Of a stretch of 64,000 bases of DNA, positions 1-64,000 are shown in pieces. The stretch spans positions 160,001 to 224,000 of the forward strand of contig JBGUGD010000030.1 in assembly GCA_041697335.1 (NCBI GenBank). The letters are read 5' to 3'. The notes below the pieces were generated by a model. It was not told the origin of the DNA and did not search any database. It worked only from the letters and a program-made list of their open reading frames with translations. This DNA comes from Vampirovibrionaceae bacterium NZW_1234 (GTDB lineage Bacteria > Cyanobacteriota > Vampirovibrionia > Vampirovibrionales > JAGQHJ01). Made by a program: the position numbers and the translations under genes. The first letter of the stretch is position 1. Each line of letters opens with the position of its first letter.

Positions 1-87
1 GGTGAGGTAAAGCCGGTTGTAGACGCGACAACAGTCAAACATCAGGCTGATAAAGGGACGTTTGAACCCCGGTTGTGTTGATGTCAT
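1..87 (-). CDS. 5' end of a small Cys-containing hypothetical protein (truncated by window edge)
   Basis: ATG at 87 overlaps the upstream gene's TGA (ATGA coupling); manual translation MTSTQPGFKRPFISLMFDCCRVYNRLYLT is open to position 1. Confidence 0.55.
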   Translation of the reverse strand, partial: MTSTQPGFKRPFISLMFDCCRVYNRLYLT

Positions 88-1568
88 CGATTGTAGTCCC
101 CAGGATTGTTAGTGCCTAAGATTTCATAGTCAATGGACGGCGGGGGTGTCATATGGCGGACAACCAAAGAGCTGCTGACTTGGGCCCCCCCATGGACCGT
201 GGGTGAGTTGACAATCTTGCCTTTGACCACCATCTGGGTAGAGCTGCCGCCGTCAAAATTCATGGCCTCCACGGCTCCCAAGTTCTTCATGATATGCGCC
301 ATCTCGGATAAGGTGACGCCCACGGACTTGTTCTGACGGCCATCGACGGTCACCATCAAGAGTTTTCCCGTTTTGGTGTAGCCCACCGCGGTGCGCGGCG
401 CTGCTTTGGTAAATGCGCCCATGCGAAAAGACTGTTCTTTTAGATCCACGTAAACCTGGCCGTTGCGAACAAGATAGGGGCCCCCACTAACCGCATAGAC
501 CACGTTGGACCAGTCGGGTGTGGTGAAGAGGTTAATGTTGGCAGGATCGCCGACTTTGAGGCTGTCTGTCAATGCCGACTGAGGACCGATGATGACAAAG
601 CCATCAGTGGGAATACTCATTCGATCCGTGGAAATGGCGGCAATACGATTGTTGATAATCTGGATCTGGACGCCATCCTTGGAGGTGGGTGGGGCCTGGT
701 TACCCCAGTATGGAGAATACAGGATGTATTGCTCCTTGTTGACCCGGGGTTGGTTGACGGTATGAAGGCTTAACGTTGTTTGCTGCGACGTGAGCTTGCC
801 TTTGAGACTGACTCGAGCCATCTTAAGCTCTTTGTCTCCGGTTAGGCCCAGGCTGACCCGGTTGTATAAGGGGCCCGTAATCAGTTCCTTGTTGCGGATG
901 ACCGTGCCCAGAACGGTGCCTTTATCGGGCTTAAAAAACGAGGCGTTGATACCGGCCACCGCTCCGGCCCGATTGACCATTTGCGTGACCCGAGCTTTGC
1001 TGTGAATTTTATCCCCGGCCAAGACCGGTTCGACCACGATGGCCGGATCCTTCATATCCACCTCCAGCACATGAATGCTGATGGGCCCATGGCCCGAGGA
1101 TTTGACGATATGCTGATGCATCACGCCAGGAGCAATGGCTTGCTGGCGGTTGGTCTGATACTGATCCGGAATGCTGATCAGCAACCGGTTGGGATTTTGC
1201 AGGGGGGTGACTTTGAGCCCGCCTCGGCCCTGGTGTTTCAAAAAGACTTGAATTTTGTTGCCTTGGGCTTCCCAGTAGACGCTGTTGAGGTTGCGGTTGC
1301 CCGTGACCGGCAGGCTTTGGGTGGTGAGCGTGGGGCTGAGCTTGCCTTCAAACTGCAAGGTGGTCAGGCTGTCGGAATGTTGTTGTACGCTATAGCCTTT
1401 GGGATCGGCACTCAAGTCCAGAACCACATCCACCCGATTGGGTTGGGGAATGAGACGGACTTTGGTCAGGTCGGCCGCAGCATCGGCACGCAGGGTCAAG
1501 ACCCCCAGAAAAAGAGCCAAGCCCACTTTATGAAACACTTTCCATTGCTTGAGATTCAACACGTTCAC
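84..1568 (-). CDS. Exported phosphodiester glycosidase (NAGPA/DUF2233-like) with N-terminal AMIN-like domain
   Basis: Signal peptide; motifs AGINASFF, SGGPYLV, APRTAVG, VTVDGR, AMNFDGGSST; GTG start at 1568 follows GGAG (ORF track starts at 1610). Confidence 0.85.
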   Translation of the reverse strand: MNVLNLKQWKVFHKVGLALFLGVLTLRADAAADLTKVRLIPQPNRVDVVLDLSADPKGYSVQQHSDSLTTLQFEGKLSPTLTTQSLPVTGNRNLNSVYWEAQGNKIQVFLKHQGRGGLKVTPLQNPNRLLISIPDQYQTNRQQAIAPGVMHQHIVKSSGHGPISIHVLEVDMKDPAIVVEPVLAGDKIHSKARVTQMVNRAGAVAGINASFFKPDKGTVLGTVIRNKELITGPLYNRVSLGLTGDKELKMARVSLKGKLTSQQTTLSLHTVNQPRVNKEQYILYSPYWGNQAPPTSKDGVQIQIINNRIAAISTDRMSIPTDGFVIIGPQSALTDSLKVGDPANINLFTTPDWSNVVYAVSGGPYLVRNGQVYVDLKEQSFRMGAFTKAAPRTAVGYTKTGKLLMVTVDGRQNKSVGVTLSEMAHIMKNLGAVEAMNFDGGSSTQMVVKGKIVNSPTVHGGAQVSSSLVVRHMTPPPSIDYEILGTNNPGDYNR

Positions 1569-2015
1569 GTCATCACTCCCATTGGACCACGCCTCTTTAC
1601 ATGTAAACATCGATTCCCCGAAACCGGCTGAGCTGTTTAGAGGATTCCCTGGAAAGTTTCCTCAACCGCGCCGAGCTTCCGCTGGATTATACCCTCCAAG
1701 TGAATGGTATCCTTGTGGGATATCATTTGCTGTTTTGATAGTTACTATATTCATTATAGGAAATTTTTCGGTTCCGGTTTGGTTTTTTCTAAAATGTTTA
1801 GAGTCTTACGGCGGTTATCGGCAACAAATGGGACTTTCTGAAGGGTGTTTTTATAAAATGACCGTTATTTGTGAGGTTTGTTCCCCGGTGTGAGATGAAA
1901 ATAAACAAGGAACCCTCTCGGGATGACAGGCCAACTTGATAGGGTATCATAGGCATAGATGGGCCTGATCGGCCTTCGGTCGAATCGGGTGTGTCGCAAC
2001 TAGGAGGATGTCCTC

Positions 2016-3377
2016 ATGGAGACCCAACTTCAGCCAGCACATCGGATTTTGATTCTGGGCGGTGGCTTTGCCGGGATTAATGCCATGATGACGTTGGAAA
2101 AGCTCTTAAAACACCGGCGCGATGTGGAAATAACCCTGGTGAGTGAAGAGAACTTTTTTCTGTTCACCCCCATGCTGTCGGAAGTGGCCATTGGGGCCGT
2201 GGATCCTCGCCATATTCTGACGCCCATTCGACAGCTGTGCCATCAAACCCGCTTTTATCGGGGCAAGGTGATGAGCATGGACTTTGCCTCCAAAAGTGTT
2301 GAGATCTTGCGCCGTGACCGGCCTGACGAGCCTCACGAGATTTTGAAGTATGATGACCTGATTCTGGCTTTGGGCAGTACCTCAAATCGCATGCTGGTTC
2401 CCGGGGTGTTTCAACATGCCTTTGACTTTAAAGACATCGGTGATGCCATTGCCATTCGCAATCATATTTTGGACATGTTTGAATGTGCCGAATCGGCCAT
2501 GGATACAGCCCAAAAACGGGCCTTTTTGACTTTTACCATTATTGGGGGCGGATACTCCGGGGCTGAATTGGCAGCGGCCATACGGGAATTGGCGCTTCGG
2601 ATTGTGCCCCTGTACCCCTCGATTTCAGTCGACGACATTCGCGTGTTGATCATTGAGGCCCAGAACCGGATCTTGTCCGCGTTGCCCGAAGATCTGTCGG
2701 AGGATGCCCATAAGACCCTGGAAGCCATGGGGGTTGAGGTGTATCTCAATACCCGGGCCCAGGAGGTGGGATCCACGTGGCTGGAGTTGCATACGGGCGT
2801 TCGGATTCCGGCTCATACGGTGGTGTGGACTACCGGCATTGTGGTGCTCCCCTTGATGTGTGGCCTGCCTGTGGATAAGGATTCCAAAGGCCGGCCCGTC
2901 TGTGGTGCGGATCTTCGCTTTGAAGGGTATGACTCGGTTTGGGCCATTGGGGATAACGTCTTGACGCCCCGGCCTGAAGGCGAAGGGTATTTCCCGGCAA
3001 CCGCCCAGATTGCCGTTCGCCAGGGCCAACATGTGGCTCGTAATCTGGTTCGGGTGTTGCAGGGACAACCAACGGTGCCCTTTGCCTATGAACCCAAGGG
3101 GGAAATGGTGGTCCTGGGGGAACGATCGGCCGTGGCTGTGATTATGGGGCGGAAACTGACGGGATTCCCTGCTTGGTTGTTGTGGCGGCTGTTCTATCTG
3201 TCTCGTCTGCCCACGTGGAAGAAGAAATTGCGCGTGGGGGTGGATTGGCTTCTCAATATTTTCGGGCCTTTGGAGACCACCCAATTAAAATCCTACTTCG
3301 ACGATCAGCCCGGGACCCGATCTCCTGAGATGAGCCCCATCCCCATGATGTCGAAGCCCCCATCCCGAGGGACATAG
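2016..3377 (+). CDS. ndh: Type II NADH dehydrogenase-like FAD-dependent oxidoreductase
   Basis: ILGGGFAG FAD motif, LFTPML, second Rossmann motif IIGGGYSGAE, WAIGD, PATAQIA; AGGAGG RBS. Confidence 0.85.
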   Translation: METQLQPAHRILILGGGFAGINAMMTLEKLLKHRRDVEITLVSEENFFLFTPMLSEVAIGAVDPRHILTPIRQLCHQTRFYRGKVMSMDFASKSVEILRRDRPDEPHEILKYDDLILALGSTSNRMLVPGVFQHAFDFKDIGDAIAIRNHILDMFECAESAMDTAQKRAFLTFTIIGGGYSGAELAAAIRELALRIVPLYPSISVDDIRVLIIEAQNRILSALPEDLSEDAHKTLEAMGVEVYLNTRAQEVGSTWLELHTGVRIPAHTVVWTTGIVVLPLMCGLPVDKDSKGRPVCGADLRFEGYDSVWAIGDNVLTPRPEGEGYFPATAQIAVRQGQHVARNLVRVLQGQPTVPFAYEPKGEMVVLGERSAVAVIMGRKLTGFPAWLLWRLFYLSRLPTWKKKLRVGVDWLLNIFGPLETTQLKSYFDDQPGTRSPEMSPIPMMSKPPSRGT

Positions 3378-3589
3378 CCGGGCTGCTCAAAGATCGAGAG
3401 TGTGGGTCGTCGGCACCTTGATGTTATTTGGCCTGTTGTTCTTTTTGAGCGGAGGAGCGAAATGTCGGCCCAAGGGGCACCCTTGAAAAAATCCTCCCTA
3501 AAAAAACTTACGAAATTTTAAATCCTGTGTTACCATCAAAACAGTAAGTTCTGGAGTGTCAAGTAATAGAGAGAGTTGGGTAATACACC

Positions 3590-4003
3590 GTGACATATTC
3601 ACACAGCGCGGCGGTTCAGCAGGAACCGAAACACCTTTCCGATGTTACCTACCTATCCCCACTTTCCCAGCATGTGGTACGTTTGCCGCAGCAGAAGACC
3701 GGTCTATCTCCGGTTCAGAAGCTGGGATACGGACTCTTGACGATTGCCTTTGCCTTTGGCCTCGCACAAGCGCTGCGCTGTGGCATTGCCAGCGGAATTA
3801 AGCTGGAACGCCTCGCTGCACAATTGTCGATGCTGGAGCAAGTGCATCAGCAAGCCCAAGTGGAGCAGGCCCGGTTGCAGGATAAAATTTCCCTGTACAG
3901 TTCCCCCATTGGTATTGAAGAAATGGCACGGGAACGGTTGGGGATGGTTGCCGACGATGAGGTTCTGGTTCGGCTTTATCCCGTTTCAGTGGCCCAGCGA
4001 TAG
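3590..4003 (+). CDS. Septum formation initiator (FtsB/DivIC family)
   Basis: One TM helix, coiled coil, C-terminal IEEMARERLGMV motif. Confidence 0.75.
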   Translation: MTYSHSAAVQQEPKHLSDVTYLSPLSQHVVRLPQQKTGLSPVQKLGYGLLTIAFAFGLAQALRCGIASGIKLERLAAQLSMLEQVHQQAQVEQARLQDKISLYSSPIGIEEMARERLGMVADDEVLVRLYPVSVAQR

Positions 4004-4070
4004 GCAGAGATTCTTCTCCAAAGGGGTATAATCGAGAGAATCGTGTGTTCGGCGGAATGCCAAGTTAACT

Positions 4071-4106
4071 GAAAAAGCCCTTGTTAATCTGGACAAGGGC
4101 TTTTTC
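4071..4106. terminator. Bidirectional intrinsic terminator
   Basis: gaaaaagcccttgt-N8-acaagggctttttc inverted repeat with A and T tracts between convergent genes. Confidence 0.75.
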
Positions 4107-4143
4107 TCAAGCACAGATACGAGAAACAGATTTCCCCCCGCAC

Positions 4144-4779
4144 TTACTGGATTCGATGGTTGTTCACCCGAAAGGTAACCGGCTCAATTTCTTTGCCATA
4201 AAGCTTCAGGGTGAATTCATCCAACGGGGCAATGTCATCGTATTTGAAATGATAAGTATTGATTGCCGAATAGGGCAGAATGGCCGCCGACTTGTCCTCA
4301 TCGGCCAGGTATTGGGGAATGGATTTAGTGGGATAGATGGTTCGATTGCGGCCGTTGCCCACGCCTTCAATAACGGCATAGTACTTTTTGGCAAAGTCGG
4401 AGCTGTTGCCATAGAGGGAGACAATAAATTTAACGCTCGGGTGGAGGTAAATATAGTCAATGTCCTGGACAATGGCTTTGCGGGTTTTGCTGACTGCTTC
4501 CGGACTTGCCACGGAGCCTTTGAACTTGCGCTTAGACGCGGTGCGGGCAATGTCCATGTAGGGGGTGTAAATGTTCAGCAATGCCCCGTTTTGCCCCTCA
4601 ATCCAGTTGCTGCCCAGGAATGTGCTGCGAGGCAGGCCCCGGTTTTCCATGCCGTATTTAACTGCTTCGCTGATGGTGCGATCGGTCAGCTTGACCATGC
4701 CGTATGCAGGCCATGGGCCGATGACGGTGATAACGAGACTCAGCAAAAGCAAAAACGGGATAAAAGGGCGGTGTGTCAT
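4144..4779 (-). CDS. Exported hypothetical protein
   Basis: Likely start MTHRPF at 4779; signal peptide ending AYG; no recognised domain. Confidence 0.7.
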   Translation of the reverse strand: MTHRPFIPFLLLLSLVITVIGPWPAYGMVKLTDRTISEAVKYGMENRGLPRSTFLGSNWIEGQNGALLNIYTPYMDIARTASKRKFKGSVASPEAVSKTRKAIVQDIDYIYLHPSVKFIVSLYGNSSDFAKKYYAVIEGVGNGRNRTIYPTKSIPQYLADEDKSAAILPYSAINTYHFKYDDIAPLDEFTLKLYGKEIEPVTFRVNNHRIQ

Positions 4780-4912
4780 GAAACGATCCTCGGCTTGGGG
4801 TTTATATCGTGACGGAGATGGGCATGATTTACCAGAGGCTTGGTTTATTTTATTGTAGAACAAGGATACCCGAAAGACGACTCGGGCCAGAAAGACAATA
4901 AGGGATTACATC

Positions 4913-6163
4913 ATGGGAAAACGTGTGTTTGTGGTTGTTATTGACGCCCTGGGTGTTGGCGCATTACCGGATGCACCGGCTTTTAACGATGCCATGACGG
5001 TCAATACCCTGGGCAACATTGATGCCAATGTGTCTTCTTTTTCGCTCCCTACCATGGCCTCTCTGGGGCTTGGGTACATTACCCCGATGCGCCACATTGA
5101 AGCCGTGGCTTCTCCTAAGGGGTTTTATGGCAAGATGGCCGAGTACTCCCAAGGCAAGGATACGACTACCGGCCATTGGGAGATGATGGGTATTTACCTG
5201 GAAAAGCCGTTTCGTGTGTACCCGGACGGGTTTCCGCCTGAAATTATTAACGCGTTTATTGAGCGCACAGGCTGTGGGCAGGTTCTGGGCAATATCCCAG
5301 CCTCGGGGACTGCCATTTTAGACCAGTTGGGGCCGGAGCATCTGGCCACGGGCTATCCCATTGTGTATACCAGCGCGGACAGCGTGTTTCAAATTGCGGC
5401 CCATGTGGAGAAAGTCCCGCTTGCAACCTTGTATCGCTGGTGCGAAGTGGCTCGGGAATTATTGCAAGGCGAGCATGAAGTCTCTCGTGTGATTGCTCGG
5501 CCCTTTATGGGCACCCCTGGCAAGTTTGAACGCTTGGGTGGCGATCGCAGAGACTACGCTGTTCCGCCACCGCCGGGCAGTTGTCTGGATGCCATTAAAC
5601 AAGCTCACGGTGTTGTTCTGGCTGTGGGTAAGATTGAAGATATCTTCTGCCAGGTGGGGGTCACCCATGCCATCCATACCAAGGGGAATACTCACGGGCT
5701 AGAGGTTTTGGGACAGATTGTCCGTAACGAGTTGCCCTTGGAACCGCTAAACATCACGGATCAGCCGCCGTCTGCCTTTGATGCCAACCGTCAATTCGTC
5801 TTTGTCAACTTGGTTGATACGGATATGAAATACGGTCATCGCCGGGATGTGGAAGGCTACGCCCGTGCCCTGGAAGAAATCGATGCGGCCTTCGGTCGCC
5901 TGCTTCCCTTACTTGGGCCTGACGATTTACTAATGATTACGGGTGATCATGGCTGTGACCCGACCGCACCGGGCTCAGATCACACCCGGGAGTACATTCC
6001 CATTGTGATGTATTCGCCTGCCTTATCCGGTGGGAATGTTGGGACTCGTCAGAGTTTTGCCGACATCGGTCAAACGGTGTTGCATTGGTTAGGTTTGTCC
6101 AACACCGCTGTGCCCGGAGTATCGATGCTGACCGATGTGGGTCAACCTGTGCCTTCTGCCTAA
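4913..6163 (+). CDS. deoB: Phosphopentomutase
   Basis: VVIDALGVG, GKDTTTGHWE, YTSADSVFQ, RVIARPF, NLVDTD..YGHRRD, GDHGCDPT, DHTRE. Confidence 0.95.
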   Translation: MGKRVFVVVIDALGVGALPDAPAFNDAMTVNTLGNIDANVSSFSLPTMASLGLGYITPMRHIEAVASPKGFYGKMAEYSQGKDTTTGHWEMMGIYLEKPFRVYPDGFPPEIINAFIERTGCGQVLGNIPASGTAILDQLGPEHLATGYPIVYTSADSVFQIAAHVEKVPLATLYRWCEVARELLQGEHEVSRVIARPFMGTPGKFERLGGDRRDYAVPPPPGSCLDAIKQAHGVVLAVGKIEDIFCQVGVTHAIHTKGNTHGLEVLGQIVRNELPLEPLNITDQPPSAFDANRQFVFVNLVDTDMKYGHRRDVEGYARALEEIDAAFGRLLPLLGPDDLLMITGDHGCDPTAPGSDHTREYIPIVMYSPALSGGNVGTRQSFADIGQTVLHWLGLSNTAVPGVSMLTDVGQPVPSA

Positions 6164-6180
6164 AATTGGCTTACACGGCT

Positions 6181-7644
6181 TTAATGAGAAAAGCTAATAT
6201 TGCTGTGATAATGAATTGCCCGCTCTGGGGTGTTTATCGCAGCCGGTTTTTGTCCGTCCTGCATAATGTCATAGATGACCCATTCAATGGGTGTGCGTTT
6301 GCCTTCTGCCGGATGCGTGGCATCGGATACGCCATAGGGCATTAAGATGTGAGACAAAGCGCCATAGTCGATGTGATTGGCTTCAGGAAAGATACGGGTT
6401 TTATAGGCATTGGAGGCTTGGACGAAGCCCTCCAGATCCAGATTGTATGGTGTTTCTCGCGGGGGTAGAAACAAGGCACTGCTCAGGGGAATCGCACCAT
6501 CGTTGTAGCGAAACAGATTTATAAACTCCCCTTCCGGCTTTTCGGCTGTCCGAGATGGCAGTTCGGCAAGCTGGCGATTGGTGTAGCGCATGACACTGTT
6601 GGGAGAATAAATATAATTGGGCAACACTGTTCCAATGACCCTGCCGGGCAATTTGATAAGATCAGCAGGGGTGGGGAGGGGAAGGCTGTTTTTGGCTTCT
6701 TTGGGGCGGGTGTAGTTGTTTTCCAGATAGCTGGCATGGATGATGAGTTTGGTTTTATAGGCACGAATGTATTCCTGCTCTTCTGCAGTGTAAGGTTTCC
6801 AAGGGGATTCAATCTTTCGTTTTCCTTTGGCGTAAGTGAGAGGATGGGATTGATCAAAATCATTCCAACGCAGTTGCTCGATAAGATTACCCTTATGGGC
6901 CATATAATACTGATAAAGGGCTTTTTCCATTACTTTGCGAATGGGTGAGGGGTTGGGTGGCCGCAAGTGGTTGACATACCAGTTACGCGAGAACAAAGGT
7001 GAGCCGTGAAAGGGGACGGCAATGGCAAAGACCTTGTCGACCCGGTTGAAAATGGCCGGATCCTGCATGACATCATACCCAATCAGTCCTCCCAGGCTGT
7101 ACGTCACTAAGATGTATTTTTGTTCCGGGGGCAGGTTGGCAAAATGCTTGTTCAGTTCTCTCAGAAAATCCTGGCTCAGCCGACCCCGCTTTTCCGTGGA
7201 GTCGTAGAGATACAGGTAGAGTTTGTACTTTTCTTTGAAGGAGGGTGTTTGGTTGGCAACGACATTGAATTTCTTCCACCAGACACCAAACTGGTACTCT
7301 TCGGCCCGACCCGGAACCAGAATAACCGGGGTTCGGGTTCCCAAGGGGGAAGTGTCAAAGGCATACATGTAATCGTATTGCTTTAAAAAGAAGCGGGTAA
7401 AGCGGTTTGGCACGGTTTGCTCTTTTTTGACCCGAGAATGAATACTGTTCGCCTTGGTTTGGGGTTCTTCGAGAACCTCTTCGGCACATGTGTAAGCAAG
7501 GTTACTGACGAGAAACGATCCCATCACCAACAAGGTGACCAAGACGGGGCCAGAGAATTTTGTGAAAAACTGAAGGCATCGTTGCCACATCAGCGTGCGA
7601 GGGGAAAACGGCATAAGGATGAGACTCGAAAAGGGGTACAGCAA
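6181..7644 (-). CDS. Exported or membrane-anchored alpha/beta hydrolase (lipase/PGAP1-like)
   Basis: PVILVPG, nucleophile elbow VTYSLGG, AVPFHGSP, NDGAIP, NHID; N-terminal hydrophobic segment; start uncertain. Confidence 0.7.
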   Translation of the reverse strand: MLYPFSSLILMPFSPRTLMWQRCLQFFTKFSGPVLVTLLVMGSFLVSNLAYTCAEEVLEEPQTKANSIHSRVKKEQTVPNRFTRFFLKQYDYMYAFDTSPLGTRTPVILVPGRAEEYQFGVWWKKFNVVANQTPSFKEKYKLYLYLYDSTEKRGRLSQDFLRELNKHFANLPPEQKYILVTYSLGGLIGYDVMQDPAIFNRVDKVFAIAVPFHGSPLFSRNWYVNHLRPPNPSPIRKVMEKALYQYYMAHKGNLIEQLRWNDFDQSHPLTYAKGKRKIESPWKPYTAEEQEYIRAYKTKLIIHASYLENNYTRPKEAKNSLPLPTPADLIKLPGRVIGTVLPNYIYSPNSVMRYTNRQLAELPSRTAEKPEGEFINLFRYNDGAIPLSSALFLPPRETPYNLDLEGFVQASNAYKTRIFPEANHIDYGALSHILMPYGVSDATHPAEGKRTPIEWVIYDIMQDGQKPAAINTPERAIHYHSNISFSH

Positions 7645-7713
7645 ATTGGAGCAATGTTTCTTGATTTTAGCGTGGATTACTGGAGAGCGGAGACTGCGTT
7701 TGACGTATCTTTT

Positions 7714-8997
7714 CTAGAAAGCCGCCTCATGGTGGTGAGAAAACTGCTCGAGACGGGCTTGGGGAAGCAGGGTTTGGTAGAGATCATCTAATTGGTGGAT
7801 TTGTGTTTGAATATCAAAATTTGCCTGGACCTGGGCCTGACAAGCCGCATGCATGCGGCCCAGATTCATGCGCTGGTCATAAATATGGGTCAGGCATTCG
7901 GCCAGAGCTCTAGGGTTGTTCGGCTCGTAGAAAAACCCGTGGATCCGGTCCTCAATGATTTCAGGATACGGGCCACTCCGGGGCACGACAACAGGGATGC
8001 CCCGCAGGAGGCTTTCTAAGACAGTTCGGCCAAAGGCTTCGTTAGAGGAGGGCATCAGCAGTACGTCCTGATGACGATAACATGTATCGATGTCTTCTGT
8101 GTAAGGGGTGAGATCAACGACGTTAAAGAGGTCATGGCGTTCCAGGGTCTCACGAATATGCCGTTCAAAGCGCGGGTCAATAAAGTGCCCATACGCCTGA
8201 AGGCGAAACGGCATGGACGCTCCCCACTGGGCTTTGAGTATGGCCATGGCGTCAATCACATCTTGAAAGCGTTTGCCATCACTCAATCGTCCCAGATACA
8301 GCAGGTGTAGCGGTTGATTTTCATCTTTGGCCGGTCGAGGTGGCCATTGGGGTATGGGCTCCAAATCAATGGCATTGGGCAGGATCCGGTAACGTTGGGG
8401 GGTATTCTGGGTATAAGGGGTAAACTGCTGATAAACATAGTCCGAAATACACAACACCTTCGCTGAAAAGGCATGTACGATGGCTTTGGTGATGTTGGCT
8501 CCTAAGGTTAGTTGAAACCGATGTGATTGGGCGTTAAACATTTCGCGAATGTGCCATACATGAGGGACTCCGGCCATATGGGCTGCCAAAGCACCTTCCA
8601 AGGAAATCAAGGAGTTGGTGTGAACGATATCAATACGGTGCTGGCGAATGAGCTGAACCAACGACAGAATGCGTCCTGAGTTTATCAACAATGCCCCCAC
8701 GTCACCCAGGCGCTGCAGGAGATTACGACGCGTATGCTTGGCACTGGGGAGCCGGGAATGAGAGAGAACGGTGACGCCAGGCAGGGCTTCCAACAGAGTG
8801 CGAAGTGGCCCGTCCTTGGCCATGGAGACGTAAACGTGATAGCGCTCCTTGGGCAATTGCTCGGCCATCAAGAGCAGGCTTTTCTGGGAGCCAAACACGG
8901 CCCCATCATGGCAGAGAAAGAGGACGCGGATTTTTGAGTTGGGTGAGGCAGGGGCCGAAGCAGTAGGCATGGTCGAGCGGCGAGGGAGGGTTCTCAT
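7714..8997 (-). CDS. Glycosyltransferase family 4
   Basis: FGSQKS, DIVHTNS, PHVWHIRE, LGRLS..K, EAFGRTVLE, GIPVV. Confidence 0.9.
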   Translation of the reverse strand: MRTLPRRSTMPTASAPASPNSKIRVLFLCHDGAVFGSQKSLLLMAEQLPKERYHVYVSMAKDGPLRTLLEALPGVTVLSHSRLPSAKHTRRNLLQRLGDVGALLINSGRILSLVQLIRQHRIDIVHTNSLISLEGALAAHMAGVPHVWHIREMFNAQSHRFQLTLGANITKAIVHAFSAKVLCISDYVYQQFTPYTQNTPQRYRILPNAIDLEPIPQWPPRPAKDENQPLHLLYLGRLSDGKRFQDVIDAMAILKAQWGASMPFRLQAYGHFIDPRFERHIRETLERHDLFNVVDLTPYTEDIDTCYRHQDVLLMPSSNEAFGRTVLESLLRGIPVVVPRSGPYPEIIEDRIHGFFYEPNNPRALAECLTHIYDQRMNLGRMHAACQAQVQANFDIQTQIHQLDDLYQTLLPQARLEQFSHHHEAAF

Positions 8998-9078
8998 GCG
9001 ACTCCAAATATTACTGATGTCTCAGTTTGTCTTCACGTTGTACCGTAACGCAAAAACCCAGCCCAAGCAATGTGGCGA

Positions 9079-11571
9079 TTATTGGGGAACAACGATGTTG
9101 ACCAGTTTGTTCGGGACCACAATGACCTTGAGGGGTGTTTTGCCATCCATGAACTTTTGAACCCGGTCGTTTTCCAGGGCCATTTTTTCCAGCACCCCTT
9201 TTTCGGTGTTGAGCGGGACCGTGGCTTTTTCCCGGACCTTGCCGTTCACCTGGAAAACAACTTCCACAGAATCGGCAACCAAGGCCTCTGTATTCACCGA
9301 GGGCCAAGACTGATGGTGAACGGAACCGGAACCACCCAGTTTTTGCCACAGTTCTTCGGTCAGGTGGGGCGTGAGGGGGGCCATCAGAATTAACAACGTC
9401 TTGATGGCCAGACTGAAGACCGGATCCTTGGTATTGGTCGACACGGGGTATCGGCTGATGCCGTTTACAAATTCACGAACCTTGCTAATGACCGTATTGA
9501 ACTGGAATTCCTGGGACAAATCGGTGGTGACGCCCTGGATGGTCTGGTGCGTCAATTGATAAAGATCCCGTTGAAGGCCTTGTAAATCGCGGTAATTGGG
9601 CTCAGCTAAGGAGACATCCAAGGCTGACTGATTGTCCACAACCAGGCGCCAGGTTTTACGCAGAAACTTGTAGCACCCTTCGACACCGGCATCCTTCCAA
9701 TCAAAGTCACTTTGCGGTGGGGAATCGCTCAAGATAAAGAAGCGGGCAGTATCGGCCCCGTACTGGTGAAATACGGTATCGGGATCGACGGTGTTGCCTT
9801 TGGATTTACTCATCTTGGCGCCATCTTTCAGCACCATACCCTGCGTCAACAGGTTGTCGAAGGGTTCCAGAAAATTAATCAAGCCTTGATCATGCAAGAC
9901 CATGGTAAAGAAGCGTGCATAGAGCAAGTGCAAAATGGCGTGTTCAATCCCACCGACATACTGATCGACATTCATCCAGTGGTTGACGGTGGCGCTGTCA
10001 AAAATCCGGTCCTCGTTCAGGGGATCCACAAACCGCAAGAAGTACCAGCTGCTACAAACAAAGGTATCCATCGTGTCGGTTTCCCGGGTGGCTGGCCCGT
10101 GGCATTTGGGACAAGACGTATTTACAAAACTCTCAGACGTGCTGACGGGTGAGCGGCCTGTGACAGAAAAATCCACATCTTCAGGCAGGCGCACCGGCAG
10201 TTCGGATTCCGGGACCGGGACGACGTCACAGCTTGGGCAGTAAACCATAGGAATGGGTGCCCCCCAATACCGTTGACGAGAAACCAACCAGTCTCTGAGG
10301 CGGTATTGGGTTTTGGCACGGCCAAAACCGTTGGTTTCTGCAAACTGGGTGATGTGTTCCTTAGCTTCCTGGCTCTTTAACCCGTTAAACTGGCCGGAAT
10401 TGACCAGAATCCCCGGTTCGGTGTAAGCCTGGCTCTCAATATCCACGGAAAAGGCCGGGCTCTGGATGACCAGGCGTAGGGGTAGTTGATAGGCTTTGGC
10501 AAAGGCGTGATCCCGTTCATCGTGTCCAGGTACAGCCATCACAGCACCAGTACCGTATTCCAGGAGGACGTAGTCGGCAATCCATAAGGGCACTTTTTCC
10601 TGAGTGAAGGGGTTAATCACAAAAGAGCCCAAGGGCACCCCGGTTTTCTCCCGATCCGTGGAGGTGCGTTCAATTTCCGACTTGGTTCTGGCGCTTTGGC
10701 GATAGGCCTCCACGGCCTCTTTATGTTCAGCCGTGGTCAGTTGATCCACCAACGGATGTTCCGGGGCCAGGACCATGTAGGTGACCCCGAAGATGGTGTC
10801 CGGGCGGGTGGTATAAATGGTAATGGTCGTGTCAGGATGACCGTCCACGGCAAAGTCCACTTCGGTGCCTGTGGATTGACCAATCCAGTTGCGTTGCATG
10901 GTCTTGACCCGATCCGGCCATCCGGGCAAGTGGTCCAGGTTGTTTAAGAGGCGTTCGGCATAATCGGTGATTTTGAAGAACCATTGGCTGAGGTTTTTTC
11001 GGATTACCAGCGTGTCACAGCGCCAGCACAGGCCATCGATTACTTGCTCATTTGCCAAGACCGTGGCACAGGTCTCACACCAATTGACGGGGGCTTCTTT
11101 TTTGTAAGCTAACCCGGCTTTATAGAACAGTAAGAAGAGCCACTGGGTCCACTTGTAGTAGTCTTCACGACAGGTGAAAACCTCGCGATCCCAGTCATAA
11201 CTTAAACCTAAGGACTTGAGTTGGGCTCGCATATGGTCAATGTTTTCAAAGGTCCATTTGGCAGGGGGAATGCCACTCTTGATGGCCGCATTTTCGGCGG
11301 GTAAACCAAAACTGTCCCAGCCCATGGGGTGTAAGACATTGAACCCGTGCATTTTCTTGAAGCGGGCAATGACATCGGTGATGGTGTAATTGCGGACGTG
11401 CCCCATGTGCAATCGACCAGAAGGGTAGGGAAACATGGACAGCGCATAATACTTGGGACGGCTACTATCGGCAGTGTCGGTCTGATACTGTTTGTCGGTG
11501 TCCCATTGGGTCTGCCATTTGCGTTCAATGACCTGGGGTTCATAACTTTCAATTTGCAAGAGCGAATCCAT
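9079..11571 (-). CDS. leuS: Leucine--tRNA ligase
   Basis: MFPYPSGRLHMGH (HIGH), KMSKS, CP1 editing domain YTTRPDT/GTGAVMAVPGHD, GGIEHAILH; start placed at Met after purine-rich RBS. Confidence 0.98.
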   Translation of the reverse strand: MDSLLQIESYEPQVIERKWQTQWDTDKQYQTDTADSSRPKYYALSMFPYPSGRLHMGHVRNYTITDVIARFKKMHGFNVLHPMGWDSFGLPAENAAIKSGIPPAKWTFENIDHMRAQLKSLGLSYDWDREVFTCREDYYKWTQWLFLLFYKAGLAYKKEAPVNWCETCATVLANEQVIDGLCWRCDTLVIRKNLSQWFFKITDYAERLLNNLDHLPGWPDRVKTMQRNWIGQSTGTEVDFAVDGHPDTTITIYTTRPDTIFGVTYMVLAPEHPLVDQLTTAEHKEAVEAYRQSARTKSEIERTSTDREKTGVPLGSFVINPFTQEKVPLWIADYVLLEYGTGAVMAVPGHDERDHAFAKAYQLPLRLVIQSPAFSVDIESQAYTEPGILVNSGQFNGLKSQEAKEHITQFAETNGFGRAKTQYRLRDWLVSRQRYWGAPIPMVYCPSCDVVPVPESELPVRLPEDVDFSVTGRSPVSTSESFVNTSCPKCHGPATRETDTMDTFVCSSWYFLRFVDPLNEDRIFDSATVNHWMNVDQYVGGIEHAILHLLYARFFTMVLHDQGLINFLEPFDNLLTQGMVLKDGAKMSKSKGNTVDPDTVFHQYGADTARFFILSDSPPQSDFDWKDAGVEGCYKFLRKTWRLVVDNQSALDVSLAEPNYRDLQGLQRDLYQLTHQTIQGVTTDLSQEFQFNTVISKVREFVNGISRYPVSTNTKDPVFSLAIKTLLILMAPLTPHLTEELWQKLGGSGSVHHQSWPSVNTEALVADSVEVVFQVNGKVREKATVPLNTEKGVLEKMALENDRVQKFMDGKTPLKVIVVPNKLVNIVVPQ

Positions 11572-11919
11572 GGGGGGTGATAATCCTTCCTCTTCTGCTA
11601 TTGGCCTGTGATACCACTTGGCCGATAATGATGCCACTATTCTATCAAGGCTATCATGGCATAACTGCCATCGAGAGAAAAGAGGCCTTGAGGTGGGGGG
11701 GCTGGCTATTGGTCTGAAAAAGAGGAGTTTGGGGCGGGCATGTGAATTTATGTAAGGGTTTTTATCACGATGCGTCCCACCTGTTTAAGCGAGGCCTGAG
11801 CTGGGCATAATACCAAGGTAATTGATCTCACATCAATGAATTAACGAATCCTGACAAAATGGCTGCTTGTCTCGGTATCGGGGTGGACAATGGCGCTGAT
11901 GGAAGTGGAGATACACTCG

Positions 11920-12144
11920 ATGATAATGTCCTATCGATGGAAGTTTAGAATCCCGACCCGACCGAAGTGTCGAGGACAAGGTGTGATTGAGTATGCCGGT
12001 GCCATGATTGTGGCTGCGGCCATTGTTGCCGTTTTGGTTACCGGGATGCAGACGAATAATTGGATGTACAATGCCTATAACAATATTTATAATGCTTCAG
12101 GCAACTTGCTCATCAATACGCTGAACACCGGGCTTGGTATTTAG
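11920..12144 (+). CDS. Flp-type (type IVb/Tad) pilin-like protein
   Basis: Basic leader, RGQGVIEY prepilin cleavage/Flp motif, hydrophobic helix, short polar tail; GGAG RBS before ATG at 11920. Confidence 0.7.
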   Translation: MIMSYRWKFRIPTRPKCRGQGVIEYAGAMIVAAAIVAVLVTGMQTNNWMYNAYNNIYNASGNLLINTLNTGLGI

Positions 12145-12158
12145 GGACCATAGTTGTG

Positions 12159-12464
12159 TCATAAGGTTGAGATTACGGCCTCTAAGAGAGGGTCGTGTTC
12201 TGGATCGTCTAAGAGCTTGGCAAACTGGTAGTCATCAAACTGGTATCGCTTGGGGTTAAGGCCAATAGGCCGAATCAATCCCCAGTCTTTCAGCAGCTTG
12301 AGTAGTTTTTTAACATCATCGCCCGGGACCTTGTATAGACGCGCCAAATCCGCTGAGGTTGGCAGGGTTTCATCGGGCGTGCCCGAGTCGTGGGCGTCAC
12401 GAGAGCACTCGCGAATGTGCTGGCAAAACTCGCACAAGAGTTGAATTCGACGTTCCGCTTTCAT
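12159..12464 (-). CDS. Small winged-helix-like protein
   Basis: LPTSADLARLYKV...VKKLLKLLKDWGLI pattern resembles GntR-type wHTH. Confidence 0.6.
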   Translation of the reverse strand: MKAERRIQLLCEFCQHIRECSRDAHDSGTPDETLPTSADLARLYKVPGDDVKKLLKLLKDWGLIRPIGLNPKRYQFDDYQFAKLLDDPEHDPLLEAVISTL

Positions 12465-12718
12465 AGGTATCCTATCCTGTAACTTATTGTAAAGGATGCC
12501 TGTGAACTTTTATGACACAATCCGGCATTCAGGCGATGGCCTCGGGTTGGAAAAGTCAGTTGCTGATGGTGCTTTATTGAAATAGCGAGAGGGGCGAAAC
12601 CGAAAAAATATAAAACGTTACTATCTTTCATAAAACTTTAAATGCTGTATTGAAAATAAAAGATGAAGTTGCTATACTTAGTATAGTTAACCACCCTGTA
12701 ATTTTTTAAGGATGTTTT

Positions 12719-13831
12719 GTGACCTCGCATGTGAGCCCAGTTTGCAGTTTAAAGCGTACTATGCTGAACCCGTTAATGCTGATGCGTTTTTTTGGCGCGT
12801 TGTTGATGATGTTGGTTTTGGTCAATCCTGCCTTTGCCAGAACAGCTTTGCCGGGAACCGGGGTCACTCCGAACGAAGGGATTCATCCATATAAGCATTC
12901 GTCCTATTATGAAGTGCAAGAAGGGTCCCGACTGGCTGATCAAGGATACTATGACAAAGCCATTCCACATTTTTGGAAAGCCGTTGAGCAAAATCCGGCC
13001 AGTGTGATGGCACAATATAACCTGGCTTACAGCTTGTTACAGTCGGCCGAAGAAGAGCCGGATCCGGTTCGGAAAAAGGCCAAGACCGACCAGGCAGAAT
13101 GGGCATTCTTGCGGGTTCGGGATTTGAACCCCGAACTGACCCTGACGTATTACAAGCTGGGTAAGATTGCCTTGGCTCGTGAAGATTACAAAACGGCTGC
13201 CGAGTATTATGAATCCGGAGTCCAGAGTGTTCCGGACAATGCGGCCCTGTGGTTTAATCTGGCGGCCACCTATGAAAAACGCAATCTCACCATGAAGGCT
13301 GAGCGGGCATATATTAAAGCCATTGGTGCTAATCCCAAATTTGTTTATGCCCACAATAACCTGGGCCTGTTGTATGAACAAAGCCAACGTCTTCCAGAAG
13401 CCGAAGCCGTGTATCGCAACGCATTGGCTCAGGTGCCTGAGTATAATTATGCTCGCTTGAACCTGGGTAGCTTGCTGCAAGGCCAGGGCCGTTTAGAAGA
13501 AGCCCAACAGCTGTATCAGGAAGCTATTAGTTATGAGCCTGAAAATGCTTGGGCACATCTGTACCTGGGCAACACCTACTATCGTAAAGGCGAGTATCAA
13601 AAAGCGCTGGATTCCTACCAGGTGGCTCGTAAGCTGAATCCGGAGTATGCAACGACTTATTACCTGATGTCGCTGGTTTACCAAAAACTGAATCGCAATG
13701 ATGAAGCCCTGGCCAGTGGGATGCAATACATTAATCTGGCCCCGGGTGGTGCGTTCTCCCAAGAAGCCAACGAGTTGGTGTTGACCCTGCAACAGGCCAT
13801 TAAACGTGCCGTCAATCTTGAAAAACCTTAA
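12719..13831 (+). CDS. Exported tetratricopeptide repeat protein
   Basis: Signal peptide (AFA) and many TPR units (AHNNLG, ARLNLG, AHLYLG). Confidence 0.9.
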   Translation: MTSHVSPVCSLKRTMLNPLMLMRFFGALLMMLVLVNPAFARTALPGTGVTPNEGIHPYKHSSYYEVQEGSRLADQGYYDKAIPHFWKAVEQNPASVMAQYNLAYSLLQSAEEEPDPVRKKAKTDQAEWAFLRVRDLNPELTLTYYKLGKIALAREDYKTAAEYYESGVQSVPDNAALWFNLAATYEKRNLTMKAERAYIKAIGANPKFVYAHNNLGLLYEQSQRLPEAEAVYRNALAQVPEYNYARLNLGSLLQGQGRLEEAQQLYQEAISYEPENAWAHLYLGNTYYRKGEYQKALDSYQVARKLNPEYATTYYLMSLVYQKLNRNDEALASGMQYINLAPGGAFSQEANELVLTLQQAIKRAVNLEKP

Positions 13832-13902
13832 TCCCACCCGGCCGCTTCAAAAATCAATGCTATGATAATCCTAAGTGGTGGATACGAGAGGAGCATTGTG
13901 TC

Positions 13903-14280
13903 ATGCAAACAACGGTTTCAAGCGATGAAAAATTAATGGCTGCCTTGGGATACTGGTGCAGCATCGTGTTGTGGTTGATTCCGGCGTTAATCATTTATTT
14001 GGTCAAAAAAGATCAGTCCAGCTTTATTAAAAAGCATGCCCTACAAGCTATTTTGCTTAATGTCGCTGCCTTTGCCGTGATTGGGATTGGTTTGTCAATT
14101 GTGAGTGGCGTTATTGGCAGCATTACCCTGGGGCTGGGCAGCTTACTGGTGATGCTGGTTCAGGTCTGTGCGTATTTGGCGGCCATGGTGTATGTGGTCA
14201 TCCTGGGGGTTAAGACCTTCCAAGGGGAAGACCCGGATATTCCCATGCTGACCGATATGCTTCGCAATCACCTGAGCTAA
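13903..14280 (+). CDS. DUF4870/Tic20-like membrane protein
   Basis: DEKLMAALGY, PALIIYLVKKDQSSFIKKHALQA, three TM helices. Confidence 0.8.
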   Translation: MQTTVSSDEKLMAALGYWCSIVLWLIPALIIYLVKKDQSSFIKKHALQAILLNVAAFAVIGIGLSIVSGVIGSITLGLGSLLVMLVQVCAYLAAMVYVVILGVKTFQGEDPDIPMLTDMLRNHLS

Positions 14281-14323
14281 CATGCCTTTTCGCAGCAATT
14301 GAACAGACTGCAAATTTGGGGGC

Positions 14324-15289
14324 TTATCCCACAGGCTCCAGCGAAATCGGCGTATCGTGTGGGGTCATGCCTAATTTCCCCAGCAACCGATGGTCCGCGT
14401 CCCCTCCGGGGTTGGGTGTTGTCAGGAGCTTTTCGCCTGTGAAAATGGAATTGGCACCTGCTAAGAAGCAGAGGGCTTGGGCTTCATCGGTAAGTTGGGT
14501 GCGGCCTGCCGACAGGCGAATGACGGCGCCAGGAATGGCGATGCGCACTGTGGCAATGGTCCGAATCAGCTCGAAGGGATCAATAAAAGGTTGGCCTCCC
14601 AGGGGTGTGCCCTCCACGGGGACCAGTGCATTGATGGGCACTGATTCGGGAGGCGGATCAATTTGCGTAAGAGCATGAATAAAGCCGATACGGTCTTGTA
14701 ATGACTCACCCAAGCCCACAATACCCCCACAACAGACCTGAATGCCGGCCTGTTGGACGTTATCAATGGTGCGCAAACGATCTTCAAAGCTTCTGGTGGT
14801 AATGATTTGCTGGTAATACTCGGGTGAGGTATCAATGTTGTGGTTATAGGCTGTTAAACCGGCTTCCTTTAGGCGCTGGGCCTGCTCCAAGGTCAGCATG
14901 CCCAAGGTTACACACGCTTCCATGCCCAGGTTTCGGACGGTGTTGACCAACTCCAAAACGTGATCAAAGTCTTTGCCGTCTCGGACTTCTCGCCAGGCCG
15001 CTCCCATGCACAGGCGGGTGGAACCGGCTTCTTTGGCAGCCAGGGCTTGTGATTGGATTTCTTCCACCGAGGGCAGCGACCATGTGTCAATACCGGTATT
15101 GTAGCGGGCACTTTGTGGACAGTAGGAACAGTCCTCTGGGCAATTTCCCGATTTGATATTCGACAAGGTACAGAACTGGATGCTGTTGGGGTCATGAAAC
15201 CGCCGGTGAACTTGTTGTGCTTCGAACAACAGATCAGGAAAGGGGAGGGCATAGAGGTTGGCAAGAGCATCAATCGTCCAATGGTCCAT
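14324..15289 (-). CDS. bioB: Biotin synthase
   Basis: Radical SAM CPEDCSYC, YNHNIDT, ESVPINAL, IRLSAGR, GANSIFTGEKLLT; AAAGGAG RBS before ATG at 15289. Confidence 0.97.
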   Translation of the reverse strand: MDHWTIDALANLYALPFPDLLFEAQQVHRRFHDPNSIQFCTLSNIKSGNCPEDCSYCPQSARYNTGIDTWSLPSVEEIQSQALAAKEAGSTRLCMGAAWREVRDGKDFDHVLELVNTVRNLGMEACVTLGMLTLEQAQRLKEAGLTAYNHNIDTSPEYYQQIITTRSFEDRLRTIDNVQQAGIQVCCGGIVGLGESLQDRIGFIHALTQIDPPPESVPINALVPVEGTPLGGQPFIDPFELIRTIATVRIAIPGAVIRLSAGRTQLTDEAQALCFLAGANSIFTGEKLLTTPNPGGDADHRLLGKLGMTPHDTPISLEPVG

Positions 15290-15498
15290 AGCCGGAAGCT
15301 CCTTTCTAAATCGCATGGCTGTCGTTAACAGACTGTACCATGAACACACCGTTCTCGGACCTGAGACAGGGGATCGGAACCCTGGGCTCGGATTGGGGCA
15401 AAAAGCGACCTCTTCCCTGAAATGCAAAGTGCTTCTACAATACGAGTAGTGGAAACGCTGTTTATTTATTACTAGAGCAGAATGAGGAAGGAGTACAC

Positions 15499-15972
15499 AT
15501 GATGCGGATTAATTGGGCATCAACCATTACGGCGGGTATTTTTGCGTCCATTGCGGTTATTTTTCTTACCATGTTGGTTCCGCGTCTGGTTGGGATGGAG
15601 CCCATTGACCTCACCTGGAACATAGGCTCCAACTTGAGTATCCAGTCGCCCCATGTGGCTGGGACCTTGTTTCTCTCACTGATGGGGATTCTTTGGGCTG
15701 CCATCTTCTCCGTGGTGTACAATATTTTGCCTGGTAATACGCTGATGAAGGGGACGATTTTTGGGTTGGTTGTGGGGGGCTTTTCACTGGCGGTGTTGCC
15801 GAATATCTTACCCACGATGAGTCAGTTGTTGGGGGTGGTAAACCAGAATGCTGCTGTTAACGCTTTGAGTATGAATGTTACGACTCTTATTACGCTGGTG
15901 GCCTATGTGATGTTCGGTATTATCATTGCAAAGAGCCATGCTCCTTTGGTCAATTCGTCCAACGAAATCTAG
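15499..15972 (+). CDS. Hypothetical membrane protein (about 4 TM helices)
   Basis: Strongly hydrophobic ORF with AGGAG RBS. Confidence 0.75.
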   Translation: MMRINWASTITAGIFASIAVIFLTMLVPRLVGMEPIDLTWNIGSNLSIQSPHVAGTLFLSLMGILWAAIFSVVYNILPGNTLMKGTIFGLVVGGFSLAVLPNILPTMSQLLGVVNQNAAVNALSMNVTTLITLVAYVMFGIIIAKSHAPLVNSSNEI

Positions 15973-16004
15973 GCACAGGCTATACGAAAACGAAAACTAT
16001 CCGC

Positions 16005-16045
16005 AAAAACACCGGTTTTGCTCTATGGGCAAGGTCGGTGTTTTT
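16005..16045. terminator. Intrinsic terminator-like hairpin
   Basis: aaaaacaccg...cggtgttttt inverted repeat just after the stop at 15972. Confidence 0.6.
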
Positions 16046-16303
16046 CATGGCGTTGCAGGTCGGTTACTTTTATGGCATAGTCTTTACCCTACTTTTCAGG
16101 GAAACACCGGTGTAACTCCGGGGCTGTGCCGCAACGGTAATCCCTTCTTTGGGAAAGCCCGAATACCTGAGACCACAACAGATCTTGCGAGCACAAGAAA
16201 GGGTCTGCATGATTTTTTGTAATGTCTCGATCACTGTGATCGAATTGCGACAACTGTCACCGTGGTGTCTGGCAGTGTCCGCCTGGCCTGATGGTATAAG
16301 GCC

Positions 16304-17707
16304 ATGATGTACGGGGCGCCGGTTCACTATGGCTATCCTACCTATGGCGTGGCCTATTCCCCTCGGTTTCGGCCTTCTGGACCTCTGAGTCCACCACCGG
16401 ATGTTACCCGGCTGGCGAGCCTGGAAAAATCCTCGTTGGCATTGAAAGATGAGGCTTTGCCTCATGCGGCTCTGGATGTTCATTGGGATACGACACAACG
16501 GCCCTATCGCTATCTTGGGCCTGCTCAGGTTGCGGCTCTCTTTTTGGGCGGTGTGGCTACAGCGTTTGGGCTAAACTGGTTTATCCGCGGGGCCCGTCTT
16601 CCTTCGTTCAGTAAGCTTTTTAATCAGTACCAGGATACAATGTCAAGCCCAATGCGAAAACTGGCCAAACGTGCCAAGTGGCCCAAAGGCGCAACCAAGC
16701 GTGGGCAGTCCATTGGCATCTATTTTCTCGAGGGCTTAGGTTCTGTCCTGCAGTTTGCCATGAAAAATCCCGAGGTTCGTGGGCGCCTGATGGCGTATCT
16801 GGGGGCAACCAGCCTTGGGTATCTGGGCGGCAGTGTGTTGGGTGGTGCCCAAGAGGTGTGGGTGCGACAGGAAGAGACATTGATTCGAGCGAACTTGATT
16901 CGACAACTGAGCAGTAACTTTCGTAAGAGCATTCAGTACAAAGGCCAACTGGATGATCATCTTCGGGACAAGGCCAAACGCCGTATTCTAAGTATTTTGA
17001 AGCACTATCGGGTTCCCAACCCCGAGGAACTGATGTCCCCGGCTGCGGATGTGCCATTTTCTCGCTACAGTCGCTATCCCTATGAGCCGACACACTTTTC
17101 ATTGCCCTATGCCCTTGCCTCTGCATCCCGGTTTCGAGGCCAATCGGGCGATGATGTGCTCCCCGTCGATGTTATTGGGGTCACTCCGGCTCGCTTGAAC
17201 TGGGTCAAAGGAGGTATTTGGGCGGCTGGGATGGCATGCGGCTTGATGGGGCAAATGGTTGTGTCTATGATGAAGCCGGCACAGCGTTTGCCGCGTATTA
17301 AATCCCTGTCTCGGGTATTTAATGTCCGAGATATTGAGGCCTTATTTTTGACAGGCAGCGGTCGCGGACTCTGGGCAGTGTTGGGCCTGACGGCGCTGGC
17401 CAAGATTGGGAAAATGATGGTGGATGGGTACCGTGAAATTGAAGTTACTCGTCAGCATGCCAATACAGAGCTACGCTATCAGTCCTATAACTGGCTTGCC
17501 TTGGATCCGGAATTTCATCGGATCGCTGAAGAGGAAGCGCTGGAAGAAGCATTACAAAAGCTTAAAGAGGCATTACCTCAGGAAAGCTATGAACGCTCTG
17601 CTCTGGCACAGCGAATTAAGACGATTTTGACCAATGTGGGGCGTAATTCTGCGCCTAAATACTTCCAGATGACGCCTCCCGTTAGTTTGGTTGCTGCTCG
17701 CGGTTAG
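16304..17707 (+). CDS. Hypothetical membrane-associated protein with internal duplication
   Basis: Two similar halves, each with Gly-rich hydrophobic helices followed by an E-[VI]-x-V helix. Confidence 0.7.
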   Translation: MMYGAPVHYGYPTYGVAYSPRFRPSGPLSPPPDVTRLASLEKSSLALKDEALPHAALDVHWDTTQRPYRYLGPAQVAALFLGGVATAFGLNWFIRGARLPSFSKLFNQYQDTMSSPMRKLAKRAKWPKGATKRGQSIGIYFLEGLGSVLQFAMKNPEVRGRLMAYLGATSLGYLGGSVLGGAQEVWVRQEETLIRANLIRQLSSNFRKSIQYKGQLDDHLRDKAKRRILSILKHYRVPNPEELMSPAADVPFSRYSRYPYEPTHFSLPYALASASRFRGQSGDDVLPVDVIGVTPARLNWVKGGIWAAGMACGLMGQMVVSMMKPAQRLPRIKSLSRVFNVRDIEALFLTGSGRGLWAVLGLTALAKIGKMMVDGYREIEVTRQHANTELRYQSYNWLALDPEFHRIAEEEALEEALQKLKEALPQESYERSALAQRIKTILTNVGRNSAPKYFQMTPPVSLVAARG

Positions 17708-19314
17708 TAGGCCCCCGGCATGACGGGGACCACGGGCATCGGTGTGATGCCAGCCTGAGGGAACATCATCATGTTCAAGGCTTGTCCTGCCATCTGCTGT
17801 AGGGCTTGTTGGCTGGCAGAAGGGATTTGGCCTTGGCGGTATCCGGCCTGCTGCATCAGTCGCTGCATCCGTTGGGCAATAGGGTACTGGGGGTAGGTGA
17901 TACCAAACACCTGTTGTTCGAGTTGATTGAGTCGGAATGTCAGGGCCATGCCGTGGTAGGTTTGACCAAAGAATTGTTGCTCCAGCATACTCAAGGACGG
18001 CCCGTACTGATTGGCCATAGCTGTTACGGCGCTGTTCATGCCAGGGTTGATCGTGTAGGGTGTTCCCAAAGGTGGGGTCTGGATTAAGGGCGGGATTAAC
18101 GAATTGGACGGTGTTGGGTTTGGATAAGATTGGGCATGCCAGGGATGTTGCGGGCTCTGAAAAGGATATTGGATGGGATGCCCATAATAGGGCTGAATAG
18201 AAGGTGTATTGGGCATTGCCAGGGAGTTGCCCTGAAACGGTGTCATAACTTGAGTTTGCTGACGGGTGGTCCATGAACTGGGGCCGGAATACACATGGGT
18301 TTGGGTTGAGGAACTCATCCCTCCCCCCACCATTGCCGGGCCTTGAAGACTGTTTTCCTGTGTCTGGGCTTGTCCTTGGCCCTGGGTTTCCAGGCGATGG
18401 CGCACATGGGCCGGGAGCATATTCAGCATTTCCGAGCTGAATTGGTAATTGCTGCCGTACATGCTCCCCAAATGGACCTGAGGGCCTGTTGGGTAGCGTC
18501 GAGCAGGTGGTGATGAATAAGGGCTCTGACTGATATCGGATTGCGCCGAAGGTCGCTCCATATAGTGTGACAACAGGCGCTCCAGACGGTCGTCTATGGC
18601 CCCTTGACGGGGGCCGCCAAAGACTTTCTTTTCCAGGCGGGTTAAGCGGTTGACAATCAATTCGCCGCCAAAGGACTTGCCGAACAAATATTCTTCCAGG
18701 GCCGTTAGTTTGGAATAAATTCCCAGATTGCTACTGGCGAATTCGGTACCTTGGCTTGGTAGTCCACCGGTGGATTTTTCTTCCTGAATAAGTGGGTTTT
18801 CTGGTAAAACTTTCAGCGTCAGTTGATCGACCCGGTCAACCATGGGCAATTCGTTGAAGGTTTGTTGAAAGACCCGTTGCTCCAGACGGTTCAGGCGAGA
18901 GGCGATGTCTTCCTGTGAAAAGGTTCGCTCAAAGAGGTTTTTTTCCATCTGGCTCACGGTGGGGTAATCGGTTCCATCCTGGGCACGCTTGAAGCCGGAC
19001 TCAGCCTGGGGGACTTTGGCGGTCGAAGGGGGTGTTTGCTGTGATGAGGCTTTTTGGCTTTGAGGAGCCAGGGTGGCAAACGCACTGATCAATTTTGTCT
19101 GGCGCTGTGTTAGGTCTCCCGTGCCAGCTTTTCCATAGAGTATGGATTCCAGTCGAGAAATACGTTCTTCTAAGGGGTCTGGGCCATATTCTCGTCCCAG
19201 CACTTGTTGCTCGAGGAGGGTTAAGGGTTCCGCTTCTGAATCGGCAAAAGCTGTTGGGAGTAATCCCAGAGTCAGCAGGAATGTCAGCAGAGACCAAGTT
19301 ACCAAACGGATCAT
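17704..19314 (-). CDS. Exported hypothetical protein with four LE-x3-FG...R-L-x-x-LE repeat domains
   Basis: Signal peptide ending AFA; four ~45-aa repeated modules separated by Gln/Pro/Ser-rich linkers. Confidence 0.75.
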   Translation of the reverse strand: MIRLVTWSLLTFLLTLGLLPTAFADSEAEPLTLLEQQVLGREYGPDPLEERISRLESILYGKAGTGDLTQRQTKLISAFATLAPQSQKASSQQTPPSTAKVPQAESGFKRAQDGTDYPTVSQMEKNLFERTFSQEDIASRLNRLEQRVFQQTFNELPMVDRVDQLTLKVLPENPLIQEEKSTGGLPSQGTEFASSNLGIYSKLTALEEYLFGKSFGGELIVNRLTRLEKKVFGGPRQGAIDDRLERLLSHYMERPSAQSDISQSPYSSPPARRYPTGPQVHLGSMYGSNYQFSSEMLNMLPAHVRHRLETQGQGQAQTQENSLQGPAMVGGGMSSSTQTHVYSGPSSWTTRQQTQVMTPFQGNSLAMPNTPSIQPYYGHPIQYPFQSPQHPWHAQSYPNPTPSNSLIPPLIQTPPLGTPYTINPGMNSAVTAMANQYGPSLSMLEQQFFGQTYHGMALTFRLNQLEQQVFGITYPQYPIAQRMQRLMQQAGYRQGQIPSASQQALQQMAGQALNMMMFPQAGITPMPVVPVMPGAY

Positions 19315-19623
19315 GGGGGTGATTCCTATTCCGGGCCTGGTAGTAGGCGTGTCCCGCTTCGACCCAACGGATTTGAGGACACTAATTCTATTGTGACCTA
19401 AGTCGAGGCAGCTGTAAATCGTTTGGATAGAGAGTTATTTCGGCTGCTCGACGCATCGTCGACCATTGATCGATACTCTGGATTGGCAATCGCATGACAA
19501 GGACGCGTCAGCATCTCGGGGGTGACGATTTGGCTAAAGACCTGGTCTAAAAATACGCTTTGGTTTGATGCTTCGAAAAAAAGGAAGAGAGCGAATGTTG
19601 AGGATGTGCTTCACGAGCAGACT

Positions 19624-21045
19624 TTAGTTAAAGTGACGGTTTCCGCTGTAGAGCTTGTTTATGAAGTAGGTACGGTTTTGGGCAATCATATTGGCAAAAT
19701 AGTTGGCCGCGCGAGCTTGGATTTTGCGATCGGGATTCAGTAATCCATTCAACGCACTTTGCGAGACACGCTGTTCCCGGTCGGCATGTTTTTCCCCAAA
19801 GGCATCTCGACGAGACAGTTCATAAGCGGTTTCCTCGGCGGCCAGAGCAATCAGCTGGGGAAGATCATCATGTTGGATTTTATCCATCACAATTTGACGG
19901 ATTTTGGGTCGCGCTTTGAAGAGGTCTTCCACACGTTCACGGAAGTTGCCGAATTGATGCGGGGATTCCTGCACCCGTTTGGTTGCGCCGGTGATTTTGG
20001 TGAAGAACAGAATACCCTTCAAGCGAGTTGAGAGGTTTGCTGACTCCAAATTCTCCAGCGCTTCTCGGGTTTGTTGCAGCACGGGAGGTTCTTCATCTGG
20101 CGCGGGGGCGGGTTGAGAAGGATCCTGCAAGGCCTTTATTTCGGCTAACTCACGTGAGGCGAGAAAAGCGGTTTGCGCAACATCCATGCTTTGAATGCCA
20201 AAGTAGCTGGCATGGCGTCTGAACTCAGCTTCTAATGCCTTAGGTCCTTTAAATATACTGTGGATCTGTGTCACGAAGTGGCGGAATCCTTTAATCCATT
20301 GCCCCGAAAAAGTGGTGCCTTGCTCGGGTGTTTCTTTCGCTGTAACGAGGAGAAATTTGGGATTGTTTTTTCGGGCTTGGGACTTAAAAAACTCGGGATA
20401 CAGCTGGGATAAATCACCGGATTTAACAAAAGCTTTCAGGAAAAATTGTGCGGCATCGGCTTGCTCATCCTTATCTTTGGATACCAGGGCATTTAATTTG
20501 TCCATTAATAGAGGGTGTTGGAGTTGAAGAGGGCTGGCTTCACCGGCTTTGACTCCCAAGTCTACAAAGTGGAGAAAGTGGCCCACATGTTTTAAAAACC
20601 CTTTAGCTCCTTGCTGTTCATGGCGGGCCATCGGCAAGGTGGGCTCGTTCATCAGGTTGGTTAATGCCGCTTTAAACGGTTCGTTCTCAGCGGCAATCCG
20701 ATTCAGTGTTTTGGTATAAAATTCCGGCGATTTGGCTTTTTTCAGGTGGTCCATCATGGTTTTGGCTTGGCTCACACCCTGGGCGATACCTGAAAATAAG
20801 GCCTTGATTAGTTTAAAGGGCAAAGCTATTAGCTCATAAATGGCAGAAAAGAACTGTTGAAGAAGCGATGGGGGATTTTGAGCCTGTGAACTCTCAGTAG
20901 CGCCCGTCTTGGTGCGACCAGCAAAACGAATTGAATCAGCAGATGCAGCGGATAAGGTCACCTGGTGTCGGTTTGTCTGTTCAGTCAGGGTTGCACCAAG
21001 CATTCGGCTTGCGTAAGAGGGAGCCAGTCGAAGGGAGTCCACCAT
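19624..21045 (-). CDS. Hypothetical helical protein with RF-motif leader
   Basis: Likely start MVDSLRL at 21045; leader ends DSIRFAG; no recognised domain. Confidence 0.7.
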   Translation of the reverse strand: MVDSLRLAPSYASRMLGATLTEQTNRHQVTLSAASADSIRFAGRTKTGATESSQAQNPPSLLQQFFSAIYELIALPFKLIKALFSGIAQGVSQAKTMMDHLKKAKSPEFYTKTLNRIAAENEPFKAALTNLMNEPTLPMARHEQQGAKGFLKHVGHFLHFVDLGVKAGEASPLQLQHPLLMDKLNALVSKDKDEQADAAQFFLKAFVKSGDLSQLYPEFFKSQARKNNPKFLLVTAKETPEQGTTFSGQWIKGFRHFVTQIHSIFKGPKALEAEFRRHASYFGIQSMDVAQTAFLASRELAEIKALQDPSQPAPAPDEEPPVLQQTREALENLESANLSTRLKGILFFTKITGATKRVQESPHQFGNFRERVEDLFKARPKIRQIVMDKIQHDDLPQLIALAAEETAYELSRRDAFGEKHADREQRVSQSALNGLLNPDRKIQARAANYFANMIAQNRTYFINKLYSGNRHFN

Positions 21046-21173
21046 AGCATGTTCCTTGTTTCCTGAGGCGTGTACCGAGTATAACACCGCTCAAGATAAC
21101 TTTGTGTCGTGTTTTTCGTGAAGCGTTACAGATTGTTAATCAAGTTCAGGAAAGGGTGGTGGTGCGGCGGTAT

Positions 21174-22196
21174 TTAACGTGATGGAGTAACAGGTGTGTT
21201 TACCGCTTGAATAGCGGCCTCTAAAATTGGAATCAACTCGGTTTCCACTTGTTCCGGCGGCTTTGTAATCGTACAGCCCGAGGCCATCTTATGTCCCCCG
21301 CCATTCCAACGTTCTGCAATTTCAGCCACGTTAATGCGGTGATCATCGCTTCGAAGGCTGACTTTGGTCATCCCATCCGGCGTTGCTTTCAGCAGAGCCG
21401 CGACACGAACCGTAGAAATGCGTCGTAAGATATCCACCAAACCTTCAATATGTTCATCGATGGCGCCGGTTTGTGCCAAATCCTCCCGTGAAATAATGAC
21501 CCAGCTTAGGCTGTTGTCGGCATTGAATTTGGCTTTCTGTACACAGGTTGCATGGAGCAAGGCCTGGGACTTGGGCATCACATCATAGATTTGTTTGAAC
21601 AACATTTCAGGGTTGGCCCCGGCATCCACCAGATCGGCTGCTAAGCGGAAAATTTTAGATGTGGTGCTGGAATACTTGAACCCGCCTGTATCCGTCAACA
21701 ACGCGACGTACAAGCAAGCCGCCGTTTCGGGTGTCAACGGAATCTGGTTGGGGGTTAGAAGGTCTGCAACCACTTCCCCACTGGCAGCAGCTTGAGTATC
21801 AATGAGGTTAATATGCCCGAAGCGTTTGTTGCTGACATGGTGATCAATATTGATGGCGCATTTGGCACCCATAAAAAAGTGCTGTGAGCTGCCAAGGCGG
21901 TCTGGGGAGCCACAGTCCAGACAAAAAGACAGATCGTATTGTGCTAACAGGTCTGTTGCTGTATCCGGGTCTTTAATCTCGGACACACCGGGCAGGCCGT
22001 GATAGATATCCGGGATTTTGCCTGAAACAGCGGCATCAATAACGGTTAAATGGGGAAACGCATTTTTCAATGCATGCTTTAGACCCAACATGGATCCCAA
22101 AGTATCACCGTCGGGGCTGACATGGGCGCACAGAAACACAGATTTGGCCTGTAAAATGGCTTCTTTAAATTGGGTAACTTCACTGGGTGTAATCAT
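21174..22196 (-). CDS. nrnA: DHH/DHHA1 oligoribonuclease/pAp phosphatase
   Basis: HVSPDGD, LDC, NIDHH, TDTGGF, KVSLRS, GGGH. Confidence 0.92.
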   Translation of the reverse strand: MITPSEVTQFKEAILQAKSVFLCAHVSPDGDTLGSMLGLKHALKNAFPHLTVIDAAVSGKIPDIYHGLPGVSEIKDPDTATDLLAQYDLSFCLDCGSPDRLGSSQHFFMGAKCAINIDHHVSNKRFGHINLIDTQAAASGEVVADLLTPNQIPLTPETAACLYVALLTDTGGFKYSSTTSKIFRLAADLVDAGANPEMLFKQIYDVMPKSQALLHATCVQKAKFNADNSLSWVIISREDLAQTGAIDEHIEGLVDILRRISTVRVAALLKATPDGMTKVSLRSDDHRINVAEIAERWNGGGHKMASGCTITKPPEQVETELIPILEAAIQAVNTPVTPSR

Positions 22197-22309
22197 CGGT
22201 CAGGTGGTCTTTACTGTTGGGTGGTTCCATGATGGATTACTGTCATGATAACGATGTCTGACGTAAACTGTTCAAGGGTCACCTATCGTGAGACAAGGAT
22301 TATTCTGCC

Positions 22310-23140
22310 ATGAAAGAGCCAGTTGACCAATATGCCCCTAGCGAGCTATCCGGTTTTCGTTCGTTGCTTGGGGTGATTCGAAAATTACGAGACCCGGATG
22401 GAGGCTGTCCATGGGATTTGAAGCAAACCCATCAATCTCTGCGGCCTTATATTTTGGAAGAATCGTATGAATTGGTCGAGGCCATTGATAGTGGCAATGT
22501 GACCCATATTAAAGAAGAACTGGGGGATGTATTACTGCAGGTGGTCTTGCACGCCCAACTGGCGACCGATGCGGGTCAGTTTACAGCGGATGAGGTGGCT
22601 TCAGCCATTGCCGAAAAACTGGTTCGGCGTCATCCTCACGTGTTTGGTGATGTTTCTGTGGCCAATGCCGAAGAGGTGACCAAAAACTGGGAAGCCATTA
22701 AAGCCCAGGAAAAGGGTGATGTGCCAACGAGCGCCATGGATGATGTCCCTAAGGGTATTCCGGCGTTAAGCCGAGCGCTCAAGGTTTCTAAAAAAGCGGT
22801 TAAACAAGGGTTCGAGTGGCCTGATTTTGACTCTTTATGGGCCTGTGTGATGTCAGAGTTCGATGAGTTTCGTCAGGAGTTGGATCAAGATGCACCCTTC
22901 GAGCGTTTGGAAGATGAGTTGGGGGATATTCTTTTTGCTACGGTGAACTTGGCCCGATTCAACGGCATTGATCCCGAAGTGGCTTTGACGAAGGCCACGA
23001 ATAAATTTATGCGCCGCTATCGAACTATGGAGTCGTTAAGCGATAAACCCTTATCCGAGCAACCCTTCGAGACGCTGGATGCCTTATGGAACGAGGCTAA
23101 GGTCGTTTGTCGGTCAGAATCTTCCATTTCATCATCCTAG
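22310..23140 (+). CDS. mazG: Nucleoside triphosphate pyrophosphohydrolase
   Basis: GCPWD..QT, EELGDVLLQVV, RRHPHVF, second domain EDELGDILF. Confidence 0.95.
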   Translation: MKEPVDQYAPSELSGFRSLLGVIRKLRDPDGGCPWDLKQTHQSLRPYILEESYELVEAIDSGNVTHIKEELGDVLLQVVLHAQLATDAGQFTADEVASAIAEKLVRRHPHVFGDVSVANAEEVTKNWEAIKAQEKGDVPTSAMDDVPKGIPALSRALKVSKKAVKQGFEWPDFDSLWACVMSEFDEFRQELDQDAPFERLEDELGDILFATVNLARFNGIDPEVALTKATNKFMRRYRTMESLSDKPLSEQPFETLDALWNEAKVVCRSESSISSS

Positions 23141-23280
23141 AGCGTTTGCCGATGGCCTTTGAACCCTAATTGGTGGATCTTTGGGTCGCGCATCGACATG
23201 AACCATTGCCCCTGTTATAATGCTCGCGTTCTCCGGTTGACACTGATTTCGATGGGTATATAGCATCGTATGAGGCTCTC

Positions 23281-24891
23281 ATGGACGTATTAGCCACGAC
23301 TATTCAGACTTCTGATCCCGTTTTTCAAGAAAACCAGGCGTTTATGCAAACTCAGGTGGCTGAGTTATCTGCTCGTGTTGCCAAAGCCAAACAAGGTGGT
23401 GGAGAAGAGGCCATCGCCCGTCATAAAAAGCGGGGCAAGCTTTTGGCAAGAGAACGAATCGATGCGTTGGTGGATCCGAATACCCCCTTTTTGGAGCTTA
23501 GCCCCCTTGCAGCATATGAGATGTACAACAACGATGCTCCTGCTGCGGGCATTGTTACCGGGATTGGGGTTGTCCATGGCCGAGAAGTTCTCGTTGTTGC
23601 CAACGATGCCACCGTGAAGGGCGGCACCTATTATCCAATCACCGTGAAAAAACACCTTCGGGCGCAAGAAATTGCGCAGGAAAACCACCTGCCCTGTGTG
23701 TATCTGGTTGACTCGGGGGGCGCATTTTTGCCCCTGCAAGCCGATGTTTTTCCGGATAAAGAGCACTTTGGTCGCATTTTCTTTAACCAAGCCCAAATGT
23801 CAGCGGCTGGCATTCCGCAAATTGCTGTGGTTCTGGGTTCATGTACTGCGGGCGGGGCTTACGTTCCTGCCATGAGCGATGAGTCGGTGATTGTCCGGAA
23901 TCAAGGAACCATTTTCTTGGGGGGGCCTCCCTTGGTGAAGGCGGCAACCGGAGAAGAGGTTTCGGCTGAAGACTTGGGCGGGGCGGATGTCCATTGCCGC
24001 ACGTCTGGCGTAACAGATCACTATGCCCAGAATGATGAAGATGCCCTGGCCATTACACGCAATATCTTGCAAAATCTCAACCCTAAGCCCAAGCACGTTT
24101 TGGATATTCAGCCTCCTCGGGATCCTCTGTATGATCCGAAGGAAATTTACGGCATTATTCAAAAAGATATTCGTAAGCCCTATGATGTTCGGGAAATTAT
24201 TGCCCGCATTGTGGATGGCAGTGAGTTTCATGAGTTCAAAGCCCTGTATGGTCAGACTTTGGTCTGTGGTTTTGCCCGCATTTGGGGCTACCCTGTGGGC
24301 ATTCTGGCAAATAATGGGGTATTGTTCTCTGAAAGCGCTTTAAAGGCAGCACACTTTATTGAATTGTGCAGCCAGCGCGGGATTCCGTTGGTCTTTTTGC
24401 AGAATATTACCGGCTTTATGGTGGGGCGTCAGTTTGAGTCCGGTGGGATTGCCAAAGATGGTGCCAAAATGGTTCAGGCTGTCTCTAATGCGGCTGTGCC
24501 GAAGTTTACGGTTATTATTGGCGGTTCTTATGGGGCGGGCAATTATGGGATGTGCGGGCGAGCCTATGGGCCCCGCCAGTTATGGATGTGGCCGAACGCC
24601 AAGATTTCGGTGATGGGGGGCGAACAGGCCGCCAATGTCTTGTTGACGGTAAAAAAGGATCAACGGGTTGCCAAAGGGGAGGCACCCATGACACCGGAAG
24701 AAGAAGAGGCCTTTAAGCAACCCACACTGGATAAATATGCCCATGAAGGCAGTGCCTATTATAGTACGGCTCGGCTCTGGGATGATGGGGTGATTGATCC
24801 GGTAGATACACGCATGGTTCTGGCATTGGGAATTTCAGCCTCGTTGAATGCCCCGTTCCCGGCGCGTCGCACGGGTGTGTTTCGGATGTAG
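23281..24891 (+). CDS. liuB: Methylcrotonyl-CoA carboxylase beta (carboxyltransferase) subunit
   Basis: [60 protein letters not shown]. Confidence 0.93.
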
Positions 24892-24907
24892 AGAAAGGAC
24901 AGGGTCT

Positions 24908-25714
24908 ATGTCACAGCTGATTCGAATTGAGGTTACGTATCCGACAGCCAGGGTGATTTTGGCTCGGCCGGAACTTCACAATGCGTTTAACGATGCGATG
25001 ATTTCGGATTTGGATTCGGCATTTCAATGTTTAGGCCAAGATCCTCAGGTACGGGCCATTATTCTGGCTGCTGAAGGCAAGTCATTTTGTGCCGGGGCTG
25101 ACTTGAACTGGATGAAGTCGATGTTGGATTACACCTTTGATGAAAATGTGGCCGATGCACATCGCTTGGCGACGATGTTGCGGACCATTGCCGAGTGTCC
25201 CAAGCCTGTTATTGGGAGGATTCATGGGCCTGCCTTTGGCGGGGGCGTCGGGTTGACCAGTGTGTGTGATATGGCGGTTGCCGTTGCTTCTGCTTCCTTT
25301 TGTTTGAGTGAAGTGAAGCTGGGGCTTTTGCCGGCTGTGATATCGCCCTTTGTGTTGGCAAAAATGCCTGTGGCCCAAGCACATCGATATTTTCTAACAG
25401 CCGAGCGCTTTAGTGCCCAAGAGGCACATCGTATCGGGTTGATTTCGGCCGTGGTGGCTGATGAGGCTGAACTGGACAGCACCATTGATGGCTGGGTGAA
25501 GGCTATCTGTCAGAATGGCCCGGAGGCAGTGGCCTTGTGCAAGACACTCATTCATGAGGTTTCCGAGCGGGACTTGGATGACGCAATTACGCTTGCGACT
25601 CATCGTATTGCCGATCGGCGGATCAGTGAGGAAGGTCAGGAAGGCATGCGGGCTTTCTTGGAAAAGCGGCCGAGTCGATGGGTGGCTGTGGAGCCCGGGG
25701 CCCATGTTTCGTAA
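24908..25714 (+). CDS. liuC: Methylglutaconyl-CoA hydratase (crotonase family)
   Basis: RPELHNAFN, FCAGADL, AFGGGVG, SEVKLG, EGQEGMRAFLEKR; operon context. Confidence 0.85.
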   Translation: MSQLIRIEVTYPTARVILARPELHNAFNDAMISDLDSAFQCLGQDPQVRAIILAAEGKSFCAGADLNWMKSMLDYTFDENVADAHRLATMLRTIAECPKPVIGRIHGPAFGGGVGLTSVCDMAVAVASASFCLSEVKLGLLPAVISPFVLAKMPVAQAHRYFLTAERFSAQEAHRIGLISAVVADEAELDSTIDGWVKAICQNGPEAVALCKTLIHEVSERDLDDAITLATHRIADRRISEEGQEGMRAFLEKRPSRWVAVEPGAHVS

Positions 25715-27203
25715 GGTTTTAATTGCCAATCGCGGGGAAATTGCCGTTCGCGTCACTCGAACCCTTCAAGAAATGGGGATAGCTGCTGTTGCTGTTTATT
25801 CCGATATGGACGCTGAATCGCCGCATGTGCTTGGGGCGGATGAGGCTTATTCTCTCGGTGGCAATACGCCAGCGGAATCTTATTTGCGTGTGGATAAACT
25901 GATGGCCATTGCCAAATCTGCTGGGGTGGATGCGGTTCATCCAGGCTATGGGTTTTTATCGGAAAATGCGGCCTTTGCAACGGCATGCCAGGAAAACGGC
26001 ATTACCTTCATCGGTCCTACTCCAGACGTTATTTCCGCCATGGGCGATAAGATCATTGCCAAAAAGACCATGGAAGAGGCAGGGGTTCCCGTGGTTCCCG
26101 GATGGACAGGCGATGTAAGTCAAATTGAGGAAATTCGTCAGGTTGCCGATGAGATTGGGTATCCTGTTCTGGTGAAAGCGGCTGCCGGCGGTGGTGGCAA
26201 AGGCATGCGTCTGGTTCAAGAGCCTGCCCAGTTGGTGTCTGCTTTGGAAGGGGCGGCTCGGGAGGCGGAAAAAGCCTTTGGAGATGGCCGGATCTTTTTA
26301 GAAAAATACATCACCCGGCCTCGCCACATCGAATTTCAGATCTTCGGTGATACCCATGGCAATGTGGTTCATTTGTTTGAGCGAGAATGCTCCATTCAGC
26401 GTCGTCACCAGAAGATTATCGAAGAATCCCCGGCACCGGGCTTAAGCCCTGAAGTACGTGAGGCCATGGGGAAAGCAGCTGTCGCAGCAGCCAAGGCGAT
26501 TGGCTATACCAACGCCGGGACCGTTGAATTTATCGTAGATGATCAGAACCGGTTCTATTTTTTAGAAGTCAACACCCGTCTTCAGGTTGAGCATCCTATT
26601 ACGGAGCTTGTGATTCGCCAGGATTTGGTGCGAGCCCAGTTGACGGTGGCGATGGGACATCCGTTGCCCTTTACTCAGAGGGATATTGTTCAGGATGGGC
26701 ATGCCATCGAATGTCGCATTTATGCGGAGGATCCGGATAACCAGTTTTTACCCTCCACAGGAACATTGCAGCTGTATCGGGAGCCCCATGGTCCTGGAAT
26801 TCGGGTGGATAGCGGTGTTCGCCAAGGCTCTGCCGTCACAATTCATTATGACCCCATGCTTTCTAAGTTGATCGTTTGGGCCAAAGATCGCACGGCAGCG
26901 TTAGCCAAAATGGTTTGGGCCCTAAAGCACTATCCGATTCTGGGGGTGACCACCAATACGGCGTTCTTACGGGACATCTTACTCCATGAGGCATTTGTGC
27001 AAGGTGATATTGATACCCATTTCCTGGAGCGCTATCCCGCAGCTTCCTTACGGCAGCCTGCACAACAACAAGACCTGGCATTGGCCATGGCGGCTGTGGC
27101 TCTAGAGCGTCCCATCGGTATGGGGCAAGCCCTATCGCAGGGTTCGGATAATTTGGCGGTAATCCAGGATCCCTGGGTCACGGCCGGGGCTTGGCGAGGT
27201 TAG
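25704..27203 (+). CDS. liuD: Methylcrotonyl-CoA carboxylase alpha subunit, biotin carboxylase part
   Basis: KVLIANRGEIA, HPGYGFLSEN, GGGGKGMR, RECSIQRRHQK, EVNTRLQVEHP; lacks a biotinyl domain. Confidence 0.88.
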   Translation: MFRKVLIANRGEIAVRVTRTLQEMGIAAVAVYSDMDAESPHVLGADEAYSLGGNTPAESYLRVDKLMAIAKSAGVDAVHPGYGFLSENAAFATACQENGITFIGPTPDVISAMGDKIIAKKTMEEAGVPVVPGWTGDVSQIEEIRQVADEIGYPVLVKAAAGGGGKGMRLVQEPAQLVSALEGAAREAEKAFGDGRIFLEKYITRPRHIEFQIFGDTHGNVVHLFERECSIQRRHQKIIEESPAPGLSPEVREAMGKAAVAAAKAIGYTNAGTVEFIVDDQNRFYFLEVNTRLQVEHPITELVIRQDLVRAQLTVAMGHPLPFTQRDIVQDGHAIECRIYAEDPDNQFLPSTGTLQLYREPHGPGIRVDSGVRQGSAVTIHYDPMLSKLIVWAKDRTAALAKMVWALKHYPILGVTTNTAFLRDILLHEAFVQGDIDTHFLERYPAASLRQPAQQQDLALAMAAVALERPIGMGQALSQGSDNLAVIQDPWVTAGAWRG

Positions 27204-27208
27204 GGAAG

Positions 27209-27751
27209 ATGGCAAATGTGACTTTGATTTCGGCAAGAGATGCCTCTTCTCATCAGGTGGTCTGTGAACGGCTCCCTGAAGGAACAGTCCGGGTTCGTCT
27301 TGAGGATAGGGAGCTTGAGCTCTGGGTTCATTGGGACACTCCAACCTGGGGATGGGCCAGGAATCTACAAACAGGGGAAGTCCATGCCGTTGGGTGTGTG
27401 ATCCAGGAGGATGAGGTCTATCTCTGGCTGGATGGGGGTACCTATCGGTTTACACGTCAATCTCCCCAAGCAAAACGGCGTCAGGGAGGAGCGGCCGGTG
27501 GGCCTGCTTCAGGGGATGTGAAAGCCCCAATGCCTGGCGCTATTTTGAAGGTTTTGGTTTCTGAAGGTGAGACTGTGGAGGCCAATACACCCCTTGTTTT
27601 GATGGAGTCCATGAAAATGGAAATGTCACTGACAGCCCCCATTGCAGGGGTGGTGAGCGCTGTGGCGTGTTCTCCCGGTCAAATGGTTGAAATGAATATG
27701 GTCCTCATTCAACTCAGACAGGAGGGAGCGGATGGTTCTGAAAACGCCTAA
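27209..27751 (+). CDS. Biotin carboxyl carrier protein with N-terminal BT-like domain
   Basis: KAPMPG and ESMKME biotinylation motif. Confidence 0.88.
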   Translation: MANVTLISARDASSHQVVCERLPEGTVRVRLEDRELELWVHWDTPTWGWARNLQTGEVHAVGCVIQEDEVYLWLDGGTYRFTRQSPQAKRRQGGAAGGPASGDVKAPMPGAILKVLVSEGETVEANTPLVLMESMKMEMSLTAPIAGVVSAVACSPGQMVEMNMVLIQLRQEGADGSENA

Positions 27752-28658
27752 GGCCGTTCAAATTGTTGAAGTTGGGCCTCGTGACGGCCTGCAGAATGAA
27801 TCAGCGGTGATTCCCGTTTCGGAAAAATTGGCCTTTATTGATCTTTTGGCCCAAAGTGGGTTGAGCCAGATTGAAATCACGTCTTTTGTCCATCCAAAGC
27901 GGATTCCACAGCTTGCGGATGCCATGGACGTATGCCAAGGTGTTGTTCCTCGAGATGGTTTGGTTTATTCGGCCTTGGTACCCAATATGAAGGGCCTGGA
28001 ACGTGCCATTGAGGCCGGTATCAATCGTATTGCCGTCTTTACGGCTGCGTCTGAAACGTTTACGCAAAAGAACATTAATATGTCCATCCAAGAGTCTTTG
28101 GACACCTTTCAGCCCGTGGTTGAGGCTGCTTTAAATCACGGGATGTCCGTTCGGGGCTATGTTTCGACCTGTTTTGTCTGCCCATATGAAGGGGATGTGG
28201 CTCCTGAGAAGGTGGCCTCCGTTACGCAAGCCCTTGTTGCCATGGGCATTGATGAGGTGTCTTTGGGCGATACGATCGGGGCTGCTGCCCCGACGGATGT
28301 CTACCAGGTGTTGGAACCCCTGATGGCCTTGGTGCCGGTTGAAAAGCTTGCGTTGCATTTTCATGATACCTATGGGACGGCTTTAGCCAATGTGGTGGCG
28401 GGTTTGGAGTTGGGTGTCACGACCTTTGACTCCTCTGCAGGTGGCTTGGGGGGCTGTCCCTATGCTCCCGGGGCATCCGGGAATCTTGCAACCGAAGACC
28501 TGGTCTACCTGTTATCGCGAATGGGGATTCACACGGGGGTGAATTTAGAGGCCCTGGCAAACGCCTCTCGCCGAATACAACGTGTTCTGAATCGCTCTCT
28601 TCCCAGTAAGCAGTTACAGCGTTTGGCGGCCTGTGATGTGCCGCAACCGGTGGAATGA
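27732..28658 (+). CDS. liuE: Hydroxymethylglutaryl-CoA lyase
   Basis: EVGPRDGLQNE, LGDTIG, HFHDTYG, GLGGCPYAPGASGN. Confidence 0.93.
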   Translation: MVLKTPKAVQIVEVGPRDGLQNESAVIPVSEKLAFIDLLAQSGLSQIEITSFVHPKRIPQLADAMDVCQGVVPRDGLVYSALVPNMKGLERAIEAGINRIAVFTAASETFTQKNINMSIQESLDTFQPVVEAALNHGMSVRGYVSTCFVCPYEGDVAPEKVASVTQALVAMGIDEVSLGDTIGAAAPTDVYQVLEPLMALVPVEKLALHFHDTYGTALANVVAGLELGVTTFDSSAGGLGGCPYAPGASGNLATEDLVYLLSRMGIHTGVNLEALANASRRIQRVLNRSLPSKQLQRLAACDVPQPVE

Positions 28659-29287
28659 CCTTAGATCTGCCCCCCGGTTTTTGGCTGGACTCGGTGGATT
28701 CCACCCAAGATGAAGCGCGTCGCCTGATTGCCGCAGGTCGGATTTCTGGAACGGCCTTTGTTTATGCCAGTCATCAAACTGCCGGGCGAGGGACCAAGGG
28801 GCGGGTCTGGTCTTCTCCGAAAGATCGGGGTGTGTACCTGTCGGTGGTCCATCGAGCCCCTCAAAATGAGGGGTTTGTGGTAACCCCCATCTATACCATG
28901 GCTGCCGGGGTGGCGTGTGTTGAAGCCTTATTGGCTACGACAGGGGTTAAAGTCGCTTTAAAGCCCATTAATGATTTATATGTCGATGGCCAAAAACTCG
29001 GGGGTATCCTGGTAGAAAGTGATGTTGCTTCCTACGGCTTGACTTCCCTCATTACCGGCATTGGAATTAACACTCATACTGAATACCATACGCTGGATCG
29101 GCCGGTGGTCACGCCCGTGGCGCTGGAAGCGCTGATGGCTCCGGACGCTTTTTTAGCCTTAAACCTCGATACTGTTGTGGAAACCCTAGTAGCCAAAGTT
29201 TGTTTTTGGTACGGCTTGGTTTTTAGTGGGCAGGAAGGCCAGGTTAGCCGGGCCTGGGAGCGTCATGTGTTGCCTGAATTAGCCTAG
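28655..29287 (+). CDS. birA: Biotin--protein ligase (no HTH domain)
   Basis: DSTQDEA, QTAGRG, WSSP, NDLYVDGQKLGGILVE, GIGIN. Confidence 0.85.
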   Translation: MTLDLPPGFWLDSVDSTQDEARRLIAAGRISGTAFVYASHQTAGRGTKGRVWSSPKDRGVYLSVVHRAPQNEGFVVTPIYTMAAGVACVEALLATTGVKVALKPINDLYVDGQKLGGILVESDVASYGLTSLITGIGINTHTEYHTLDRPVVTPVALEALMAPDAFLALNLDTVVETLVAKVCFWYGLVFSGQEGQVSRAWERHVLPELA

Positions 29288-29408
29288 GTTCTGTCTTTTC
29301 CTTTGAACGATTTTGAATGTAAATTTCGCTGATTGAGATGAATGGTTCTCCCTTTGGTCTAAGACAGCTATAATATAAACGATAGCGTGAATGAGGCCTG
29401 AACGTTCC

Positions 29409-30761
29409 ATGTACCAACGAACAGCCACGGTTAAAGTGGGTTTGTTGACCATCATCTCTCTGGCAGTATTGATCACCACCGTTATTTGGTTGCGTGGACG
29501 CAGCTTGGGCGGGGGGCAAAGTTTTGAAGTGCTTTTCAGAGATGTGGATGGCATGCGTGAAGGGGCTTCAGTTCAGTTTATGGGGATTCGGGTTGGGTTT
29601 GTGGATCAGGTGGTCCCATTTCAGCTGAGTGATAAGAAATACCGGGTTCGGGTGAAGTTTACCGTCACTGAACCTCGGGTTCATATTCCCAAGGGGTCCA
29701 CGATTTCACTGCAACAGTCTGGGATTATCGGGGAGAAGTTTGTTGAAATTACACCGCCCCGGCCTCGTATTCGGGAAATTACATTATCCGAACGTGATGA
29801 GGCCATTACTCGCAATATGCCTATTAAGGTGAAATTCAAGAATGGTCTGATGCAGGTGGGCTATGTCATCGGGGCCTCTGTAGACGAGGTGCGTACTATT
29901 GCCCATCCGAACCCCGATTATGTCTATCAGATTCAGTACGTCATTAATAAGCCAGGCTACTTGGCGCCCTCTGAGCCGGAATTGAAGGTGATTCATCCCC
30001 AAAGTGGTCAGGCTTATATGGTTATGGAAGATCTGTTGGCCAGCTTTCAACACAGCCCTCAGTTGGAAACCTACTTTACGCTGGAAGAGCCGCTGCGACT
30101 CAAAGAATTCTTGGAAATGCAGTTGGCCTCTGCGGAATCGCTGAAGATGACCAACGATAAAATCAACAAATTGTTGTCCGATGAAGCCATTATGTCCTTG
30201 CAGACAACATTTAAAAACTCTGAGCAGCTGACGGCTCAAGCTTCCAAGGTTTTGGCCCATGCCAATTCCCTGTTTTCGACCACCTCCCAAGACCTTCACA
30301 CACTGGTGGCATCCACCCAGCATTTGACGAACAATGTGGTGGCAGTTAGCCAGAATATCAATGAGGTGGTTGGCGATCCTAAGCTGAAAGCCAATATTAT
30401 GAAGACGGTCGATTCCATTGAGCAATCCAGCACCGCGTTGAACAATATTCTTCAAGATCCGGCCCTGAAGCTCCTGATTTCCGATGCCCAGGTGACATCG
30501 CAAAATGCGGCTCAGTTAATGACCTATCTTCGGCAAACGGCTGTGGATAATGACCTGCAGGGGCGTTTGAATGAATCCTTGACCTTGTTGAATTCTTCTC
30601 TGGTCCGGTTGAATACCGTAATGGGCGATGTGGAAACGGTGACGGGGGATAAGGCCAGCTTGCAGTCCATTATTCAGGAAACCCGTGAAACATCGCAAAA
30701 CCTCAATCGATTTTCAGAGCGTCTCAATAAACGCTTCCTGCTGTTTCGCCTCTTATTTTAG
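29409..30761 (+). CDS. MlaD/MCE family protein with long coiled-coil C-terminus
   Basis: N-terminal TM, FRDVDGMREGASVQFMGIRVGFV, GIIGEKFVEI. Confidence 0.88.
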   Translation: MYQRTATVKVGLLTIISLAVLITTVIWLRGRSLGGGQSFEVLFRDVDGMREGASVQFMGIRVGFVDQVVPFQLSDKKYRVRVKFTVTEPRVHIPKGSTISLQQSGIIGEKFVEITPPRPRIREITLSERDEAITRNMPIKVKFKNGLMQVGYVIGASVDEVRTIAHPNPDYVYQIQYVINKPGYLAPSEPELKVIHPQSGQAYMVMEDLLASFQHSPQLETYFTLEEPLRLKEFLEMQLASAESLKMTNDKINKLLSDEAIMSLQTTFKNSEQLTAQASKVLAHANSLFSTTSQDLHTLVASTQHLTNNVVAVSQNINEVVGDPKLKANIMKTVDSIEQSSTALNNILQDPALKLLISDAQVTSQNAAQLMTYLRQTAVDNDLQGRLNESLTLLNSSLVRLNTVMGDVETVTGDKASLQSIIQETRETSQNLNRFSERLNKRFLLFRLLF

Positions 30762-31013
30762 CCGGCGAATCCATAACCGATGGGCATGGGGATCTTCGGC
30801 CAAGGGTTCCTGTTTGACGATGGCATGGCCTTCGGCTTGAATGCTTTTGGGAATGTTCATTACCGAATCCGAATCGGCGCTAATCCATACTTCGAGGATG
30901 CTGTTGAGGGGCAGTTTTTCTAAAGCCAAGCGGGTTTTTACAAAATTCAGGGGGCATTTGGTGGTGCGAAAATCAAGAACCTCACAGGGCCTTTCCTCAG
31001 AAAGAAAGCTCAT
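30753..31013 (-). CDS. TusA-family sulfur carrier
   Basis: LDFRTTKCPLNFVKTRLAL (CPxP-like), ILEVWI. Confidence 0.8.
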   Translation of the reverse strand: MSFLSEERPCEVLDFRTTKCPLNFVKTRLALEKLPLNSILEVWISADSDSVMNIPKSIQAEGHAIVKQEPLAEDPHAHRLWIRRLK

Positions 31014-31288
31014 GGCGTATGGCCTCCGGGGCAAAAGCAGCTTTTATCCAGAATGCGAGGGCAGGGCTTATAGTCAAAATTATCCCATGGCGTCTTAAAG
31101 CATTCGCGCGCTTCGACATAATCCAAAATCCAATGATAAAACGCTTCGGGTGTTTGGCCCTCTTGTGCCGCCAAACACTCCAGACAGTACATATCTTCAA
31201 TGTTATCCAGCACCAGATTCATGACCTGGATTCGTTCGCAGTAGGGGCGACCGCAGGCGTCACATGGGTAGTCAAAGAAATCGCTCAT
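31010..31288 (-). CDS. Small Cys-rich metal-binding hypothetical protein
   Basis: 9 Cys in 92 aa (CDAC..C, CLEC, C, C, CFC); ATGA-coupled to the TusA-like gene. Confidence 0.7.
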   Translation of the reverse strand: MSDFFDYPCDACGRPYCERIQVMNLVLDNIEDMYCLECLAAQEGQTPEAFYHWILDYVEARECFKTPWDNFDYKPCPRILDKSCFCPGGHTP

Positions 31289-31358
31289 GGGGCTGCTTTA
31301 TTGCCGTGGGCCTTTGTCGTACCATTTTGGGCAACGTCAGCAATTCATGGAGACCACC

Positions 31359-32750
31359 ATGGTCGAAACCTCTGATACCACCCGCATTGCCTATATAGCT
31401 GTGGACGATACCACCGGCTTGTTGCCCGCAGTTTCGAGTTTACAGGAGCAAGGCTTTGTTTTCAATGGGCCGGCCTACATGATGGGCTGGTTTGAGGCCC
31501 AAGGTATTCCGTTTCAGCCCCTGCCGATGAGTGCGATTTTGACCACCCTGGACGCCCATTCGGCAAAATCTGTGGCCTGGATCTTTATCCTTCATGGGGA
31601 GGCTTCTGCCGCCCATGGCGAACATGCCCATTTGATGGCATTAACGACCTTTGTGCAGGTTCAGGCCTTGCCAGGCGTATGGTTGTTGACGCAGCCGGCA
31701 CAGTATCGTTATCTGACTGTTCCAAATCTGCAGGAATCAGAACAGTGGGGACGGGTCAGTCGGCAGCTATACCAGGAGGTGCATCCAGGCGAGTCCTTGA
31801 CGTTGGTTAAAAAAGCGATCCCGGGTGCCGTTACTTCCGGGGTTTATACAGCCAATCCCGCCTGGCTGGATGCGATTCGGGTGCTTCCAAACGCAAGTGG
31901 TATGAGGCGTTTGAGTCAAGCTCAGCTTCGCCATGTGTTGTTGGGCACCCATTTATTGGTTCAGGCCGGGCGAACGGAAGGGATTTTTCCAGCCCAGGCC
32001 TACTTGTTGCATCATGGTGTGCCGGTGCAAATGGCATGTCACCCAGAAAATCTGGAGACGGCTATGACGCATGTGCTATTTCAGAACAGTCTTCAAACGC
32101 CTGGGGCAACCCTGGTGACATCACAGGCCATATCGCCGGAGATGGTTTCCCAAGCAGTATCTGCGGGTGTCTTGGTATTCGTGGCGCCGCATTGGGAGGA
32201 GGCTTCCTTGGTTCGTCTTTCAGGAAGGGCTGTTGGCGTTTTGTTTGATGTGAGTCAATTGCAACTTGGTTCGGCAGAATTGATGCCCTTAGGTCCGTCA
32301 ACGCTGATGTATCGGGCTTCGGGGGTTGATGCTCATCAAGTGCTTTGGCAGACAGCGAAGAAGCCGAGTGCTGAAGAGCTTCAGGATTTGGAGCTGGGCC
32401 TGGTTTTGGCCGAACAAATGGTTGGTAGCAGCGTCACCTTGATCAAAAAACAAACGACACTGGCCGTGGTGACGGGTCATGCTTTGCCTGTCGATGCTGC
32501 TGAGTTGGCGATTTCCCACGCCTCGGGTGAAACCGATGGGGCGGTCTGTGTGGTTACTGGCGATGTTCTCTCTCCTTCGCTTCTGGATATTTTGATTCAA
32601 GCCCGCGTGGCTGGGGTCTTGTTCTATCATGCCGAAGGATATGATGAGGTTACTTTAAAGACCTTAAAGGATCTGCCATTCTTTGTTGGGTGTTATACCG
32701 AACCTGAAGGCGTCCAAGCCTTACAACCTGCGGGGGTGCGCCATGGGTAG
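31359..32750 (+). CDS. Highly diverged PurH (AICAR transformylase/IMP cyclohydrolase)-like protein
   Basis: RIAYIAVDDTTGLL resembles RALLSVSDKxGI; PSAEELQDLELG, PVDAAELAI and GAVCVVTGD align with the PurH C-terminus; catalytic motifs eroded. Confidence 0.6.
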   Translation: MVETSDTTRIAYIAVDDTTGLLPAVSSLQEQGFVFNGPAYMMGWFEAQGIPFQPLPMSAILTTLDAHSAKSVAWIFILHGEASAAHGEHAHLMALTTFVQVQALPGVWLLTQPAQYRYLTVPNLQESEQWGRVSRQLYQEVHPGESLTLVKKAIPGAVTSGVYTANPAWLDAIRVLPNASGMRRLSQAQLRHVLLGTHLLVQAGRTEGIFPAQAYLLHHGVPVQMACHPENLETAMTHVLFQNSLQTPGATLVTSQAISPEMVSQAVSAGVLVFVAPHWEEASLVRLSGRAVGVLFDVSQLQLGSAELMPLGPSTLMYRASGVDAHQVLWQTAKKPSAEELQDLELGLVLAEQMVGSSVTLIKKQTTLAVVTGHALPVDAAELAISHASGETDGAVCVVTGDVLSPSLLDILIQARVAGVLFYHAEGYDEVTLKTLKDLPFFVGCYTEPEGVQALQPAGVRHG

Positions 32751-33345
32751 ATTTGCTGGACGCCAAAGCAGACCTTATCTAAAAGCGGCTTTGTTTATTG
32801 GCTGCATCACCACGAGCCTTGTATTCGTTGGGTGTAAGCAAGACAAGGCCGTCTATCAACCTGCGGTGGCTAAGTTGGTTCAGTCTGCTGATGCCCTGAA
32901 GAAAGCCAATCGTGTGGATGAAGCGATTTGCCGTCTTCATGCGGCAGTCGATATTTCTCCAGATACATTTCAGCTGCATTACAATCTGGGGGTATTGTAT
33001 TCTCAGGCCAACAGATGGGCAGAAAGTGCTGCGGAACTTGAAAAAGCCGTGAAGCTATCGCCCAATGACCCTAATGCGTGGTATACCTTAGGCTATGCGT
33101 ATACGGCCATGGGCGATCAGGCAAAGCGCCCGTCTCCTACAAATGGCTCTCAAGACATGGGTTCTGGACCACCTACGGGCCCTTCAGCTGAGATGTTAGC
33201 CATGGCACAGGCCTACTATCAGCAAGCCCTACAAGCATTTGATCGCTATATGGCTGTGGCCCCCCAGACCGATTCCGGACGGCAACAAGTTCAACAGCAA
33301 ATGCGCTATCTTCAGGCACAATTAGGCCAAGCTGCGGCCCATTAA
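32743..33345 (+). CDS. TPR-containing lipoprotein
   Basis: Lipobox FVGC; TPR units HYNLGVLY, AWYTLGYAY. Confidence 0.8.
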   Translation: MGRFAGRQSRPYLKAALFIGCITTSLVFVGCKQDKAVYQPAVAKLVQSADALKKANRVDEAICRLHAAVDISPDTFQLHYNLGVLYSQANRWAESAAELEKAVKLSPNDPNAWYTLGYAYTAMGDQAKRPSPTNGSQDMGSGPPTGPSAEMLAMAQAYYQQALQAFDRYMAVAPQTDSGRQQVQQQMRYLQAQLGQAAAH

Positions 33346-33445
33346 GTCTTTTTTGTCTTGCACTACACCATACACGGGGTCTAATCTGCGTTTGGCTCTG
33401 ATTGAAGCTGGTACATATTTCAACGTGAAATTGAGGATGTTGCTT

Positions 33446-33503
33446 ATTGCAAATTATTCTCAATTAAGATACACTTATTTTGTAATCGAGAATCATTCTC
33501 AAC
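33446..33503. promoter_or_regulatory. Two Fur-box-like operators
   Basis: 19-mers ATTGCAAATTATTCTCAAT (33446-33464) and ATCGAGAATCATTCTCAAC (33485-33503) resemble the 7-1-7 TGATAAT-N-ATTATCA Fur consensus. Confidence 0.6.
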
Positions 33504-33515
33504 TAGATTTTTATT

Positions 33516-33590
33516 TGACTGACATAGGGGCAGTTGACGACTCCTAAATGGGCTTTACCTCCTATACACAACTGCCCTATTTTTCTTTTT
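33516..33590 (+). ncRNA. Candidate iron-responsive small RNA
   Basis: Downstream of Fur-like boxes between convergent genes; stem ataggggcagttg/caactgccctat with loop containing two CTCCT motifs; ends in T-tract. Confidence 0.45.
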
Positions 33591-33662
33591 GTCAATTCAA
33601 TATGCCAAATTACTTCCCAGGCATGGCTGCCCAGGTTTCAGGGATAATCTTGCAAGCCAATT

Positions 33663-34787
33663 TTATGCTGGCTGATGCGATAGAAGGTGTTGATATTCTG
33701 CGCTGGTTAAAGGGGGGACAGCTGCTAAGGCTAAATTTTCTTCAACATGGTTTGCTTGTTTGTGACCCACGAGTGGGGCCGTGACGCCGGGTGTTGAACG
33801 GGCAATCTGAAGGCAGGTTTGGGCAGGCGTCAGATTACCAATGGGGTTGAGATCGGCATTGAGTAAATGTCCTTGCATCAGGGGGACGCTGGTGAAAATG
33901 GATAAACCCAAGGCTTGGGCGGCATGGAACAGTGGGGTCTGACTGCCTCGAACCGGCTGATTGGGGCTTAATAATGCTTCTAAAAAAGCAAAGTTAAAAG
34001 GCACCTGAATAAACCGAAATCCATGGTGGGTTCCGCCAACTTCCTGAGCTATCTGGATGACGCTTTCCAAATCCAAATAGCGCTCGGTTTCATCAGGCGG
34101 GAGTCGAAAACAGTCCCAAGTGGCCATACCATAGTAGCGAATCTGATTTTGGGCACGGGCAGACTCATAAAATGTAAATGCCTCGCGAAGGCGATTTAAA
34201 AACATATGTCGCCCTACGTGAGCCAATTGCGATTCTGCCGCATTGTGAAGATACATTAAATCAATGGTCTCCAGGCCCAGGTTTTCTCGGCTCTGGTTCA
34301 ATTGAAACTCAAGAAATCGAGGCGTCATGCTATGACAATTACCAACAATGTCCTCCGGTGTAATCACGCCACTATTCAGGTAAGTCTCAATGCAATAGGC
34401 TCGGTAGTCCGGATTATTATCGGCATCTGCTGTCAAATAACCATTCTTCGAGCACACAAACACTTCATCCCGTTGTACGGTACCGTTGGTAAATAGGGTA
34501 CTCAGCGCTTTTCCCAAAGAACGTTCAGATGCTTGGTGACGGTAATTAATGGCCGTGTCGAGAACATTGATGGCTCCTGAGGCTATTGAAGTGATGGCTG
34601 CTTCCATCATCTGCGTACTGGTTTGAATATCAATATCGCCTAAGTAGGTTCCCATCCCCAAACTCGTGAGCACCAAGCCTTGAGGGGTTTTTCGGAAATG
34701 CCCCTGAGCCACCTGGCTCTGTCCTTCATGCCGAGCTTGATAACGTTGGGTCCCTTCTGAGGTCGCGTGACCGCTCCATTGTGTCAT
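33663..34787 (-). CDS. Aldo/keto reductase
   Basis: LGMGTYLG, LDTAINY, VFVCSKNG, IDLMYLHN, FIQVPFN, SVPLMQG. Confidence 0.88.
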   Translation of the reverse strand: MTQWSGHATSEGTQRYQARHEGQSQVAQGHFRKTPQGLVLTSLGMGTYLGDIDIQTSTQMMEAAITSIASGAINVLDTAINYRHQASERSLGKALSTLFTNGTVQRDEVFVCSKNGYLTADADNNPDYRAYCIETYLNSGVITPEDIVGNCHSMTPRFLEFQLNQSRENLGLETIDLMYLHNAAESQLAHVGRHMFLNRLREAFTFYESARAQNQIRYYGMATWDCFRLPPDETERYLDLESVIQIAQEVGGTHHGFRFIQVPFNFAFLEALLSPNQPVRGSQTPLFHAAQALGLSIFTSVPLMQGHLLNADLNPIGNLTPAQTCLQIARSTPGVTAPLVGHKQANHVEENLALAAVPPLTSAEYQHLLSHQPA

Positions 34788-34882
34788 CGGTGCCAATCTT
34801 TCTTAAGGAGGACTGCTTTTTGTTTATCATACCGCAGTTCTGATAGATAAAAATTCTTGCCGCGAAAAACTACGTGTGACTC

Positions 34883-34920
34883 TCCTTGCGACAAACAACA
34901 CGAAACGCATGTCGCAAGGA
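34883..34920. terminator. Hairpin or possible terminator
   Basis: Perfect 11-bp inverted repeat tccttgcgaca...tgtcgcaagga downstream of the minus-strand gene ending at 34953. Confidence 0.45.
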
Positions 34921-34952
34921 CACAAAAATAATGCTGAGTAAGGATCCGTGAG

Positions 34953-35345
34953 TTAAATCACGATGTCTAATTTATTCCCAGACTCAGGTGTAGGTGCTTT
35001 CGGGGCCCGAAAGGTCACGGGCATATTATCTGACACGCGGGTTAATAATTCATCTACGTGAGAGACATCTGCACCACGGGCACCGTTAAAGGTTTTTTCG
35101 GAATTGGCCACGTAGGCAAAAGATACGCCAGCATTGGCCAGCGTTCTGGCGCTTTCCATATTCTGTTCTTTGGCGACTCTGGTTTTTCGACTGTCATCTG
35201 AGAATTGGATGACAAAGTGATCCTTGGGAATATTGTCGCCGGTTCGATTAACTTGCCATTGGGGAAACTGATCGGACAAGGCCATCGGTTTGACGGTTTG
35301 CCAGTGCGAATTATGGATCAGCGCTTTACCACGAAATTGAATCAT
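34953..35345 (-). CDS. Hypothetical protein (MIQFRG start, GNKLDIVI end)
   Basis: ORF with GAGGTGA RBS; no recognised domain. Confidence 0.65.
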   Translation of the reverse strand: MIQFRGKALIHNSHWQTVKPMALSDQFPQWQVNRTGDNIPKDHFVIQFSDDSRKTRVAKEQNMESARTLANAGVSFAYVANSEKTFNGARGADVSHVDELLTRVSDNMPVTFRAPKAPTPESGNKLDIVI

Positions 35346-35805
35346 AGCGGTTCACCTCACTATTCCCGTTTCTTCTTCCTGTGTTCCTGTTCGACTCGAA
35401 CTTATCGCCAAGATTGAATTCAAATTAATATTAAAAAATAGATGAACCAACCTAGTTATTGGCGACAGAGCATCCCCAGCGGGTCACCAGTCACATTTTC
35501 TAAAACCTTACGATTTAATCATATTTTGTCCATTCGATCAATACGCGTCATTGTTATGCGACGCGGAGCGAAAAATTTCGGTTGACATGACTGTCTGTGA
35601 TCGATAGGGTTAATACCGCCAATAGGCTTTTTAAGAGGAACCTTAGCTCTTCAAGTCGTGAAATAAAACTTTACTTGACATTGTGATAAGTAAGTTTGAT
35701 CATAAGTCAGTTATTATTCATATCACGAATAATAAATTAATTCTTTTCTATAACCTCTTAAACAGGCAGTATCGCATTAGGTAGTTGCAGAGTGAGATAG
35801 CAATA

Positions 35806-38058
35806 ATGAGAATAGCGAACTTAACTTCAGGGAATATGTTGCAGCGCACCAATCGGGGTGAGCAAGGTACAAAAAAAGTGGCACAGGGTAAACTGGGGAC
35901 TCAGTCTCCTTCGATGCCGACTGGCTATATGTCACTTTATGATAACGCTGGCCTTGCTGGGGTTCGATTCGGTGTTTCACTGAAAGGTGTTTTAAGTAAA
36001 TTCACCAACGCTGAATTTGATATTGCAGGCACCATGGCGCTTGAGCGCGAAGTGCCCATGCTGGACTACCTGAATGAGGTGGTGGATAAACCCGCTTTGC
36101 AGCGAAATACCAAACAGCGTATCTATGACATGATCACAGCCCGTGGAACGGACGATAAAAAAGTTCTGGGGCGTGAAGTGAAGACCTACAAGTTTTTTAC
36201 CGAACCTGACAATCCTGATGATGCCTTATTAGGTATGGAAGAACAGCTTCATACTGTTGTTGAACATTTACAGCAAGCAGCTTTGGGGACCGATGCCGGT
36301 AAAAAGCTTTTAATTCTGGTGGGTGGTCCTGGTAGCGGTAAGTCTACCGTCGCTCGGATTATTGTTCGAGGGTTGGAAAACTATTCTCGAACTGCCGATG
36401 GCGAACGCTACACGCTGAAATGGAAGTTACCTAAAGATGTGGCTCGCGCCATTGGTTTTGATAAACAGGAGTTTGTGGAAGAGGTCTACACTGATCCCGT
36501 CAAGCTGTTGCCTCTTGAAATGCGAAAAGATTTGGAAAAAACGTTAAACCGCAATAGCAAATTGCCCTATCCGATTAAGTTGTCCAAAGAAGGGTTACCA
36601 CCGGCCTCTCAAAAGCTTTACGACAAATTGCTGGCGTATGAAATTCAAAATGGTGGTCAAGATGGTGCTTTTGAGCGAGTTCTGCAAAAATATGCAATGG
36701 CCAAACGCTTTAAGGTCAGCTCTGTCCACCGGACCGGTTCGGGTAGCTTAGCCGCTGTTGATGGAAAGAGCTTAGACGTGACCCACATGTCCGGGGGCTC
36801 CAAAATGATTAAAGCGGCCACCTCCAGCGAAGGGGATCCGTGGGCCTATGATTTTGCCTCCGGTGAACTGTTTGCGGCTTCCGGTGGGGTCATGGAATTT
36901 ATCGAAATTCTGAAGCTGGATAAAGAGCACTTGTTGCCCATCTTGACGCTGAACGAAGAAGGCAAGGTGAAGCCCTCCAAGCAGCCACAGGTGGAAGTAG
37001 ACGAATTTGTTATTGCCCACACCAACTTGCCGGAATACGAAGCCAAGGCGGCTGATCCGGAAATGGCGGCAACCTGGGATCGGATGAAGATCGTTCGCTT
37101 CCCCTACAATACGGCAATTAGCTCTGAGCAGGCCATCTATGAGCGCAGCTTGCCTCTCTTGCATCAGCAAGGTATCAATGTTGCTCCGCATACGATGCGT
37201 ACGGCTTCCTTGTGGGTCATCTTGAGCCGACTGCTGCCAGCCAAGGATCGGAAGTTTGATCCCTTGACCAAAGCCCGTCTTTATAATGGCGAGCCGAATA
37301 AAGATATCGGGATGGCCGAAATTCGGGCCCTGAAAAAAGAAGGTGTGAAGGGCCGTGAAGGGATGGAAGGCATCTCGCCTCGGAAATTGAAAGATAACGT
37401 TATTCCGGCAATTATGACGCATCCGGATGTTCAGAAAACCAAATCCATTGATGGTTATGGTGTTTTGACCATTATTCGGGATAAGTTGGATTCCGGTGAA
37501 ATTGAGTTGGAAGGCGAAGTGAAAGACAAAGCCTACCAAAACCTGGAAATTGCTTTAAAAGATTTGGATGAGCACGTGAAAGAAGATGTCACGGAAGCCA
37601 TTGCCGGGGATCGGGATAACCTCAATGCCATCTTGGATGAATACCTGCGTAACGTGGAAGCCTTTGTGGATAAGAAAGATGTGAGCGATTGGCGTGGGAT
37701 TTCCTCTGGCCCCAGTGAACAGCTGATGCAATCCATCGAAAAGAAGATGGGGGTTTCCGACAATCGGACACACCGCCAAAAGCTGAATGCCATCTTAGGT
37801 TCCTATCGTCGTGATGGTAAGCCTATTGATCTGGATCTGTTCCCGGATATTAAAAAGGCCATTGTCCAACATGAGTTGGAACAATTGGAGCGCAACATTC
37901 CATGGAAGGCCTTGTGTACCACGGAGCCGTTGTCCACCAAGAAACAAGAAGATTATCGCCAGGGTGTCATTGGCAACCTGAAGAAAAAGGGGTACGACGA
38001 AGAGTCTGCACGTCACGCGCTGGCTCGGGTTGGTTCTCTGTTCAACACCAATAAGTAA
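35806..38058 (+). CDS. prkA: PrkA/YeaG-family AAA+ ATPase (serine kinase family) with N-terminal leader
   Basis: Walker A LVGGPGSGKST, DPWAYDFASGELFAASGGVMEFIEILK, VIAHTN, WDRMKIVRFPY, APHT, EGMEGISPR, C-terminal GYDEESA. Confidence 0.9.
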   Translation: MRIANLTSGNMLQRTNRGEQGTKKVAQGKLGTQSPSMPTGYMSLYDNAGLAGVRFGVSLKGVLSKFTNAEFDIAGTMALEREVPMLDYLNEVVDKPALQRNTKQRIYDMITARGTDDKKVLGREVKTYKFFTEPDNPDDALLGMEEQLHTVVEHLQQAALGTDAGKKLLILVGGPGSGKSTVARIIVRGLENYSRTADGERYTLKWKLPKDVARAIGFDKQEFVEEVYTDPVKLLPLEMRKDLEKTLNRNSKLPYPIKLSKEGLPPASQKLYDKLLAYEIQNGGQDGAFERVLQKYAMAKRFKVSSVHRTGSGSLAAVDGKSLDVTHMSGGSKMIKAATSSEGDPWAYDFASGELFAASGGVMEFIEILKLDKEHLLPILTLNEEGKVKPSKQPQVEVDEFVIAHTNLPEYEAKAADPEMAATWDRMKIVRFPYNTAISSEQAIYERSLPLLHQQGINVAPHTMRTASLWVILSRLLPAKDRKFDPLTKARLYNGEPNKDIGMAEIRALKKEGVKGREGMEGISPRKLKDNVIPAIMTHPDVQKTKSIDGYGVLTIIRDKLDSGEIELEGEVKDKAYQNLEIALKDLDEHVKEDVTEAIAGDRDNLNAILDEYLRNVEAFVDKKDVSDWRGISSGPSEQLMQSIEKKMGVSDNRTHRQKLNAILGSYRRDGKPIDLDLFPDIKKAIVQHELEQLERNIPWKALCTTEPLSTKKQEDYRQGVIGNLKKKGYDEESARHALARVGSLFNTNK

Positions 38059-38088
38059 CGCCTTTTTCAGCCAATCAGGAGAACGTTC

Positions 38089-40152
38089 ATGATACAGGTG
38101 TTGTATCGGAATCCGATTCATAATTTGCCTATGGCGAAAACCGTGAAGGTGCAGCGCCCTACAAAGGCTCTTCCTCAAGCGGTTGTTCGCTCCGGCTCGG
38201 CCTTGGCCAAGGTGTCCTCTGTGCCGCTTACTGCGACGCAATGGCAGGCCTATGTCTTGCCAAAATCCGATCGGCAAACCCGCTTTGGGATGAACTCGGA
38301 TATTTTCTCTCCCGGTGATATCCTACTGGGCGATCATCCTCCGGATGATGAGCTGGATGAGCTGGATGCGTCTCGTAAGTACCAGTGGGATATTATGACC
38401 CGGTCTCGGCCCGGATTCCCTCAAGGATGGCTACAACCGGAAGATACCGTATTTGTGGTCACCGATCAGATGCGGATGATGCAGGCCAATGCCCGAAATG
38501 GGTTTCCGCTTCGCTATAATCACTATAGCTGGGGTGAGGCCTTTAACCGGCTCTATCAAATGCAGGGCCATGGGTTGATGCGGATTTACGAAAGCGTCAT
38601 CAATACCAAGCCTTCGGTTGCCTATTTGTTGGATTTCAATCCGGTCTATGCACAGAAGCTGGTTATCGGACACGTGTTTGCACACACCGACTTCTTTAAG
38701 AATAATATCCGGTTCCAGGACTCGAACCGAGACATTATGCGAGTTATGGCCGACAATAAGCGCGCCATTGCCAAATATGCCTCTGACCCGATGATTTTAC
38801 GTAAAAGCGTCGGGAAAACCACCCCGGTGGAGCGGTTTATTGATGATTATAAGACGATGGAATGGCTCATTGACATGAGTAAATCCGCACCGCCGCCACT
38901 AACCCCCTATGGGCAGGCAACGGATCCATCTACGGTGGCTCAGGTGGATTTGGACATGGGGTTAAGCCGTCAAAAACTTGGCTTGGGTGGCTTGATGCGA
39001 GACTTTATTGTCTCTGAAGACGAGCGTTCGAAAGCCGTAGATGATGCGCTGACCCGTCGGGAAAATCGAATCAAAAACATTCCGCCAGAACCCACGCGAG
39101 ATGTCTTGGGCTTTTTAATTCAGCACTCTAAGTCGCTTGAACCTTGGCAGCGGGATATTTTAACCCGTCTTCGCGAAGAATCGTACTACTTTGCTCCTCA
39201 GATTCAAACCAAGGTTATGAATGAGGGGTGGGCGACCTGGTGGCATACCCGAATGGGTGCTGAAGGGGTCTATAAACCGGATGAGATGGTTCCGGTTGCC
39301 AAGATGATGGCCGGTGGTGAAGCTCATGACCCTCAGGGGCTTAACCCTTATTTGGTGGGTCGCACCATTTTCCATAATATCTATGAAAAAGCGGGGCGGG
39401 GTATTCCCATTGATGTGCCCGAGGAAGAACTGGTTAAACGCTATAGTATTGATGAGCTGATGGCGCTGAAAAAGAAACCCATTGACGATGAGTTGGGCAT
39501 CAAGGCCATTCAGCATGTGCGCAAATATGAAGATGATATGTCGTTCTTGCGCAAATATTTAACCGAGGACGTTGCCCGTGAATTGGGTCTGTACAATTAC
39601 GAAGAGGTAACCGATTTCCGGGGTAATACGGAAGAGGTTGTGACTTCCAAAGATTTCAATGCGGTCAAATCTCGGATTCTTCAAAATTATGACAATGGCG
39701 GTATGCCTATCATTGAAGTCGTCAATGGGGACTATCGCGGTCGCAGTGAATTGTTGCTGCGTCATGTCCATCTGTTCCAGGATCTGAATCGCAACGACGC
39801 CAAAGAGACGTTGAAATCGGTTTATCGGATGTGGGGTATGCCGGTTCACCTGGATACCTTCTACACCGCACCCGTGGATCCCAACCTGATTAACAGTTTG
39901 GTTCAATCGATCCGTAATGCCCGACAATATGGCCAAGGCAAAGCCTATTGGCGTGGCAGTGAAAAGACGTTACAGGAAATGGAACAAGAGTTGCATAAAC
40001 TGCAATCCAACAAGACGAAAGTCCCCATCCGATTCTCGACCGAAGATGGGAAGGATGTGTCCATTCGCGTCCTGAATGACAAAGGGGATACCACCAAAAA
40101 CTTCGATCCCAAAGATTTCGTGATTAAGGCAGACAGCGATTGGTATTGGTAG
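38089..40152 (+). CDS. spoVR: SpoVR/YcgB-family protein with N-terminal leader
   Basis: RYNHYSWG, IYESVIN, GHVFAHTDFFKNN, YFAPQIQTKVMNEGWATWWH, LNPYLVG, ELLLRH. Confidence 0.9.
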   Translation: MIQVLYRNPIHNLPMAKTVKVQRPTKALPQAVVRSGSALAKVSSVPLTATQWQAYVLPKSDRQTRFGMNSDIFSPGDILLGDHPPDDELDELDASRKYQWDIMTRSRPGFPQGWLQPEDTVFVVTDQMRMMQANARNGFPLRYNHYSWGEAFNRLYQMQGHGLMRIYESVINTKPSVAYLLDFNPVYAQKLVIGHVFAHTDFFKNNIRFQDSNRDIMRVMADNKRAIAKYASDPMILRKSVGKTTPVERFIDDYKTMEWLIDMSKSAPPPLTPYGQATDPSTVAQVDLDMGLSRQKLGLGGLMRDFIVSEDERSKAVDDALTRRENRIKNIPPEPTRDVLGFLIQHSKSLEPWQRDILTRLREESYYFAPQIQTKVMNEGWATWWHTRMGAEGVYKPDEMVPVAKMMAGGEAHDPQGLNPYLVGRTIFHNIYEKAGRGIPIDVPEEELVKRYSIDELMALKKKPIDDELGIKAIQHVRKYEDDMSFLRKYLTEDVARELGLYNYEEVTDFRGNTEEVVTSKDFNAVKSRILQNYDNGGMPIIEVVNGDYRGRSELLLRHVHLFQDLNRNDAKETLKSVYRMWGMPVHLDTFYTAPVDPNLINSLVQSIRNARQYGQGKAYWRGSEKTLQEMEQELHKLQSNKTKVPIRFSTEDGKDVSIRVLNDKGDTTKNFDPKDFVIKADSDWYW

Positions 40153-40161
40153 GGGTGACGT

Positions 40162-41952
40162 ATGATTATTAATCAACTTGGACAATTCATACAGAAACCG
40201 ACAAACACGGCTCGCCCCAGTGTTTCTCGGCGACCTGTGATGCCTGCGCTGAACCAGGATCTGTTTCAAATCTCCAGAGCGCAATCGGGCCAGAGTCGGC
40301 AAGTTCGTTTTTCGGGCGATGACGATGGCATGACCGATCCGGATACCAAGCGTTTCTGGGATATTGTCAAAGGTGTTGAGACGCCGGAGCACTTGCTGGA
40401 TCAAATTACCCGAGGCGGTTTAAAAATTGGCCAGGATGGTGGTGTGACGTTGCCGATGCCGACCATTAACCGCCCCACGTTCTCTTATAAACCCAATAGC
40501 GATAGCAATGATGATGGCGACGGCGATGGCGATGGGGATGGTCAAGGTGGACCAGGACAAGGCCCCGGTAAAGGTGGCGGTGTTGGGAGCAATCCTGGTG
40601 CCGGACCAGGTGACGTCATTGGTCAGGATGGCGATGGCGAAGGTGATGGCCAAGGTGGCAAAGGTGCTGGCCAAGGCGGTGGTGGTGGTGGCCGTGAAAA
40701 ATGGGAACGCCGCCTCACGGGAACCGAAGTTGCGAAATTGCTTGAGCAATTGGAACTCCCCTATTTGCAAGACAAAGGGCGGGGCCAGTTCCAACATGCC
40801 GGAATTCGGTGGAATAACAAGCGTCAACCGCCGCCGGGGATCCCGCTCAGAGAGTCGTATGATCCGGCCATTGCACGTGAAACATTCCACGTGAGTCAGG
40901 AACAAAAGAAGTTTATTGGCGAGCTTTATCAGGTGGCCTTTGGGCGAGAGCCTCAGGATGACGAGCTGGATTATTGGAAAGACGTACTCAAGGAGCTTGA
41001 GGCGGATAACCAGATGGATCTGGAAAACGTTGAGCCGTTGTTGATTGGCGAGTTTTTAACCTCGGAGCAGTATCAACAGCAGTTTGGCGGCAAAACCGAT
41101 AAGATGATTTCGGATGCCTACAAGCTGGCCATCGGCAAAGCGCCTTCTCGTCATGGGATTGAACTCTGGAGCAGCAAATTGGAAACCGGCTTAACGGTTA
41201 AAGATATGCCGCTTGCGCTTTACCAGATGTTTGGCGACAAGATGGACAGCCGACGTCGGAATATCGTTTTTAATCCCGATAATCTGATTATTGCACCCAA
41301 GGAAGTGCGACGCATTGACTGGAAAGAACACAAGAAGCCTTTTTCTCAGGCCGTTATTTTCTATGTCATGGATGTTTCCGGATCCATTTCCGATCAGGAT
41401 AAAGAAATGGCCCGGATGAACAACTACTTGCTCTCGACCTGGGTGAAATACCAGTATGGTTTGAAAGTGGCCAAGATGCAGGGCAAAAAGTACAACGACA
41501 AAGAATTTTTCGGCAAAAGTGTCGCTGAGCGTCATATCATTTTTACCGAGACTGCCAAAGAAGTGGATGCCGATGAGTTTTACACCACCTCTCAATCCGG
41601 TGGAACCAGTATTTCATCGGGGTTGAAGATGGTCGAAGAGATTATTGACAAAGATTATCCGCCCAAGGATTGGAACGTGTATGTGTTTGTTTATAGTGAC
41701 GGGGACTCTTGGAGCGACAACGATAAGTCCGTCAAGATTATTCAGGACTTGGAGAAAAAAGGGATTAATCTCATGGCATACGGTCACTTAGGGCAACGAA
41801 GCAGCATTTCCGGCAGTAATTTTGCCAATGTGCTCAATGAAAAATTCAAGGAATCCAAGACCGTGCGTCTTGCTGTCCTGGATCGTCCTGAGATGAAAAC
41901 CTATAAAGAAGCCATAAAAGCCATGTTGGCGAAAGAGAAGGAGGCTGTGTAA
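40162..41952 (+). CDS. YeaH/YhbH (DUF444) vWA-domain protein with leader and inserted domain
   Basis: Gly/Asp-rich linker, LELPYLQDK, MIDAS MDVSGS, SGGTSISSG, YPPKDWNVY, SDGD. Confidence 0.85.
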   Translation: MIINQLGQFIQKPTNTARPSVSRRPVMPALNQDLFQISRAQSGQSRQVRFSGDDDGMTDPDTKRFWDIVKGVETPEHLLDQITRGGLKIGQDGGVTLPMPTINRPTFSYKPNSDSNDDGDGDGDGDGQGGPGQGPGKGGGVGSNPGAGPGDVIGQDGDGEGDGQGGKGAGQGGGGGGREKWERRLTGTEVAKLLEQLELPYLQDKGRGQFQHAGIRWNNKRQPPPGIPLRESYDPAIARETFHVSQEQKKFIGELYQVAFGREPQDDELDYWKDVLKELEADNQMDLENVEPLLIGEFLTSEQYQQQFGGKTDKMISDAYKLAIGKAPSRHGIELWSSKLETGLTVKDMPLALYQMFGDKMDSRRRNIVFNPDNLIIAPKEVRRIDWKEHKKPFSQAVIFYVMDVSGSISDQDKEMARMNNYLLSTWVKYQYGLKVAKMQGKKYNDKEFFGKSVAERHIIFTETAKEVDADEFYTTSQSGGTSISSGLKMVEEIIDKDYPPKDWNVYVFVYSDGDSWSDNDKSVKIIQDLEKKGINLMAYGHLGQRSSISGSNFANVLNEKFKESKTVRLAVLDRPEMKTYKEAIKAMLAKEKEAV

Positions 41953-41954
41953 CG

Positions 41955-44684
41955 ATGGTTGACTCCATTTCTTTTTCTTCTTTGCCAGCGTTGGTTCGGC
42001 GTCGGTCGCTGTCGACCCCGGTAATGCCCAGAAAACCCATTGTGGTTACCCCGGGGTTAAAATCCTCAGCGTTTGGGTTGGCCAAGGGTGTTCATTACCA
42101 GGCCTATGCCTTGCCTCGTTTCTCAGCGGCAAACACGACACCCGTTGTGAAAGAAGCGCCAGCCCAAACCCAAAGTGGCGCTGCTGCTGAAAACGCTGAA
42201 GCCCAGGCGGATGCGTTGCTGAGTAAAATCACGACCGACACGAAGGTAAAATTCAAAGAAACCAAGCCGATGATGAGCTTGAAAGAGTTTATCTCGCTGG
42301 TTTACCAAGATCCCTATAAATACCTGCCTACTGCCAGTCACTATGCGGTTCGCGGTTTGAAGTCCTTCGGAACCGAGAATAAACGGGTGATGGGTGAAGA
42401 TGTGGTGGCGCACAAGTTTGTGAAAGCGCCCTGGAAATCCCAAGCCTTAAACGAAATTCCCGGGCTCCTGGGTCAAGATGAGGTGATTTCTCAGATTATT
42501 GAAACCCTGGAAGATTTTTCCCGAACCGGGAAGCAGAATCGGATGATTTTGCTTGTCGGCCCCAAAGGCAGCGGAAAAAGTGAAACCTGGCGCCTGGTCT
42601 CCAAGGCCCTGGAACTCTATTCACATCGACCTGAAGGGGTGCGCTATACGTTGAACTGGGTCTTCCCCAAGAGCAATCCCTTCGATATTATTCGCCCCTT
42701 AATGACGGAAGACGATTACAATCAGTGGGAAAAGACCAAGCAAGGCTCTTCTACCGTATTGTCTCCCAAAAATATCGGGGCACTTCTAGAGTCTAATTTA
42801 AATATTCACCCGCTGTTCTTGTTGCCGGTTCAGGATCGCGAAGCTTTAATCCAGGATCTGCACCGCCGGGGTAAGATTCAGAATACGGCTGAATTTAGTT
42901 ACTTCATCAACGGTAAACTGGATTCCTACTCCCAGAAGATTCTTGATGCTCTGACCGAACACTACGACGGGGATATGAGCAAGGTGTTCAACCACGTGAT
43001 GGTCGAGCGCTGGACGATGTCTGAACAAAGTGGTAAGGGTCTTGGCATGGTGCCGCCTGCGGCAAACCGAGATGCGATGTTAAAACAGGTGACTCCCGAT
43101 GTTCGATGGGATAGGTTCCCAGCCTTCCTGCAACGAGCTGGCCTGATGAAACTGGTGGGAGCCTTGCCCAATGCCAATGGCGGCTTGTTTAACATGGAAG
43201 ATATGGGCCGTAACATGGACCCGACCCGTTATGTGTATCTCCTGATCACCGGCGAAACAGGGGAGACCATTATTGACACCCATGGCCAGGATGATGCATC
43301 CACAGTTCGTGAACAATTGGATGTGGTTTTTGTAGGCAGCGCCAACCCGGAAAGCATCTTAAAAATGATGAAAGAAGGGCAATGGGATGCTTTGTCGAAG
43401 CGGACCAAATTGATTTATGTGCCGTATTTGCGCCAATATCGTGAAGAAGCCCAGATTTACGAACCCTTGCTGGCCAATCAGCGTCAACGGGGTCGAAAGA
43501 TCGATCCGTTTGTCAATGAAGCCTTCCCGTTGTTTTTGACGACCACGCGTTTGCTGCCCGTCAATGCAGATAATGCGGCTTATAAAAAGGTCAATAGCGA
43601 TGAATTGACAGAAGGCTTGAAAAAGCTCGATCCGTTACGCAAGGCGTTGCTGTATCAAGGGGAAGATTTAAATTCCTTTGAAAGTTCGCCGAATAAGGTG
43701 CCGCCTTTTGAACGACGGATTCAAGAAGCCCTGCATGATCATGTGGCCCTGGTCAAACATGAGCATGACCCGGATTCTCGCTCGGACATTGTCTCGAACT
43801 TTGAAGGCAGTCATGGCATCGATCCTCGTGAAGGTGAGGATTTGATGAAGCGGATATTAAACTATGATCCGGAGTCGCCGGTGACGGTCTTGACGATGTT
43901 TCAAGCTCTTGCCGATGTGGTCAAAACGGATATGAAATATCAGCAGGATTTGGTGCAAGCCATTAAAATGGATCCCAATTTCTTTGGCAAGTTTCAGAAG
44001 CCCGGGGCCAAGAAAGATGAAAGCCCGGCCTTTGTTCCGACGCCCATTGATTTGCTGAAGATGGTCGAGGGCCATATGCGACGGAAAATGCAGGTGGAAA
44101 TCAAAGAGGCCTTGAAGGTCTATCATGAGCCCAAGATCTATGCCGACCAGATTCGCAAGTATATGGCCCATGTTGAGGCCCGTAACAATACGACTGAAAT
44201 AGACGATCCGGAGCTGCGTTCACCAACATCCACGGATAAAACACCCGATCCGAATTTCATGAAGCGAATTGAATTGATTATTGCGCCTAGTGCCGTGAAA
44301 TCGGATAAGGATTTAGAAACCTTCCGGCTGGAAATGATGGGCCGTCAAAAGCGATGGGATCGGAGCCAATCCGTACAGGACAACATCTTGCGGATTTATG
44401 AGCCCGAGGTAAAAACCTTGATGACCCATGATGAAACCAAGTTCCAGGAACACCTGGATCGGTTGCTGGCCGATCTGCCCAAGGTCTTGCGTAATCCCAA
44501 TATTTACGACAACCAGGCCGATAAAAAAGATCATGTGGAACAAATTTTAGGAGGTATTGCAAAACTCACCGAGCGCGGTATACCCAAGGAAGCGTTGCCT
44601 CAAATGGTGGAGTGGGCCTTTGATCCGGCTCGAAACTTTATCTCCGATGGTACATTTAAAATTAGGAGGCCCTCGCAGTCATGA
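41955..44684 (+). CDS. Second PrkA-family AAA+ ATPase with N-terminal leader
   Basis: NRMILLVGPKGSGKS, LELYS..PEGVRY, GALPNANGGLFNMED, FVGSAN, VPYL, FEGSHGIDPRE. Confidence 0.82.
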   Translation: MVDSISFSSLPALVRRRSLSTPVMPRKPIVVTPGLKSSAFGLAKGVHYQAYALPRFSAANTTPVVKEAPAQTQSGAAAENAEAQADALLSKITTDTKVKFKETKPMMSLKEFISLVYQDPYKYLPTASHYAVRGLKSFGTENKRVMGEDVVAHKFVKAPWKSQALNEIPGLLGQDEVISQIIETLEDFSRTGKQNRMILLVGPKGSGKSETWRLVSKALELYSHRPEGVRYTLNWVFPKSNPFDIIRPLMTEDDYNQWEKTKQGSSTVLSPKNIGALLESNLNIHPLFLLPVQDREALIQDLHRRGKIQNTAEFSYFINGKLDSYSQKILDALTEHYDGDMSKVFNHVMVERWTMSEQSGKGLGMVPPAANRDAMLKQVTPDVRWDRFPAFLQRAGLMKLVGALPNANGGLFNMEDMGRNMDPTRYVYLLITGETGETIIDTHGQDDASTVREQLDVVFVGSANPESILKMMKEGQWDALSKRTKLIYVPYLRQYREEAQIYEPLLANQRQRGRKIDPFVNEAFPLFLTTTRLLPVNADNAAYKKVNSDELTEGLKKLDPLRKALLYQGEDLNSFESSPNKVPPFERRIQEALHDHVALVKHEHDPDSRSDIVSNFEGSHGIDPREGEDLMKRILNYDPESPVTVLTMFQALADVVKTDMKYQQDLVQAIKMDPNFFGKFQKPGAKKDESPAFVPTPIDLLKMVEGHMRRKMQVEIKEALKVYHEPKIYADQIRKYMAHVEARNNTTEIDDPELRSPTSTDKTPDPNFMKRIELIIAPSAVKSDKDLETFRLEMMGRQKRWDRSQSVQDNILRIYEPEVKTLMTHDETKFQEHLDRLLADLPKVLRNPNIYDNQADKKDHVEQILGGIAKLTERGIPKEALPQMVEWAFDPARNFISDGTFKIRRPSQS

Positions 44685-45961
44685 CCGTTGCTCTGACCCC
44701 AGTGAATCAGTTTGTGTCCTCACGTTTATTGGCCAGTAAAGGGGGTGTTTCTCCCAAGCGGCCTGTATCCCGCCAGCCGCGTTTTGCCGGTCAATTCAGT
44801 CAGCCAGTAACGGCACCGGTATCCAATCAGCAATTGGTGTCGGCGCTCAAGGGCCAGGTTAAGTTTGGCTCCTTGGGACAACTGATCAGTATTGCCCCGG
44901 GGTATAAGTTGGGTGAAGCTCGGGCAGCTCATAACCAGCCCCTGAATCGGATGCCCAGCATTATTTTGGAAAGCGCCACCGGCGATAAAATCGCGATCGA
45001 TCCGGTTTCGGCCAATTTTGAGCGCAATATTATCGAGTTTACCGAAGATTTTAATCAAGACTCGGCTCGCGCCTTTAATGCCCAGGTCGATTTTCTGAAA
45101 AACAAAATCCTGGATAAACGTGCTAAGGGCGAAATTAAAGACCCCAGTGAAGAAACGGTTCATATTTACATCAATAGCCCGGGTGGGATGATTATCTCGC
45201 TTTATGCCATGATCGATGCTGTTGATACGTTGAAAAAAGCCAATATCCCCGTGGCTACCTACTGCCGTGGCATGGCTGCCAGTTGCGGTTCGGTATTGTT
45301 TGCCCTGGGTACTCCCGGCCAGCGTTATATGACCCCCCATGGGCGTGTTTTGGTGCACCAACCGTTGGGTGGAAGTTATGGTCAGGCAACGGATATCGGG
45401 CTTCAGAACGAAGAAATTCAAGAGATGAAAATTAAGCTGACCGATATTTTGTCCCTCTCTGCGCTGGAGGGCAAAATCATTCGATTGCAGAAAGAAGTGG
45501 ATCGCCTGTCGGAATCCGAAAATCAGTGGTCCCCGAATGTACAGGCCCGGCAAAAGCAAATTGCGCAATTTGAGGCGGAGAAAGTTCGGATTCGTAAAAC
45601 CCAGGAAGCTCGCACTCAACAGAAAATTTACATTACCCAGGCCGAAATGCTGAAAGCAGAAGACCGGAGTCAAGAAGCCGAAGAGGCCTTGGCTAAAGGC
45701 CAAAAGCTCGTAACCGATACCATTGCAGCCGTCACCAGCGAAGCCCGTGAGCAGGAGCGTCAGCGTTTAACCGAGGTGATTGCCAATTCCGATGGTGCGA
45801 CGAAGACTACGGCAGAACGAGAATTGAGACGCTTGGATGATCGCAAGGTCCCCTATAGCTCGACTCGCGAACGTATGGCCCAAGTCATGGAGCGCGATCG
45901 CTGGTTGACTGCTGAAGAAGCCGTTGAGTACGGCTTAGCGGACGGTATTGTCACCCGCTAA
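44681..45961 (+). CDS. clpP: ClpP-family peptidase with N-terminal leader and large coiled-coil insertion
   Basis: IYINSPGG, GMAASCGS (Ser201), VLVHQPLGG (His226), GQATDI, MERDRWLTAEEAVEYGLAD (Asp406). Confidence 0.85.
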   Translation: MTVALTPVNQFVSSRLLASKGGVSPKRPVSRQPRFAGQFSQPVTAPVSNQQLVSALKGQVKFGSLGQLISIAPGYKLGEARAAHNQPLNRMPSIILESATGDKIAIDPVSANFERNIIEFTEDFNQDSARAFNAQVDFLKNKILDKRAKGEIKDPSEETVHIYINSPGGMIISLYAMIDAVDTLKKANIPVATYCRGMAASCGSVLFALGTPGQRYMTPHGRVLVHQPLGGSYGQATDIGLQNEEIQEMKIKLTDILSLSALEGKIIRLQKEVDRLSESENQWSPNVQARQKQIAQFEAEKVRIRKTQEARTQQKIYITQAEMLKAEDRSQEAEEALAKGQKLVTDTIAAVTSEAREQERQRLTEVIANSDGATKTTAERELRRLDDRKVPYSSTRERMAQVMERDRWLTAEEAVEYGLADGIVTR

Positions 45962-46096
45962 GTGGTTTTTCACACGCACCCTCGATTGACTTGATTCAGA
46001 TCCCCGTATTGTCGCTGCTGCTGGGCTCGTGTCTTGTGATTCTTTCAGGTACAATGGCCCAACATGGGCCGTATTGATACGAGAGAGGAGCGTTTT

Positions 46097-47623
46097 ATGA
46101 AGGTGGTTGCGAAATCCGGTAATGTATTGACCAGTGATGCTGACGCCTTGGTGGTCAACTTGTTTGAAGGCGTAACCCAGCCGGGGGGTGGCACGGGAGC
46201 GGTGGATCAGGCCTTGGATGGGGCGATTCGCCAAGAGATTGAACATGGCAAGGCCTTTAAAGGCAAACTGGGCGAAACCCTGATTTTGCCCACCTATGGA
46301 AAGCTTCCTGCACGCTATGTGGTGGTAGTTGGCTTAGGCAAGGCAGAGGATTGCAAAAGCCTGCAACTGCGTCGAGCGAGTGCTGCTGCGATTCGCGCCT
46401 GTCAAAAACTCAAGGTGTCTTCGGTAGCCACCTTGCTTCATGGGGCTGGGATTGGTCAAATTGATGCTCAGGCAGCGGCTCGGCTCTTGGCCGAAGGAGC
46501 CATTCTCGGCAATTACCGCTTCACGTTGAGAAAGACCAAAGACCCAGCGGATGAGCCTGTGTCCATTGACACGCTCACCGTGGTCGAACAGGATCAAGCA
46601 AAGCTGGGTGCGATTGAGACCGGTTTGCGGTGGGGGGCGGCCATTGCCCAAGCCACGTGCCAGGCGCGCGATTGGGTACAGGACAGCCCCAACTACGTAA
46701 CGCCCACATTTTTGGCAGAGCAAGCCCAAAAACTGAAGGGCGGGCAAGTGCAATGTCAGGTTTTGGACAAGGCCGAAATTGAAAAGCTGGGTATGGGGTC
46801 CTTTTTAAGTGTGGCTCGCGGCAGTGTGGAGCCCCCTAAGCTGATTCATTTGACCTACACGCCTGCGACCGGCACGCCCAAAAAGAAAGTGACCTTGGTG
46901 GGCAAGGGAATTACCTTTGATAGTGGGGGGTTGTCCTTAAAGCCAGCTGCGTCCATGGAACTGATGAAAAACGATATGACGGGTGCTGCGGTGGTCATTG
47001 CCACGATGCGGGCTCTGGCGGAACTGGGTGACCTGGATATCCAGGTGGATGTTGTGGCCCCATGCTGTGAGAACATGCCCAGTGGTCAGGCTAATCGTCC
47101 GGGAGACATTGTGACGGCCATGAACGGGAAGACCATTGAGATCAACAACACCGATGCTGAAGGTCGGCTGATCCTCTGTGATGCTCTGGTGTATGCCCAA
47201 AAACACATTCAGCCGGATGAGCTCATTGATCTGGCGACCTTGACAGGGGCATGCATTATGGCCTTGGGCAAAGAGGCCTCGGGCATTATGGGCACCGATG
47301 ACAGCCTGTTAGAAGCAGTCAGAAAAGCCGGAAATGTGGCAGGTGAAAGATTCTGGCCATTACCGCTTTTTGATGAATTCAAGGACATGCTTAAAAGCGA
47401 TGTGGCTGATCTGATTAATGCCGGCAGCAAAGGCCAAGCCGGGTCTTCTGCAGGTGGGATGTTTTTAAAAGCCTTTATCGAGGATAACCAAAAGTGGGTT
47501 CATCTGGACATTGCCGGGCCTTCCTGGACCGATCGCGATGTGCCCGAAGTCCCCAAAGGCGGTACGGGTGTGGGTGTACGAACATTACTATACTATTTGT
47601 ATCAGATTGCAGAAGTGTCTTAA
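46097..47623 (+). CDS. pepA: Leucyl aminopeptidase (M17)
   Basis: LVGKGITFDSGG, MKNDMTG, NTDAEGRL, DLATLTGA, WVHLDIAG; GAGGAG RBS. Confidence 0.95.
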   Translation: MKVVAKSGNVLTSDADALVVNLFEGVTQPGGGTGAVDQALDGAIRQEIEHGKAFKGKLGETLILPTYGKLPARYVVVVGLGKAEDCKSLQLRRASAAAIRACQKLKVSSVATLLHGAGIGQIDAQAAARLLAEGAILGNYRFTLRKTKDPADEPVSIDTLTVVEQDQAKLGAIETGLRWGAAIAQATCQARDWVQDSPNYVTPTFLAEQAQKLKGGQVQCQVLDKAEIEKLGMGSFLSVARGSVEPPKLIHLTYTPATGTPKKKVTLVGKGITFDSGGLSLKPAASMELMKNDMTGAAVVIATMRALAELGDLDIQVDVVAPCCENMPSGQANRPGDIVTAMNGKTIEINNTDAEGRLILCDALVYAQKHIQPDELIDLATLTGACIMALGKEASGIMGTDDSLLEAVRKAGNVAGERFWPLPLFDEFKDMLKSDVADLINAGSKGQAGSSAGGMFLKAFIEDNQKWVHLDIAGPSWTDRDVPEVPKGGTGVGVRTLLYYLYQIAEVS

Positions 47624-47770
47624 TTGTCTTTTAGACACTATCTTGCCCGTAGGATTTTTGTGTTATTTTTGCGCAGATCTGAGAAGATAGGCGTATAATA
47701 AAGTCATTACCTGGATGAGTGACTGCTGATCCTGAGAGGCCTTGCCATCAAGGGATTGGGAGTGACGCGT

Positions 47771-47788
47771 GTTACAAATTATTACAAA
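47771..47788 (+). promoter_or_regulatory. HLR1/OmpR-type direct repeat
   Basis: GTTACAAA-tt-ATTACAAA matches the cyanobacterial HLR1 (RpaB site) pattern. Confidence 0.4.
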
Positions 47789-47956
47789 TGTAGCTGTATG
47801 ATAGAGGCCCCTTTTGGCCAGAATGAAGGCGACTCCGACAGGGTTGCCGGGTCTCGCCTGAACAGAGGGAATTGTAAATCATTGGTTTAGGGAATAGCGA
47901 TCCGTGCCGATATACTCTAAGATAAGAATACGGAGTCAGGAAAGGCTTTGAACGCA

Positions 47957-48565
47957 ATGAATTTCAACAAGAGTCTCGTTGTAAAAGAAGCTGTAATGGG
48001 AAGTATTGCCGTTTTTCGTGAGCGTCGGCTTCCTGTCCAACTCAATCCGCGCCAATTCAAAGTATTGGCGACCTCGCTGGGTGTGGCTGGTGTCATTGTC
48101 TTAGGTTTGTTTTTTATTTCCGGCCAAGGTGATCTGACGGTATTGCGTCAACGCCTGGTGGGGCAAGTTCATTTGAGTACCGGAGTGTATTCTGCTCGGA
48201 CAGTCACCCAGTTGAATCATTTGAGCTGGCAAAACGGCCTGGATATCTTAACCGCACTGGAAACGGTGAACGGTAACCTGCGTCAGCTGGAAAAACTGCA
48301 GAGTAAACCTCGAACCAAAAAAGCCCACATTTTAGCCGCCCGTCGCTCGTTAAACGAGTCGGTCAAAAAGCTGGATGTCCTGCTTGCCGATCGCCAAATC
48401 CTGGAAGATGCGGCCAAAATTTTGAAGGCCAACACCTTGTATACGCCTGTATATCAGGAATTTCTCAAGGATACGATGGCACGTGTAGCCGATGCGTCTC
48501 CACGAAAAAACACATCTGAAAACCTGGTTCAGGATACAACTTTACCCCCGTTAACCCAACAATAA
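47957..48565 (+). CDS. Membrane-anchored coiled-coil hypothetical protein
   Basis: One TM segment followed by helical region; start uncertain. Confidence 0.65.
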   Translation: MNFNKSLVVKEAVMGSIAVFRERRLPVQLNPRQFKVLATSLGVAGVIVLGLFFISGQGDLTVLRQRLVGQVHLSTGVYSARTVTQLNHLSWQNGLDILTALETVNGNLRQLEKLQSKPRTKKAHILAARRSLNESVKKLDVLLADRQILEDAAKILKANTLYTPVYQEFLKDTMARVADASPRKNTSENLVQDTTLPPLTQQ

Positions 48566-48691
48566 TTTAGGCCGAAGGTTCAGGAAAGATACGCTTTGGC
48601 GGATCAGAAACGTTTTCGGGACTCGTATTTTCGTTGACGCCCTGATGACGGCTGCTCAAAGTGTGCCCTATGCTTTGTGGGGTGTTTCGAT

Positions 48692-48721
48692 TGAAAAAGA
48701 AAAAGAGGGCCGAAGCCCTCT
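48692..48721 (-). terminator. Intrinsic terminator
   Basis: Minus strand agagggc-TTCG-gccctct hairpin followed by T-rich tract. Confidence 0.8.
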
Positions 48722-48785
48722 CTAAAGATTGGTAGACGATTGGTTAGTATCACAGGAACAAAAGATTGGTGTTGTGTTGTAATGC

Positions 48786-49931
48786 CTATTCGATACCCAA
48801 CTGCCGCTGTTGTGGGATGATGCCCCGGGCTTGTTGCAGATTGGGCTGGATACCTGGATTGCCAGCAATGCCTTGTCTTGGAATGATGGGGCGAATCCCT
48901 GTAGCCTGCCCCGGTCTTATGCCAGGTTGGCCAAGGGGAGTCCCGGGTTGACCTTGTCCCACAAAAGGGGCACCTGTGGGATTGCCGACGCCTTGGAAGT
49001 TAATCCCTGGATTAACTTGTGGTGCTACGTTACCATTTCCCAGCTGCCCAATGATGTTGCCTGCTGGGGTATTGCCGCCGCTCAGGAGATCGATCCCTGC
49101 GTTCCCTTGCGGGATGGGTAAGCCGCCATTGGTGAATTGACCAATAATATTCCCGGCAGGAGAATTGCCGCCTGTGGCAATGTTCACACCACCATTGGGG
49201 CCGACTGTGGGAAACCCGCCATTGGTGAGTTGGCCGATGATATTCCCGGCAGGAGAATTGCCGCCTGTGGCAATGTTCGCACCACCATTGGCACCTACGA
49301 CGGGGAAGCCTCCGTTGGTGAGTTGAGCAATAATGTTGCCCCCGGGGGAATTCCCACCCGCTGCAATATTGGCCCCACCGGTACCCATGGAGACGGGAAA
49401 GCCGCCGTTGGTGAGGAGGGAAATAATACCGGCACTGCGGGTTGTCCCGCCGCTTAAGACACTGTTGTCAAAATTGGGCAGAAAACCAAAGGGGTTGTTG
49501 CCGAAAATTTGAGAAACGATATTGGTTCCTTGCCGCCAGGGTGGCGTCCAGGAGACGGGTAACCCAATCGGGCGCCCAGGACCGATATTGGGGCGACCAA
49601 ACCCACTGAACCAGTTTTGACTTTGGTTGAGTACCACTTGCAGGAGTTGAATAATGACATCGAGCAATTGATCATCCAGGGAGGGTCTTGTGGGGCCTGG
49701 AGGAGAAATCCGTCTTGTCAGAGATGCACTGGTTTCGGGAGGGGCATCAGCACCCCGGGTGCCACCATTGGTAGCGCCATTGGAACTGCCGCCACCGCTT
49801 GTTTCTGGGTTTGCAAGGCGAATAAAGCTAAATGACTCAATCTGTCCTTCATTGTCGGTTTTGATTTTGAGCTCGCCATTCTTGGGCAAGCCGCGCACCA
49901 TCGACGCTGGGTTCAATGCCACGTCAGACAT
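48786..49931 (-). CDS. Gly/Asn/Pro-rich protein with 31-aa tandem repeats
   Basis: Start MSDVAL after GGAGG; four 93-bp repeats LTNGGFPxxxxxGGANIAxGGNSPAGNIIGQ. Confidence 0.75.
   Translation of the reverse strand: MSDVALNPASMVRGLPKNGELKIKTDNEGQIESFSFIRLANPETSGGGSSNGATNGGTRGADAPPETSASLTRRISPPGPTRPSLDDQLLDVIIQLLQVVLNQSQNWFSGFGRPNIGPGRPIGLPVSWTPPWRQGTNIVSQIFGNNPFGFLPNFDNSVLSGGTTRSAGIISLLTNGGFPVSMGTGGANIAAGGNSPGGNIIAQLTNGGFPVVGANGGANIATGGNSPAGNIIGQLTNGGFPTVGPNGGVNIATGGNSPAGNIIGQFTNGGLPIPQGNAGIDLLSGGNTPAGNIIGQLGNGNVAPQVNPGINFQGVGNPTGAPFVGQGQPGTPLGQPGIRPGQATGIRPIIPRQGIAGNPGIQPNLQQARGIIPQQRQLGIE
49044..49415 (-). repeat. Four 93-bp coding tandem repeat units
   Basis: Unit starts at 49415, 49322, 49229, 49136, then a partial unit from 49043. 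Confidence 0.85.
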
Positions 49932-50028
49932 TCGATACCTCCGAGAAAAATCCTTGATACACACACACGACACACAATCTATGTTTGTATAAAAACAGGC
50001 AAGTGTGGAATGCTGCCTTAAAAAAATA

Positions 50029-50063
50029 TTAAGCCCCGGATCCCAGATTAGGGCGGGGCTTAA
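50029..50063 (-). terminator. Intrinsic terminator
   Basis: ttaagccccg...cggggcttaa inverted repeat followed by T-tract on the minus strand. Confidence 0.65.
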
Positions 50064-50099
50064 AACGAGCTTGGCTTTTGCGTTTGAGAGGGCCTGAAA

Positions 50100-50537
50100 T
50101 TAACCGACCTTCTCCAAGGGTAATACCGGGCTATCGAACTCAGGAGTCCGGTGGGGGATTTTTAAACCCAGTTCCTGCATCACAAATTCAAATACCCAAC
50201 GGGTGGCAGCCTTGCGACTGTATTTGGGGTAAGCCTGTAGAATAGCCTCTTCGGCATCAATACCCATCCGAATTAATGCCATAGCCGCAGTAGAGCGGAC
50301 ATTAATATGGGCGGTTGCCAAACTCTTGACGAGCTCTGGAATGGCCAGGGCACCGGCTTTGACCAACACATTTTCAATTTCGGTAGAGAAACTGTTGTCG
50401 GCATATACCAACGCTTTCAGAAGGTAGTGGATGCCATCTTTGGTCAGGAGGGGATCTGAGGCGGATGCTGGCTTTGATGAGCTGCTGATGAGTTTTAGCT
50501 TCAAAGCTTCGAGGCTAATCGGTGCCTGTCTCACCAT
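50100..50537 (-). CDS. HEAT-repeat (PBS lyase-like) small protein
   Basis: LVKAGALAIPELVKSL...VRSTAAMALIRMG; likely start MVRQ at 50537. Confidence 0.7.
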   Translation of the reverse strand: MVRQAPISLEALKLKLISSSSKPASASDPLLTKDGIHYLLKALVYADNSFSTEIENVLVKAGALAIPELVKSLATAHINVRSTAAMALIRMGIDAEEAILQAYPKYSRKAATRWVFEFVMQELGLKIPHRTPEFDSPVLPLEKVG

Positions 50538-50856
50538 TATGTTAAGTCTCCGTGCGATATCCGAATGGGATTGAGTATCATAATCTCTTCTATTGTTTAT
50601 AGCGGATCTTAGAGCAAGGTGCAACGCGAGGGGCAGGGCATGATGTAAAGGAAGCTTTAGGCTTTCCAAGCTTCTTTATATCTCGTAGTGTTACATGCAT
50701 GGATATCGATCGCAACCCTGATGAAGATTGCCTTGGTATGACGCTAAAAATGGGGTAAACGTGGGTGTTAAGGCGGATGACCGGTCCTGATATGATCCCT
50801 ACTTTTTTTTCAAAGATCGTTTACCAAATCTTTACATCTTCTTAATTTAGGATCGG

Positions 50857-51723
50857 TTAAATTGAGGAGGTCATTGGGGTAGACAGGGTGATGGGACATC
50901 CGGGTTGGGTCGAAAGATACGTGGCAGCATTGCCTTGGGGAAGAGCGATCTCAAGCATGCCGTGACTGCCTGGTATAAGGACGAGACTGGTATTGTCAGA
51001 CGATGGATCTGCAAGATAAAAGGGGCGTGATGTCACCGAGATCCGACGGTTGGGAAGCGTTAAAAGTAACTGGATTCCCTCGGCCGGGAGCCACGCATGA
51101 GGGATGTTGGTGATCAGATTGCCGTAGGTATCAATCACATCTATTTCCCCCTGCCACCGCATTGCCTCCGGGCGCTGGGGATGACCCAAGGGTAGGTGAG
51201 TGATTTCCGTGGGAGAGAGACAGTGCCCCAACTCGTTTAGCGTGTTCTCCAGGTTGTGCGTGATAAAGGCGTTGGCCAGATGAGCGGCCACGGGGGCATA
51301 TATGTCTCGGCCATGAAAGCTTTGACTGGGAAGGGTTTCTGGAATGCGGTAAAAACGAGGATTGGTCAGCGCAACAACATGGGCTAAGCGATCGCTGGTA
51401 GGCGGTAAAATGCGTGTGGCTAGCCCGTTGTTGGGGAGAACCACCCCTTTGTGGACGTCGGGAAAGTAAATGGCCAGGGGAAGCTGATCCGGGCTGCCGA
51501 CATGGGGATCAACCACGGCAACCAAAAACGCGCCCGGAGGGAAGGCATCAAAGGCCTGCTGCAAGACCCAGCTGCCATGGCGGATGTCCTGGGGTGGGAT
51601 GTGGTGGGCAATGTCCAGGATGGGGATTGTTGGGGCAAAGCCCTGGATGACCCCTTTCAGAACCCCGGTAAACCCGTCGCGGTCTCCAAAATCTGTGATG
51701 AGTCCAATGCAGGCGTGTGTCAT
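50857..51723 (-). CDS. SAM hydroxide adenosyltransferase / SAM-dependent halogenase family (DUF62)
   Basis: LITDFG, DIAH, VAVVDPHVGS, PNNG, SFHGRDIYAPVAA, IDTYGNLITN, GMLEIA. Confidence 0.9.
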   Translation of the reverse strand: MTHACIGLITDFGDRDGFTGVLKGVIQGFAPTIPILDIAHHIPPQDIRHGSWVLQQAFDAFPPGAFLVAVVDPHVGSPDQLPLAIYFPDVHKGVVLPNNGLATRILPPTSDRLAHVVALTNPRFYRIPETLPSQSFHGRDIYAPVAAHLANAFITHNLENTLNELGHCLSPTEITHLPLGHPQRPEAMRWQGEIDVIDTYGNLITNIPHAWLPAEGIQLLLTLPNRRISVTSRPFYLADPSSDNTSLVLIPGSHGMLEIALPQGNAATYLSTQPGCPITLSTPMTSSI

Positions 51724-51793
51724 ACGAATCGTGGCAATCTGGCTATCTTCCGTGTACGATTTTAAGTGGTAACACAAGCAAGGAAGGAATGCG

Positions 51794-52756
51794 ATGCCGG
51801 TTGTGGTGTACTACGGGGATGAGCCCTTTCTCCTCGAACAGGCCGTTAAACAGCTGCGCCAAGCCGTGGTGAATCCCGCCATGGCGAGCTTATGCCACCG
51901 GGTTTATAGTCAGCCTTCTCTGGCAACTGTTTTAGAGGCTGTCGGGAGCGTGTCTCTGGCTCTGGGTGGACAAACCTTGATTGAAATTCGGGATTTCCCC
52001 CTGTTGCATAACGCAGCCAAAGATTCGGCCACGGAAAAACAGTTGGAAGAATTAAAGGGTTTGCTTGAGGCTGTTGACGCCAGCAAAACCATCTTGTTTT
52101 ACAGTGCCAAGCTCGACGGCAAAATCAAATTTCCCAAGTGGCTGGCCAAGCACCCACAGTTTACGGTGCAGAAGTTCGAGGCCTTTAAATTCTGGGAAAC
52201 CCAAAAGGTGGTGGATTTTCTGAGAAGCTATGCTGCACAGCACCACATTGCGTTAAGTGGGGAGGCTGCGGAACTTTTGGTGGAAAGCCTGGGGACAGAT
52301 CTGCGTCAACTCACCAATGAAGTGGGGAAACTTCAGCTCTATGCCGACGGTCGGACGATTACGCCGGAGGATGTGATGCGGATGGGCAACCACAGTGACA
52401 ACCTGTTTCATGTGATCACCCGGTGGATTTTGCAGGAAAAGCCGGCCGACAACTTTCGGGATCTGCAGGAAATTTTGCTTCGACGCCATCCGGTTGAAGT
52501 GTTTGCCACCATGCAGAGTGTGTTTAACAATATTTTTCGGGTGATGTGGCTCAGTCAACACGGCGCCTCCATTGATGCCATTGCCTCTCGCACCGGGCAG
52601 AAGCCCTTTACCATTCGTAAGCATTTGTCCGATTACCGACGTGTCTCCCGGGCGCGTTGGTTATCCCTCAAGCATCAGTTGGCCGAGCTGGAGTGGAAAT
52701 CCAAGACCGGACAATTGGAAGGGCATCTGGCCCTGGAAACCTTGTTGGGGACCTAA
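51794..52756 (+). CDS. holA: DNA polymerase III subunit delta
   Basis: YYGDEPFL, LVESLGTDLRQLTNEVGKL, KSKTG; adjacent to holB. Confidence 0.88.
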   Translation: MPVVVYYGDEPFLLEQAVKQLRQAVVNPAMASLCHRVYSQPSLATVLEAVGSVSLALGGQTLIEIRDFPLLHNAAKDSATEKQLEELKGLLEAVDASKTILFYSAKLDGKIKFPKWLAKHPQFTVQKFEAFKFWETQKVVDFLRSYAAQHHIALSGEAAELLVESLGTDLRQLTNEVGKLQLYADGRTITPEDVMRMGNHSDNLFHVITRWILQEKPADNFRDLQEILLRRHPVEVFATMQSVFNNIFRVMWLSQHGASIDAIASRTGQKPFTIRKHLSDYRRVSRARWLSLKHQLAELEWKSKTGQLEGHLALETLLGT

Positions 52757-52759
52757 ACG

Positions 52760-53761
52760 ATGCGGACGTTGATTGATTTTGAAGCGGCTCAGCCTTTTGC
52801 GGTGAACTTTTTTACCCAGGCCCTTCAAACCCATACATGGGTGAATGCCTATATTCTACGGGGCAAGGATCTGGGGGCTGTCTATGGCATGATCTTGCGG
52901 CTGGCCCAGATTCTGAACTGCCCCGAAAAACCTGGGCCCGTATCTGCCTGTGGGCAGTGTCAGTCCTGTCGCTGGATTGAAGAAAATGCCCACCCCGGTG
53001 TGGTCACCGTCTCCAATTTGACCTACCTGACGCATGTCGATCCGCAGACCGGGGCCGCTCGCAGTAAAACCGGCAAGGCCCAACGTTCTATTGTGGTGGA
53101 TCAGCTGGATCAGTTGCTGCATGAGCTCAATCTCCACAGTGGGGGCTTTCATCGGGTGGTCATTTTAACCGGCGCCCAGGAGGTTTCTCAAGAGGGCGAG
53201 GATCATCAATCGCCCTTTGCGGTGCCCAGAGATTGGCAGGCCCAGGACGCGGGACGGCTTGCCTGGGTGCCCTTGGACCGTAAGCTGTTTCCCGATGTGC
53301 TGGCCAACAAGTTCTTGAAGACCCTGGAGGAGCCCCCGCGCGATGTTCTTTTCTTTCTGATGACGGACAGTGAAGAGAAGCTCCTGGATACCATTGTCTC
53401 TCGGTGTCAGATGGTGCCGTTCAAGACGCCGGCGTCGTTTTTTGAGACTCGTTTTTCCCCGGCGGCCGAGCAGGTCTATCATCACCTGCTCAGCGAATTG
53501 GGGCGCCAAGACTTTTTAAGCCAGACCCAGACCTTAGTGGCCTATTTATCGGAAAACCACGTGAGTGCTGCCGAGGCGTTGGCCGGGTTTCAGCAGTTTA
53601 TTTGGGAGTCTTCCAAGCGGACCGGCCTGCCGGAGCAACGCTACGGCCACGTGACCTCGATGATCCGAAAAATTGACCATGCCCGGCGCATGTTGGAAGA
53701 CAAGGTCCGTGAAGAGGCGGTTTTGGAAGATCTGTTTTTACAGCTGGCTCAGGCGGGATAA
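52760..53761 (+). CDS. holB: DNA polymerase III subunit delta'
   Basis: LNC...ACGQCQSC zinc motif, HP, NKFLKTLEEPP, LLDTIVSRCQ. Confidence 0.88.
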   Translation: MRTLIDFEAAQPFAVNFFTQALQTHTWVNAYILRGKDLGAVYGMILRLAQILNCPEKPGPVSACGQCQSCRWIEENAHPGVVTVSNLTYLTHVDPQTGAARSKTGKAQRSIVVDQLDQLLHELNLHSGGFHRVVILTGAQEVSQEGEDHQSPFAVPRDWQAQDAGRLAWVPLDRKLFPDVLANKFLKTLEEPPRDVLFFLMTDSEEKLLDTIVSRCQMVPFKTPASFFETRFSPAAEQVYHHLLSELGRQDFLSQTQTLVAYLSENHVSAAEALAGFQQFIWESSKRTGLPEQRYGHVTSMIRKIDHARRMLEDKVREEAVLEDLFLQLAQAG

Positions 53762-53850
53762 GTTCTAAAAATATTACAAATGTGACACAATTCTTGCATC
53801 CCAGTGGATGAGCGGGCTAGAATGAACCGTAATACTTAAATGGATGGGTA

Positions 53851-56118
53851 TTGTTCGTGATAGTCCCTGTACATCACGTCCCGGCACAATCAAGTGTTGT
53901 CCCCCCGAAAGCAAAAGGCTACGGGTACCCGCCAAAACACACCTATCTCCCAGCAGTTCAACACAATAGCCTATTTACCGCCCCCCGATTCGGGACGGAT
54001 AAGGAAGTGCATCGCACTGGGGAGACGAAGTTTATTCATGTCTTGCAACATGCGGCAGCCCCCTTTCGAGAATTGCTGCAAGGGCTCGCATTGGCGGTTC
54101 GCCGTTTTGGTCAATGGTTGGGCAATGTCTGGTTTCGGATTATGCGCATGGTGTCTCCGGTTTCGGTGCCCCAGCTGCGTGATGCTCTCAACCCGTTGAT
54201 GGTTCAAGCTCAACATCGGTTCCCCATTCCCATGGTTCGTGCCAAGCTCCTCAAAGAAGGGTCGCCGGATGCGCTTTTGCCCTATCGGGAGTTGGAGCGC
54301 CGCTATCGGCGGAATCCGGAGCAGCGGGTACGCTTGCTGGAAAACTTTGTGACCTCCGAAGCCACGGCTTATTTGGCCAGCCATCTGCTGGCCTTGCAGG
54401 AAGCCATCCGAAATCCGGGCCAACCCCTGCGGATTGATCGAAGCCACATCCCCGCGGCGGTTCGGATGGGGGTGGATGATGCCAATGCCATCGTGGCCCG
54501 GCGCACCAAAGAATTGCTTTATGCCAAGGACAAGCAGCCCATTGCGGACAACCTGTATAACCTGATTCTGGAGTCACCCAAGGTGGCCTTGCACGAGCAT
54601 TATCGTGGGTGTGCGCCCATGGCCATGGTGCGGGCGTGGTTTATGGCCCAGAATGACCCCATTGCCTTTAAGTCCAATGATGAGTTGGAAGAATACTGCC
54701 GGATTGATCGTCTGTTTACCCCGGACGGCGAGGGCCCGCTGTATCAACCGAGTTTGGATCGATACCGCTGGAAGAACGACAATATCGTCTCGGTCTCCAT
54801 TAATTCAACGGAGACGGCGTATATGGCGGCCTATATGTATACCCTTCGTTCCGGGTTGGAAAATGTCCGCTACTTCGAGTATCGCCTAAACCCCATCAGT
54901 AAAGGGGTAAAGGACTCTATCGCCTACGCAAAGGCCATCCAGCAGGGTATTCACGATGGCAAGATGTTTCTCAAGGAATCTCGGGGGCAGGATATTGATG
55001 CCAACCTGATCTATTCCGCCGACCGGCAGCCCAAACCCGGGGTGGAGGTGAACAATCCGCTGGCGCCAAAGATTGATGATCGGATTTGGCTGGCGATGAA
55101 GATTATTGTTCTGGCCATCAAGTCTCGTCTGATGGGGATGCATGTGACCGGGTTTGATGTTCAGGGCTCTGAAGCCAACTACGCCATTATGGACTTTGAA
55201 CCCGTGGCTCGGATGCTGGCCCGTTGGAATCGGGTGGCCAAGGCCATGAACCAGATGAAGATGCCGGGCTGGGAGAAGGACTACCGTGTGGGTGCAACGC
55301 TTCACTCGGGTGAAACGCCACTGTCCGGCTTGATTAGCCATAAAGATGCGCCCATTACCGGGGCCGAATCTGTGGAGCGTTCCGTGGAGCTGTTCACCCG
55401 GAAGGACACCTCGCCCATGAATCTGATGGCCGTGGGGCAGGCGATTCAACAGTTACTCAAGACCCCGGACACGCAACTGGATGACGCCACCACCTTACGG
55501 GTCATCGATCTGCTGTTGCCCAAGGAGGACCGACGGAAACTGGGGACAAGTCGCGGGGCCTTGAAAGCCGAATCCCAGGCCATGCCTGCGCCCAATGAGC
55601 TGCCCCCGGATCAGGACCCGGACATTGATACCCCGGTGCGCATTGGCCATGGGGTGCAGCTGAAGTTCGGGCCGCGTTGGTTGATTGATGCCTGCTGGAA
55701 GCACAAGATTGGGTTTGAACAATGTCCCAAGAGCAATGTGCAGACCGGGGCCGTGTCCTACTATAACGAATTGCCCACCCTGGTGATGTCTCGTCCCCGG
55801 GACGAGGGCCACGGGTTGATGGTGTCCATCAGCCGCGATAACGGGACGACCTCCAAGACGAATATGCCCAACGAACTGGTGAAGTTGACCCGTCACCTGA
55901 AGGCCCGTCACGAGGATCGCAAGCGCTTCCAGATCAACGGGATTCAAACGGCCTTTCTCTTTGACCCGGAGCTAAAGACCAAGATTCGCCAGGAGATGTT
56001 ACAGCGCTTCCACCGTCTGGAGTCTCGCCCGGCTTATGGTGAAGTCATTCGTCACGAGCAGGATCCACGTCTGTTTAAGCGGCTGATTGAAAATCGCCGG
56101 GGGGCTCACACGGCCTGA
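53851..56118 (+). CDS. Adenosine/AMP deaminase-fold protein with long N-terminal extension
   Basis: PKVALHEHYRG, ENVRYFEYR, VTGFDVQGSE, TLHSGE, RIGHG, EQCPKSN, SISRDN. Confidence 0.78.
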   Translation: MFVIVPVHHVPAQSSVVPPKAKGYGYPPKHTYLPAVQHNSLFTAPRFGTDKEVHRTGETKFIHVLQHAAAPFRELLQGLALAVRRFGQWLGNVWFRIMRMVSPVSVPQLRDALNPLMVQAQHRFPIPMVRAKLLKEGSPDALLPYRELERRYRRNPEQRVRLLENFVTSEATAYLASHLLALQEAIRNPGQPLRIDRSHIPAAVRMGVDDANAIVARRTKELLYAKDKQPIADNLYNLILESPKVALHEHYRGCAPMAMVRAWFMAQNDPIAFKSNDELEEYCRIDRLFTPDGEGPLYQPSLDRYRWKNDNIVSVSINSTETAYMAAYMYTLRSGLENVRYFEYRLNPISKGVKDSIAYAKAIQQGIHDGKMFLKESRGQDIDANLIYSADRQPKPGVEVNNPLAPKIDDRIWLAMKIIVLAIKSRLMGMHVTGFDVQGSEANYAIMDFEPVARMLARWNRVAKAMNQMKMPGWEKDYRVGATLHSGETPLSGLISHKDAPITGAESVERSVELFTRKDTSPMNLMAVGQAIQQLLKTPDTQLDDATTLRVIDLLLPKEDRRKLGTSRGALKAESQAMPAPNELPPDQDPDIDTPVRIGHGVQLKFGPRWLIDACWKHKIGFEQCPKSNVQTGAVSYYNELPTLVMSRPRDEGHGLMVSISRDNGTTSKTNMPNELVKLTRHLKARHEDRKRFQINGIQTAFLFDPELKTKIRQEMLQRFHRLESRPAYGEVIRHEQDPRLFKRLIENRRGAHTA

Positions 56119-56147
56119 GCCGCCCAATAGGAGTTTTTTCTTGTGCG

Positions 56148-56348
56148 GTGTTTTGACTCGTTTTAACTCATTTTTACTCAGGTTTTTTTGTTTTTGTGTG
56201 ATTTTGCCTCGTTTTTACTCAGGCTTTTTTGTTTTTGTGTGATTTTGACTCATTTTTGCTCAAGGTTTTTTTGCTTTGTGTGATTTTGACTCGCTTTTAC
56301 TCAGGTTTTTTTGTTTTTACGTGATTTTGACTCATTTTTGCTCAGGGT
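56148..56348. repeat. 41-bp non-coding tandem repeat (about 4.5-5 units)
   Basis: Consensus gtgattttgactcgtttttactcaggtttttttgtttttgt; units start at 56198, 56239, 56280, 56321, plus a degenerate upstream unit. Confidence 0.9.
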
Positions 56349-56562
56349 TTGATAGTCTGGCTTCGGGTGATCCCCCTCCAAGGCGGGCCGTTTTCCGGGG
56401 GCAGCTCTGGGGAGGCGCTGGGTTTGTGTGAAGATGACTGAAGTCTTGGCTTGATAAGCATATGGTGGTGCTTATCAGCATTATTCCAAGTTTTTTCTGA
56501 ATTTAAACCTGCATGTCCTTGGTAAAAAGCGGCTTTGGATACTTTGGCTTCCGCCAGGACAA

Positions 56563-57207
56563 TTAGCCGTTGGTCCAGGGCAGGATGTAGTCGGGGTCTG
56601 TGACGCTCTCGGGTAGCCGATCGTTGGTCAGAATGGCGGAACTGGCAAAGCGACGCGTGGTGATGCGTCCGCCAAAGAACAGCATCAGGCTAATGGCCGG
56701 TTGAGGGCCATCGGCGTCGGGATCCATAATGAAGCGAACGGCATGGGTATTCAGGCCCGGGGTCTGACCTGTCGGGGCAAACTTGGCGGTGGAATCATAC
56801 TGGAGCACCCCCCCGCTGTTTAACAGCAGGCACGGGGTGGTCGCATCGCAAGGGGTTCTAAACAAGGCACAACTTGAAGCACCAGCCTGCAGGCAGGTCC
56901 CGTTGGCTGGGGTGTTGGTGACATTTTGAAGCTGGGTGGAGGTGCTGCCGTTGGAGATCCGTCGGACGTGATCCATTTTCAGGGCAATGGTTTGGGCGGT
57001 GGTGTCTGCGGTGGAGGGGGTTTCACTCAGCAAGGTTGCATAACCTTGGCCCAGGGCAGAGGCACTGTTTTTGGCAATATCCATAAACTTTTCCTGCCCC
57101 ACGTTTTGAAACAGGACAGGAATGAGCATGGTTGCCAGAACCCCAATCAGGGCAATGGTAATCAGGATTTCCACTAAAGTAAAACCGTTAGAAAAGCACC
57201 GTCTCAT
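56563..57207 (-). CDS. Type IV pilin/T2SS pseudopilin-like protein
   Basis: NG|FTLVEILITIALIGVLATMLIP N-methylation motif; four Cys in the head domain. Confidence 0.85.
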   Translation of the reverse strand: MRRCFSNGFTLVEILITIALIGVLATMLIPVLFQNVGQEKFMDIAKNSASALGQGYATLLSETPSTADTTAQTIALKMDHVRRISNGSTSTQLQNVTNTPANGTCLQAGASSCALFRTPCDATTPCLLLNSGGVLQYDSTAKFAPTGQTPGLNTHAVRFIMDPDADGPQPAISLMLFFGGRITTRRFASSAILTNDRLPESVTDPDYILPWTNG

Positions 57208-57303
57208 CGAAAACAACTCCCAGGGGTAACCCCAACTCACGACCAATCCGAAGATAGATTTCGTATCGACCAGGCGGGGGAAAGCTTTAACGTCCACCCC
57301 AGA

Positions 57304-57801
57304 TTACGGCGTATTGACCGAGGCCGGCACCGCGGAGGAGCCACCCTCTGTGGCGAAATATTGATCGCCCAGAAGCTGTTTCATGCGTTGGATTTCGACC
57401 CGGGCTTGGGCAGCATAGGGGCTGGTGGGGAAGTTGCTTTGAATGTAGTTGTAGAAATCGAAGGCGTCATCATACATTTCCCGGCTCTTAAACAGGCGGC
57501 CAGCCTGGTAGGCGGGTTTTACCAGGAGCTGGCTGGTGGGATAATCCCGGATCAGGTCCAGCAACTGAAGTTTGACGTCCATGGCCTGGGCCACGTCATC
57601 GGGCGAAAACAGGCCTCGCGCCGCACTTTTTTGCTCTAACGGGGTGAGCACTTGGGTAATGGGATCCAGGACTTTTTGAACTTCCTTGTCGGCTTTGCTG
57701 AGCTTTTTCTTTGATGCGGCCAAGGCCGGATCAATGGCGGTTAACAAGATTAGCGCCACGAGAAAGAGAACTAACAAATTCTGTGCAAACACAATAAACA
57801 C
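57304..57801 (-). CDS. Exported TPR protein (CpoB/BamD-like C-terminus)
   Basis: Signal peptide ending ALA; YPTS...AYQAGRLF...FPTSPYAAQA. Confidence 0.7.
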   Translation of the reverse strand: MFIVFAQNLLVLFLVALILLTAIDPALAASKKKLSKADKEVQKVLDPITQVLTPLEQKSAARGLFSPDDVAQAMDVKLQLLDLIRDYPTSQLLVKPAYQAGRLFKSREMYDDAFDFYNYIQSNFPTSPYAAQARVEIQRMKQLLGDQYFATEGGSSAVPASVNTP

Positions 57802-58140
57802 ACCCTGCTAACTCTGATTACTCTAACTGCTTGGTGACATCAATCACACGGACTCTTCATGTTTATTGTAAAAGATTTTCCCAAAATGCCATTCCTCTGT
57901 TCAGAGGAGCTCTCCGATGGCTGGGGGAGTTCAGGTGGGTTTTTATCGTCCGGGTGTGGGACGCATTTCTCCCCCAAGGGGAGGAAATTGCGGGGGAAAT
58001 GGTGCTGAGTCCGACAAGACCAAAACGGCCCAGAGAGTCCTTCAGGCAAAAGGTTTTGGGAGATTTTCGACCCATTGCCACCTGTTATAATGTAACTTAC
58101 TTTTTTAGCGTAGCGCTGACCAAAGGACGCGATATTGCTC

Positions 58141-59175
58141 GTGAATAAACGCAAACAAAGCTCGGGTACAACCAAAGAAAATCCGTTTCCTAAAGATGAC
58201 CTCGTTGAAGATATGGAGGATGAAGCCCTCGGATTTGACGACGGGGACGATCATGTCGATATTTACGACCAACTGGAAGAGGAGCCGGATGAAGATGAGG
58301 ACGGGGCCAAGGATCTGACCGAACGCACCGCAGCGGACGATTCGGTCAAGATTTACCTGCAGCAAATCGGTCGCGTCAAGCTCTTGTCCGCCGATGAAGA
58401 AATTGAATTGGCCAAGCGCATTGCCGAAGGCGATGAGGTGGCCAAACAAAAGCTGATTCAAGCCAACCTGCGCCTTGTGGTGAGTATTGCCAAGAAGTAT
58501 ATCGGACGGGGACTGTCTTTTCTGGATCTGATCCAAGAGGGAAACCTCGGTCTGATCCGGGCCGCAGAAAAGTTCGATTATCGCCGGGGCTTTAAATTTT
58601 CGACCTATGCGACCTGGTGGATTCAGCAGTCCATTACCCGAGGCATTGCCGATAAGTCTCGGACCATTCGCCTGCCGGTTCACATGATTGAGACCATTGG
58701 GAAGTTGAAACGGGTTTCTCGGGAGTTGACCCTGGAATTGGGGCGGACCCCGACGAAAGAAGAACTGGCTCAGCGGATGGGCGTCTCCTTAGCCAAGCTG
58801 CGTCTCGTGCTTAAGGCCACCCAATCCACCATTAGTCTGGAAACGCCTTTGAACACCAAGGACGAGGCCTCCAAGATTGGGGATTTTCTGGTGGATGAAA
58901 GCATGGAGTCTCCTGACAGCCGGGTTTCCAATGAAAGCCTGGTGTCCGAGTTGGAAAAAATCTTGTCGACCTTGCGCCCTCGCGAGCGCGATGTGTTGAA
59001 GCTTCGCTTTGGCTTAAATGACGGCAATAAGCGGACGCTGGAAGAAATCGGCCAGCTTTTCGGGGTCTCTCGGGAGCGGGTGCGTCAGATTGAGACTCGG
59101 GCCTTGAACAAGTTACGCAAAATGTGCCGTAACAACCGCAGCATCCGAAGCTTGCGAAACTATTTAGGCGGTTAG
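58141..59175 (+). CDS. RNA polymerase sigma-70 factor, RpoD/SigA family (group 1 or 2)
   Basis: Region 1.2 [44 protein letters not shown], region 4.2 SRERVRQIE. Confidence 0.93.
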
Positions 59176-59332
59176 GTCCGGTTTTGTAGTTTTATGTAAA
59201 TTTGAATATAAATTATATTGAGTTTGTGCTGTGTTGTCGCTATAACAAAAGCATGGGACTGTTCCATGAGGTTGGGAAAGGACGCCTTCTCGCTCTGGAG
59301 ATTCCCCAAAGTAAGACGGACAATGTGCTGCT

Positions 59333-60628
59333 GTGGTTATTGCGTTCAACTCGGTTAAACCCTTTTCAGCCGGCTCTGCTACTCGACCTGTGGCAACGCC
59401 CGTGTCATGGGCTTCCTCGTCCCAGCGCCGGTTTGCATCTCAAACATCGACAGATTCTTTACGACTCTCTTCGTCACAGTCCACGAATTTACTTCAAAAA
59501 TACGGCATTGATCCCGAGCGGGTGTCCGTGACCTCCTGGGATGATCGGGGGTTGGATCCTGACTTGGCAACAGCGATCCACCGTCAGAAAGTCACCTTGA
59601 TCACCCATGCCCTTGAAGCCCACGAGCTTGCCTTAAAACACCAGGCCCTAGGGAACTACTCCAACGATTATCGGGCCACGCATATTTCACTGAAAAACGG
59701 CACGACCGCCATGGCGACCAACCTGGAATTGAACGAAGGTAAATCTACGCCCTGTGGCGAGCGTTCTGCGGTGATTGCTGCCGTGAATCAGGCGATTCGG
59801 GCGCTGCCTTTGGCTCGGCTGCAGCAGGCCAGCGGTTCTGATATCGCAATGATCAGCGAGGGCTTAAAGGCCAATGTGTTGGTGATGGCCACCAGCAACC
59901 TGAAAGACTATGCGGAAGTATGCTCCGATTGTGAAACCTGGATGGCGGATAAGAAACTGTTTTCACCGGATACCCTCTTTGTCAGTCTGGGGCAAACCCC
60001 TCACGGAGCCTTTTCGTTGCGGGTTCAACGCTTGATCGATCGGATGCCCCGATGGGGCAAACAGCACCCTTCCGTGTTTACCGACGGCCAGACCTTTGAA
60101 ACAGCCAATGTTGACCCGCTTCTCTCGAAACGGGCTCAGCAGGTGCTGGCGGCCAAACCCTACTTGGTTTCCCAGGTGCAGCCGCTGCTTCAGCAAGCCA
60201 AGGCCGAATTCGATGCCAACCGAACGGCATGGGCGCCCGAGCGTAATACCGCTGCTGCTGTGATGCTGTCCTCCAGCACGTCTACGTTGCCGACTCTTCA
60301 CCGCTATGCGGCCCCTCTTTTTAGCTGGAAGCGGCGCTGGTATGAAGCGCCGGATTTGCTCGCGGCCAGCTGGGGGTATCAGGATTTAACCAACCGCTTG
60401 CAGGCCCAGGATGTCCGAATTCAAGCTGTGGCCTATTATGGAAACGATTCCCAGTTCCCGCTGCCCACCAATTTGGGACGTCTGGCCCAAGCAACCCGAG
60501 GCGGGCTGGATACCTTGGTGGTGGTCCTTGAGCATAACCGGATCCATGTCAGAACGATTGCCGATTATCTCCCTCGGACCTCTGTTTCCAACGGCACGCC
60601 TGGCTCCTCCAACCGGTCTTATGCCTAG
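59333..60628 (+). CDS. Cytidine-deaminase-like protein (tandem CDA fold) with N-terminal leader
   Basis: GNYS, TNLE, PCGERSA and VCSDC zinc ligands; degenerate second domain ending TIADYLP. Confidence 0.65.
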   Translation: MVIAFNSVKPFSAGSATRPVATPVSWASSSQRRFASQTSTDSLRLSSSQSTNLLQKYGIDPERVSVTSWDDRGLDPDLATAIHRQKVTLITHALEAHELALKHQALGNYSNDYRATHISLKNGTTAMATNLELNEGKSTPCGERSAVIAAVNQAIRALPLARLQQASGSDIAMISEGLKANVLVMATSNLKDYAEVCSDCETWMADKKLFSPDTLFVSLGQTPHGAFSLRVQRLIDRMPRWGKQHPSVFTDGQTFETANVDPLLSKRAQQVLAAKPYLVSQVQPLLQQAKAEFDANRTAWAPERNTAAAVMLSSSTSTLPTLHRYAAPLFSWKRRWYEAPDLLAASWGYQDLTNRLQAQDVRIQAVAYYGNDSQFPLPTNLGRLAQATRGGLDTLVVVLEHNRIHVRTIADYLPRTSVSNGTPGSSNRSYA

Positions 60629-60656
60629 CGGGTCTGACCCATACAAAGCTTGCTCT

Positions 60657-60685
60657 TAGACAAGCCGGTGTGGGCCGATTATAAT
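60657..60685 (+). promoter_or_regulatory. Sigma-70-type promoter of ybaB-recR
   Basis: TAGACA-N17-TATAAT. Confidence 0.6.
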
Positions 60686-60728
60686 AAGGGCACTGTTGAT
60701 GTAGAGGCAATCACCAAGGAGCAAGGCC

Positions 60729-61040
60729 ATGGGATTCGATATCCAGAAAATGCTGAAACAAGCCCAAAAAATGCAGGAACAAATGGCAGGGGTTCAGGAA
60801 GAACTTGCGAAGCTGGAAGTGACCGGGAGCGCTGGCGGCGGCGCGGTCACTATTGTTTGTGATGGTCGGGGCGAAACCAAATCCGTGAAAATTGCCAAAG
60901 AAGCCATGGATGATGCCGAGACCTTGCAAGAGCTCGTGCTGGCTGCGATTCGGGATTCTCAGAAAAAGGCCAGTGAATTGGCCCAGGAAAAAATGTCCGG
61001 TGTGACCCAAGGGCTCAAAATTCCAGGCTTGCCTTTCTAA
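60729..61040 (+). CDS. ybaB: YbaB/EbfC nucleoid-associated protein
   Basis: MLKQAQKMQ, GSAGGGAV, DAETLQELVLAA; upstream of recR. Confidence 0.92.
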   Translation: MGFDIQKMLKQAQKMQEQMAGVQEELAKLEVTGSAGGGAVTIVCDGRGETKSVKIAKEAMDDAETLQELVLAAIRDSQKKASELAQEKMSGVTQGLKIPGLPF

Positions 61041-61161
61041 GCGTGTTGCTTTGACTCCCGAAGCGACGCCAACCCTGAAATCGGGTGCATCCTGACGGTT
61101 GCTCCTGATGTCGTCCGAAGGCATAATAGAGATACGGTTTAACGCAACGTGAGACGTTCTG

Positions 61162-61758
61162 ATGTATACTCGTCCGCTGGCGCGGTTGATTGAAGAATTT
61201 CAAAAGCTCCCGGGTGTTGGGCCAAAGTCGGCTCAACGGCTTGCTTTCCATGTGCTTAAACGTTCGGAATCTGAAATCCAAGGCTTCTCCGAGGCCTTGA
61301 TTGATGCCAAGCGCCAAATTGGGCGTTGTTCCGTTTGCTATAATTTGTCGTGCCAAAACCCCTGTGAGATCTGTACTCATACGGGGCGCGATAGGACACT
61401 GCTGTGTGTGATTCCCGAGCCTCGCGATCTGTTTGCCCTGGAGCGAACCGGGGAATATAAGGGCCTGTATCATGTCCTGGACGGGCTGATTTCCCCCCTT
61501 GAAGGCATTGGTCCCCAGGAGCTTCGGGTCCAGGAACTGCTGAATCGTTTGGCGCCGGAGTCGGATATCCAGGAAGTGATTTTGGCTTTGCCCCCTTCTG
61601 TGGAGGGAGATACGACAAGCCTTTATCTGACCCGGATGTTGAAGCCCTCCGGGGTCAAGCTGTCTCGGATTGCCTTTGGCTTGCCTGTGGGTGGCGACAT
61701 TGAATATGCCGATGCGCTGACCTTGACTCGGGCCATGGCAGGGCGAATCAGCCTTTAA
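61162..61758 (+). CDS. recR: Recombination mediator RecR
   Basis: LPGVGPKSAQRLA, C4 zinc finger, YHVL..LISP, EGDTT, GLPVGGDIEYAD. Confidence 0.96.
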   Translation: MYTRPLARLIEEFQKLPGVGPKSAQRLAFHVLKRSESEIQGFSEALIDAKRQIGRCSVCYNLSCQNPCEICTHTGRDRTLLCVIPEPRDLFALERTGEYKGLYHVLDGLISPLEGIGPQELRVQELLNRLAPESDIQEVILALPPSVEGDTTSLYLTRMLKPSGVKLSRIAFGLPVGGDIEYADALTLTRAMAGRISL

Positions 61759-61802
61759 TCCAAAACCAACGGGTTTTTCTATTGACGTAGGGTGGCTGCG
61801 GC

Positions 61803-64000
61803 CTAAACCGGAAGCAGTGTGGCGGCTTTGCGTCCTTCGTTTAAGGCGGCAAAGGCCTGTTGAAAGCGAGCATCCTGCATCAGGGCGTCTAGGGTCAATG
61901 GCATTTTTTGGCGCCAGTTGGGGTAGCGCAATACGGGATAGGGGCGACCCTCTTCCGGTGCTTCATAAATGGGTTGCTCTGCCTCTGAAGAGCCAGGAAT
62001 GTTGACCTGCTTGACCATGCCAAGAATGTCTTCCAGCTGAACGATAAAGAGTTTGCACCGGATACGGGCCATAAACTGGTTTAAGGCCCGTGAAAAGGCC
62101 GTAAACTGCTCGGGAGCCGAGGTGCCGTTTTGTTCGACGACCTCGGGTGTAAAGCTTTGACGCAGCGATTCCAGGGAAATCTCCCCGGACAAAAGCTGCT
62201 CCTGCTGAAGGACCTGAATGAGCTTGCGTAAGGTATCCTCTTCGTCGTTCATCGCGACCTGCATATCTTCCGACCAGGTCTGGAAGGTGTTGGCCATCAG
62301 GTTCCAGTACCATTGGGTGATCATTCCTGCCAAGGTCGAGCTGTCATGCAGGCTGAAGGTTCCCAAGGCATAGGGTGGATAGGTTTCCGGAGGGGTGATG
62401 GGGTTGCCTTCTTGTTGACTGTCCTTTTGCCAGCGGCCCACACGGTAGGAGAACAGGCGCCATTCGGCCAGGGCTTCCGGAACCCCGGGGGGAACCGTTC
62501 CCAAATCTTCCCCAATGACCATACACTGGTTGCGATGGCTTTCCAAGGCAATGATGCCCAGGTACTCCTGGAGGTTGTTTTTGACGTAAAGCCCGTGCCG
62601 GGAATCGCGTGGGTTTTCAGGATTGGGTGTAATCCAGTAGAGACGGTTTAAGCCCAGCGCATGATCCACCCGCAAAATACCGGCATGGCGCATGCTGGTT
62701 CGGAGTAATTCGATAAACGGTTCATAGGCAGCTTGGCGTAGCTTTTGGGGATGGAACGGAGGCAGGCCCCAGTTTTGGCCCATCGGGCCGAGCTGATCCG
62801 GTGGGGCACCCACGGAAACGTCCAGGGCGTAAAGCTCCTGGTAGCGCCAGGTGTCAAAGCCGCCTCGATCTGCGCCCACAGGCAAATCCATGTACAGGCC
62901 CAATGCCAGACGGGCGTCCGGGTCGGTGTTCAGTGCCGCCAGCTGGGTGTCGGTGAGCCATTGAAGGTATTGGTAGAACTCAATTTGAGTCTGGTTTTCA
63001 GGCTGTTGCGCAAAGCGCTCGATAGCCGGGCTGTCCGGGGTCCGGTACTCTTCGGGCCAGTGGAACCAGGCTTGACCTTGAAACTGCTGTTGTAACGCCT
63101 GAAAGATGGCCAGTTGCGTGAGCAACGCGCCATGGTGAGTCTTATAGGCCTCAAAGGACCGGGCGTGCTCGGACTGGCTGAGATTGGCCTTAAAATAATC
63201 GAAGAGGTGTCTCAGGGTATTGAGTTTGACATAGCCCACGGCGTTGTATTGAACCGCATTGGCTGAGCGGGCTTGACTGAGGTGCTGTTGGGTTTCAGGG
63301 GCACTTAAGAAGGCCTGGCCTTCTGATGTTTTGGCCCAGTCGGCATAGCCGGGGACCTGGTGGGTATCCAGGTATAAGGGGTTTAAAAATAACCGGCTAA
63401 TGGGAGAGTACGGGCTCGCGGTGTCCGGGTAGACCAGATTGAGGGTTGTTAACGGATTCAAACCGACAAAAGAGCCGCCTTGGCTTTTGATCCATTGGTT
63501 GAATCGGTTTAAGGTTGTAAAATCCCCCATGCCTTCATAATGCGGGTGTGCATGGGGGTCTTCTTTAAGAGTATAGAGCTGAATGGCCGTGCCCCAGACT
63601 GGCGGCAGATTTTCGGGGACATAGGTTGTGGATGGGGTGACAATGAGTCGGGTCTGAGCCAGTATCGCTCCGTTTGTGCCATCCTGTAAGGCCAGCTGGT
63701 GGTAGCCAAGTGGGAGCTGACTGACGGCATCACTGCTGAGAACACTGGTCCGGCGGACGTATTCGGTGCCATGGATGTGGCGTGTGTGCGCGGCATCGGA
63801 CTCTTGCCAGTGACAAGGGTGCGATTGAGCCGACTGGGCTTCCGGCGTGATAAGCCAGGTCAAGGCGCGTGTTTGCCATTCTTGAGGCATGCTGACCGTC
63901 ACAAAGAGCCCATGGGCTTGTAAATCTTCAGTGCGAGCCACGATGACCGGATCCAAATACATCAACCAGGAGCTTTCTTCCAGGCGCTGGCGCTCGGCAT
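61803..64000 (-). CDS. malQ: 4-alpha-glucanotransferase (amylomaltase), 5' end beyond window
   Basis: WGTAIQLY, GMGDF, SPYSPISR, YMDLPVG, GAPPD..GQNWGLPP, LRVDHALG, IGEDLG, HD, NIPG, YPNWR; frame open to the window edge. Confidence 0.93.
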   Translation of the reverse strand, partial: AERQRLEESSWLMYLDPVIVARTEDLQAHGLFVTVSMPQEWQTRALTWLITPEAQSAQSHPCHWQESDAAHTRHIHGTEYVRRTSVLSSDAVSQLPLGYHQLALQDGTNGAILAQTRLIVTPSTTYVPENLPPVWGTAIQLYTLKEDPHAHPHYEGMGDFTTLNRFNQWIKSQGGSFVGLNPLTTLNLVYPDTASPYSPISRLFLNPLYLDTHQVPGYADWAKTSEGQAFLSAPETQQHLSQARSANAVQYNAVGYVKLNTLRHLFDYFKANLSQSEHARSFEAYKTHHGALLTQLAIFQALQQQFQGQAWFHWPEEYRTPDSPAIERFAQQPENQTQIEFYQYLQWLTDTQLAALNTDPDARLALGLYMDLPVGADRGGFDTWRYQELYALDVSVGAPPDQLGPMGQNWGLPPFHPQKLRQAAYEPFIELLRTSMRHAGILRVDHALGLNRLYWITPNPENPRDSRHGLYVKNNLQEYLGIIALESHRNQCMVIGEDLGTVPPGVPEALAEWRLFSYRVGRWQKDSQQEGNPITPPETYPPYALGTFSLHDSSTLAGMITQWYWNLMANTFQTWSEDMQVAMNDEEDTLRKLIQVLQQEQLLSGEISLESLRQSFTPEVVEQNGTSAPEQFTAFSRALNQFMARIRCKLFIVQLEDILGMVKQVNIPGSSEAEQPIYEAPEEGRPYPVLRYPNWRQKMPLTLDALMQDARFQQAFAALNEGRKAATLLPV

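Follow-up and report, generated by a model that had tools for sequence, protein, structure and literature searches.

The YeaG/PrkA-YeaH-YcgB/SpoVR trio is widespread among bacteria and affects sporulation and starvation survival, and its biochemistry is disputed, a kinase, a weak protease or neither having been suggested (PMC9512850, PMC13001217, 10.1101/072470). Co-fitness of YeaG, YeaH and YcgB was reported for six bacteria (10.1101/072470). The locus analyzed in this work, found in a 64,000-nucleotide stretch of DNA (the window) of a member of the Vampirovibrionia, encodes the same three Pfam families as the trio of E. coli and B. subtilis, and it shares with that trio the Walker A/B, sensor 1 and Arg finger of its first ATPase (PrkA1) and the MIDAS of YhbH. 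It differs in the prkA-spoVR-yhbH order, in the addition of a second ATPase (PrkA2) and a dedicated clpP, in the leaders carried by all subunits and in a far greater divergence.

Several other systems are comparable in part. With ClpXP, ClpAP and ClpCP, the locus has in common the ClpP fold and triad, an [ILM]G[FL] loop on the ring ATPase family and the pairing of ATPase and peptidase in one operon; however, its ATPases are of the PrkA type, the loop follows Walker A instead of sensor 1 (the position of the ClpX/ClpC loop), a vWA protein and SpoVR take the place of the known adaptors, the linked pairs have neither a strict IGF nor an ordinary pocket, and ClpP binding is a prediction. In the MoxR-type chaperones CbbQ-CbbO and NorQ-NorD, an AAA+ gene likewise adjoins a gene for a MIDAS-bearing vWA protein, RavA-ViaA being a further AAA+/vWA pair of this type, whereas the ATPases described here are much larger, possess the PrkA C-terminal domain, occur as two paralogues and are accompanied by SpoVR and a linked peptidase. 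LonB/LonC, which exemplify that such a ring can feed a protease, are related in AAA+ architecture and likewise carry an insert behind Walker A; their protease is fused, whereas a separate ClpP is proposed here and PrkA1 and PrkA2 have no Lon protease domain. Finally, the N-termini of the five proteins resemble those of type III substrates, for which an acid-poor, Ser/Thr/Pro-rich composition is typical, in being disordered, acid-poor, Ser/Thr/Pro-rich and non-hydrophobic, with no Sec/Tat signal; they differ in a fixed RF[GSA] motif, and the putative cargo would need to come together again as a multi-subunit ATPase after export.

The locus consists of five plus-strand open reading frames with intergenic gaps of 30, 9, 2 and -4 bp (Table 1). 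The co-orientation, the gaps and the 4-bp overlap listed in the initial annotation were all reproduced, and the ClpP Ser201/His226/Asp406 triad, the YhbH MIDAS and a Walker A motif in both ATPases were present as it had described.

Table 1. Features of the five-gene locus (positions within the window).
Feature	Position	Strand	Description
Candidate sigma-70-like promoter	35675..35703	+	best match upstream of the cluster, 10/12
prkA1	35806-38058	+	750 aa; canonical-type PrkA/YeaG AAA+; Walker A K179, Walker B Glu367, sensor Asn407, Arg426
PrkA1 leader	35806..35973	+	N-terminal; final motif VRFG, aa 53-56
PrkA1 IGF tripeptide	36451..36459	+	in the hairpin loop equivalent to the IGF site of the PrkA2 family
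spoVR/ycgB homologue	38089-40152	+	687 aa; leader with final TRFG, aa 64-67
yhbH/yeaH (DUF444) vWA	40162-41952	+	596 aa; complete MIDAS; leader with final VRFS
prkA2	41955-44684	+	909 aa; second-subfamily PrkA AAA+; Walker A K208, Walker B Glu replaced by Asp416, Arg483; leader ending in PRFS
PrkA2 hairpin loop	42660..42776	+	tip of the post-Walker-A beta-hairpin; FDII here, IGF/LGL family-wide; candidate ClpP-docking loop
Dedicated clpP	44681-45961	+	426 aa; triad S201/H226/D406; hydrophobic docking pocket remodelled; extra N-terminal segment; 4 bp overlap with the prkA2 stop
ClpP insertion	45458..45865	+	about 135 aa; long helices predicted

The Pfam families detected above cut-off were AAA_PrkA and PrkA in both ATPases (155 and 119 bits for PrkA1, 66 and 45 bits for PrkA2; cut-off 25), SpoVR and SpoVR_C, DUF444, and CLP_protease. 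All five proteins scored far below the NCBIfam equivalog cut-offs (for NF011999, 117 and 30 bits for the two PrkA proteins of the window against 576 bits) and are therefore divergent members. The MIDAS of YhbH is formed by D404-x-S-x-S (S406, S408), T482 and D513, a complete MIDAS being present under a strict pattern in 16/20 class members as well, and the protein additionally has a Gly-rich linker and a DUF4214-like insert. Since the region contains no more sigma-70-like matches (14) than shuffled sequence does on average (14.6), the promoter is only a candidate; the terminator scan of the region was likewise at chance level.

The Walker B Glu is found in 34/34 PrkA1-type rows (E367 in the window), whereas Asp replaces it in the window PrkA2 (Asp416) and in 10/10 PrkA2 proteins from outside the class. 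The possibility that PrkA2 is a local duplicate of PrkA1 was rejected: judging from the sequences, it represents an ancient paralogous subfamily in which Walker B has degenerated and which also occurs unlinked in Myxococcota, Bdellovibrionota and others. The fold matches of the PrkA-type ATPase included BchI, MCM, LonB/C and MoxR proteins; CbbQ (Z 12.5) and NorQ (Z 12.2) were at the top with rmsd 4.5-4.6, a lead tied within 1 Z with RuvBL, ChlI, MCM and ClpA, and a Foldseek match to LonB/LonC (E about 1e-3) had the insert after Walker A in both. Neither a kinase nor a Lon protease domain was detected by Pfam in PrkA1 or PrkA2 (Lon_C: none at E 0.01), and both were missing from the listed fold matches of the C-terminal part, which is a weak test. 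As the solved PrkA entries 9XIP, 9XIQ and 9XIR hold 10 chains each, ring sizes other than a hexamer are conceivable.

The prkA1-spoVR-yhbH-prkA2 order is conserved across Vampirovibrionia. Directly after prkA2, clpP is located in 10/18 class clusters with a visible downstream gene, the junction spanning -4 to 42 bp in these 10 clusters, and it is absent in 8/18; when relatives only are counted, it follows prkA2 in 9/17 such clusters, representing three families. The arrangement is thus recurrent in relatives and therefore more than chance, the tight junction being retained despite about 28% PrkA2 identity, and clpP is dispensable to the cluster. Counts from outside the class come from genomes found with a SpoVR scan (best 80 of 599 hits, in 4/64 parts of the collection); the scan returned no named Gammaproteobacteria or archaea, and haloarchaea, in which two-prkA clusters occur, are outside the count. 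The initial annotation had called for clpP to be adjacent to prkA in relatives, and this stood for the class members just described but not beyond, as among the best 80 of 599 hits no clpP was present near any of the 78 spoVR loci outside the class, nor was it near any of the 13 outside prkA2 loci in genomes reached via the same scan. Its remark that the gene order is unusual was borne out, the order prkA-yhbH-spoVR occurring in 55/78 outside loci of this set. PrkA1 identity amounted to 27.5% within the class versus 66.7% across other phyla (outside set from the SpoVR scan), and the module showed 28-41% identity versus 40-74% for the neighbours at the same locus (G000 vs G003).

The idea of a dedicated ClpP was upheld, since the operon-type ClpP proteins create their own clade (support 93/92) and their divergence parallels that of the four genes next to them (Mantel r 0.76-0.85); all five are inherited together as a unit. 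The monomer model of the window ClpP matched the ClpP fold with E 1.6e-14 and TM 0.87 by target. Every operon-type ClpP retains the catalytic Ser and His, and the catalytic Asp is replaced in those of G022 and G028. Four pocket positions (presumably the H site, as assigned from E. coli ClpP), invariant in 57/57 ordinary ClpP proteins, are kept in 0/17 operon-type ones. The solo and tandem accessory ClpP families show the same degree of pocket remodelling, so that all three accessory families are without the ordinary pocket, and for this reason rapid drift of a general kind, such as the low PrkA1 identity within the class indicates, may account for the loss. The insertion of about 135 aa is peculiar to the window genome, being shorter in G020 and G038 and missing from the other six aligned operon ClpPs, and was consequently rejected as a general docking device. 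A relocated operon-type clpP in unlinked genomes was looked for as well; in 47 genomes, no unlinked copy scored above ordinary ClpP, the nine top matches being training sequences, and the other 330-390-aa and about 700-aa ClpP-like proteins are separate clades.

A link that the initial annotation had missed is the IGF-like loop of the PrkA2 family. The motif was read by eye in 10/10 discovery PrkA2 sequences, and IGF/LGL was then found in 21/21 fresh outside PrkA2 proteins versus 0/9 ordinary PrkA (genomes reached via the SpoVR scan). In the predicted structure, the motif has a Gly-rich context and lies at a flexible hairpin tip (pLDDT 65-74), and such a context and position, as modelled, suit a docking loop. 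IGF loops are described as docking into the H sites of ClpP (PMC9035409). Within the class, a strict xGF is present in 0/10 clpP-linked versus 7/11 unlinked PrkA2 proteins, [LIV]G[FL] in 9/11 unlinked ones, and [FL]Dx[VILG] in 6/10 linked versus 0/11 unlinked ones; the window PrkA2 has FDII instead of IGF. The contrast corresponds to only four label changes on the tree, and the PrkA2 proteins of G030 and G040, unlinked to clpP, are still without IGF. Against a docking role, the loop follows Walker A and not sensor 1, and in LonB/LonC the matching insert points away from the protease, to the side where substrates enter. A conserved IGF in PrkA1 was rejected, as the tripeptide occurs in 1/34 sequences only, the window's own PrkA1. 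Among the papers listed by our literature searches, none connected PrkA with ClpP or described the PrkA2 IGF loop.

The occurrence of a ClpP-docking-like loop in the PrkA2 family together with an own clpP led us to propose, as the likely case, a new kind of ATP-driven protease made up of the five proteins. We give about an even chance to the full form of this proposal, in which a PrkA1/PrkA2 ring with YhbH and SpoVR feeds ClpP and the linked pair has diverged jointly towards an interface of its own. A mixed PrkA1/PrkA2 ring is predicted to dock on the dedicated ClpP via the PrkA2 hairpin loop, substrates being captured by the vWA protein YhbH and SpoVR; PrkA1 would be the main motor and PrkA2 the slow, ClpP-docking subunit. 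PrkA2 would use ordinary ClpP in other phyla and in class members with no dedicated clpP, and where a dedicated ClpP was retained, loop and pocket may have drifted together until the interface became private and excluded ClpX/ClpC. The catalytic motifs of PrkA1, YhbH and ClpP are intact, and the strict IGF and the ordinary pocket are both lost in the linked pairs. Pure B. anthracis PrkA is described as lacking intrinsic protease activity (PMC13001217), a finding compatible with a separate peptidase. The resemblance of the fold to AAA+ proteins with vWA partners (CbbQ, NorQ) and to LonB/LonC, and the co-fitness of YeaG, YeaH and YcgB, also favour the proposal. Counting against it are the 8/18 clusters with no clpP, the lack of clpP near the outside spoVR and prkA2 loci of the SpoVR-scan set, the FDII of the window PrkA2, the small number of label changes behind the linked/unlinked contrast, the missing IGF in the unlinked G030 and G040, the placement of the loop, the equally altered pocket of the other accessory ClpPs and the replaced catalytic Asp in G022 and G028.

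The same components could instead constitute a remodelling chaperone of the MoxR/vWA kind, built from PrkA1/PrkA2, YhbH and SpoVR, with ClpP as an ATPase-independent peptidase that is only co-expressed (and co-exported) and with the loop binding some other partner. We regard this as unlikely, although the loss of the ordinary pocket in all three accessory ClpP families, the eight of 18 clusters with no clpP, the position of the PrkA2 loop outside that of ClpX, the presence among the top fold matches of CbbQ and of NorQ, which was solved with its vWA partner NorD, and the many stand-alone hydrolases of the leader-bearing set all speak for it. What a chaperone leaves unexplained is that a ClpP-type IGF/LGL has been kept without exception in precisely the subfamily which gained a clpP neighbour and that the strict xGF is missing from all ten linked PrkA2 proteins, and the survival of a tight prkA2-clpP junction at such low PrkA2 identity also argues against it.

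It is very improbable that the operon ClpP partners a conventional Clp ATPase, i.e., the leader-bearing ClpC-like protein (G000:C15:25627-28215), a housekeeping ClpX/ClpC or a prey enzyme, and that its place in the operon means co-regulation only. The genome does encode that ClpC-like protein, with an FGF loop, in addition to an ordinary ClpX (MGF) and ClpC (FGF), but the pocket for such loops is remodelled in 17/17 operon-type ClpPs and, in 28 genomes searched with the D2 part of the leader-bearing ClpC, only G003 had an orthologue that clearly stood out. Scarcely any weight is given to the module being a YeaG/PrkA Ser/Thr-kinase signalling unit or a self-contained protease of the B. subtilis type, with clpP acting downstream or as an unrelated passenger. 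Kinase activity of E. coli YeaG and ATP-dependent caseinolysis by B. subtilis PrkA are on record, the kinase activity of the latter being described in the same source as not reproduced (PMC9512850), and the protease activity of B. anthracis PrkA was reported to be gone upon purification (PMC13001217); the domain and C-terminal fold searches given above, the latter a weak test, also speak against such a unit.

Each of the five proteins begins with a leader that is poor in acidic residues, rich in Ser/Thr/Pro/Gln and terminated by [VTP][RK]F[GS], that of ClpP having two motifs (PRFA and VKFG), and no Sec-type hydrophobic stretch or Tat motif was found in any of the five leaders. A leader on every subunit, as first noticed in the initial annotation, is thus present, but it is not specific to the operon, as 190/2896 proteins carry it genome-wide versus 42 after shuffling. 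Export of all five chains by means of the shared leaders, with assembly outside the cytoplasm and perhaps in prey, seems slightly more probable than not. The leading candidate exporter, still a tentative one, is the type III apparatus of flagellar type that G000 encodes together with two FlhA paralogues; type IV secretion was rejected, with no VirB4-family match in G000 (genome 94.75% complete). That the same machine stays in the cytoplasm, its leaders being processing, stability or assembly tags, is rather doubtful; this would concern location only and fits either coupling model. It would agree with the leaders of ordinary metabolic enzymes (citrate synthase, aldehyde dehydrogenase, LDH/MDH), with the reassembly that an exported ATP-driven five-part machine would have to undergo, with the N-terminal extensions without the motif in several family f9 cluster proteins, and with small samples in which neither leader enrichment nor a leader-FlhA link was seen (114 genes of G052, where FlhA is kept with no flagellin, 95 of G065, and 130 of G050, where no FlhA was found). 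Against it stand the leader on 44/77 sampled proteins with no Pfam family, on proteases and on an amylase, the motif on a rod-binding (FlgJ-type) protein and on a basal-body lytic transglycosylase, and the much faster divergence of the module than of its same-locus neighbours. No paper on the leader or the second FlhA was among those listed by the literature searches.

In its broadest form, which we consider quite unlikely as a whole, PrkA2 would be an unrecognised family of ClpP-partner ATPases outside Clp/Hsp100, and PrkA/YeaG-YeaH-SpoVR a vWA-assisted unfoldase feeding ClpP in Myxococcota, Bdellovibrionota, Planctomycetota and others; in Vampirovibrionia, the machine would have been gathered into one operon with a private ClpP and export leaders and be injected whole into prey or host via the flagellum-derived type III apparatus.

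For the trio, the locus provides a clue resembling that of a gene fusion, namely the dedicated clpP, which led to a clue in sequence, the invariant IGF-like loop of the PrkA2 subfamily; together, they make a precise test possible at low cost in hosts that can be cultured, for example Myxococcus or Bdellovibrio. If the proposal is true, ClpP has a vWA-assisted class of partners unrelated to ClpA/C/X, and if the leaders serve for export, a predatory lineage sends out entire ATP-dependent machines in place of single effectors.

Re-reading of the sequence bore out the initial annotation's five open reading frames with gaps of 30, 9, 2 and -4 bp, and both Walker A motifs, the start of the YhbH MIDAS and ClpP residues S201, H226 and D406 were all present. 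The five products scored above the Pfam cut-offs (PrkA AAA and PrkA C-terminal domains in both PrkA proteins, SpoVR, DUF444 and CLP_protease) and far beneath the NCBIfam equivalog cut-offs; each gene is a divergent representative of its family (PrkA, SpoVR, DUF444 or ClpP). The gene pepA lies downstream, at least 102 bp away. Promoter and terminator matches around the operon were at chance level, so it is the spacing that argues for co-transcription of the five genes. The YhbH MIDAS was complete, by a strict pattern, in 16 of 20 class members. G030 and G040 have YhbH proteins of 674 aa, similar in length to that of the window, which carries an insert (table).

With three candidates scored per genome, the PrkA2 profile matched in 26 of the 301 genomes of the class Vampirovibrionia (4/4 in family f1, 12/25 in f3, 9/12 in f9, plus the genome of the window, G000) and in no genome of families f2 (19), f5 (96), f6 (30) and f7 (99). 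The order in class neighbourhoods is prkA1-spoVR-yhbH-prkA2, partial on short contigs in G038, G080 and G107. Among the 18 clusters with a visible next gene (two clusters cut by contig ends, two trios without prkA2 and six stand-alone prkA2 genes are not counted), clpP directly follows prkA2 in 10, with a spacing of -4 to 42 bp (G000, G003, G012, G020, G022, G028, G034, G038, G090 and G107); the other eight are those of G002, G030, G040, G043, G044, G054, G080 and G099. The linked ClpPs form a single clade (93/92 support), distinct both from the housekeeping ClpP encoded in tig-clpP-clpX and from the two accessory families called solo and tandem. Their similarities follow those of the other four genes across eight genomes (Mantel r 0.76-0.85, p <= 0.001), demonstrating shared inheritance but not physical contact.

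Beyond the class, 78 SpoVR loci (the 80 best of 599 matches minus two class members, with flanks of up to 10 kb) were arranged as prkA-yhbH-spoVR (55), the same with prkA reversed (1), yhbH-spoVR (9) or spoVR alone (13), and neither clpP nor a second prkA was found in any of them. The gene order was thus rightly called unusual in the initial annotation, and the pairing of clpP with prkA holds in part of the class and not at these outside loci. The trio has been tied together genetically (10.1101/072470); our literature search found nothing connecting PrkA with ClpP.

An origin of PrkA2 as a local duplicate of PrkA1 was ruled out, as PrkA2 proteins from outside the class group with those of the class. 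A separate PrkA2, full-length or contig-cut, was present in 13 of 36 outside genomes in one search and in 21 of 42 in a second, these genomes having been reached through loci whose titles chiefly name Myxococcota, Bdellovibrionota, other deltaproteobacteria and Planctomycetota; clpP, yhbH and spoVR were absent from 13 outside prkA2 neighbourhoods. The Walker B Glu is kept in 34/34 PrkA1-type rows, and PrkA2 has Asp in 10/10 outside rows and nearly all of 23 class rows (exceptions: Glu in G002, poor alignment in G001). With the Walker A Lys retained and the Arg finger mostly so, PrkA2 could be the slow subunit of a mixed ring. The solved PrkA entries 9XIP, 9XIQ and 9XIR hold 30 chains over three entries, which does not fix the ring size. 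In fold comparisons, PrkA2 gave weak Foldseek matches to BchI, LonC, MCM and LonB, and CbbQ, NorQ, RuvBL, ChlI and ClpA were tied at Z ~12 (VIA-align).

Right after the strand following the Walker A helix, outside PrkA2 proteins carry a Gly-flanked [ILM]G[FLI] loop (e.g., GGIGFG, GSIGFA), found in 10/10 of a discovery set (by eye; the pattern flagged 8) versus 0/16 ordinary PrkA, and in 21/21 of a fresh set versus 0/9; strict xGF occurs in 16/26 of the pooled, overlapping outside set. In the AlphaFold model of the window PrkA2 (pLDDT 90), the loop sits at the end of a beta-hairpin, where confidence is lower. It is placed differently from the ClpX/ClpC loop, and the equivalent insert of LonB/LonC points away from the protease. 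The IGF loops of ClpX/ClpA dock in hydrophobic sites formed where two ClpP subunits meet (PMC9035409). Within the class, strict xGF occurs in 0/10 clpP-linked versus 7/11 unlinked PrkA2, the looser motif in 2/10 versus 9/11, and [FL]Dx[VILG], including FDII of the window, in 6/10 versus 0/11, although the label changes only four times on the tree and kin are not independent. These counts exclude the two most divergent stand-alone PrkA2 (G001 and G004, motif absent), G044, whose copy is frameshifted, and G060, whose cut copy has MGF.

Four ClpP positions, which we take to belong to the docking pocket, are invariant in 57/57 ordinary ClpP and retained in 0/17 operon-type ClpP; the pocket Tyr is retained in 3/17. 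The pockets of the solo and tandem families are all remodelled in the same way, which weakens a lock-and-key reading. The operon ClpP, modelled as a monomer (pLDDT 86), fits the ordinary fold; its insertion, found in G000 alone, forms long helices, and the extra N-terminal segment is disordered. Relatives also have tandem ClpP-like proteins and a separate solo leader-bearing family (330-370 aa).

All five operon proteins start with an acid-poor leader of 48-64 residues that closes with [VTP][RK]F[GS], and none has a Sec or Tat signal. The leader noted on every subunit is thus present, but it is genome-wide rather than operon-specific (190 of 2896 predicted G000 proteins versus 42 in shuffles). 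Pfam scans of 77 of the remaining 185 proteins with a leader assigned no family to 44; among the 33 others were some evident false positives as well as a rod-binding FlgJ-type protein, ATPases resembling FtsH, Lon and Clp, peptidases (two trypsins, one calpain-like and one of M16 type), an amylase and metabolic enzymes. Within the class, PrkA1 has a median identity of 27.5%, versus 66.7% across other phyla. At the syntenic locus of G003, identity is 28-41% for the five operon genes and 40-74% for their neighbours, and the operon genes of G000 and G003 fall into different sub-clades despite synteny, indicating either very rapid divergence or replacement of the cassette in situ.

Export of the module's proteins, a question separate from mechanism, is slightly favoured. 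G000 has one FliI-type ATPase, flagellins, two FlhA paralogues (the rule in the order) and no VirB4 match, and FlhA is kept in four class genomes without a flagellin match (G052, G053, G054 and G060), which makes a type III route for the leader-bearing proteins plausible on gene content. Small samples of 114 genes from G052 (FlhA kept), 95 from G065 and 130 from G050 (no FlhA found) showed no enrichment of the leader. The second FlhA set is possibly a flagellum-derived export system not for motility. The published V. chlorellavorus model invokes type IV secretion (PMC4451040).

Locations of the features discussed
Feature	Location	Observation
Syntenic locus (L038)	G003:C53	corresponds to window 32683-53761
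Fragmented cluster (L047)	G044:C30:7800-16500	all four genes broken; decay or assembly error
Trios without prkA2 (L039, L042)	G032:C19; G022:C1	separate, leader-bearing prkA-spoVR-yhbH; divergent clpB-like gene upstream, as also in G046
Tandem ClpP-like proteins (L054, L055)	G000:C15:42857-44992; G000:C14:100628-102808	~720 aa; two apparent domains, first degenerate, second with intact triad
ClpC-like ATPase (L272)	G000:C15:25627-28215	leader, FGF loop
FlhA paralogues (L059, L060; L061, L062)	G000:C32:10110-20950; G000:C2:99137-104324	one FliI for both; second flhA in flgF/G/B/C-fliE-fliF-fliH-flhA2-fliI operon
YhbH insert, aa 247-278	window 40900-40995	DUF4214-like
Two leader-bearing genes	window 19624-21087 (-); 53851-56118 (+)	one without Pfam family, one with adenosine-deaminase-like domain
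Low-complexity protein	window 48786-49973 (-)	395 aa, Gly/Asn-rich, internal near-repeats, no Pfam family
Genome-wide leader-bearing set of G000 (L184-L203)		proteostasis enzymes abundant (FtsH-like, Lon-like, Clp D2, trypsins, calpain-like, M16 peptidase); also citrate synthase, aldehyde dehydrogenase, LDH/MDH, amylase, RtcB

The best mechanism, to which we give an even chance, is a mixed ring powered by PrkA1, in which YhbH and SpoVR would engage substrates and PrkA2 would dock ClpP via its hairpin loop. It would then work like ClpXP/ClpAP, although PrkA is not in that ATPase family. A chaperone encoded beside an independently acting peptidase would fit the remodelled accessory pockets, and is a clearly less probable alternative given the loop differences between linked and unlinked PrkA2. 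It is improbable that the operon ClpP serves a conventional Clp ATPase: a leader-bearing ClpC-like candidate with an FGF loop is encoded in G000, but among 28 genomes searched with its D2 part only G003 yielded a clear orthologue. A kinase signalling unit, PrkA activity being disputed in published work (PMC9512850; PMC13001217), is if anything still more improbable.

The module is real, conserved and probably undescribed. Under the mixed-ring mechanism, lineages keeping a private ClpP would have let loop and pocket drift jointly, and those without one would mostly have retained IGF for ordinary ClpP.

Follow-up and report, generated by a model that had tools for sequence, protein, structure and literature searches.

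An N-terminal R-F-G motif on the proteins of a PrkA–SpoVR–YhbH operon and on some 190 further proteins of a Vampirovibrionaceae bacterium, a possible sorting signal

Introduction

The genes for PrkA, YhbH and SpoVR lie next to each other in many bacteria and encode a conserved cytoplasmic module for stress and sporulation (PrkA-YhbH-SpoVR in Bacillus subtilis, YeaG-YeaH-YcgB in Escherichia coli). The same three families are encoded in the window analysed here, a stretch of 64,000 nucleotides from Vampirovibrionaceae bacterium NZW_1234. The operon differs from the known module in two ways: its five genes include a divergent second PrkA and a ClpP-like protease, and each of its proteins starts with a leader carrying a common short motif. 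The original prediction took this motif for a targeting tag of the operon, possibly for delivery into a prey cell. The locus therefore raises the question of whether leaders and motif are genuine, how far the motif extends beyond the operon, and what it might do.

Results

The operon and its leaders

The genes are as follows.

35785..38058, + strand: PrkA1, 757 aa from TTG 35785 (ATG 35806 possible); leader about aa 1–91; PF08298 (E 2.8e-45) from aa 92 and PF06798 (E 3.1e-34)
38089..40152, + strand: SpoVR, 687 aa; leader about aa 1–100; PF04293 (E 8.5e-87) and PF24755 (E 4.5e-12)
40162..41952, + strand: YhbH/DUF444, 596 aa; leader about aa 1–56; DUF4214 insert and a Gly/Asp-rich stretch
41955..44684, + strand: PrkA2, divergent PrkA paralogue, 909 aa; leader about aa 1–105; PF08298 (E 2.8e-18) and PF06798 (E 1.1e-11)
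44681..45961, + strand: ClpP-like protein, 426 aa; disordered leader aa 1–106, ClpP core and helical insert aa 236–387; PF00574 (E 1.4e-37)
38077..38081, + strand: ribosome-binding site AGGAG of SpoVR, 7 nt upstream of the first ATG
41939..41944, + strand: ribosome-binding site AGGAGG of PrkA2, 10 nt upstream of the first ATG
44664..44669, + strand: ribosome-binding site AGGAGG of the ClpP-like gene, 11 nt upstream of its ATG, which overlaps the PrkA2 stop

The genes follow each other in the order PrkA1, SpoVR, YhbH, PrkA2, ClpP-like, with intergenic gaps of 30, 9, 2 and −4 nt, and Pfam and NCBIfam profile matches confirm all five families. PrkA1 and PrkA2 each match both PrkA/YeaG profiles, and the P-loops GPGSGKS and GPKGSGKS are visible. 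The SpoVR/YcgB protein matches both the SpoVR domain and SpoVR_C; SpoVR was also matched in the control genomes of E. coli, B. subtilis, T. thermophilus and H. volcanii. YhbH/YeaH membership, DUF444 together with a vWA-like C-terminal part, is given by PF04285 (E 3e-39, profile positions 230–400 of 418) and NF003711 (E 7.6e-51). In the ClpP-like protein (peptidase S14 fold) S201 and H226 are invariant in 6/6 sequences; the window protein also has the ERD-box Asp, which is found in 5/6 sequences. Its core is modelled confidently by AF2. It is not a canonical ClpP (about 200 aa, above the cut-offs), as it has 426 aa with a leader and an insert and scores 131.7 bits against an NCBIfam cut-off of 249; the canonical ClpP of the genome sits elsewhere, at C1:1901-2440.

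An N-terminal extension is present on all five proteins, as the open reading frames and the late domain starts show: position 3 of the AAA_PrkA profile falls at aa 92, position 29 of SpoVR at aa 121 and position 8 of CLP_protease at aa 107. The extensions had been put at 50–90 aa and measure about 56–106 aa. Judging from the sequence, the leaders are translated. SpoVR, PrkA2 and the ClpP-like gene have AGGAG or AGGAGG 7–11 nt upstream of the first ATG, and no such site lies upstream of the Met codons beside their domains. PrkA1 has an uncertain start, and no ribosome-binding site could be clearly recognised upstream of it; ATG 35806, the start originally proposed, stands as a possible one, although it is codon 8 of the longer reading frame from 35785.

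The leaders are basic and poor in acidic residues (net charge +2 to +10; 1–10 D+E per 60–105 aa), and in SpoVR the majority of the acidic residues fall downstream of the motif. As predicted, they have no hydrophobic Sec core. The best 15-residue Kyte-Doolittle window reaches 0.25–1.22 across the five, as against the threshold of 1.9 used for signal or membrane segments, which excludes a Sec signal peptide. A Tat signal is likewise rejected; although the leaders of YhbH and PrkA2 contain RR, a hydrophobic region is found in 0/5 leaders, and the tag itself has only one Arg. The leaders were matched by no Pfam or NCBIfam model. The ClpP-like leader, the only one modelled, is predicted to be disordered (AF2 pLDDT <50 over aa 1–106). 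Genome G022 has a second PrkA copy without a leader (L029), and SpoVR is leaderless in family f5 (L064, L065), in agreement with the proposal that the leaders are lineage-specific additions.

The motif in the operon

Each leader contains a hydrophobic-[R/K]-F-[G/S/A] motif at the position read from the DNA originally.

35962..35973, + strand: VRFG of PrkA1, aa 60–63, R at 35965; [VIL]-x-F-[GSA] here in 10/10 relatives, mostly VYFG
38278..38289, + strand: TRFG of SpoVR, aa 64–67, R at 38281
40303..40314, + strand: VRFS of YhbH, aa 48–51, R at 40306; directly upstream of a conserved DPD..RF box
42114..42125, + strand: PRFS of PrkA2, aa 54–57, R at 42117; Y-x-G-[VIL]-[RKH]-F-[GSA] in relatives
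44777..44788, + strand: PRFA, first motif of the ClpP-like protein, aa 33–36
44858..44869, + strand: VKFG, second motif of the ClpP-like protein, aa 60–63; F62 invariant in 6/6 aligned homologues

At the rate of the protein interiors of this genome, a single leader has a chance of 0.05–0.08 of containing [RK]F[GSA] once or more, and the joint chance is about 1.6e-6. Among 2863 runs of five consecutive genes, this operon alone has the motif within the first 100 aa of every protein. The motif of the operon is conserved across the order: the strict form occurs in 36/45 operon leaders of other Vampirovibrionales and in 1/45 interior control windows, and it is kept at 25–44% protein identity. ClpP-like leaders hold 2–4 copies. 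In genome G030 a four-gene operon has the motifs, with canonical ClpP only and no ClpP-like paralogue.

Genome-wide enrichment

Across the whole genome, no tripeptide is more enriched at protein N-termini than RFG (178 observed against 39 expected in aa 1–60). Within the first 90 aa the strict motif is found 230 times, with 37 expected; it lies 0–75 aa from the N-terminus and is at background level beyond aa 75. Enrichment over background, one of the tests that the original prediction named, is thus strong. The genes are crude longest-ORF calls, and lists of individual carriers are noisy because about 37 of the 230 matches are expected by chance (the matches in chorismate synthase, L14 and RimM are clearly false). 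In the first 80 codons [VILMPA]RF[GSA] is found 233 times in frame and 48–80 times in the five other frames; interior codons give 32 in frame. The codons used for the motif are mixed and resemble the usage of the genome, with every Arg and Gly codon occurring. The logo reads S-[PVLI]-R-F-[G>S]-[S/A/G]. S, P, R and T are frequent before the motif and D and E depleted (0.61x and 0.43x); composition shifts at the motif, acidic residues being depleted upstream and D enriched at +5.

Besides this genome, the enrichment is present in the two sampled genomes of its family, f1 (G003, 1.33 per 1000 N-terminal positions vs 0.17 in the interior; G004, 1.02 vs 0.30); the genome samples range in GC from 43.5% to 52.6%. 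It was not seen in seven sampled genomes outside the family; for three f3 genomes and one f2 genome the samples comprised 132–347 genes, and genome-wide enrichment was not seen. An orthologous pair of exo/endo-phosphatases retains the tag at 30% identity, and only 10/25 tagged proteins of the f1 samples have any match in the present genome. In G004 no PrkA or SpoVR was found, and the enrichment is nevertheless present. Together with the roughly 190 further proteins of this genome that have the motif near their start, this means that the tag is not special to the operon. The proposed common tag is therefore indeed shared, but it is not peculiar to the operon, which is one client among about 190.

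The tagged proteins

Most carriers are orphans or additional paralogues of cytosolic enzymes, of chaperones or of proteases. No Pfam family is matched by 58/93 tagged proteins, compared with 33/93 untagged proteins from the same loci. Two further leader-bearing proteins lie in the window.

53851..56118, + strand: tagged 755-aa protein; PRFG at aa 45–48; adenosine-deaminase-like C-terminus
19624..21087, − strand: leader-bearing 487-aa orphan; IRFA at about aa 53–56, an Ala variant of the motif

Untagged paralogues exist for the tagged ALDH, LDH/MDH, IDH, guanylate kinase, RtcB and hydrolases; alignments start at aa 3–23 in the untagged paralogues and at aa 19–87 in the tagged copies. The tagged proteases and unfoldases comprise the ClpP-like protein, two PrkA, three FtsH-like proteins (two of them with predicted membrane segments), two ClpB-like proteins and an M16-like protein. 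A hydrophobic segment follows the tag in 13/197 tagged proteins and is found in 21% of untagged ones; in membrane-anchored carriers the tag lies upstream of the anchor. Tagged genes are adjacent in 27 pairs (12.7 expected).

Export machinery

The genome encodes two full flagellar-type export core sets, the second divergent; this second apparatus is present in 41/41 genomes of the order. Its fliOPQR2 locus adjoins the densest tagged island (8 tagged vs 1.9 expected, a coincidence noticed post hoc). Its other two loci have no excess of tagged neighbours, and no tag was found on flagellin. No injectisome secretin was found in the genome, the two secretins being of the T2SS/T4P and Tad types. Export by an accessory SecA2 is rejected, as a single SecA exceeds the family cut-off in this genome and in each of 15 others (16/17 genomes searched). 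Type IV secretion effectors are rejected since VirB4 (PF03135) has no match in the genome (94.75% complete), and cargo of an eCIS or T6SS since no phage-type sheath or TssC (PF04984, PF05943) is matched.

Discussion

We tentatively favour the reading that the tag is a Sec-independent sorting signal, read by a cytoplasmic receptor, that takes a defined group of soluble proteins to one common destination. In this view the motif would be what the receptor recognises, and the leader, rich in S, P and R and poor in acidic residues, would serve as a flexible handle, perhaps open to threading or cleavage; the receptor would read the tag in the cytoplasm, and the candidate clients would share one destination. 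As many carriers need ATP or NAD (the two PrkA, three FtsH-like and two ClpB-like proteins, guanylate kinase, ALDH and IDH), they must act in a cytoplasm, whether of the cell itself or of its prey; since the lineage is predatory, the final destination would more likely be the prey cytoplasm. The PrkA operon probably does not read the tag but is among its clients. The sole candidate route found would be the divergent second of the two flagellar-type type III export apparatuses. Against this route, the apparatus is present in all 41 genomes of the order, and the enrichment was not seen in the f3 and f2 samples; flagellin is untagged, and tagged genes are not in excess at the other two loci. The motif also lies 0–75 aa into the protein, unlike classic type III signals. 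PrkA/SpoVR/YhbH, FtsH-like proteases and ClpB-like chaperones would moreover be odd cargo for injection. A bolder proposal, which we regard as doubtful, is an undescribed sorting system in this family of predators related to cyanobacteria, in which a short S-Phi-R-F-G motif within a disordered leader destines about 6% of the proteome for the prey cytoplasm, including extra central metabolic enzymes and a full ATP-dependent kit for stress and proteostasis, and which may use the second flagellar-type apparatus. The marked kit would consist of two PrkA, SpoVR, YhbH and the ClpP-like, FtsH-like and ClpB-like proteins.

The tag could instead be a processing site or conditional degron, where a cytoplasmic protease clips the leader at the motif or destroys the protein, switching the accessory class as one, for instance when attack and growth phases alternate. 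The change of composition at the motif is like that at a pro-sequence boundary, leader length is unconstrained (0 to about 75 aa), proteases and unfoldases are among the tagged set, and the tag S-Phi-R-F-G-[S/A] appears similar to the genome's own ClpX loop, GKSMGFGASAP. That resemblance amounts to four residues, however, and leaders of 50–100 aa are long for degrons. G030 retains the operon motif with canonical ClpP only. ClpS has no match (PF02617) in the 94.75% complete genome, so an N-degron route after a cut between R and F would be without its usual reader. On balance we think a processing site or degron unlikely. Quite unlikely, in our judgement, is a cytoplasmic recruitment motif, with which the tag would dock on some scaffold or hub that gathers the 190 or so clients, their own proteostasis kit included, at a single site in the cell; this hub might be a condensate, a protein compartment, or a structure at the pole or at the attachment site. 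The carriers do resemble a compartment proteome with its metabolic enzyme paralogues, chaperones and proteases, the tag upstream of the anchor is predicted by the positive-inside rule to face the cytoplasm, and the multiple copies in ClpP-like leaders would allow multivalent binding; but an unsystematic look identified no scaffold or shell gene, and the many fast-turning-over orphans, reflected in the few f1 proteins with a match here, suit effectors better.

That the motif serves only assembly within the operon, the five proteins docking mutually (for example PrkA rings on a ClpP-like ring) and the rest of the genome being unrelated, would account for its presence in all five, for the several copies in the ClpP-like protein and for an operon motif that is order-wide where genome-wide enrichment is seen in f1 only. 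This is very improbable in view of the 230 N-terminal motifs genome-wide, the motifs in the G030 operon that lacks a ClpP-like paralogue, and the enrichment in G004. Scarcely credible is an artefact, with leaders that are untranslated open upstream sequence or a motif that is a nucleotide-level signal. The uncertain PrkA1 start and the use of longest ORFs would permit it; the strong ribosome-binding sites at three first ATGs, reading frames that abut or overlap the preceding gene, the frame-specific enrichment with all Arg and Gly codons, and retention of the amino-acid motif at low identity across the GC range speak against it.

Several known systems share features with the preferred sorting signal. 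Type III and flagellar export signals are likewise N-terminal, Ser/Pro-rich, acid-poor and free of a hydrophobic core, and a second export core is present here; classic type III signals lie in the first 20–25 aa and have no known consensus, whereas here the motif is sharp (4–5 residues) and further in, no injectisome secretin was found and flagellin is untagged. Organellar transit peptides and presequences are also leaders of 30–100 aa in which S, T, P and R abound and D and E are scarce. By analogy, the Arg-aromatic-small motif at the change of composition, and tagged extra paralogues beside untagged housekeeping copies, may be compared with them; their motifs are of the FGLK type or the MPP 'R-2' site R-x|x-S. 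Transit peptides are not known to have so sharp a consensus, and this bacterium has no known internal organelle. The RxLR and PEXEL host-targeting motifs are similarly short N-terminal leader motifs on hundreds of fast-evolving, mostly orphan, genome-clustered proteins. They come after a Sec signal peptide, which the tagged proteins here mostly do not have. PVC/eCIS cargo carries disordered N-terminal packaging leaders of about 50–70 aa on otherwise unrelated proteins, much as here, but the sheath and TssC were not found in this genome. The ClpX 'IGF' loop, which docks ClpX onto ClpP, is comparable in sequence (S-Phi-x-F-G-[A/S]; SMGFGA in the ClpX of this genome, S-[PVLI]-R-F-G-[S/A] in the tag); the tag differs in having Arg for Gly and in being an N-terminal tail, not inside an AAA+ ring.

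Searches of the literature on Vampirovibrio and Melainabacteria secretion and on RFG motifs yielded no relevant description of the tag. Few bacterial sorting signals pair a sharp consensus with hundreds of clients, Sec, Tat, lipobox and C-terminal sorting tags being among them. Whichever reading holds, gene callers that trim leaders will mis-annotate starts in these genomes. Even if the tag proves to be a degron or to bind a hub, its carriers would still form a large post-translational regulon. If it is a sorting signal, it provides a list of candidate effectors or clients for an uncultured predatory lineage and a sequence handle for fishing out the receptor, and it would show how the conserved cytoplasmic PrkA-YhbH-SpoVR module came to be co-opted. 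If sorting into prey is true, the tag would be a bacterial counterpart of the RxLR/PEXEL motifs or of organelle transit peptides.

Operon genes, translation starts and leaders

The operon consists of five consecutive genes, each confirmed by Pfam and NCBIfam models. All five products are members of their families, but the last has a ClpP fold that fails the canonical ClpP criteria. Each carries an N-terminal leader before its conserved domain, with a tag of the form hydrophobic-[R/K]-F-[G/S/A].

Genes of the operon and tag motifs of their products (window coordinates)
35785–38058, + strand, PrkA1; VRFG at aa 60–63
38089–40152, + strand, SpoVR; TRFG at aa 64–67
40162–41952, + strand, YhbH/DUF444; VRFS at aa 48–51
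41955–44684, + strand, PrkA2; PRFS at aa 54–57
44681–45961, + strand, ClpP-like; PRFA at aa 33–36 and VKFG at aa 60–63

The intergenic gaps are, in operon order, 30, 9, 2 and −4 nt, the ATG of the ClpP-like gene overlapping the stop codon of PrkA2. Upstream of PrkA1 lies an AT-rich gap of 440 nt (35346–35784; the 2-kb bin 34001–36000 has a GC of 0.449), which is presumably the seat of the operon promoter.

The conserved domains start late: position 3 of the AAA_PrkA profile falls at aa 92 of PrkA1, position 29 of the SpoVR profile at aa 121 of SpoVR and position 8 of CLP_protease at aa 107 of the ClpP-like protein. None of the five leaders matches a Pfam or NCBIfam model at E ≤ 0.01. AGGAG/AGGAGG sites stand 7 nt (SpoVR), 10 nt (PrkA2) and 11 nt (ClpP-like) upstream of the first ATG, and in these three genes no AGGAG-type site precedes the Met codons adjoining the conserved domains, which speaks against true starts downstream of the leaders. 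The site of YhbH is weak and G-rich. For PrkA1, which opens the operon, no clear ribosome binding site is seen, and the start may be TTG 35785, ATG 35806 or a later codon. As far as can be read from the DNA, the leaders of all five genes would be translated.

The leaders had been described in the original prediction as basic and devoid of a hydrophobic Sec core, and so they are: the maximal 15-mer Kyte–Doolittle value is ≤1.22 and the net charge is +2 to +10. In an AlphaFold2 model (alignment of six homologues), aa 1–106 of the ClpP-like protein have a pLDDT of <50 and the ClpP core is confident. Long helices make up an insert of about 150 aa in the same protein (aa 236–387; 45386–45841), placed after the handle region and before the last helix of the ClpP fold; it is missing in four of five aligned homologues and shorter in the related locus L025. 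YhbH contains a low-complexity stretch rich in Gly and Asp (DGDGDGDG...GGGGGG) as well as a DUF4214 insert outside the DUF444 model (aa 113–180, 40500–40700, and aa 247–278).

Conservation of the motif in related loci

The R codons of the motifs lie exactly where the original prediction placed them. [RK]F[GSA] has an interior rate of 8.2e-4 per residue in this genome, at which a given leader would contain it by chance with a probability of 0.05–0.08, and all five leaders with a joint probability of about 1.6e-6. Among 2863 consecutive five-gene runs, this operon alone has the motif within 100 aa in every protein.

Within the order Vampirovibrionales, SpoVR was found in 12 of 41 genomes, counting the present one (G000). 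A related-locus search with the smaller alignment A2 gave 7 loci. PrkA1 and SpoVR occur in all 11 primary loci (L018–L028), YhbH in 10 (L026 stops at the contig end), PrkA2 in nine and an adjacent ClpP-like gene in six. The motif, written as [VILPMAT][RKQHY]F[GSA], was counted over the 150 N-terminal residues of each open frame (for YhbH, in the stretch before the DPD..RF box), leaving out L026. The strict motif is found in PrkA1 of 10/10 relatives, SpoVR of 5/10 (9/10 with the second position free), YhbH of 8/10, PrkA2 of 8/9 and the ClpP-like protein of 5/6, that is, in 36/45 leaders versus 1/45 interior control windows of equal length. As overall protein identity is only 25–44% and F62 is invariant in the ClpP-like alignment, the motif ranks with the most conserved parts of the leaders.

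Leaderless forms also exist, in keeping with the original prediction that these families normally lack such extensions. In L029 (G022:C1:122000-141500), which is not a primary locus and holds a second, three-gene PrkA–SpoVR–YhbH set, the PrkA open frame begins at the conserved domain; SpoVR of family f5 (L064, L065) has its domain from the very start. The SpoVR and YhbH of L029 keep RPRFG and TVKFG although its PrkA is leaderless. Outside the order, family f9 has the five-gene operon with the ClpP-like gene and with leaders (L174, G082:C17:28000-47999), in which the motif position holds other residues without RF (HMGLGV in the ClpP-like protein, IGRGITGQ in SpoVR). The leaders are thus older than the RF motif.

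Enrichment across the genome

The gene set of G000 comprises 3020 proteins, called crudely by greedy selection of the longest non-overlapping open frames with a minimum of 100 aa (85% coding). In an unbiased scan of aa 1–60, RFG is the most enriched tripeptide, with 178 occurrences against 39 expected from protein interiors, so the search for the motif at N-termini genome-wide bears out its enrichment; PRF, LRF and VRF are also among the top six. In the first 80 codons, [VILMPA]RF[GSA] has 233 in-frame occurrences, compared with 48–80 in the other five frames and 32 in frame in codons 100–180. The motif is encoded by CGC, CGT, CGA, CGG and AGA for Arg and by all four Gly codons in proportions near those of the genome; therefore, selection acts on the protein.

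The strict pattern [VILPMAT]RF[GS] has 230 matches within aa 1–90 (37 expected), in 224/3020 proteins; about one-sixth of the matches would be expected by chance, and the excess is about 190 tagged proteins. Counts per 15-aa bin are 66, 60, 52, 27, 21 and 4, with 6.2 expected in each, and are at background thereafter. The logo reads S-[PVLI]-R-F-[G>S]-[S/A/G]. Before the tag, leaders are rich in S (1.65×), P (1.54×) and R (1.41×) and poor in E (0.43×) and D (0.61×); after it, the composition is ordinary. The SpoVR and PrkA2 leaders have an upstream QAY element that is not general, and in 124 long leaders neither another enriched element nor an aromatic residue at a constant position was found.

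Proteins that carry the tag

In 20 regions picked for tag density, 58/93 tagged proteins have no Pfam family (E ≤ 1e-4) versus 33/93 untagged proteins drawn randomly from the same regions. The remaining 35/93 include normally cytosolic enzymes with a late domain start (Iso_dh aa 54, Aldedh 94, ECH 61, guanylate kinase 30, DAGK 51, methyltransferase 75, NUDIX 67, NTP_transferase 130), together with RtcB, EF-hand, HEAT, calpain-like, trypsin-like, exo/endo-phosphatase, FHA, FtsH-like and ClpB-D2-like proteins. Chorismate synthase, L14, RimM, an RRM protein and YdjM are evident chance matches. Tagged enzymes usually have untagged paralogues (ALDH, LDH/MDH, IDH, abhydrolase, RtcB, guanylate kinase), the alignment starting at aa 3–23 of the untagged and aa 19–87 of the tagged copy. 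Three FtsH-like paralogues, two ClpB-like ones and an M16-like one also bear the tag.

A hydrophobic 15-mer follows within 60 aa of the tag in 13/197 tagged proteins, versus 21% of untagged proteins (first 70 aa). About 37 chance matches at 21% give roughly this number, and nothing was accordingly concluded from tags before Tat, lipoprotein or Sec-like segments; the tag is neither a Sec nor a Tat signal. A foreign origin of the tagged genes was likewise rejected (GC 0.517 versus 0.510, GC3 0.555 versus 0.552).

Tagged genes are adjacent in 27 pairs (12.7 expected). Islands hold eight tagged genes in C25:30.5–50.5 kb (L037) and seven in C8:48–68 kb (L038). Four consecutive tagged genes of one island encode a 1012-aa HEAT protein, a 721-aa orphan, a ClpB-D2-like AAA protein and a 308-aa orphan. 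A tagged orphan family of 193–223 aa (C21:53727-55134, C29:183650-184231), in which a strand-like pattern directly follows the tag (RFGQ[AVI]Y...), has no Pfam and no protein-atlas match.

Distribution across genomes

The same crude gene caller was applied to small samples of other genomes.

Phi-RF[GSA] per 1000 N-terminal positions versus interior rate
G000 (f1): 1.16 versus 0.16
G003 (f1): 1.33 versus 0.17; 120 genes, operon locus included, which gives 5/11 matches
G004 (f1): 1.02 versus 0.30; 99 genes
G030 (f3): 0.28 versus 0.14; 177 genes
G020 (f3): 0.25 versus 0.18; 132 genes
G006 (f3): 0.30 versus 0.20; 164 genes
G005 (f2): 0.10 versus 0.13; 347 genes
G106 (f5): 0.28 versus 0.16
G057 (f9): 0.20 versus 0.17
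G065 (f7): 0.10 versus 0.10

Looser patterns gave no clear signal in the sampled genomes outside family f1; f3 may hold a smaller tagged set. The enriched genomes G003 and G004 differ in base composition (GC 43.5% and 52.6%), which argues against a compositional artefact. No match to SpoVR or PrkA was found in G004 (92% complete). As G004 is nevertheless enriched, the operon seems to be a client rather than a reader of the tag, and its PrkA proteins were dismissed as general readers; so was the ClpP-like protein, since G030 lacks a ClpP-like gene but has the motif. In public runs whose label is hot-spring or microbial-mat metagenome, 0.32–0.72 of the sampled words of 35700–45000 are present.

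Export and protease machinery

With single Pfam models and an assembly 94.75% complete, VirB4, a phage-type sheath, TssC and ClpS were not found in G000. As the marker genes of these systems were not found, the tag would not be a T4SS, T6SS or eCIS signal here. A single SecA exceeds the family cut-off in G000, as it does in each of 15 further genomes (16 of 17 searched), and there are two secretins, of the T2SS/T4P and Tad types. Unexpectedly, G000 has two flagellar-type type III export cores, both complete (L169–L171, L180–L182).

Loci of the two export cores
C2:99–104 kb and 180–186 kb, set 1: flgBC-fliEFGHI; fliPQR-flhBA
C32:10–21 kb, set 2: rod genes-fliF2-fliH2-flhA2-fliI2
C8:~66.0–70.0 kb, set 2: fliMN-like gene and fliO2-P2-Q2-R2
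C29:178.7–179.8 kb, set 2: flhB2

Set 2 is divergent (23–51% identity to set 1) and dispersed over three loci. FlhA is encoded twice in 39/41 genomes of the order, and one copy is seen in G029 and G039, both incomplete. fliOPQR2 lies next to the island richest in tagged genes (8 tagged neighbours versus 1.9 expected), an association noticed after the island had been chosen; around the remaining two set-2 loci, tagged neighbours are not in excess. Flagellin has no tag.

G000 has one canonical ClpP, in the arrangement tig-clpP-clpX. Two other large ClpP-domain proteins (711 aa, C15:42857-44992; 726 aa, C14:100628-102808; L177, L178) have the domain at about aa 410–620, preceded by a long N-terminal region. 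One has a Lys/Ser-rich leader and the other IRFE and LRFK near aa 58–67; similar genes are found in G006, G001 and G040.

Discussion

The five operon proteins and about 190 others firmly share a short linear motif near the N-terminus, in a leader that is predicted to be disordered in the one protein modelled. The motif is lineage-specific and selected at the level of the protein. With carriers so spread over the genome, a docking motif serving the operon only is very improbable, and an artefact, set against the mixed codons and the frame of the motif, is scarcely credible. A processing site or degron, a reading that draws on the resemblance of the tag to SMGFGA, the ClpX loop of this genome, is rather unlikely. 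A motif by which the carriers bind a common hub is slightly less likely still.

In its manner of working, the tag may be likened to type III signals with shared chaperone-binding motifs, and also to transit peptides, RxLR/PEXEL motifs and PVC leaders, all generally known as N-terminal address labels, but it differs from each of them in sequence, position and machinery. At the level of listings, the literature on PrkA+SpoVR+YhbH and YeaG+YeaH+YcgB yielded nothing on leaders; a search for "RFG motif" returned nothing, and no description of the tag was found. The Vampirovibrio genome paper proposes a T4SS route, in passages that name no N-terminal tag, and the term "signal peptide" is absent from it (PMC4451040).

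The reading that we favour, tentatively and from sequence comparison, is that of a Sec-independent sorting signal. It is favoured because the composition of the leaders is translocation-like and changes at the motif; because the carriers are effector-like, orphan-rich, fast-turning-over and clustered, and extra paralogues stand beside housekeeping copies; and because the lineage is predatory (PMC4451040) and a second type III core is present. Many carriers need ATP, GTP or NAD and would therefore have to act in a cytoplasm, their own or that of the prey. The tag may ultimately serve the delivery of its carriers into prey.

Follow-up and report, generated by a model that had tools for sequence, protein, structure and literature searches.

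What can a ClpP peptidase do with a large extra segment between its catalytic His and Asp, a stretch that houses the handle helix and whose length hardly varies in this family? The question is raised by a clpP gene lying directly behind a pair of prkA genes in the window analysed here, that is, the whole 64,000-nucleotide stretch of contig JBGUGD010000030.1 (GCA_041697335.1, positions 160,001-224,000, forward strand) in which all coordinates below are counted. The features are as follows.

35785..38058, + strand: prkA1, PrkA/YeaG-type AAA+ ATPase (Pfam AAA_PrkA and PrkA)
38089..40152, + strand: spoVR-like gene with leader (Pfam SpoVR, 292 bits)
40162..41952, + strand: yeaH/yhbH (DUF444, vWA-like); has a leader and an internal DUF4214 stretch
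41955..44684, + strand: prkA2, second PrkA paralogue, Walker B divergent
44681..45961, + strand: clpP of the PrkA-linked subfamily (protein P0001), 426 aa, from Pfam CLP_protease, trees, model and fold match
44681..44869, + strand: clpP leader of 63 residues, no Asp/Glu, 8 Lys/Arg, ending KFG
45281..45283, + strand: catalytic Ser201 codon (invariant column of alignment A5)
45356..45358, + strand: catalytic His226 codon (invariant column of alignment A5)
45461..45862, + strand: insert, aa 261-394 (net +131), from alignment columns and predicted model, with a homologue in P0085
45896..45898, + strand: catalytic Asp406 codon (alignment A5), with an E-R pair just before it, presumably the ring-assembly sensor
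46064..47623, + strand: pepA, M17 aminopeptidase, downstream of clpP (Pfam)

The genes prkA1-spoVR-yeaH-prkA2-clpP form an operon with intergenic gaps of 30, 9, 2 and -4 bases, the last being an overlap of the prkA2 stop with the start of clpP (ATGA), the final gene. The PrkA AAA, DUF444 and SpoVR genes that define a PrkA-YeaH-SpoVR module are thus found in a single operon. The same three families share one operon in B. subtilis (PrkA-YhbH-SpoVR) and in E. coli (YeaG(SpdA)-YeaH-YcgB); relative to these stress modules, the present one has a second PrkA paralogue, a clpP of its own and a leader on every member. PrkA1, whose N-terminal leader ends in RFG and whose Walker A and B motifs are intact in the motif alignment, is homologous to PDB chain 9xip (E 2e-79), from a PrkA-family structure deposited as 9xip-9xir. 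The gene pepA also follows clpP in G003, a genome of the same family, but not in the other loci examined, and its adjacency is probably family-level synteny rather than module membership. Promoter and terminator counts were no higher than chance, a search of Rfam gave no match, and no photosynthetic reaction-centre match was found in this genome.

Several observations on the neighbourhood may be recorded here. YeaH (40162-41952) carries a long Gly/Asp-rich linker in addition to its DUF4214 stretch, and the orthologues in G030 and G040 are likewise enlarged, at 674 aa. Further downstream lie a 395-aa protein that is rich in Gly and Asn, contains internal repeats and matches nothing in Pfam (48786-49973, - strand) and a 755-aa protein resembling adenosine deaminase, with an RFG leader and a long region at its N-terminus (53851-56118, + strand). 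Elsewhere, the prkA operon of locus L093 (G044:C30) is in many pieces and apparently decaying, and loci L101-L107, of family f5, have the order prkA-prkA-yeaH-spoVR and, behind it, a pair of conserved unknown genes, one of them Cys-rich, with no clpP.

By domain, triad and fold, the product of the 44681-45961 frame is a ClpP. The Pfam CLP_protease profile scored 129.8 bits against a curated cut-off of 20.2, its match being split in two stretches. Residues S201, H226 and D406 lie in the usual motifs, at columns that are invariant or near-invariant among the 101 sequences of alignment A5, namely 21 members of the subfamily described below and 80 ClpPs outside it, the housekeeping ClpP of this genome included. 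The distance from His226 to Asp406 is 180 residues, as the first-pass annotation had pointed out against a canonical value of about 49; it was 47-56 in all 80 outside ClpPs, and exactly 49 in 60 of these. With bacterial ClpP (S14; E. coli, S. aureus, TIGR00493) the protein has in common the fold, the Ser-His-Asp triad, the handle strand and helix and the sensor pair; it differs in this spacing, in its 63-residue leader and in its position after prkA2. It is not the housekeeping equivalog that partners ClpX/ClpC: its TIGR00493 score of 115.4 bits falls short of the equivalog cut-off of 308.6, and the tig-clpP-clpX context is lacking. A separate copy in the same genome, lying between tig and clpX, scored 329.6. 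ClpR, a ClpP paralogue described as devoid of the catalytic triad (PMC7966870), is excluded by the intact triad, and judging from these residues the enzyme is likely active. As a separate observation, one branch of PrkA-linked ClpPs (L045:9882-10940, L050:9625-10761 and P0008) has Glu or Ala at the catalytic Asp column and fewer residues between Ser and His, so that its triad may be altered.

Columns nearly private to P0001, filled in 2-6 rows of A5, correspond to residues 261-394 (45461-45862), close to the segment of about aa 262-393 delimited in the first-pass annotation. Three of them hold the normal loop, which leaves a net insert of 131 residues beginning at the end of the handle helix. 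That this segment is an artefact, an intein or a mobile element, or that it sits in a dead, ClpR-like enzyme, is a reading we hold to be very improbable and already largely refuted, although its rarity, documented below, speaks in its favour. Contigs from public runs, four in number, match the sequence at 99% or more and bridge both junctions: the 5' junction lies within a contig of run X1 (44469-45769) and the 3' junction within one of run X5 (45669-45937), each with zero differences. Runs X1, X3 and X5 are one sample, possibly the window's own source, and the gene is not contained as a whole in any one piece. Together with a homologous insert in a second protein (P0085, see below), these contigs refute the assembly artefact that the first-pass annotation had envisaged. 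Residues 262-393 abound in E, A, R, Q and K, with neither His nor Cys among them; the insert gave chance matches only in Pfam and no Hint match at E<=1. An intein is thereby excluded, in line with the earlier remark that no intein-type terminus is present. No flanking repeats were detected around the insert beyond short two-copy matches. Its composition follows that of the core (GC3 0.54 versus 0.53; codon-adaptation index 0.768 versus 0.767).

A model built from a deep alignment (pLDDT 92.8, pTM 0.87, with insert blocks at 92-98) superseded an earlier single-sequence model with a poor core and a pLDDT of 60. Its core superposes on human ClpP with Z 22.4 and an rmsd of 1.4 A over 179 aligned residues, and so the fold appears undisturbed by the insert. 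Against the concern that the triad might be unable to form stand this predicted core and the intact catalytic residues. The handle helix is predicted to run unbroken from 236 to 279 (44 residues), about 20 residues past its usual end. It is followed by predicted helices 285-326 (42 residues), 330-369 (40) and 372-384 (13), then by a linker, after which a normal core helix (394-403) leads to Asp406. Computed from the model, the helix lengths are 66, 63, 60 and 20 A; the linker has 9 residues. Since only two sequences carry the insert, the columns modelled there rest on these two and the packing of the arm has almost no covariation support.

The first-pass description of a coiled coil protruding from an intact ClpP after the handle helix is thus borne out by the predicted model and the fold match as regards a helical, protruding arm. 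The term itself proved too tight: several helices rather than one simple coil are predicted, and their hydrophobic moments were not significant against shuffles (p 0.09-0.92). Fold searches with the deep-alignment model returned ClpP and crotonase folds only, the insert being barely probed. Residues 244-360 of the single-sequence model matched the bMERB domain of MICAL-3 (Z 10.3, rmsd 3.0, 116 residues aligned, 7% identity), a match below the trust level for helical bundles (Z under 13), from a low-confidence model and among many generic helical hits. The bMERB domain is described as having a helix on either side that folds back onto a central one (PMC5026484); the likeness is one of shape only, and implies neither homology nor Rab binding.

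Are there other ClpPs with the same insert, as the first-pass annotation had proposed to look for? A profile search of 1.84 billion representatives yielded one, the distant orthologue P0085, a 462-aa ClpP with a His-Asp spacing of 188 (longest contig, 2073 bases). Its insert lies at the same site, is colinear with that of P0001 (141 versus 134 residues) and has 30 identical positions (22%). The alignment gave z 4.6-7.8, none of 2000 shuffles was as good, and a reversed control gave background. Between the cores, 93 of 187 residues (50%) are identical. Because length and colinearity were kept while the cores diverged to this extent, the insert is probably under some constraint, and it appears to have been retained across a long divergence. 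P0085 keeps the triad, while its handle strand and sensor Arg are degenerate in A5.

No third carrier of the long insert was found by a single-sequence search of about 5.8 billion protein clusters, by a two-sequence profile at E<=1e-30 or among shorter proteins, in a metagenome scan (25 loci, whose matches were all of ordinary ClpP length or partial), in GTDB scans with P0085 and P0045, or in 400 other genomes of the phylum. The cluster search and the phylum genomes are the results that favour the artefact or dead-enzyme reading; the bridged junctions, the P0085 homologue, the absence of a Hint domain, of Cys and His and of flanking repeats, the intact triad and the undisturbed core all stand against it. 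Searched against its own genome, the insert gave a best E of 1.1, and an Atlas search gave no usable match.

To place the gene, ClpPs of its kind were sought in 401 genomes of the class, 75 of which have PrkA. The subfamily is present in 10 of the 401, and in 10 of 10 it directly follows prkA2. Its cut-off, E<=4e-50, was chosen after a gap had been seen, the next nine matches, at about 1e-45, being ordinary frames of 207-216 aa. In core trees from quick searches the subfamily is a clade apart from housekeeping ClpP (SH-aLRT 99); one long-branch sequence, para_G002, fell inside it in the first tree and was omitted from the second. The reverse linkage is looser. Among 20 further PrkA loci from the 75 genomes, one has clpP, and in five (G002, G030, G040, G054, G099) the four-gene operon is intact but no clpP follows in the downstream sequence, which is at least 1 kb long, so a dedicated ClpP is not needed by the PrkA module everywhere. 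The rest comprise one locus in pieces, two without prkA2, four at a contig edge and seven of another order without clpP; for one contig-edge locus, that of G107, prkA2-clpP lies on another contig.

Within the subfamily, the spacing between His and Asp is far from fixed. Among the 10 operon-linked ClpPs it is 49-50 in seven, 115 in two (G038 and G020) and 180 here; metagenomic members have 53, 53, 64, 99 and 188. Insert sizes at this loop are +4, +15, +50, +66, +131 and +139. The 66-residue inserts of G038 and G020 are unrelated to the long one. P0001, P0085 and P0045 form a clade (support 99), and inclusion of the G038 protein in it was rejected (p-AU 0.00095), from which it follows that the loop gained inserts at least twice. 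Kinship of the P0045 and G038 inserts with the long insert was considered and dropped, as 805-1984 of 3000 shuffles were as good, and by profile 65 and 91 of 300. The loop after the handle helix thus seems unusually permissive in this subfamily, and by sequence comparison the long arm would be a lineage-specific addition, outside any shared PrkA interface.

Some further points concern ClpPs in this lineage. The near-identical P0045 and P0152 differ by a 9-residue indel within their 50-residue insert, so this loop is still changing. Two ClpP paralogues of 711 and 726 aa in this genome (L002:274-2406 and L004:172-2349, on G000 contigs C15 and C14) have an apparent degenerate ClpP-like region followed by an intact-looking C-terminal ClpP domain, similar frames of 620-870 aa being present in many relatives of the order. 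Another ClpP subfamily of order relatives (L043, L044, L047-L049, L052-L054; 326-367 aa), not beside prkA, mostly has leaders ending [RK]FG-like and long C-terminal tails. The set of leader-bearing ClpPs is thus expanded in the lineage.

Such permissiveness raises the possibility that the insert is a passenger tolerated in a surface loop, with little function and perhaps clipped after translation. The series of insert sizes, their gain at least twice independently (p-AU 0.00095) and the lack of similarity of the other inserts to the long one would all agree with this. A precedent for a large translated insertion in a ClpP subunit is IS1 of the Chlamydomonas chloroplast protein ClpP1, which sits upstream of the catalytic residues. 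In the structural study, ClpP1H is reported to be processed and IS1 has no density (10.1101/2021.07.26.453741), whereas the present insert, between His226 and Asp406, is predicted to be ordered; the difference in position excludes an insertion of the IS1 type. Both this predicted order and the significant colinear similarity and conserved length in P0085, at 50% core identity, count against a passenger, which we regard as improbable.

The reading we prefer, as plausible though somewhat short of probable, is that the 131 residues form a helical arm on the outer wall of the barrel that braces the handle helix and the contact between rings. The 42-residue helix would run antiparallel back along the whole of the 44-residue handle helix, which would put the next turn near the equator; the third helix would then return, the helix lengths closing most simply that way. 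Seven arms per ring could form a sheath around the handle helices that favours the double ring in its extended, active form, or they could close over the side exits. A brace on the outer wall is suggested by the role attributed to the ClpP handle, which mediates ring stacking and the switch between active and inactive barrel shapes (PMC12383707). The direction given to the arm rests on helix-length arithmetic, the generic helical match below trust level mentioned above and general ClpP geometry. Changed ring-ring assembly, one of the options offered by the first-pass annotation, would fit this geometry best. The degenerate handle strand and sensor Arg of P0085 are as would be expected if the arm took over some of the bracing; against this, the sensor Arg is replaced too in P0003 (A5), which has no insert. 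It also counts against a brace that 7 of the 10 operon-linked orthologues manage without any insert. The nearest precedents, each of another position and origin, are IS1 for a large insert and, for an outer brace, the side mass of Chlamydomonas ClpP, in which a long helix is reported to join one ring to the other along the outside (10.1101/2021.07.26.453741). This A1 side mass of the plastid Clp core is described as coming from C-terminal extensions and ClpT in a hetero-oligomer, whereas the arm would be present here on every subunit.

Could the upper ends of the arms instead project as seven spikes, a crown to which the PrkA ring, YeaH or SpoVR would bind in this lineage, or which would keep the housekeeping ClpX/ClpC away? 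Three observations lend themselves to such a docking or selectivity device. Some 20 residues of helix are predicted past the end of the handle helix. Tyr163, which we take to be the ClpX-pocket residue that receives IGF loops, is retained in P0001; of the 21 subfamily members just 3 have it, and these carry the longest inserts, whereas it is kept in 66 of 80 other ClpPs. And no IGF-like loop is conserved in the alignments of PrkA1 or PrkA2, so that, with the pocket Tyr so rare, any docking of PrkA would have to be non-canonical. The IGF at PrkA1 223-225 was considered as a ClpX-type docking loop and rejected, since the loop around it is variable and none of the 19 other PrkA1-type sequences aligned has it at that column. 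The Tyr correlation comes from three sequences, and P0045 (+50) has Glu there. Docking of the PrkA ring, which the first-pass annotation had suggested, is weakened further by the distribution of inserts: with seven of the ten prkA2-adjacent ClpPs devoid of any insert and two bearing the unrelated 66-residue one, the arm cannot be a general PrkA dock. We therefore find this second reading unlikely.

Independently of the arm, the gene order points to this ClpP as the likely peptidase chamber of the prkA1-spoVR-yeaH-prkA2 module, a pairing that draws on gene linkage and translational overlap only. PrkA rings would unfold substrates chosen by YeaH and SpoVR, and the unfolded chains would pass into this ClpP through contacts independent of the arm. 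PrkA1 keeps Walker A and B, while Walker B of PrkA2 is divergent across 14 aligned sequences. Complex prediction for ClpP 94-426 and the C-terminal portions of the two PrkA proteins scored 0.00 in two runs and counts neither way. In E. coli, YeaG(SpdA) is reported to be required for non-specific bulk proteolysis during starvation, and the passages on this proteolysis, like the Discussion, name no peptidase (PMC13684143). Whether PrkA is itself a protease is disputed between two reports: slow digestion of casein was described for the B. subtilis protein (PMC9512850), and negligible activity, with no protease active-site residues, for the B. anthracis homologue (PMC13001217). A literature search, with most subscription papers outside its scope, returned nothing on a PrkA-linked ClpP or on the insert.

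The leaders suggest one more role for the arm. All five operon proteins have acid-poor leaders that contain [RK]F[GS], 12 family-f5 proteins from three clpP-less loci have no comparable extension, and across the genome [RK]FG is enriched within the N-terminal 40 residues (98 matches, versus about 5 per later 10-residue bin). Going by these motifs, the five-protein module might leave the cytoplasm or be delivered to a host or prey cell, the arm serving as a targeting or substrate-catching element required there; Vampirovibrio is described as digesting algal prey by secreted hydrolases (PMC10974524). Such an export seems quite unlikely to us, as no VirB4-type match was obtained with PF03135 in this 94.75% complete genome, operons without ClpP bear leaders too, and the arm resembles no known binding domain in Pfam or the Atlas.

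Taken alone, the insert is a structural curiosity in two sequences. Several of these threads might be joined in one picture, which remains doubtful but deserves to be spelled out: PrkA/YeaG would be a ClpP-feeding unfoldase and the operon a fourth kind of AAA+-ClpP protease, with a PrkA1/PrkA2 ring, YeaH/SpoVR adaptors, a dedicated barrel, no IGF docking, a shared address leader on its five parts and, here, a cage of fourteen arms that locks or gates the equator. For the ClpP family, an arm of 131 residues that is predicted to be ordered, in a segment otherwise nearly constant in length, would be a natural probe of the switch between active and inactive barrels, and it marks a site at which the barrel could display entire domains. 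The main value of the gene is that it offers a testable peptidase partner for PrkA/YeaG. Because the operon brings its own ClpP, reconstitution of the five proteins can test directly whether PrkA unfolds substrates for ClpP, and the PrkA/YeaG route to protein breakdown would become directly testable through this operon.
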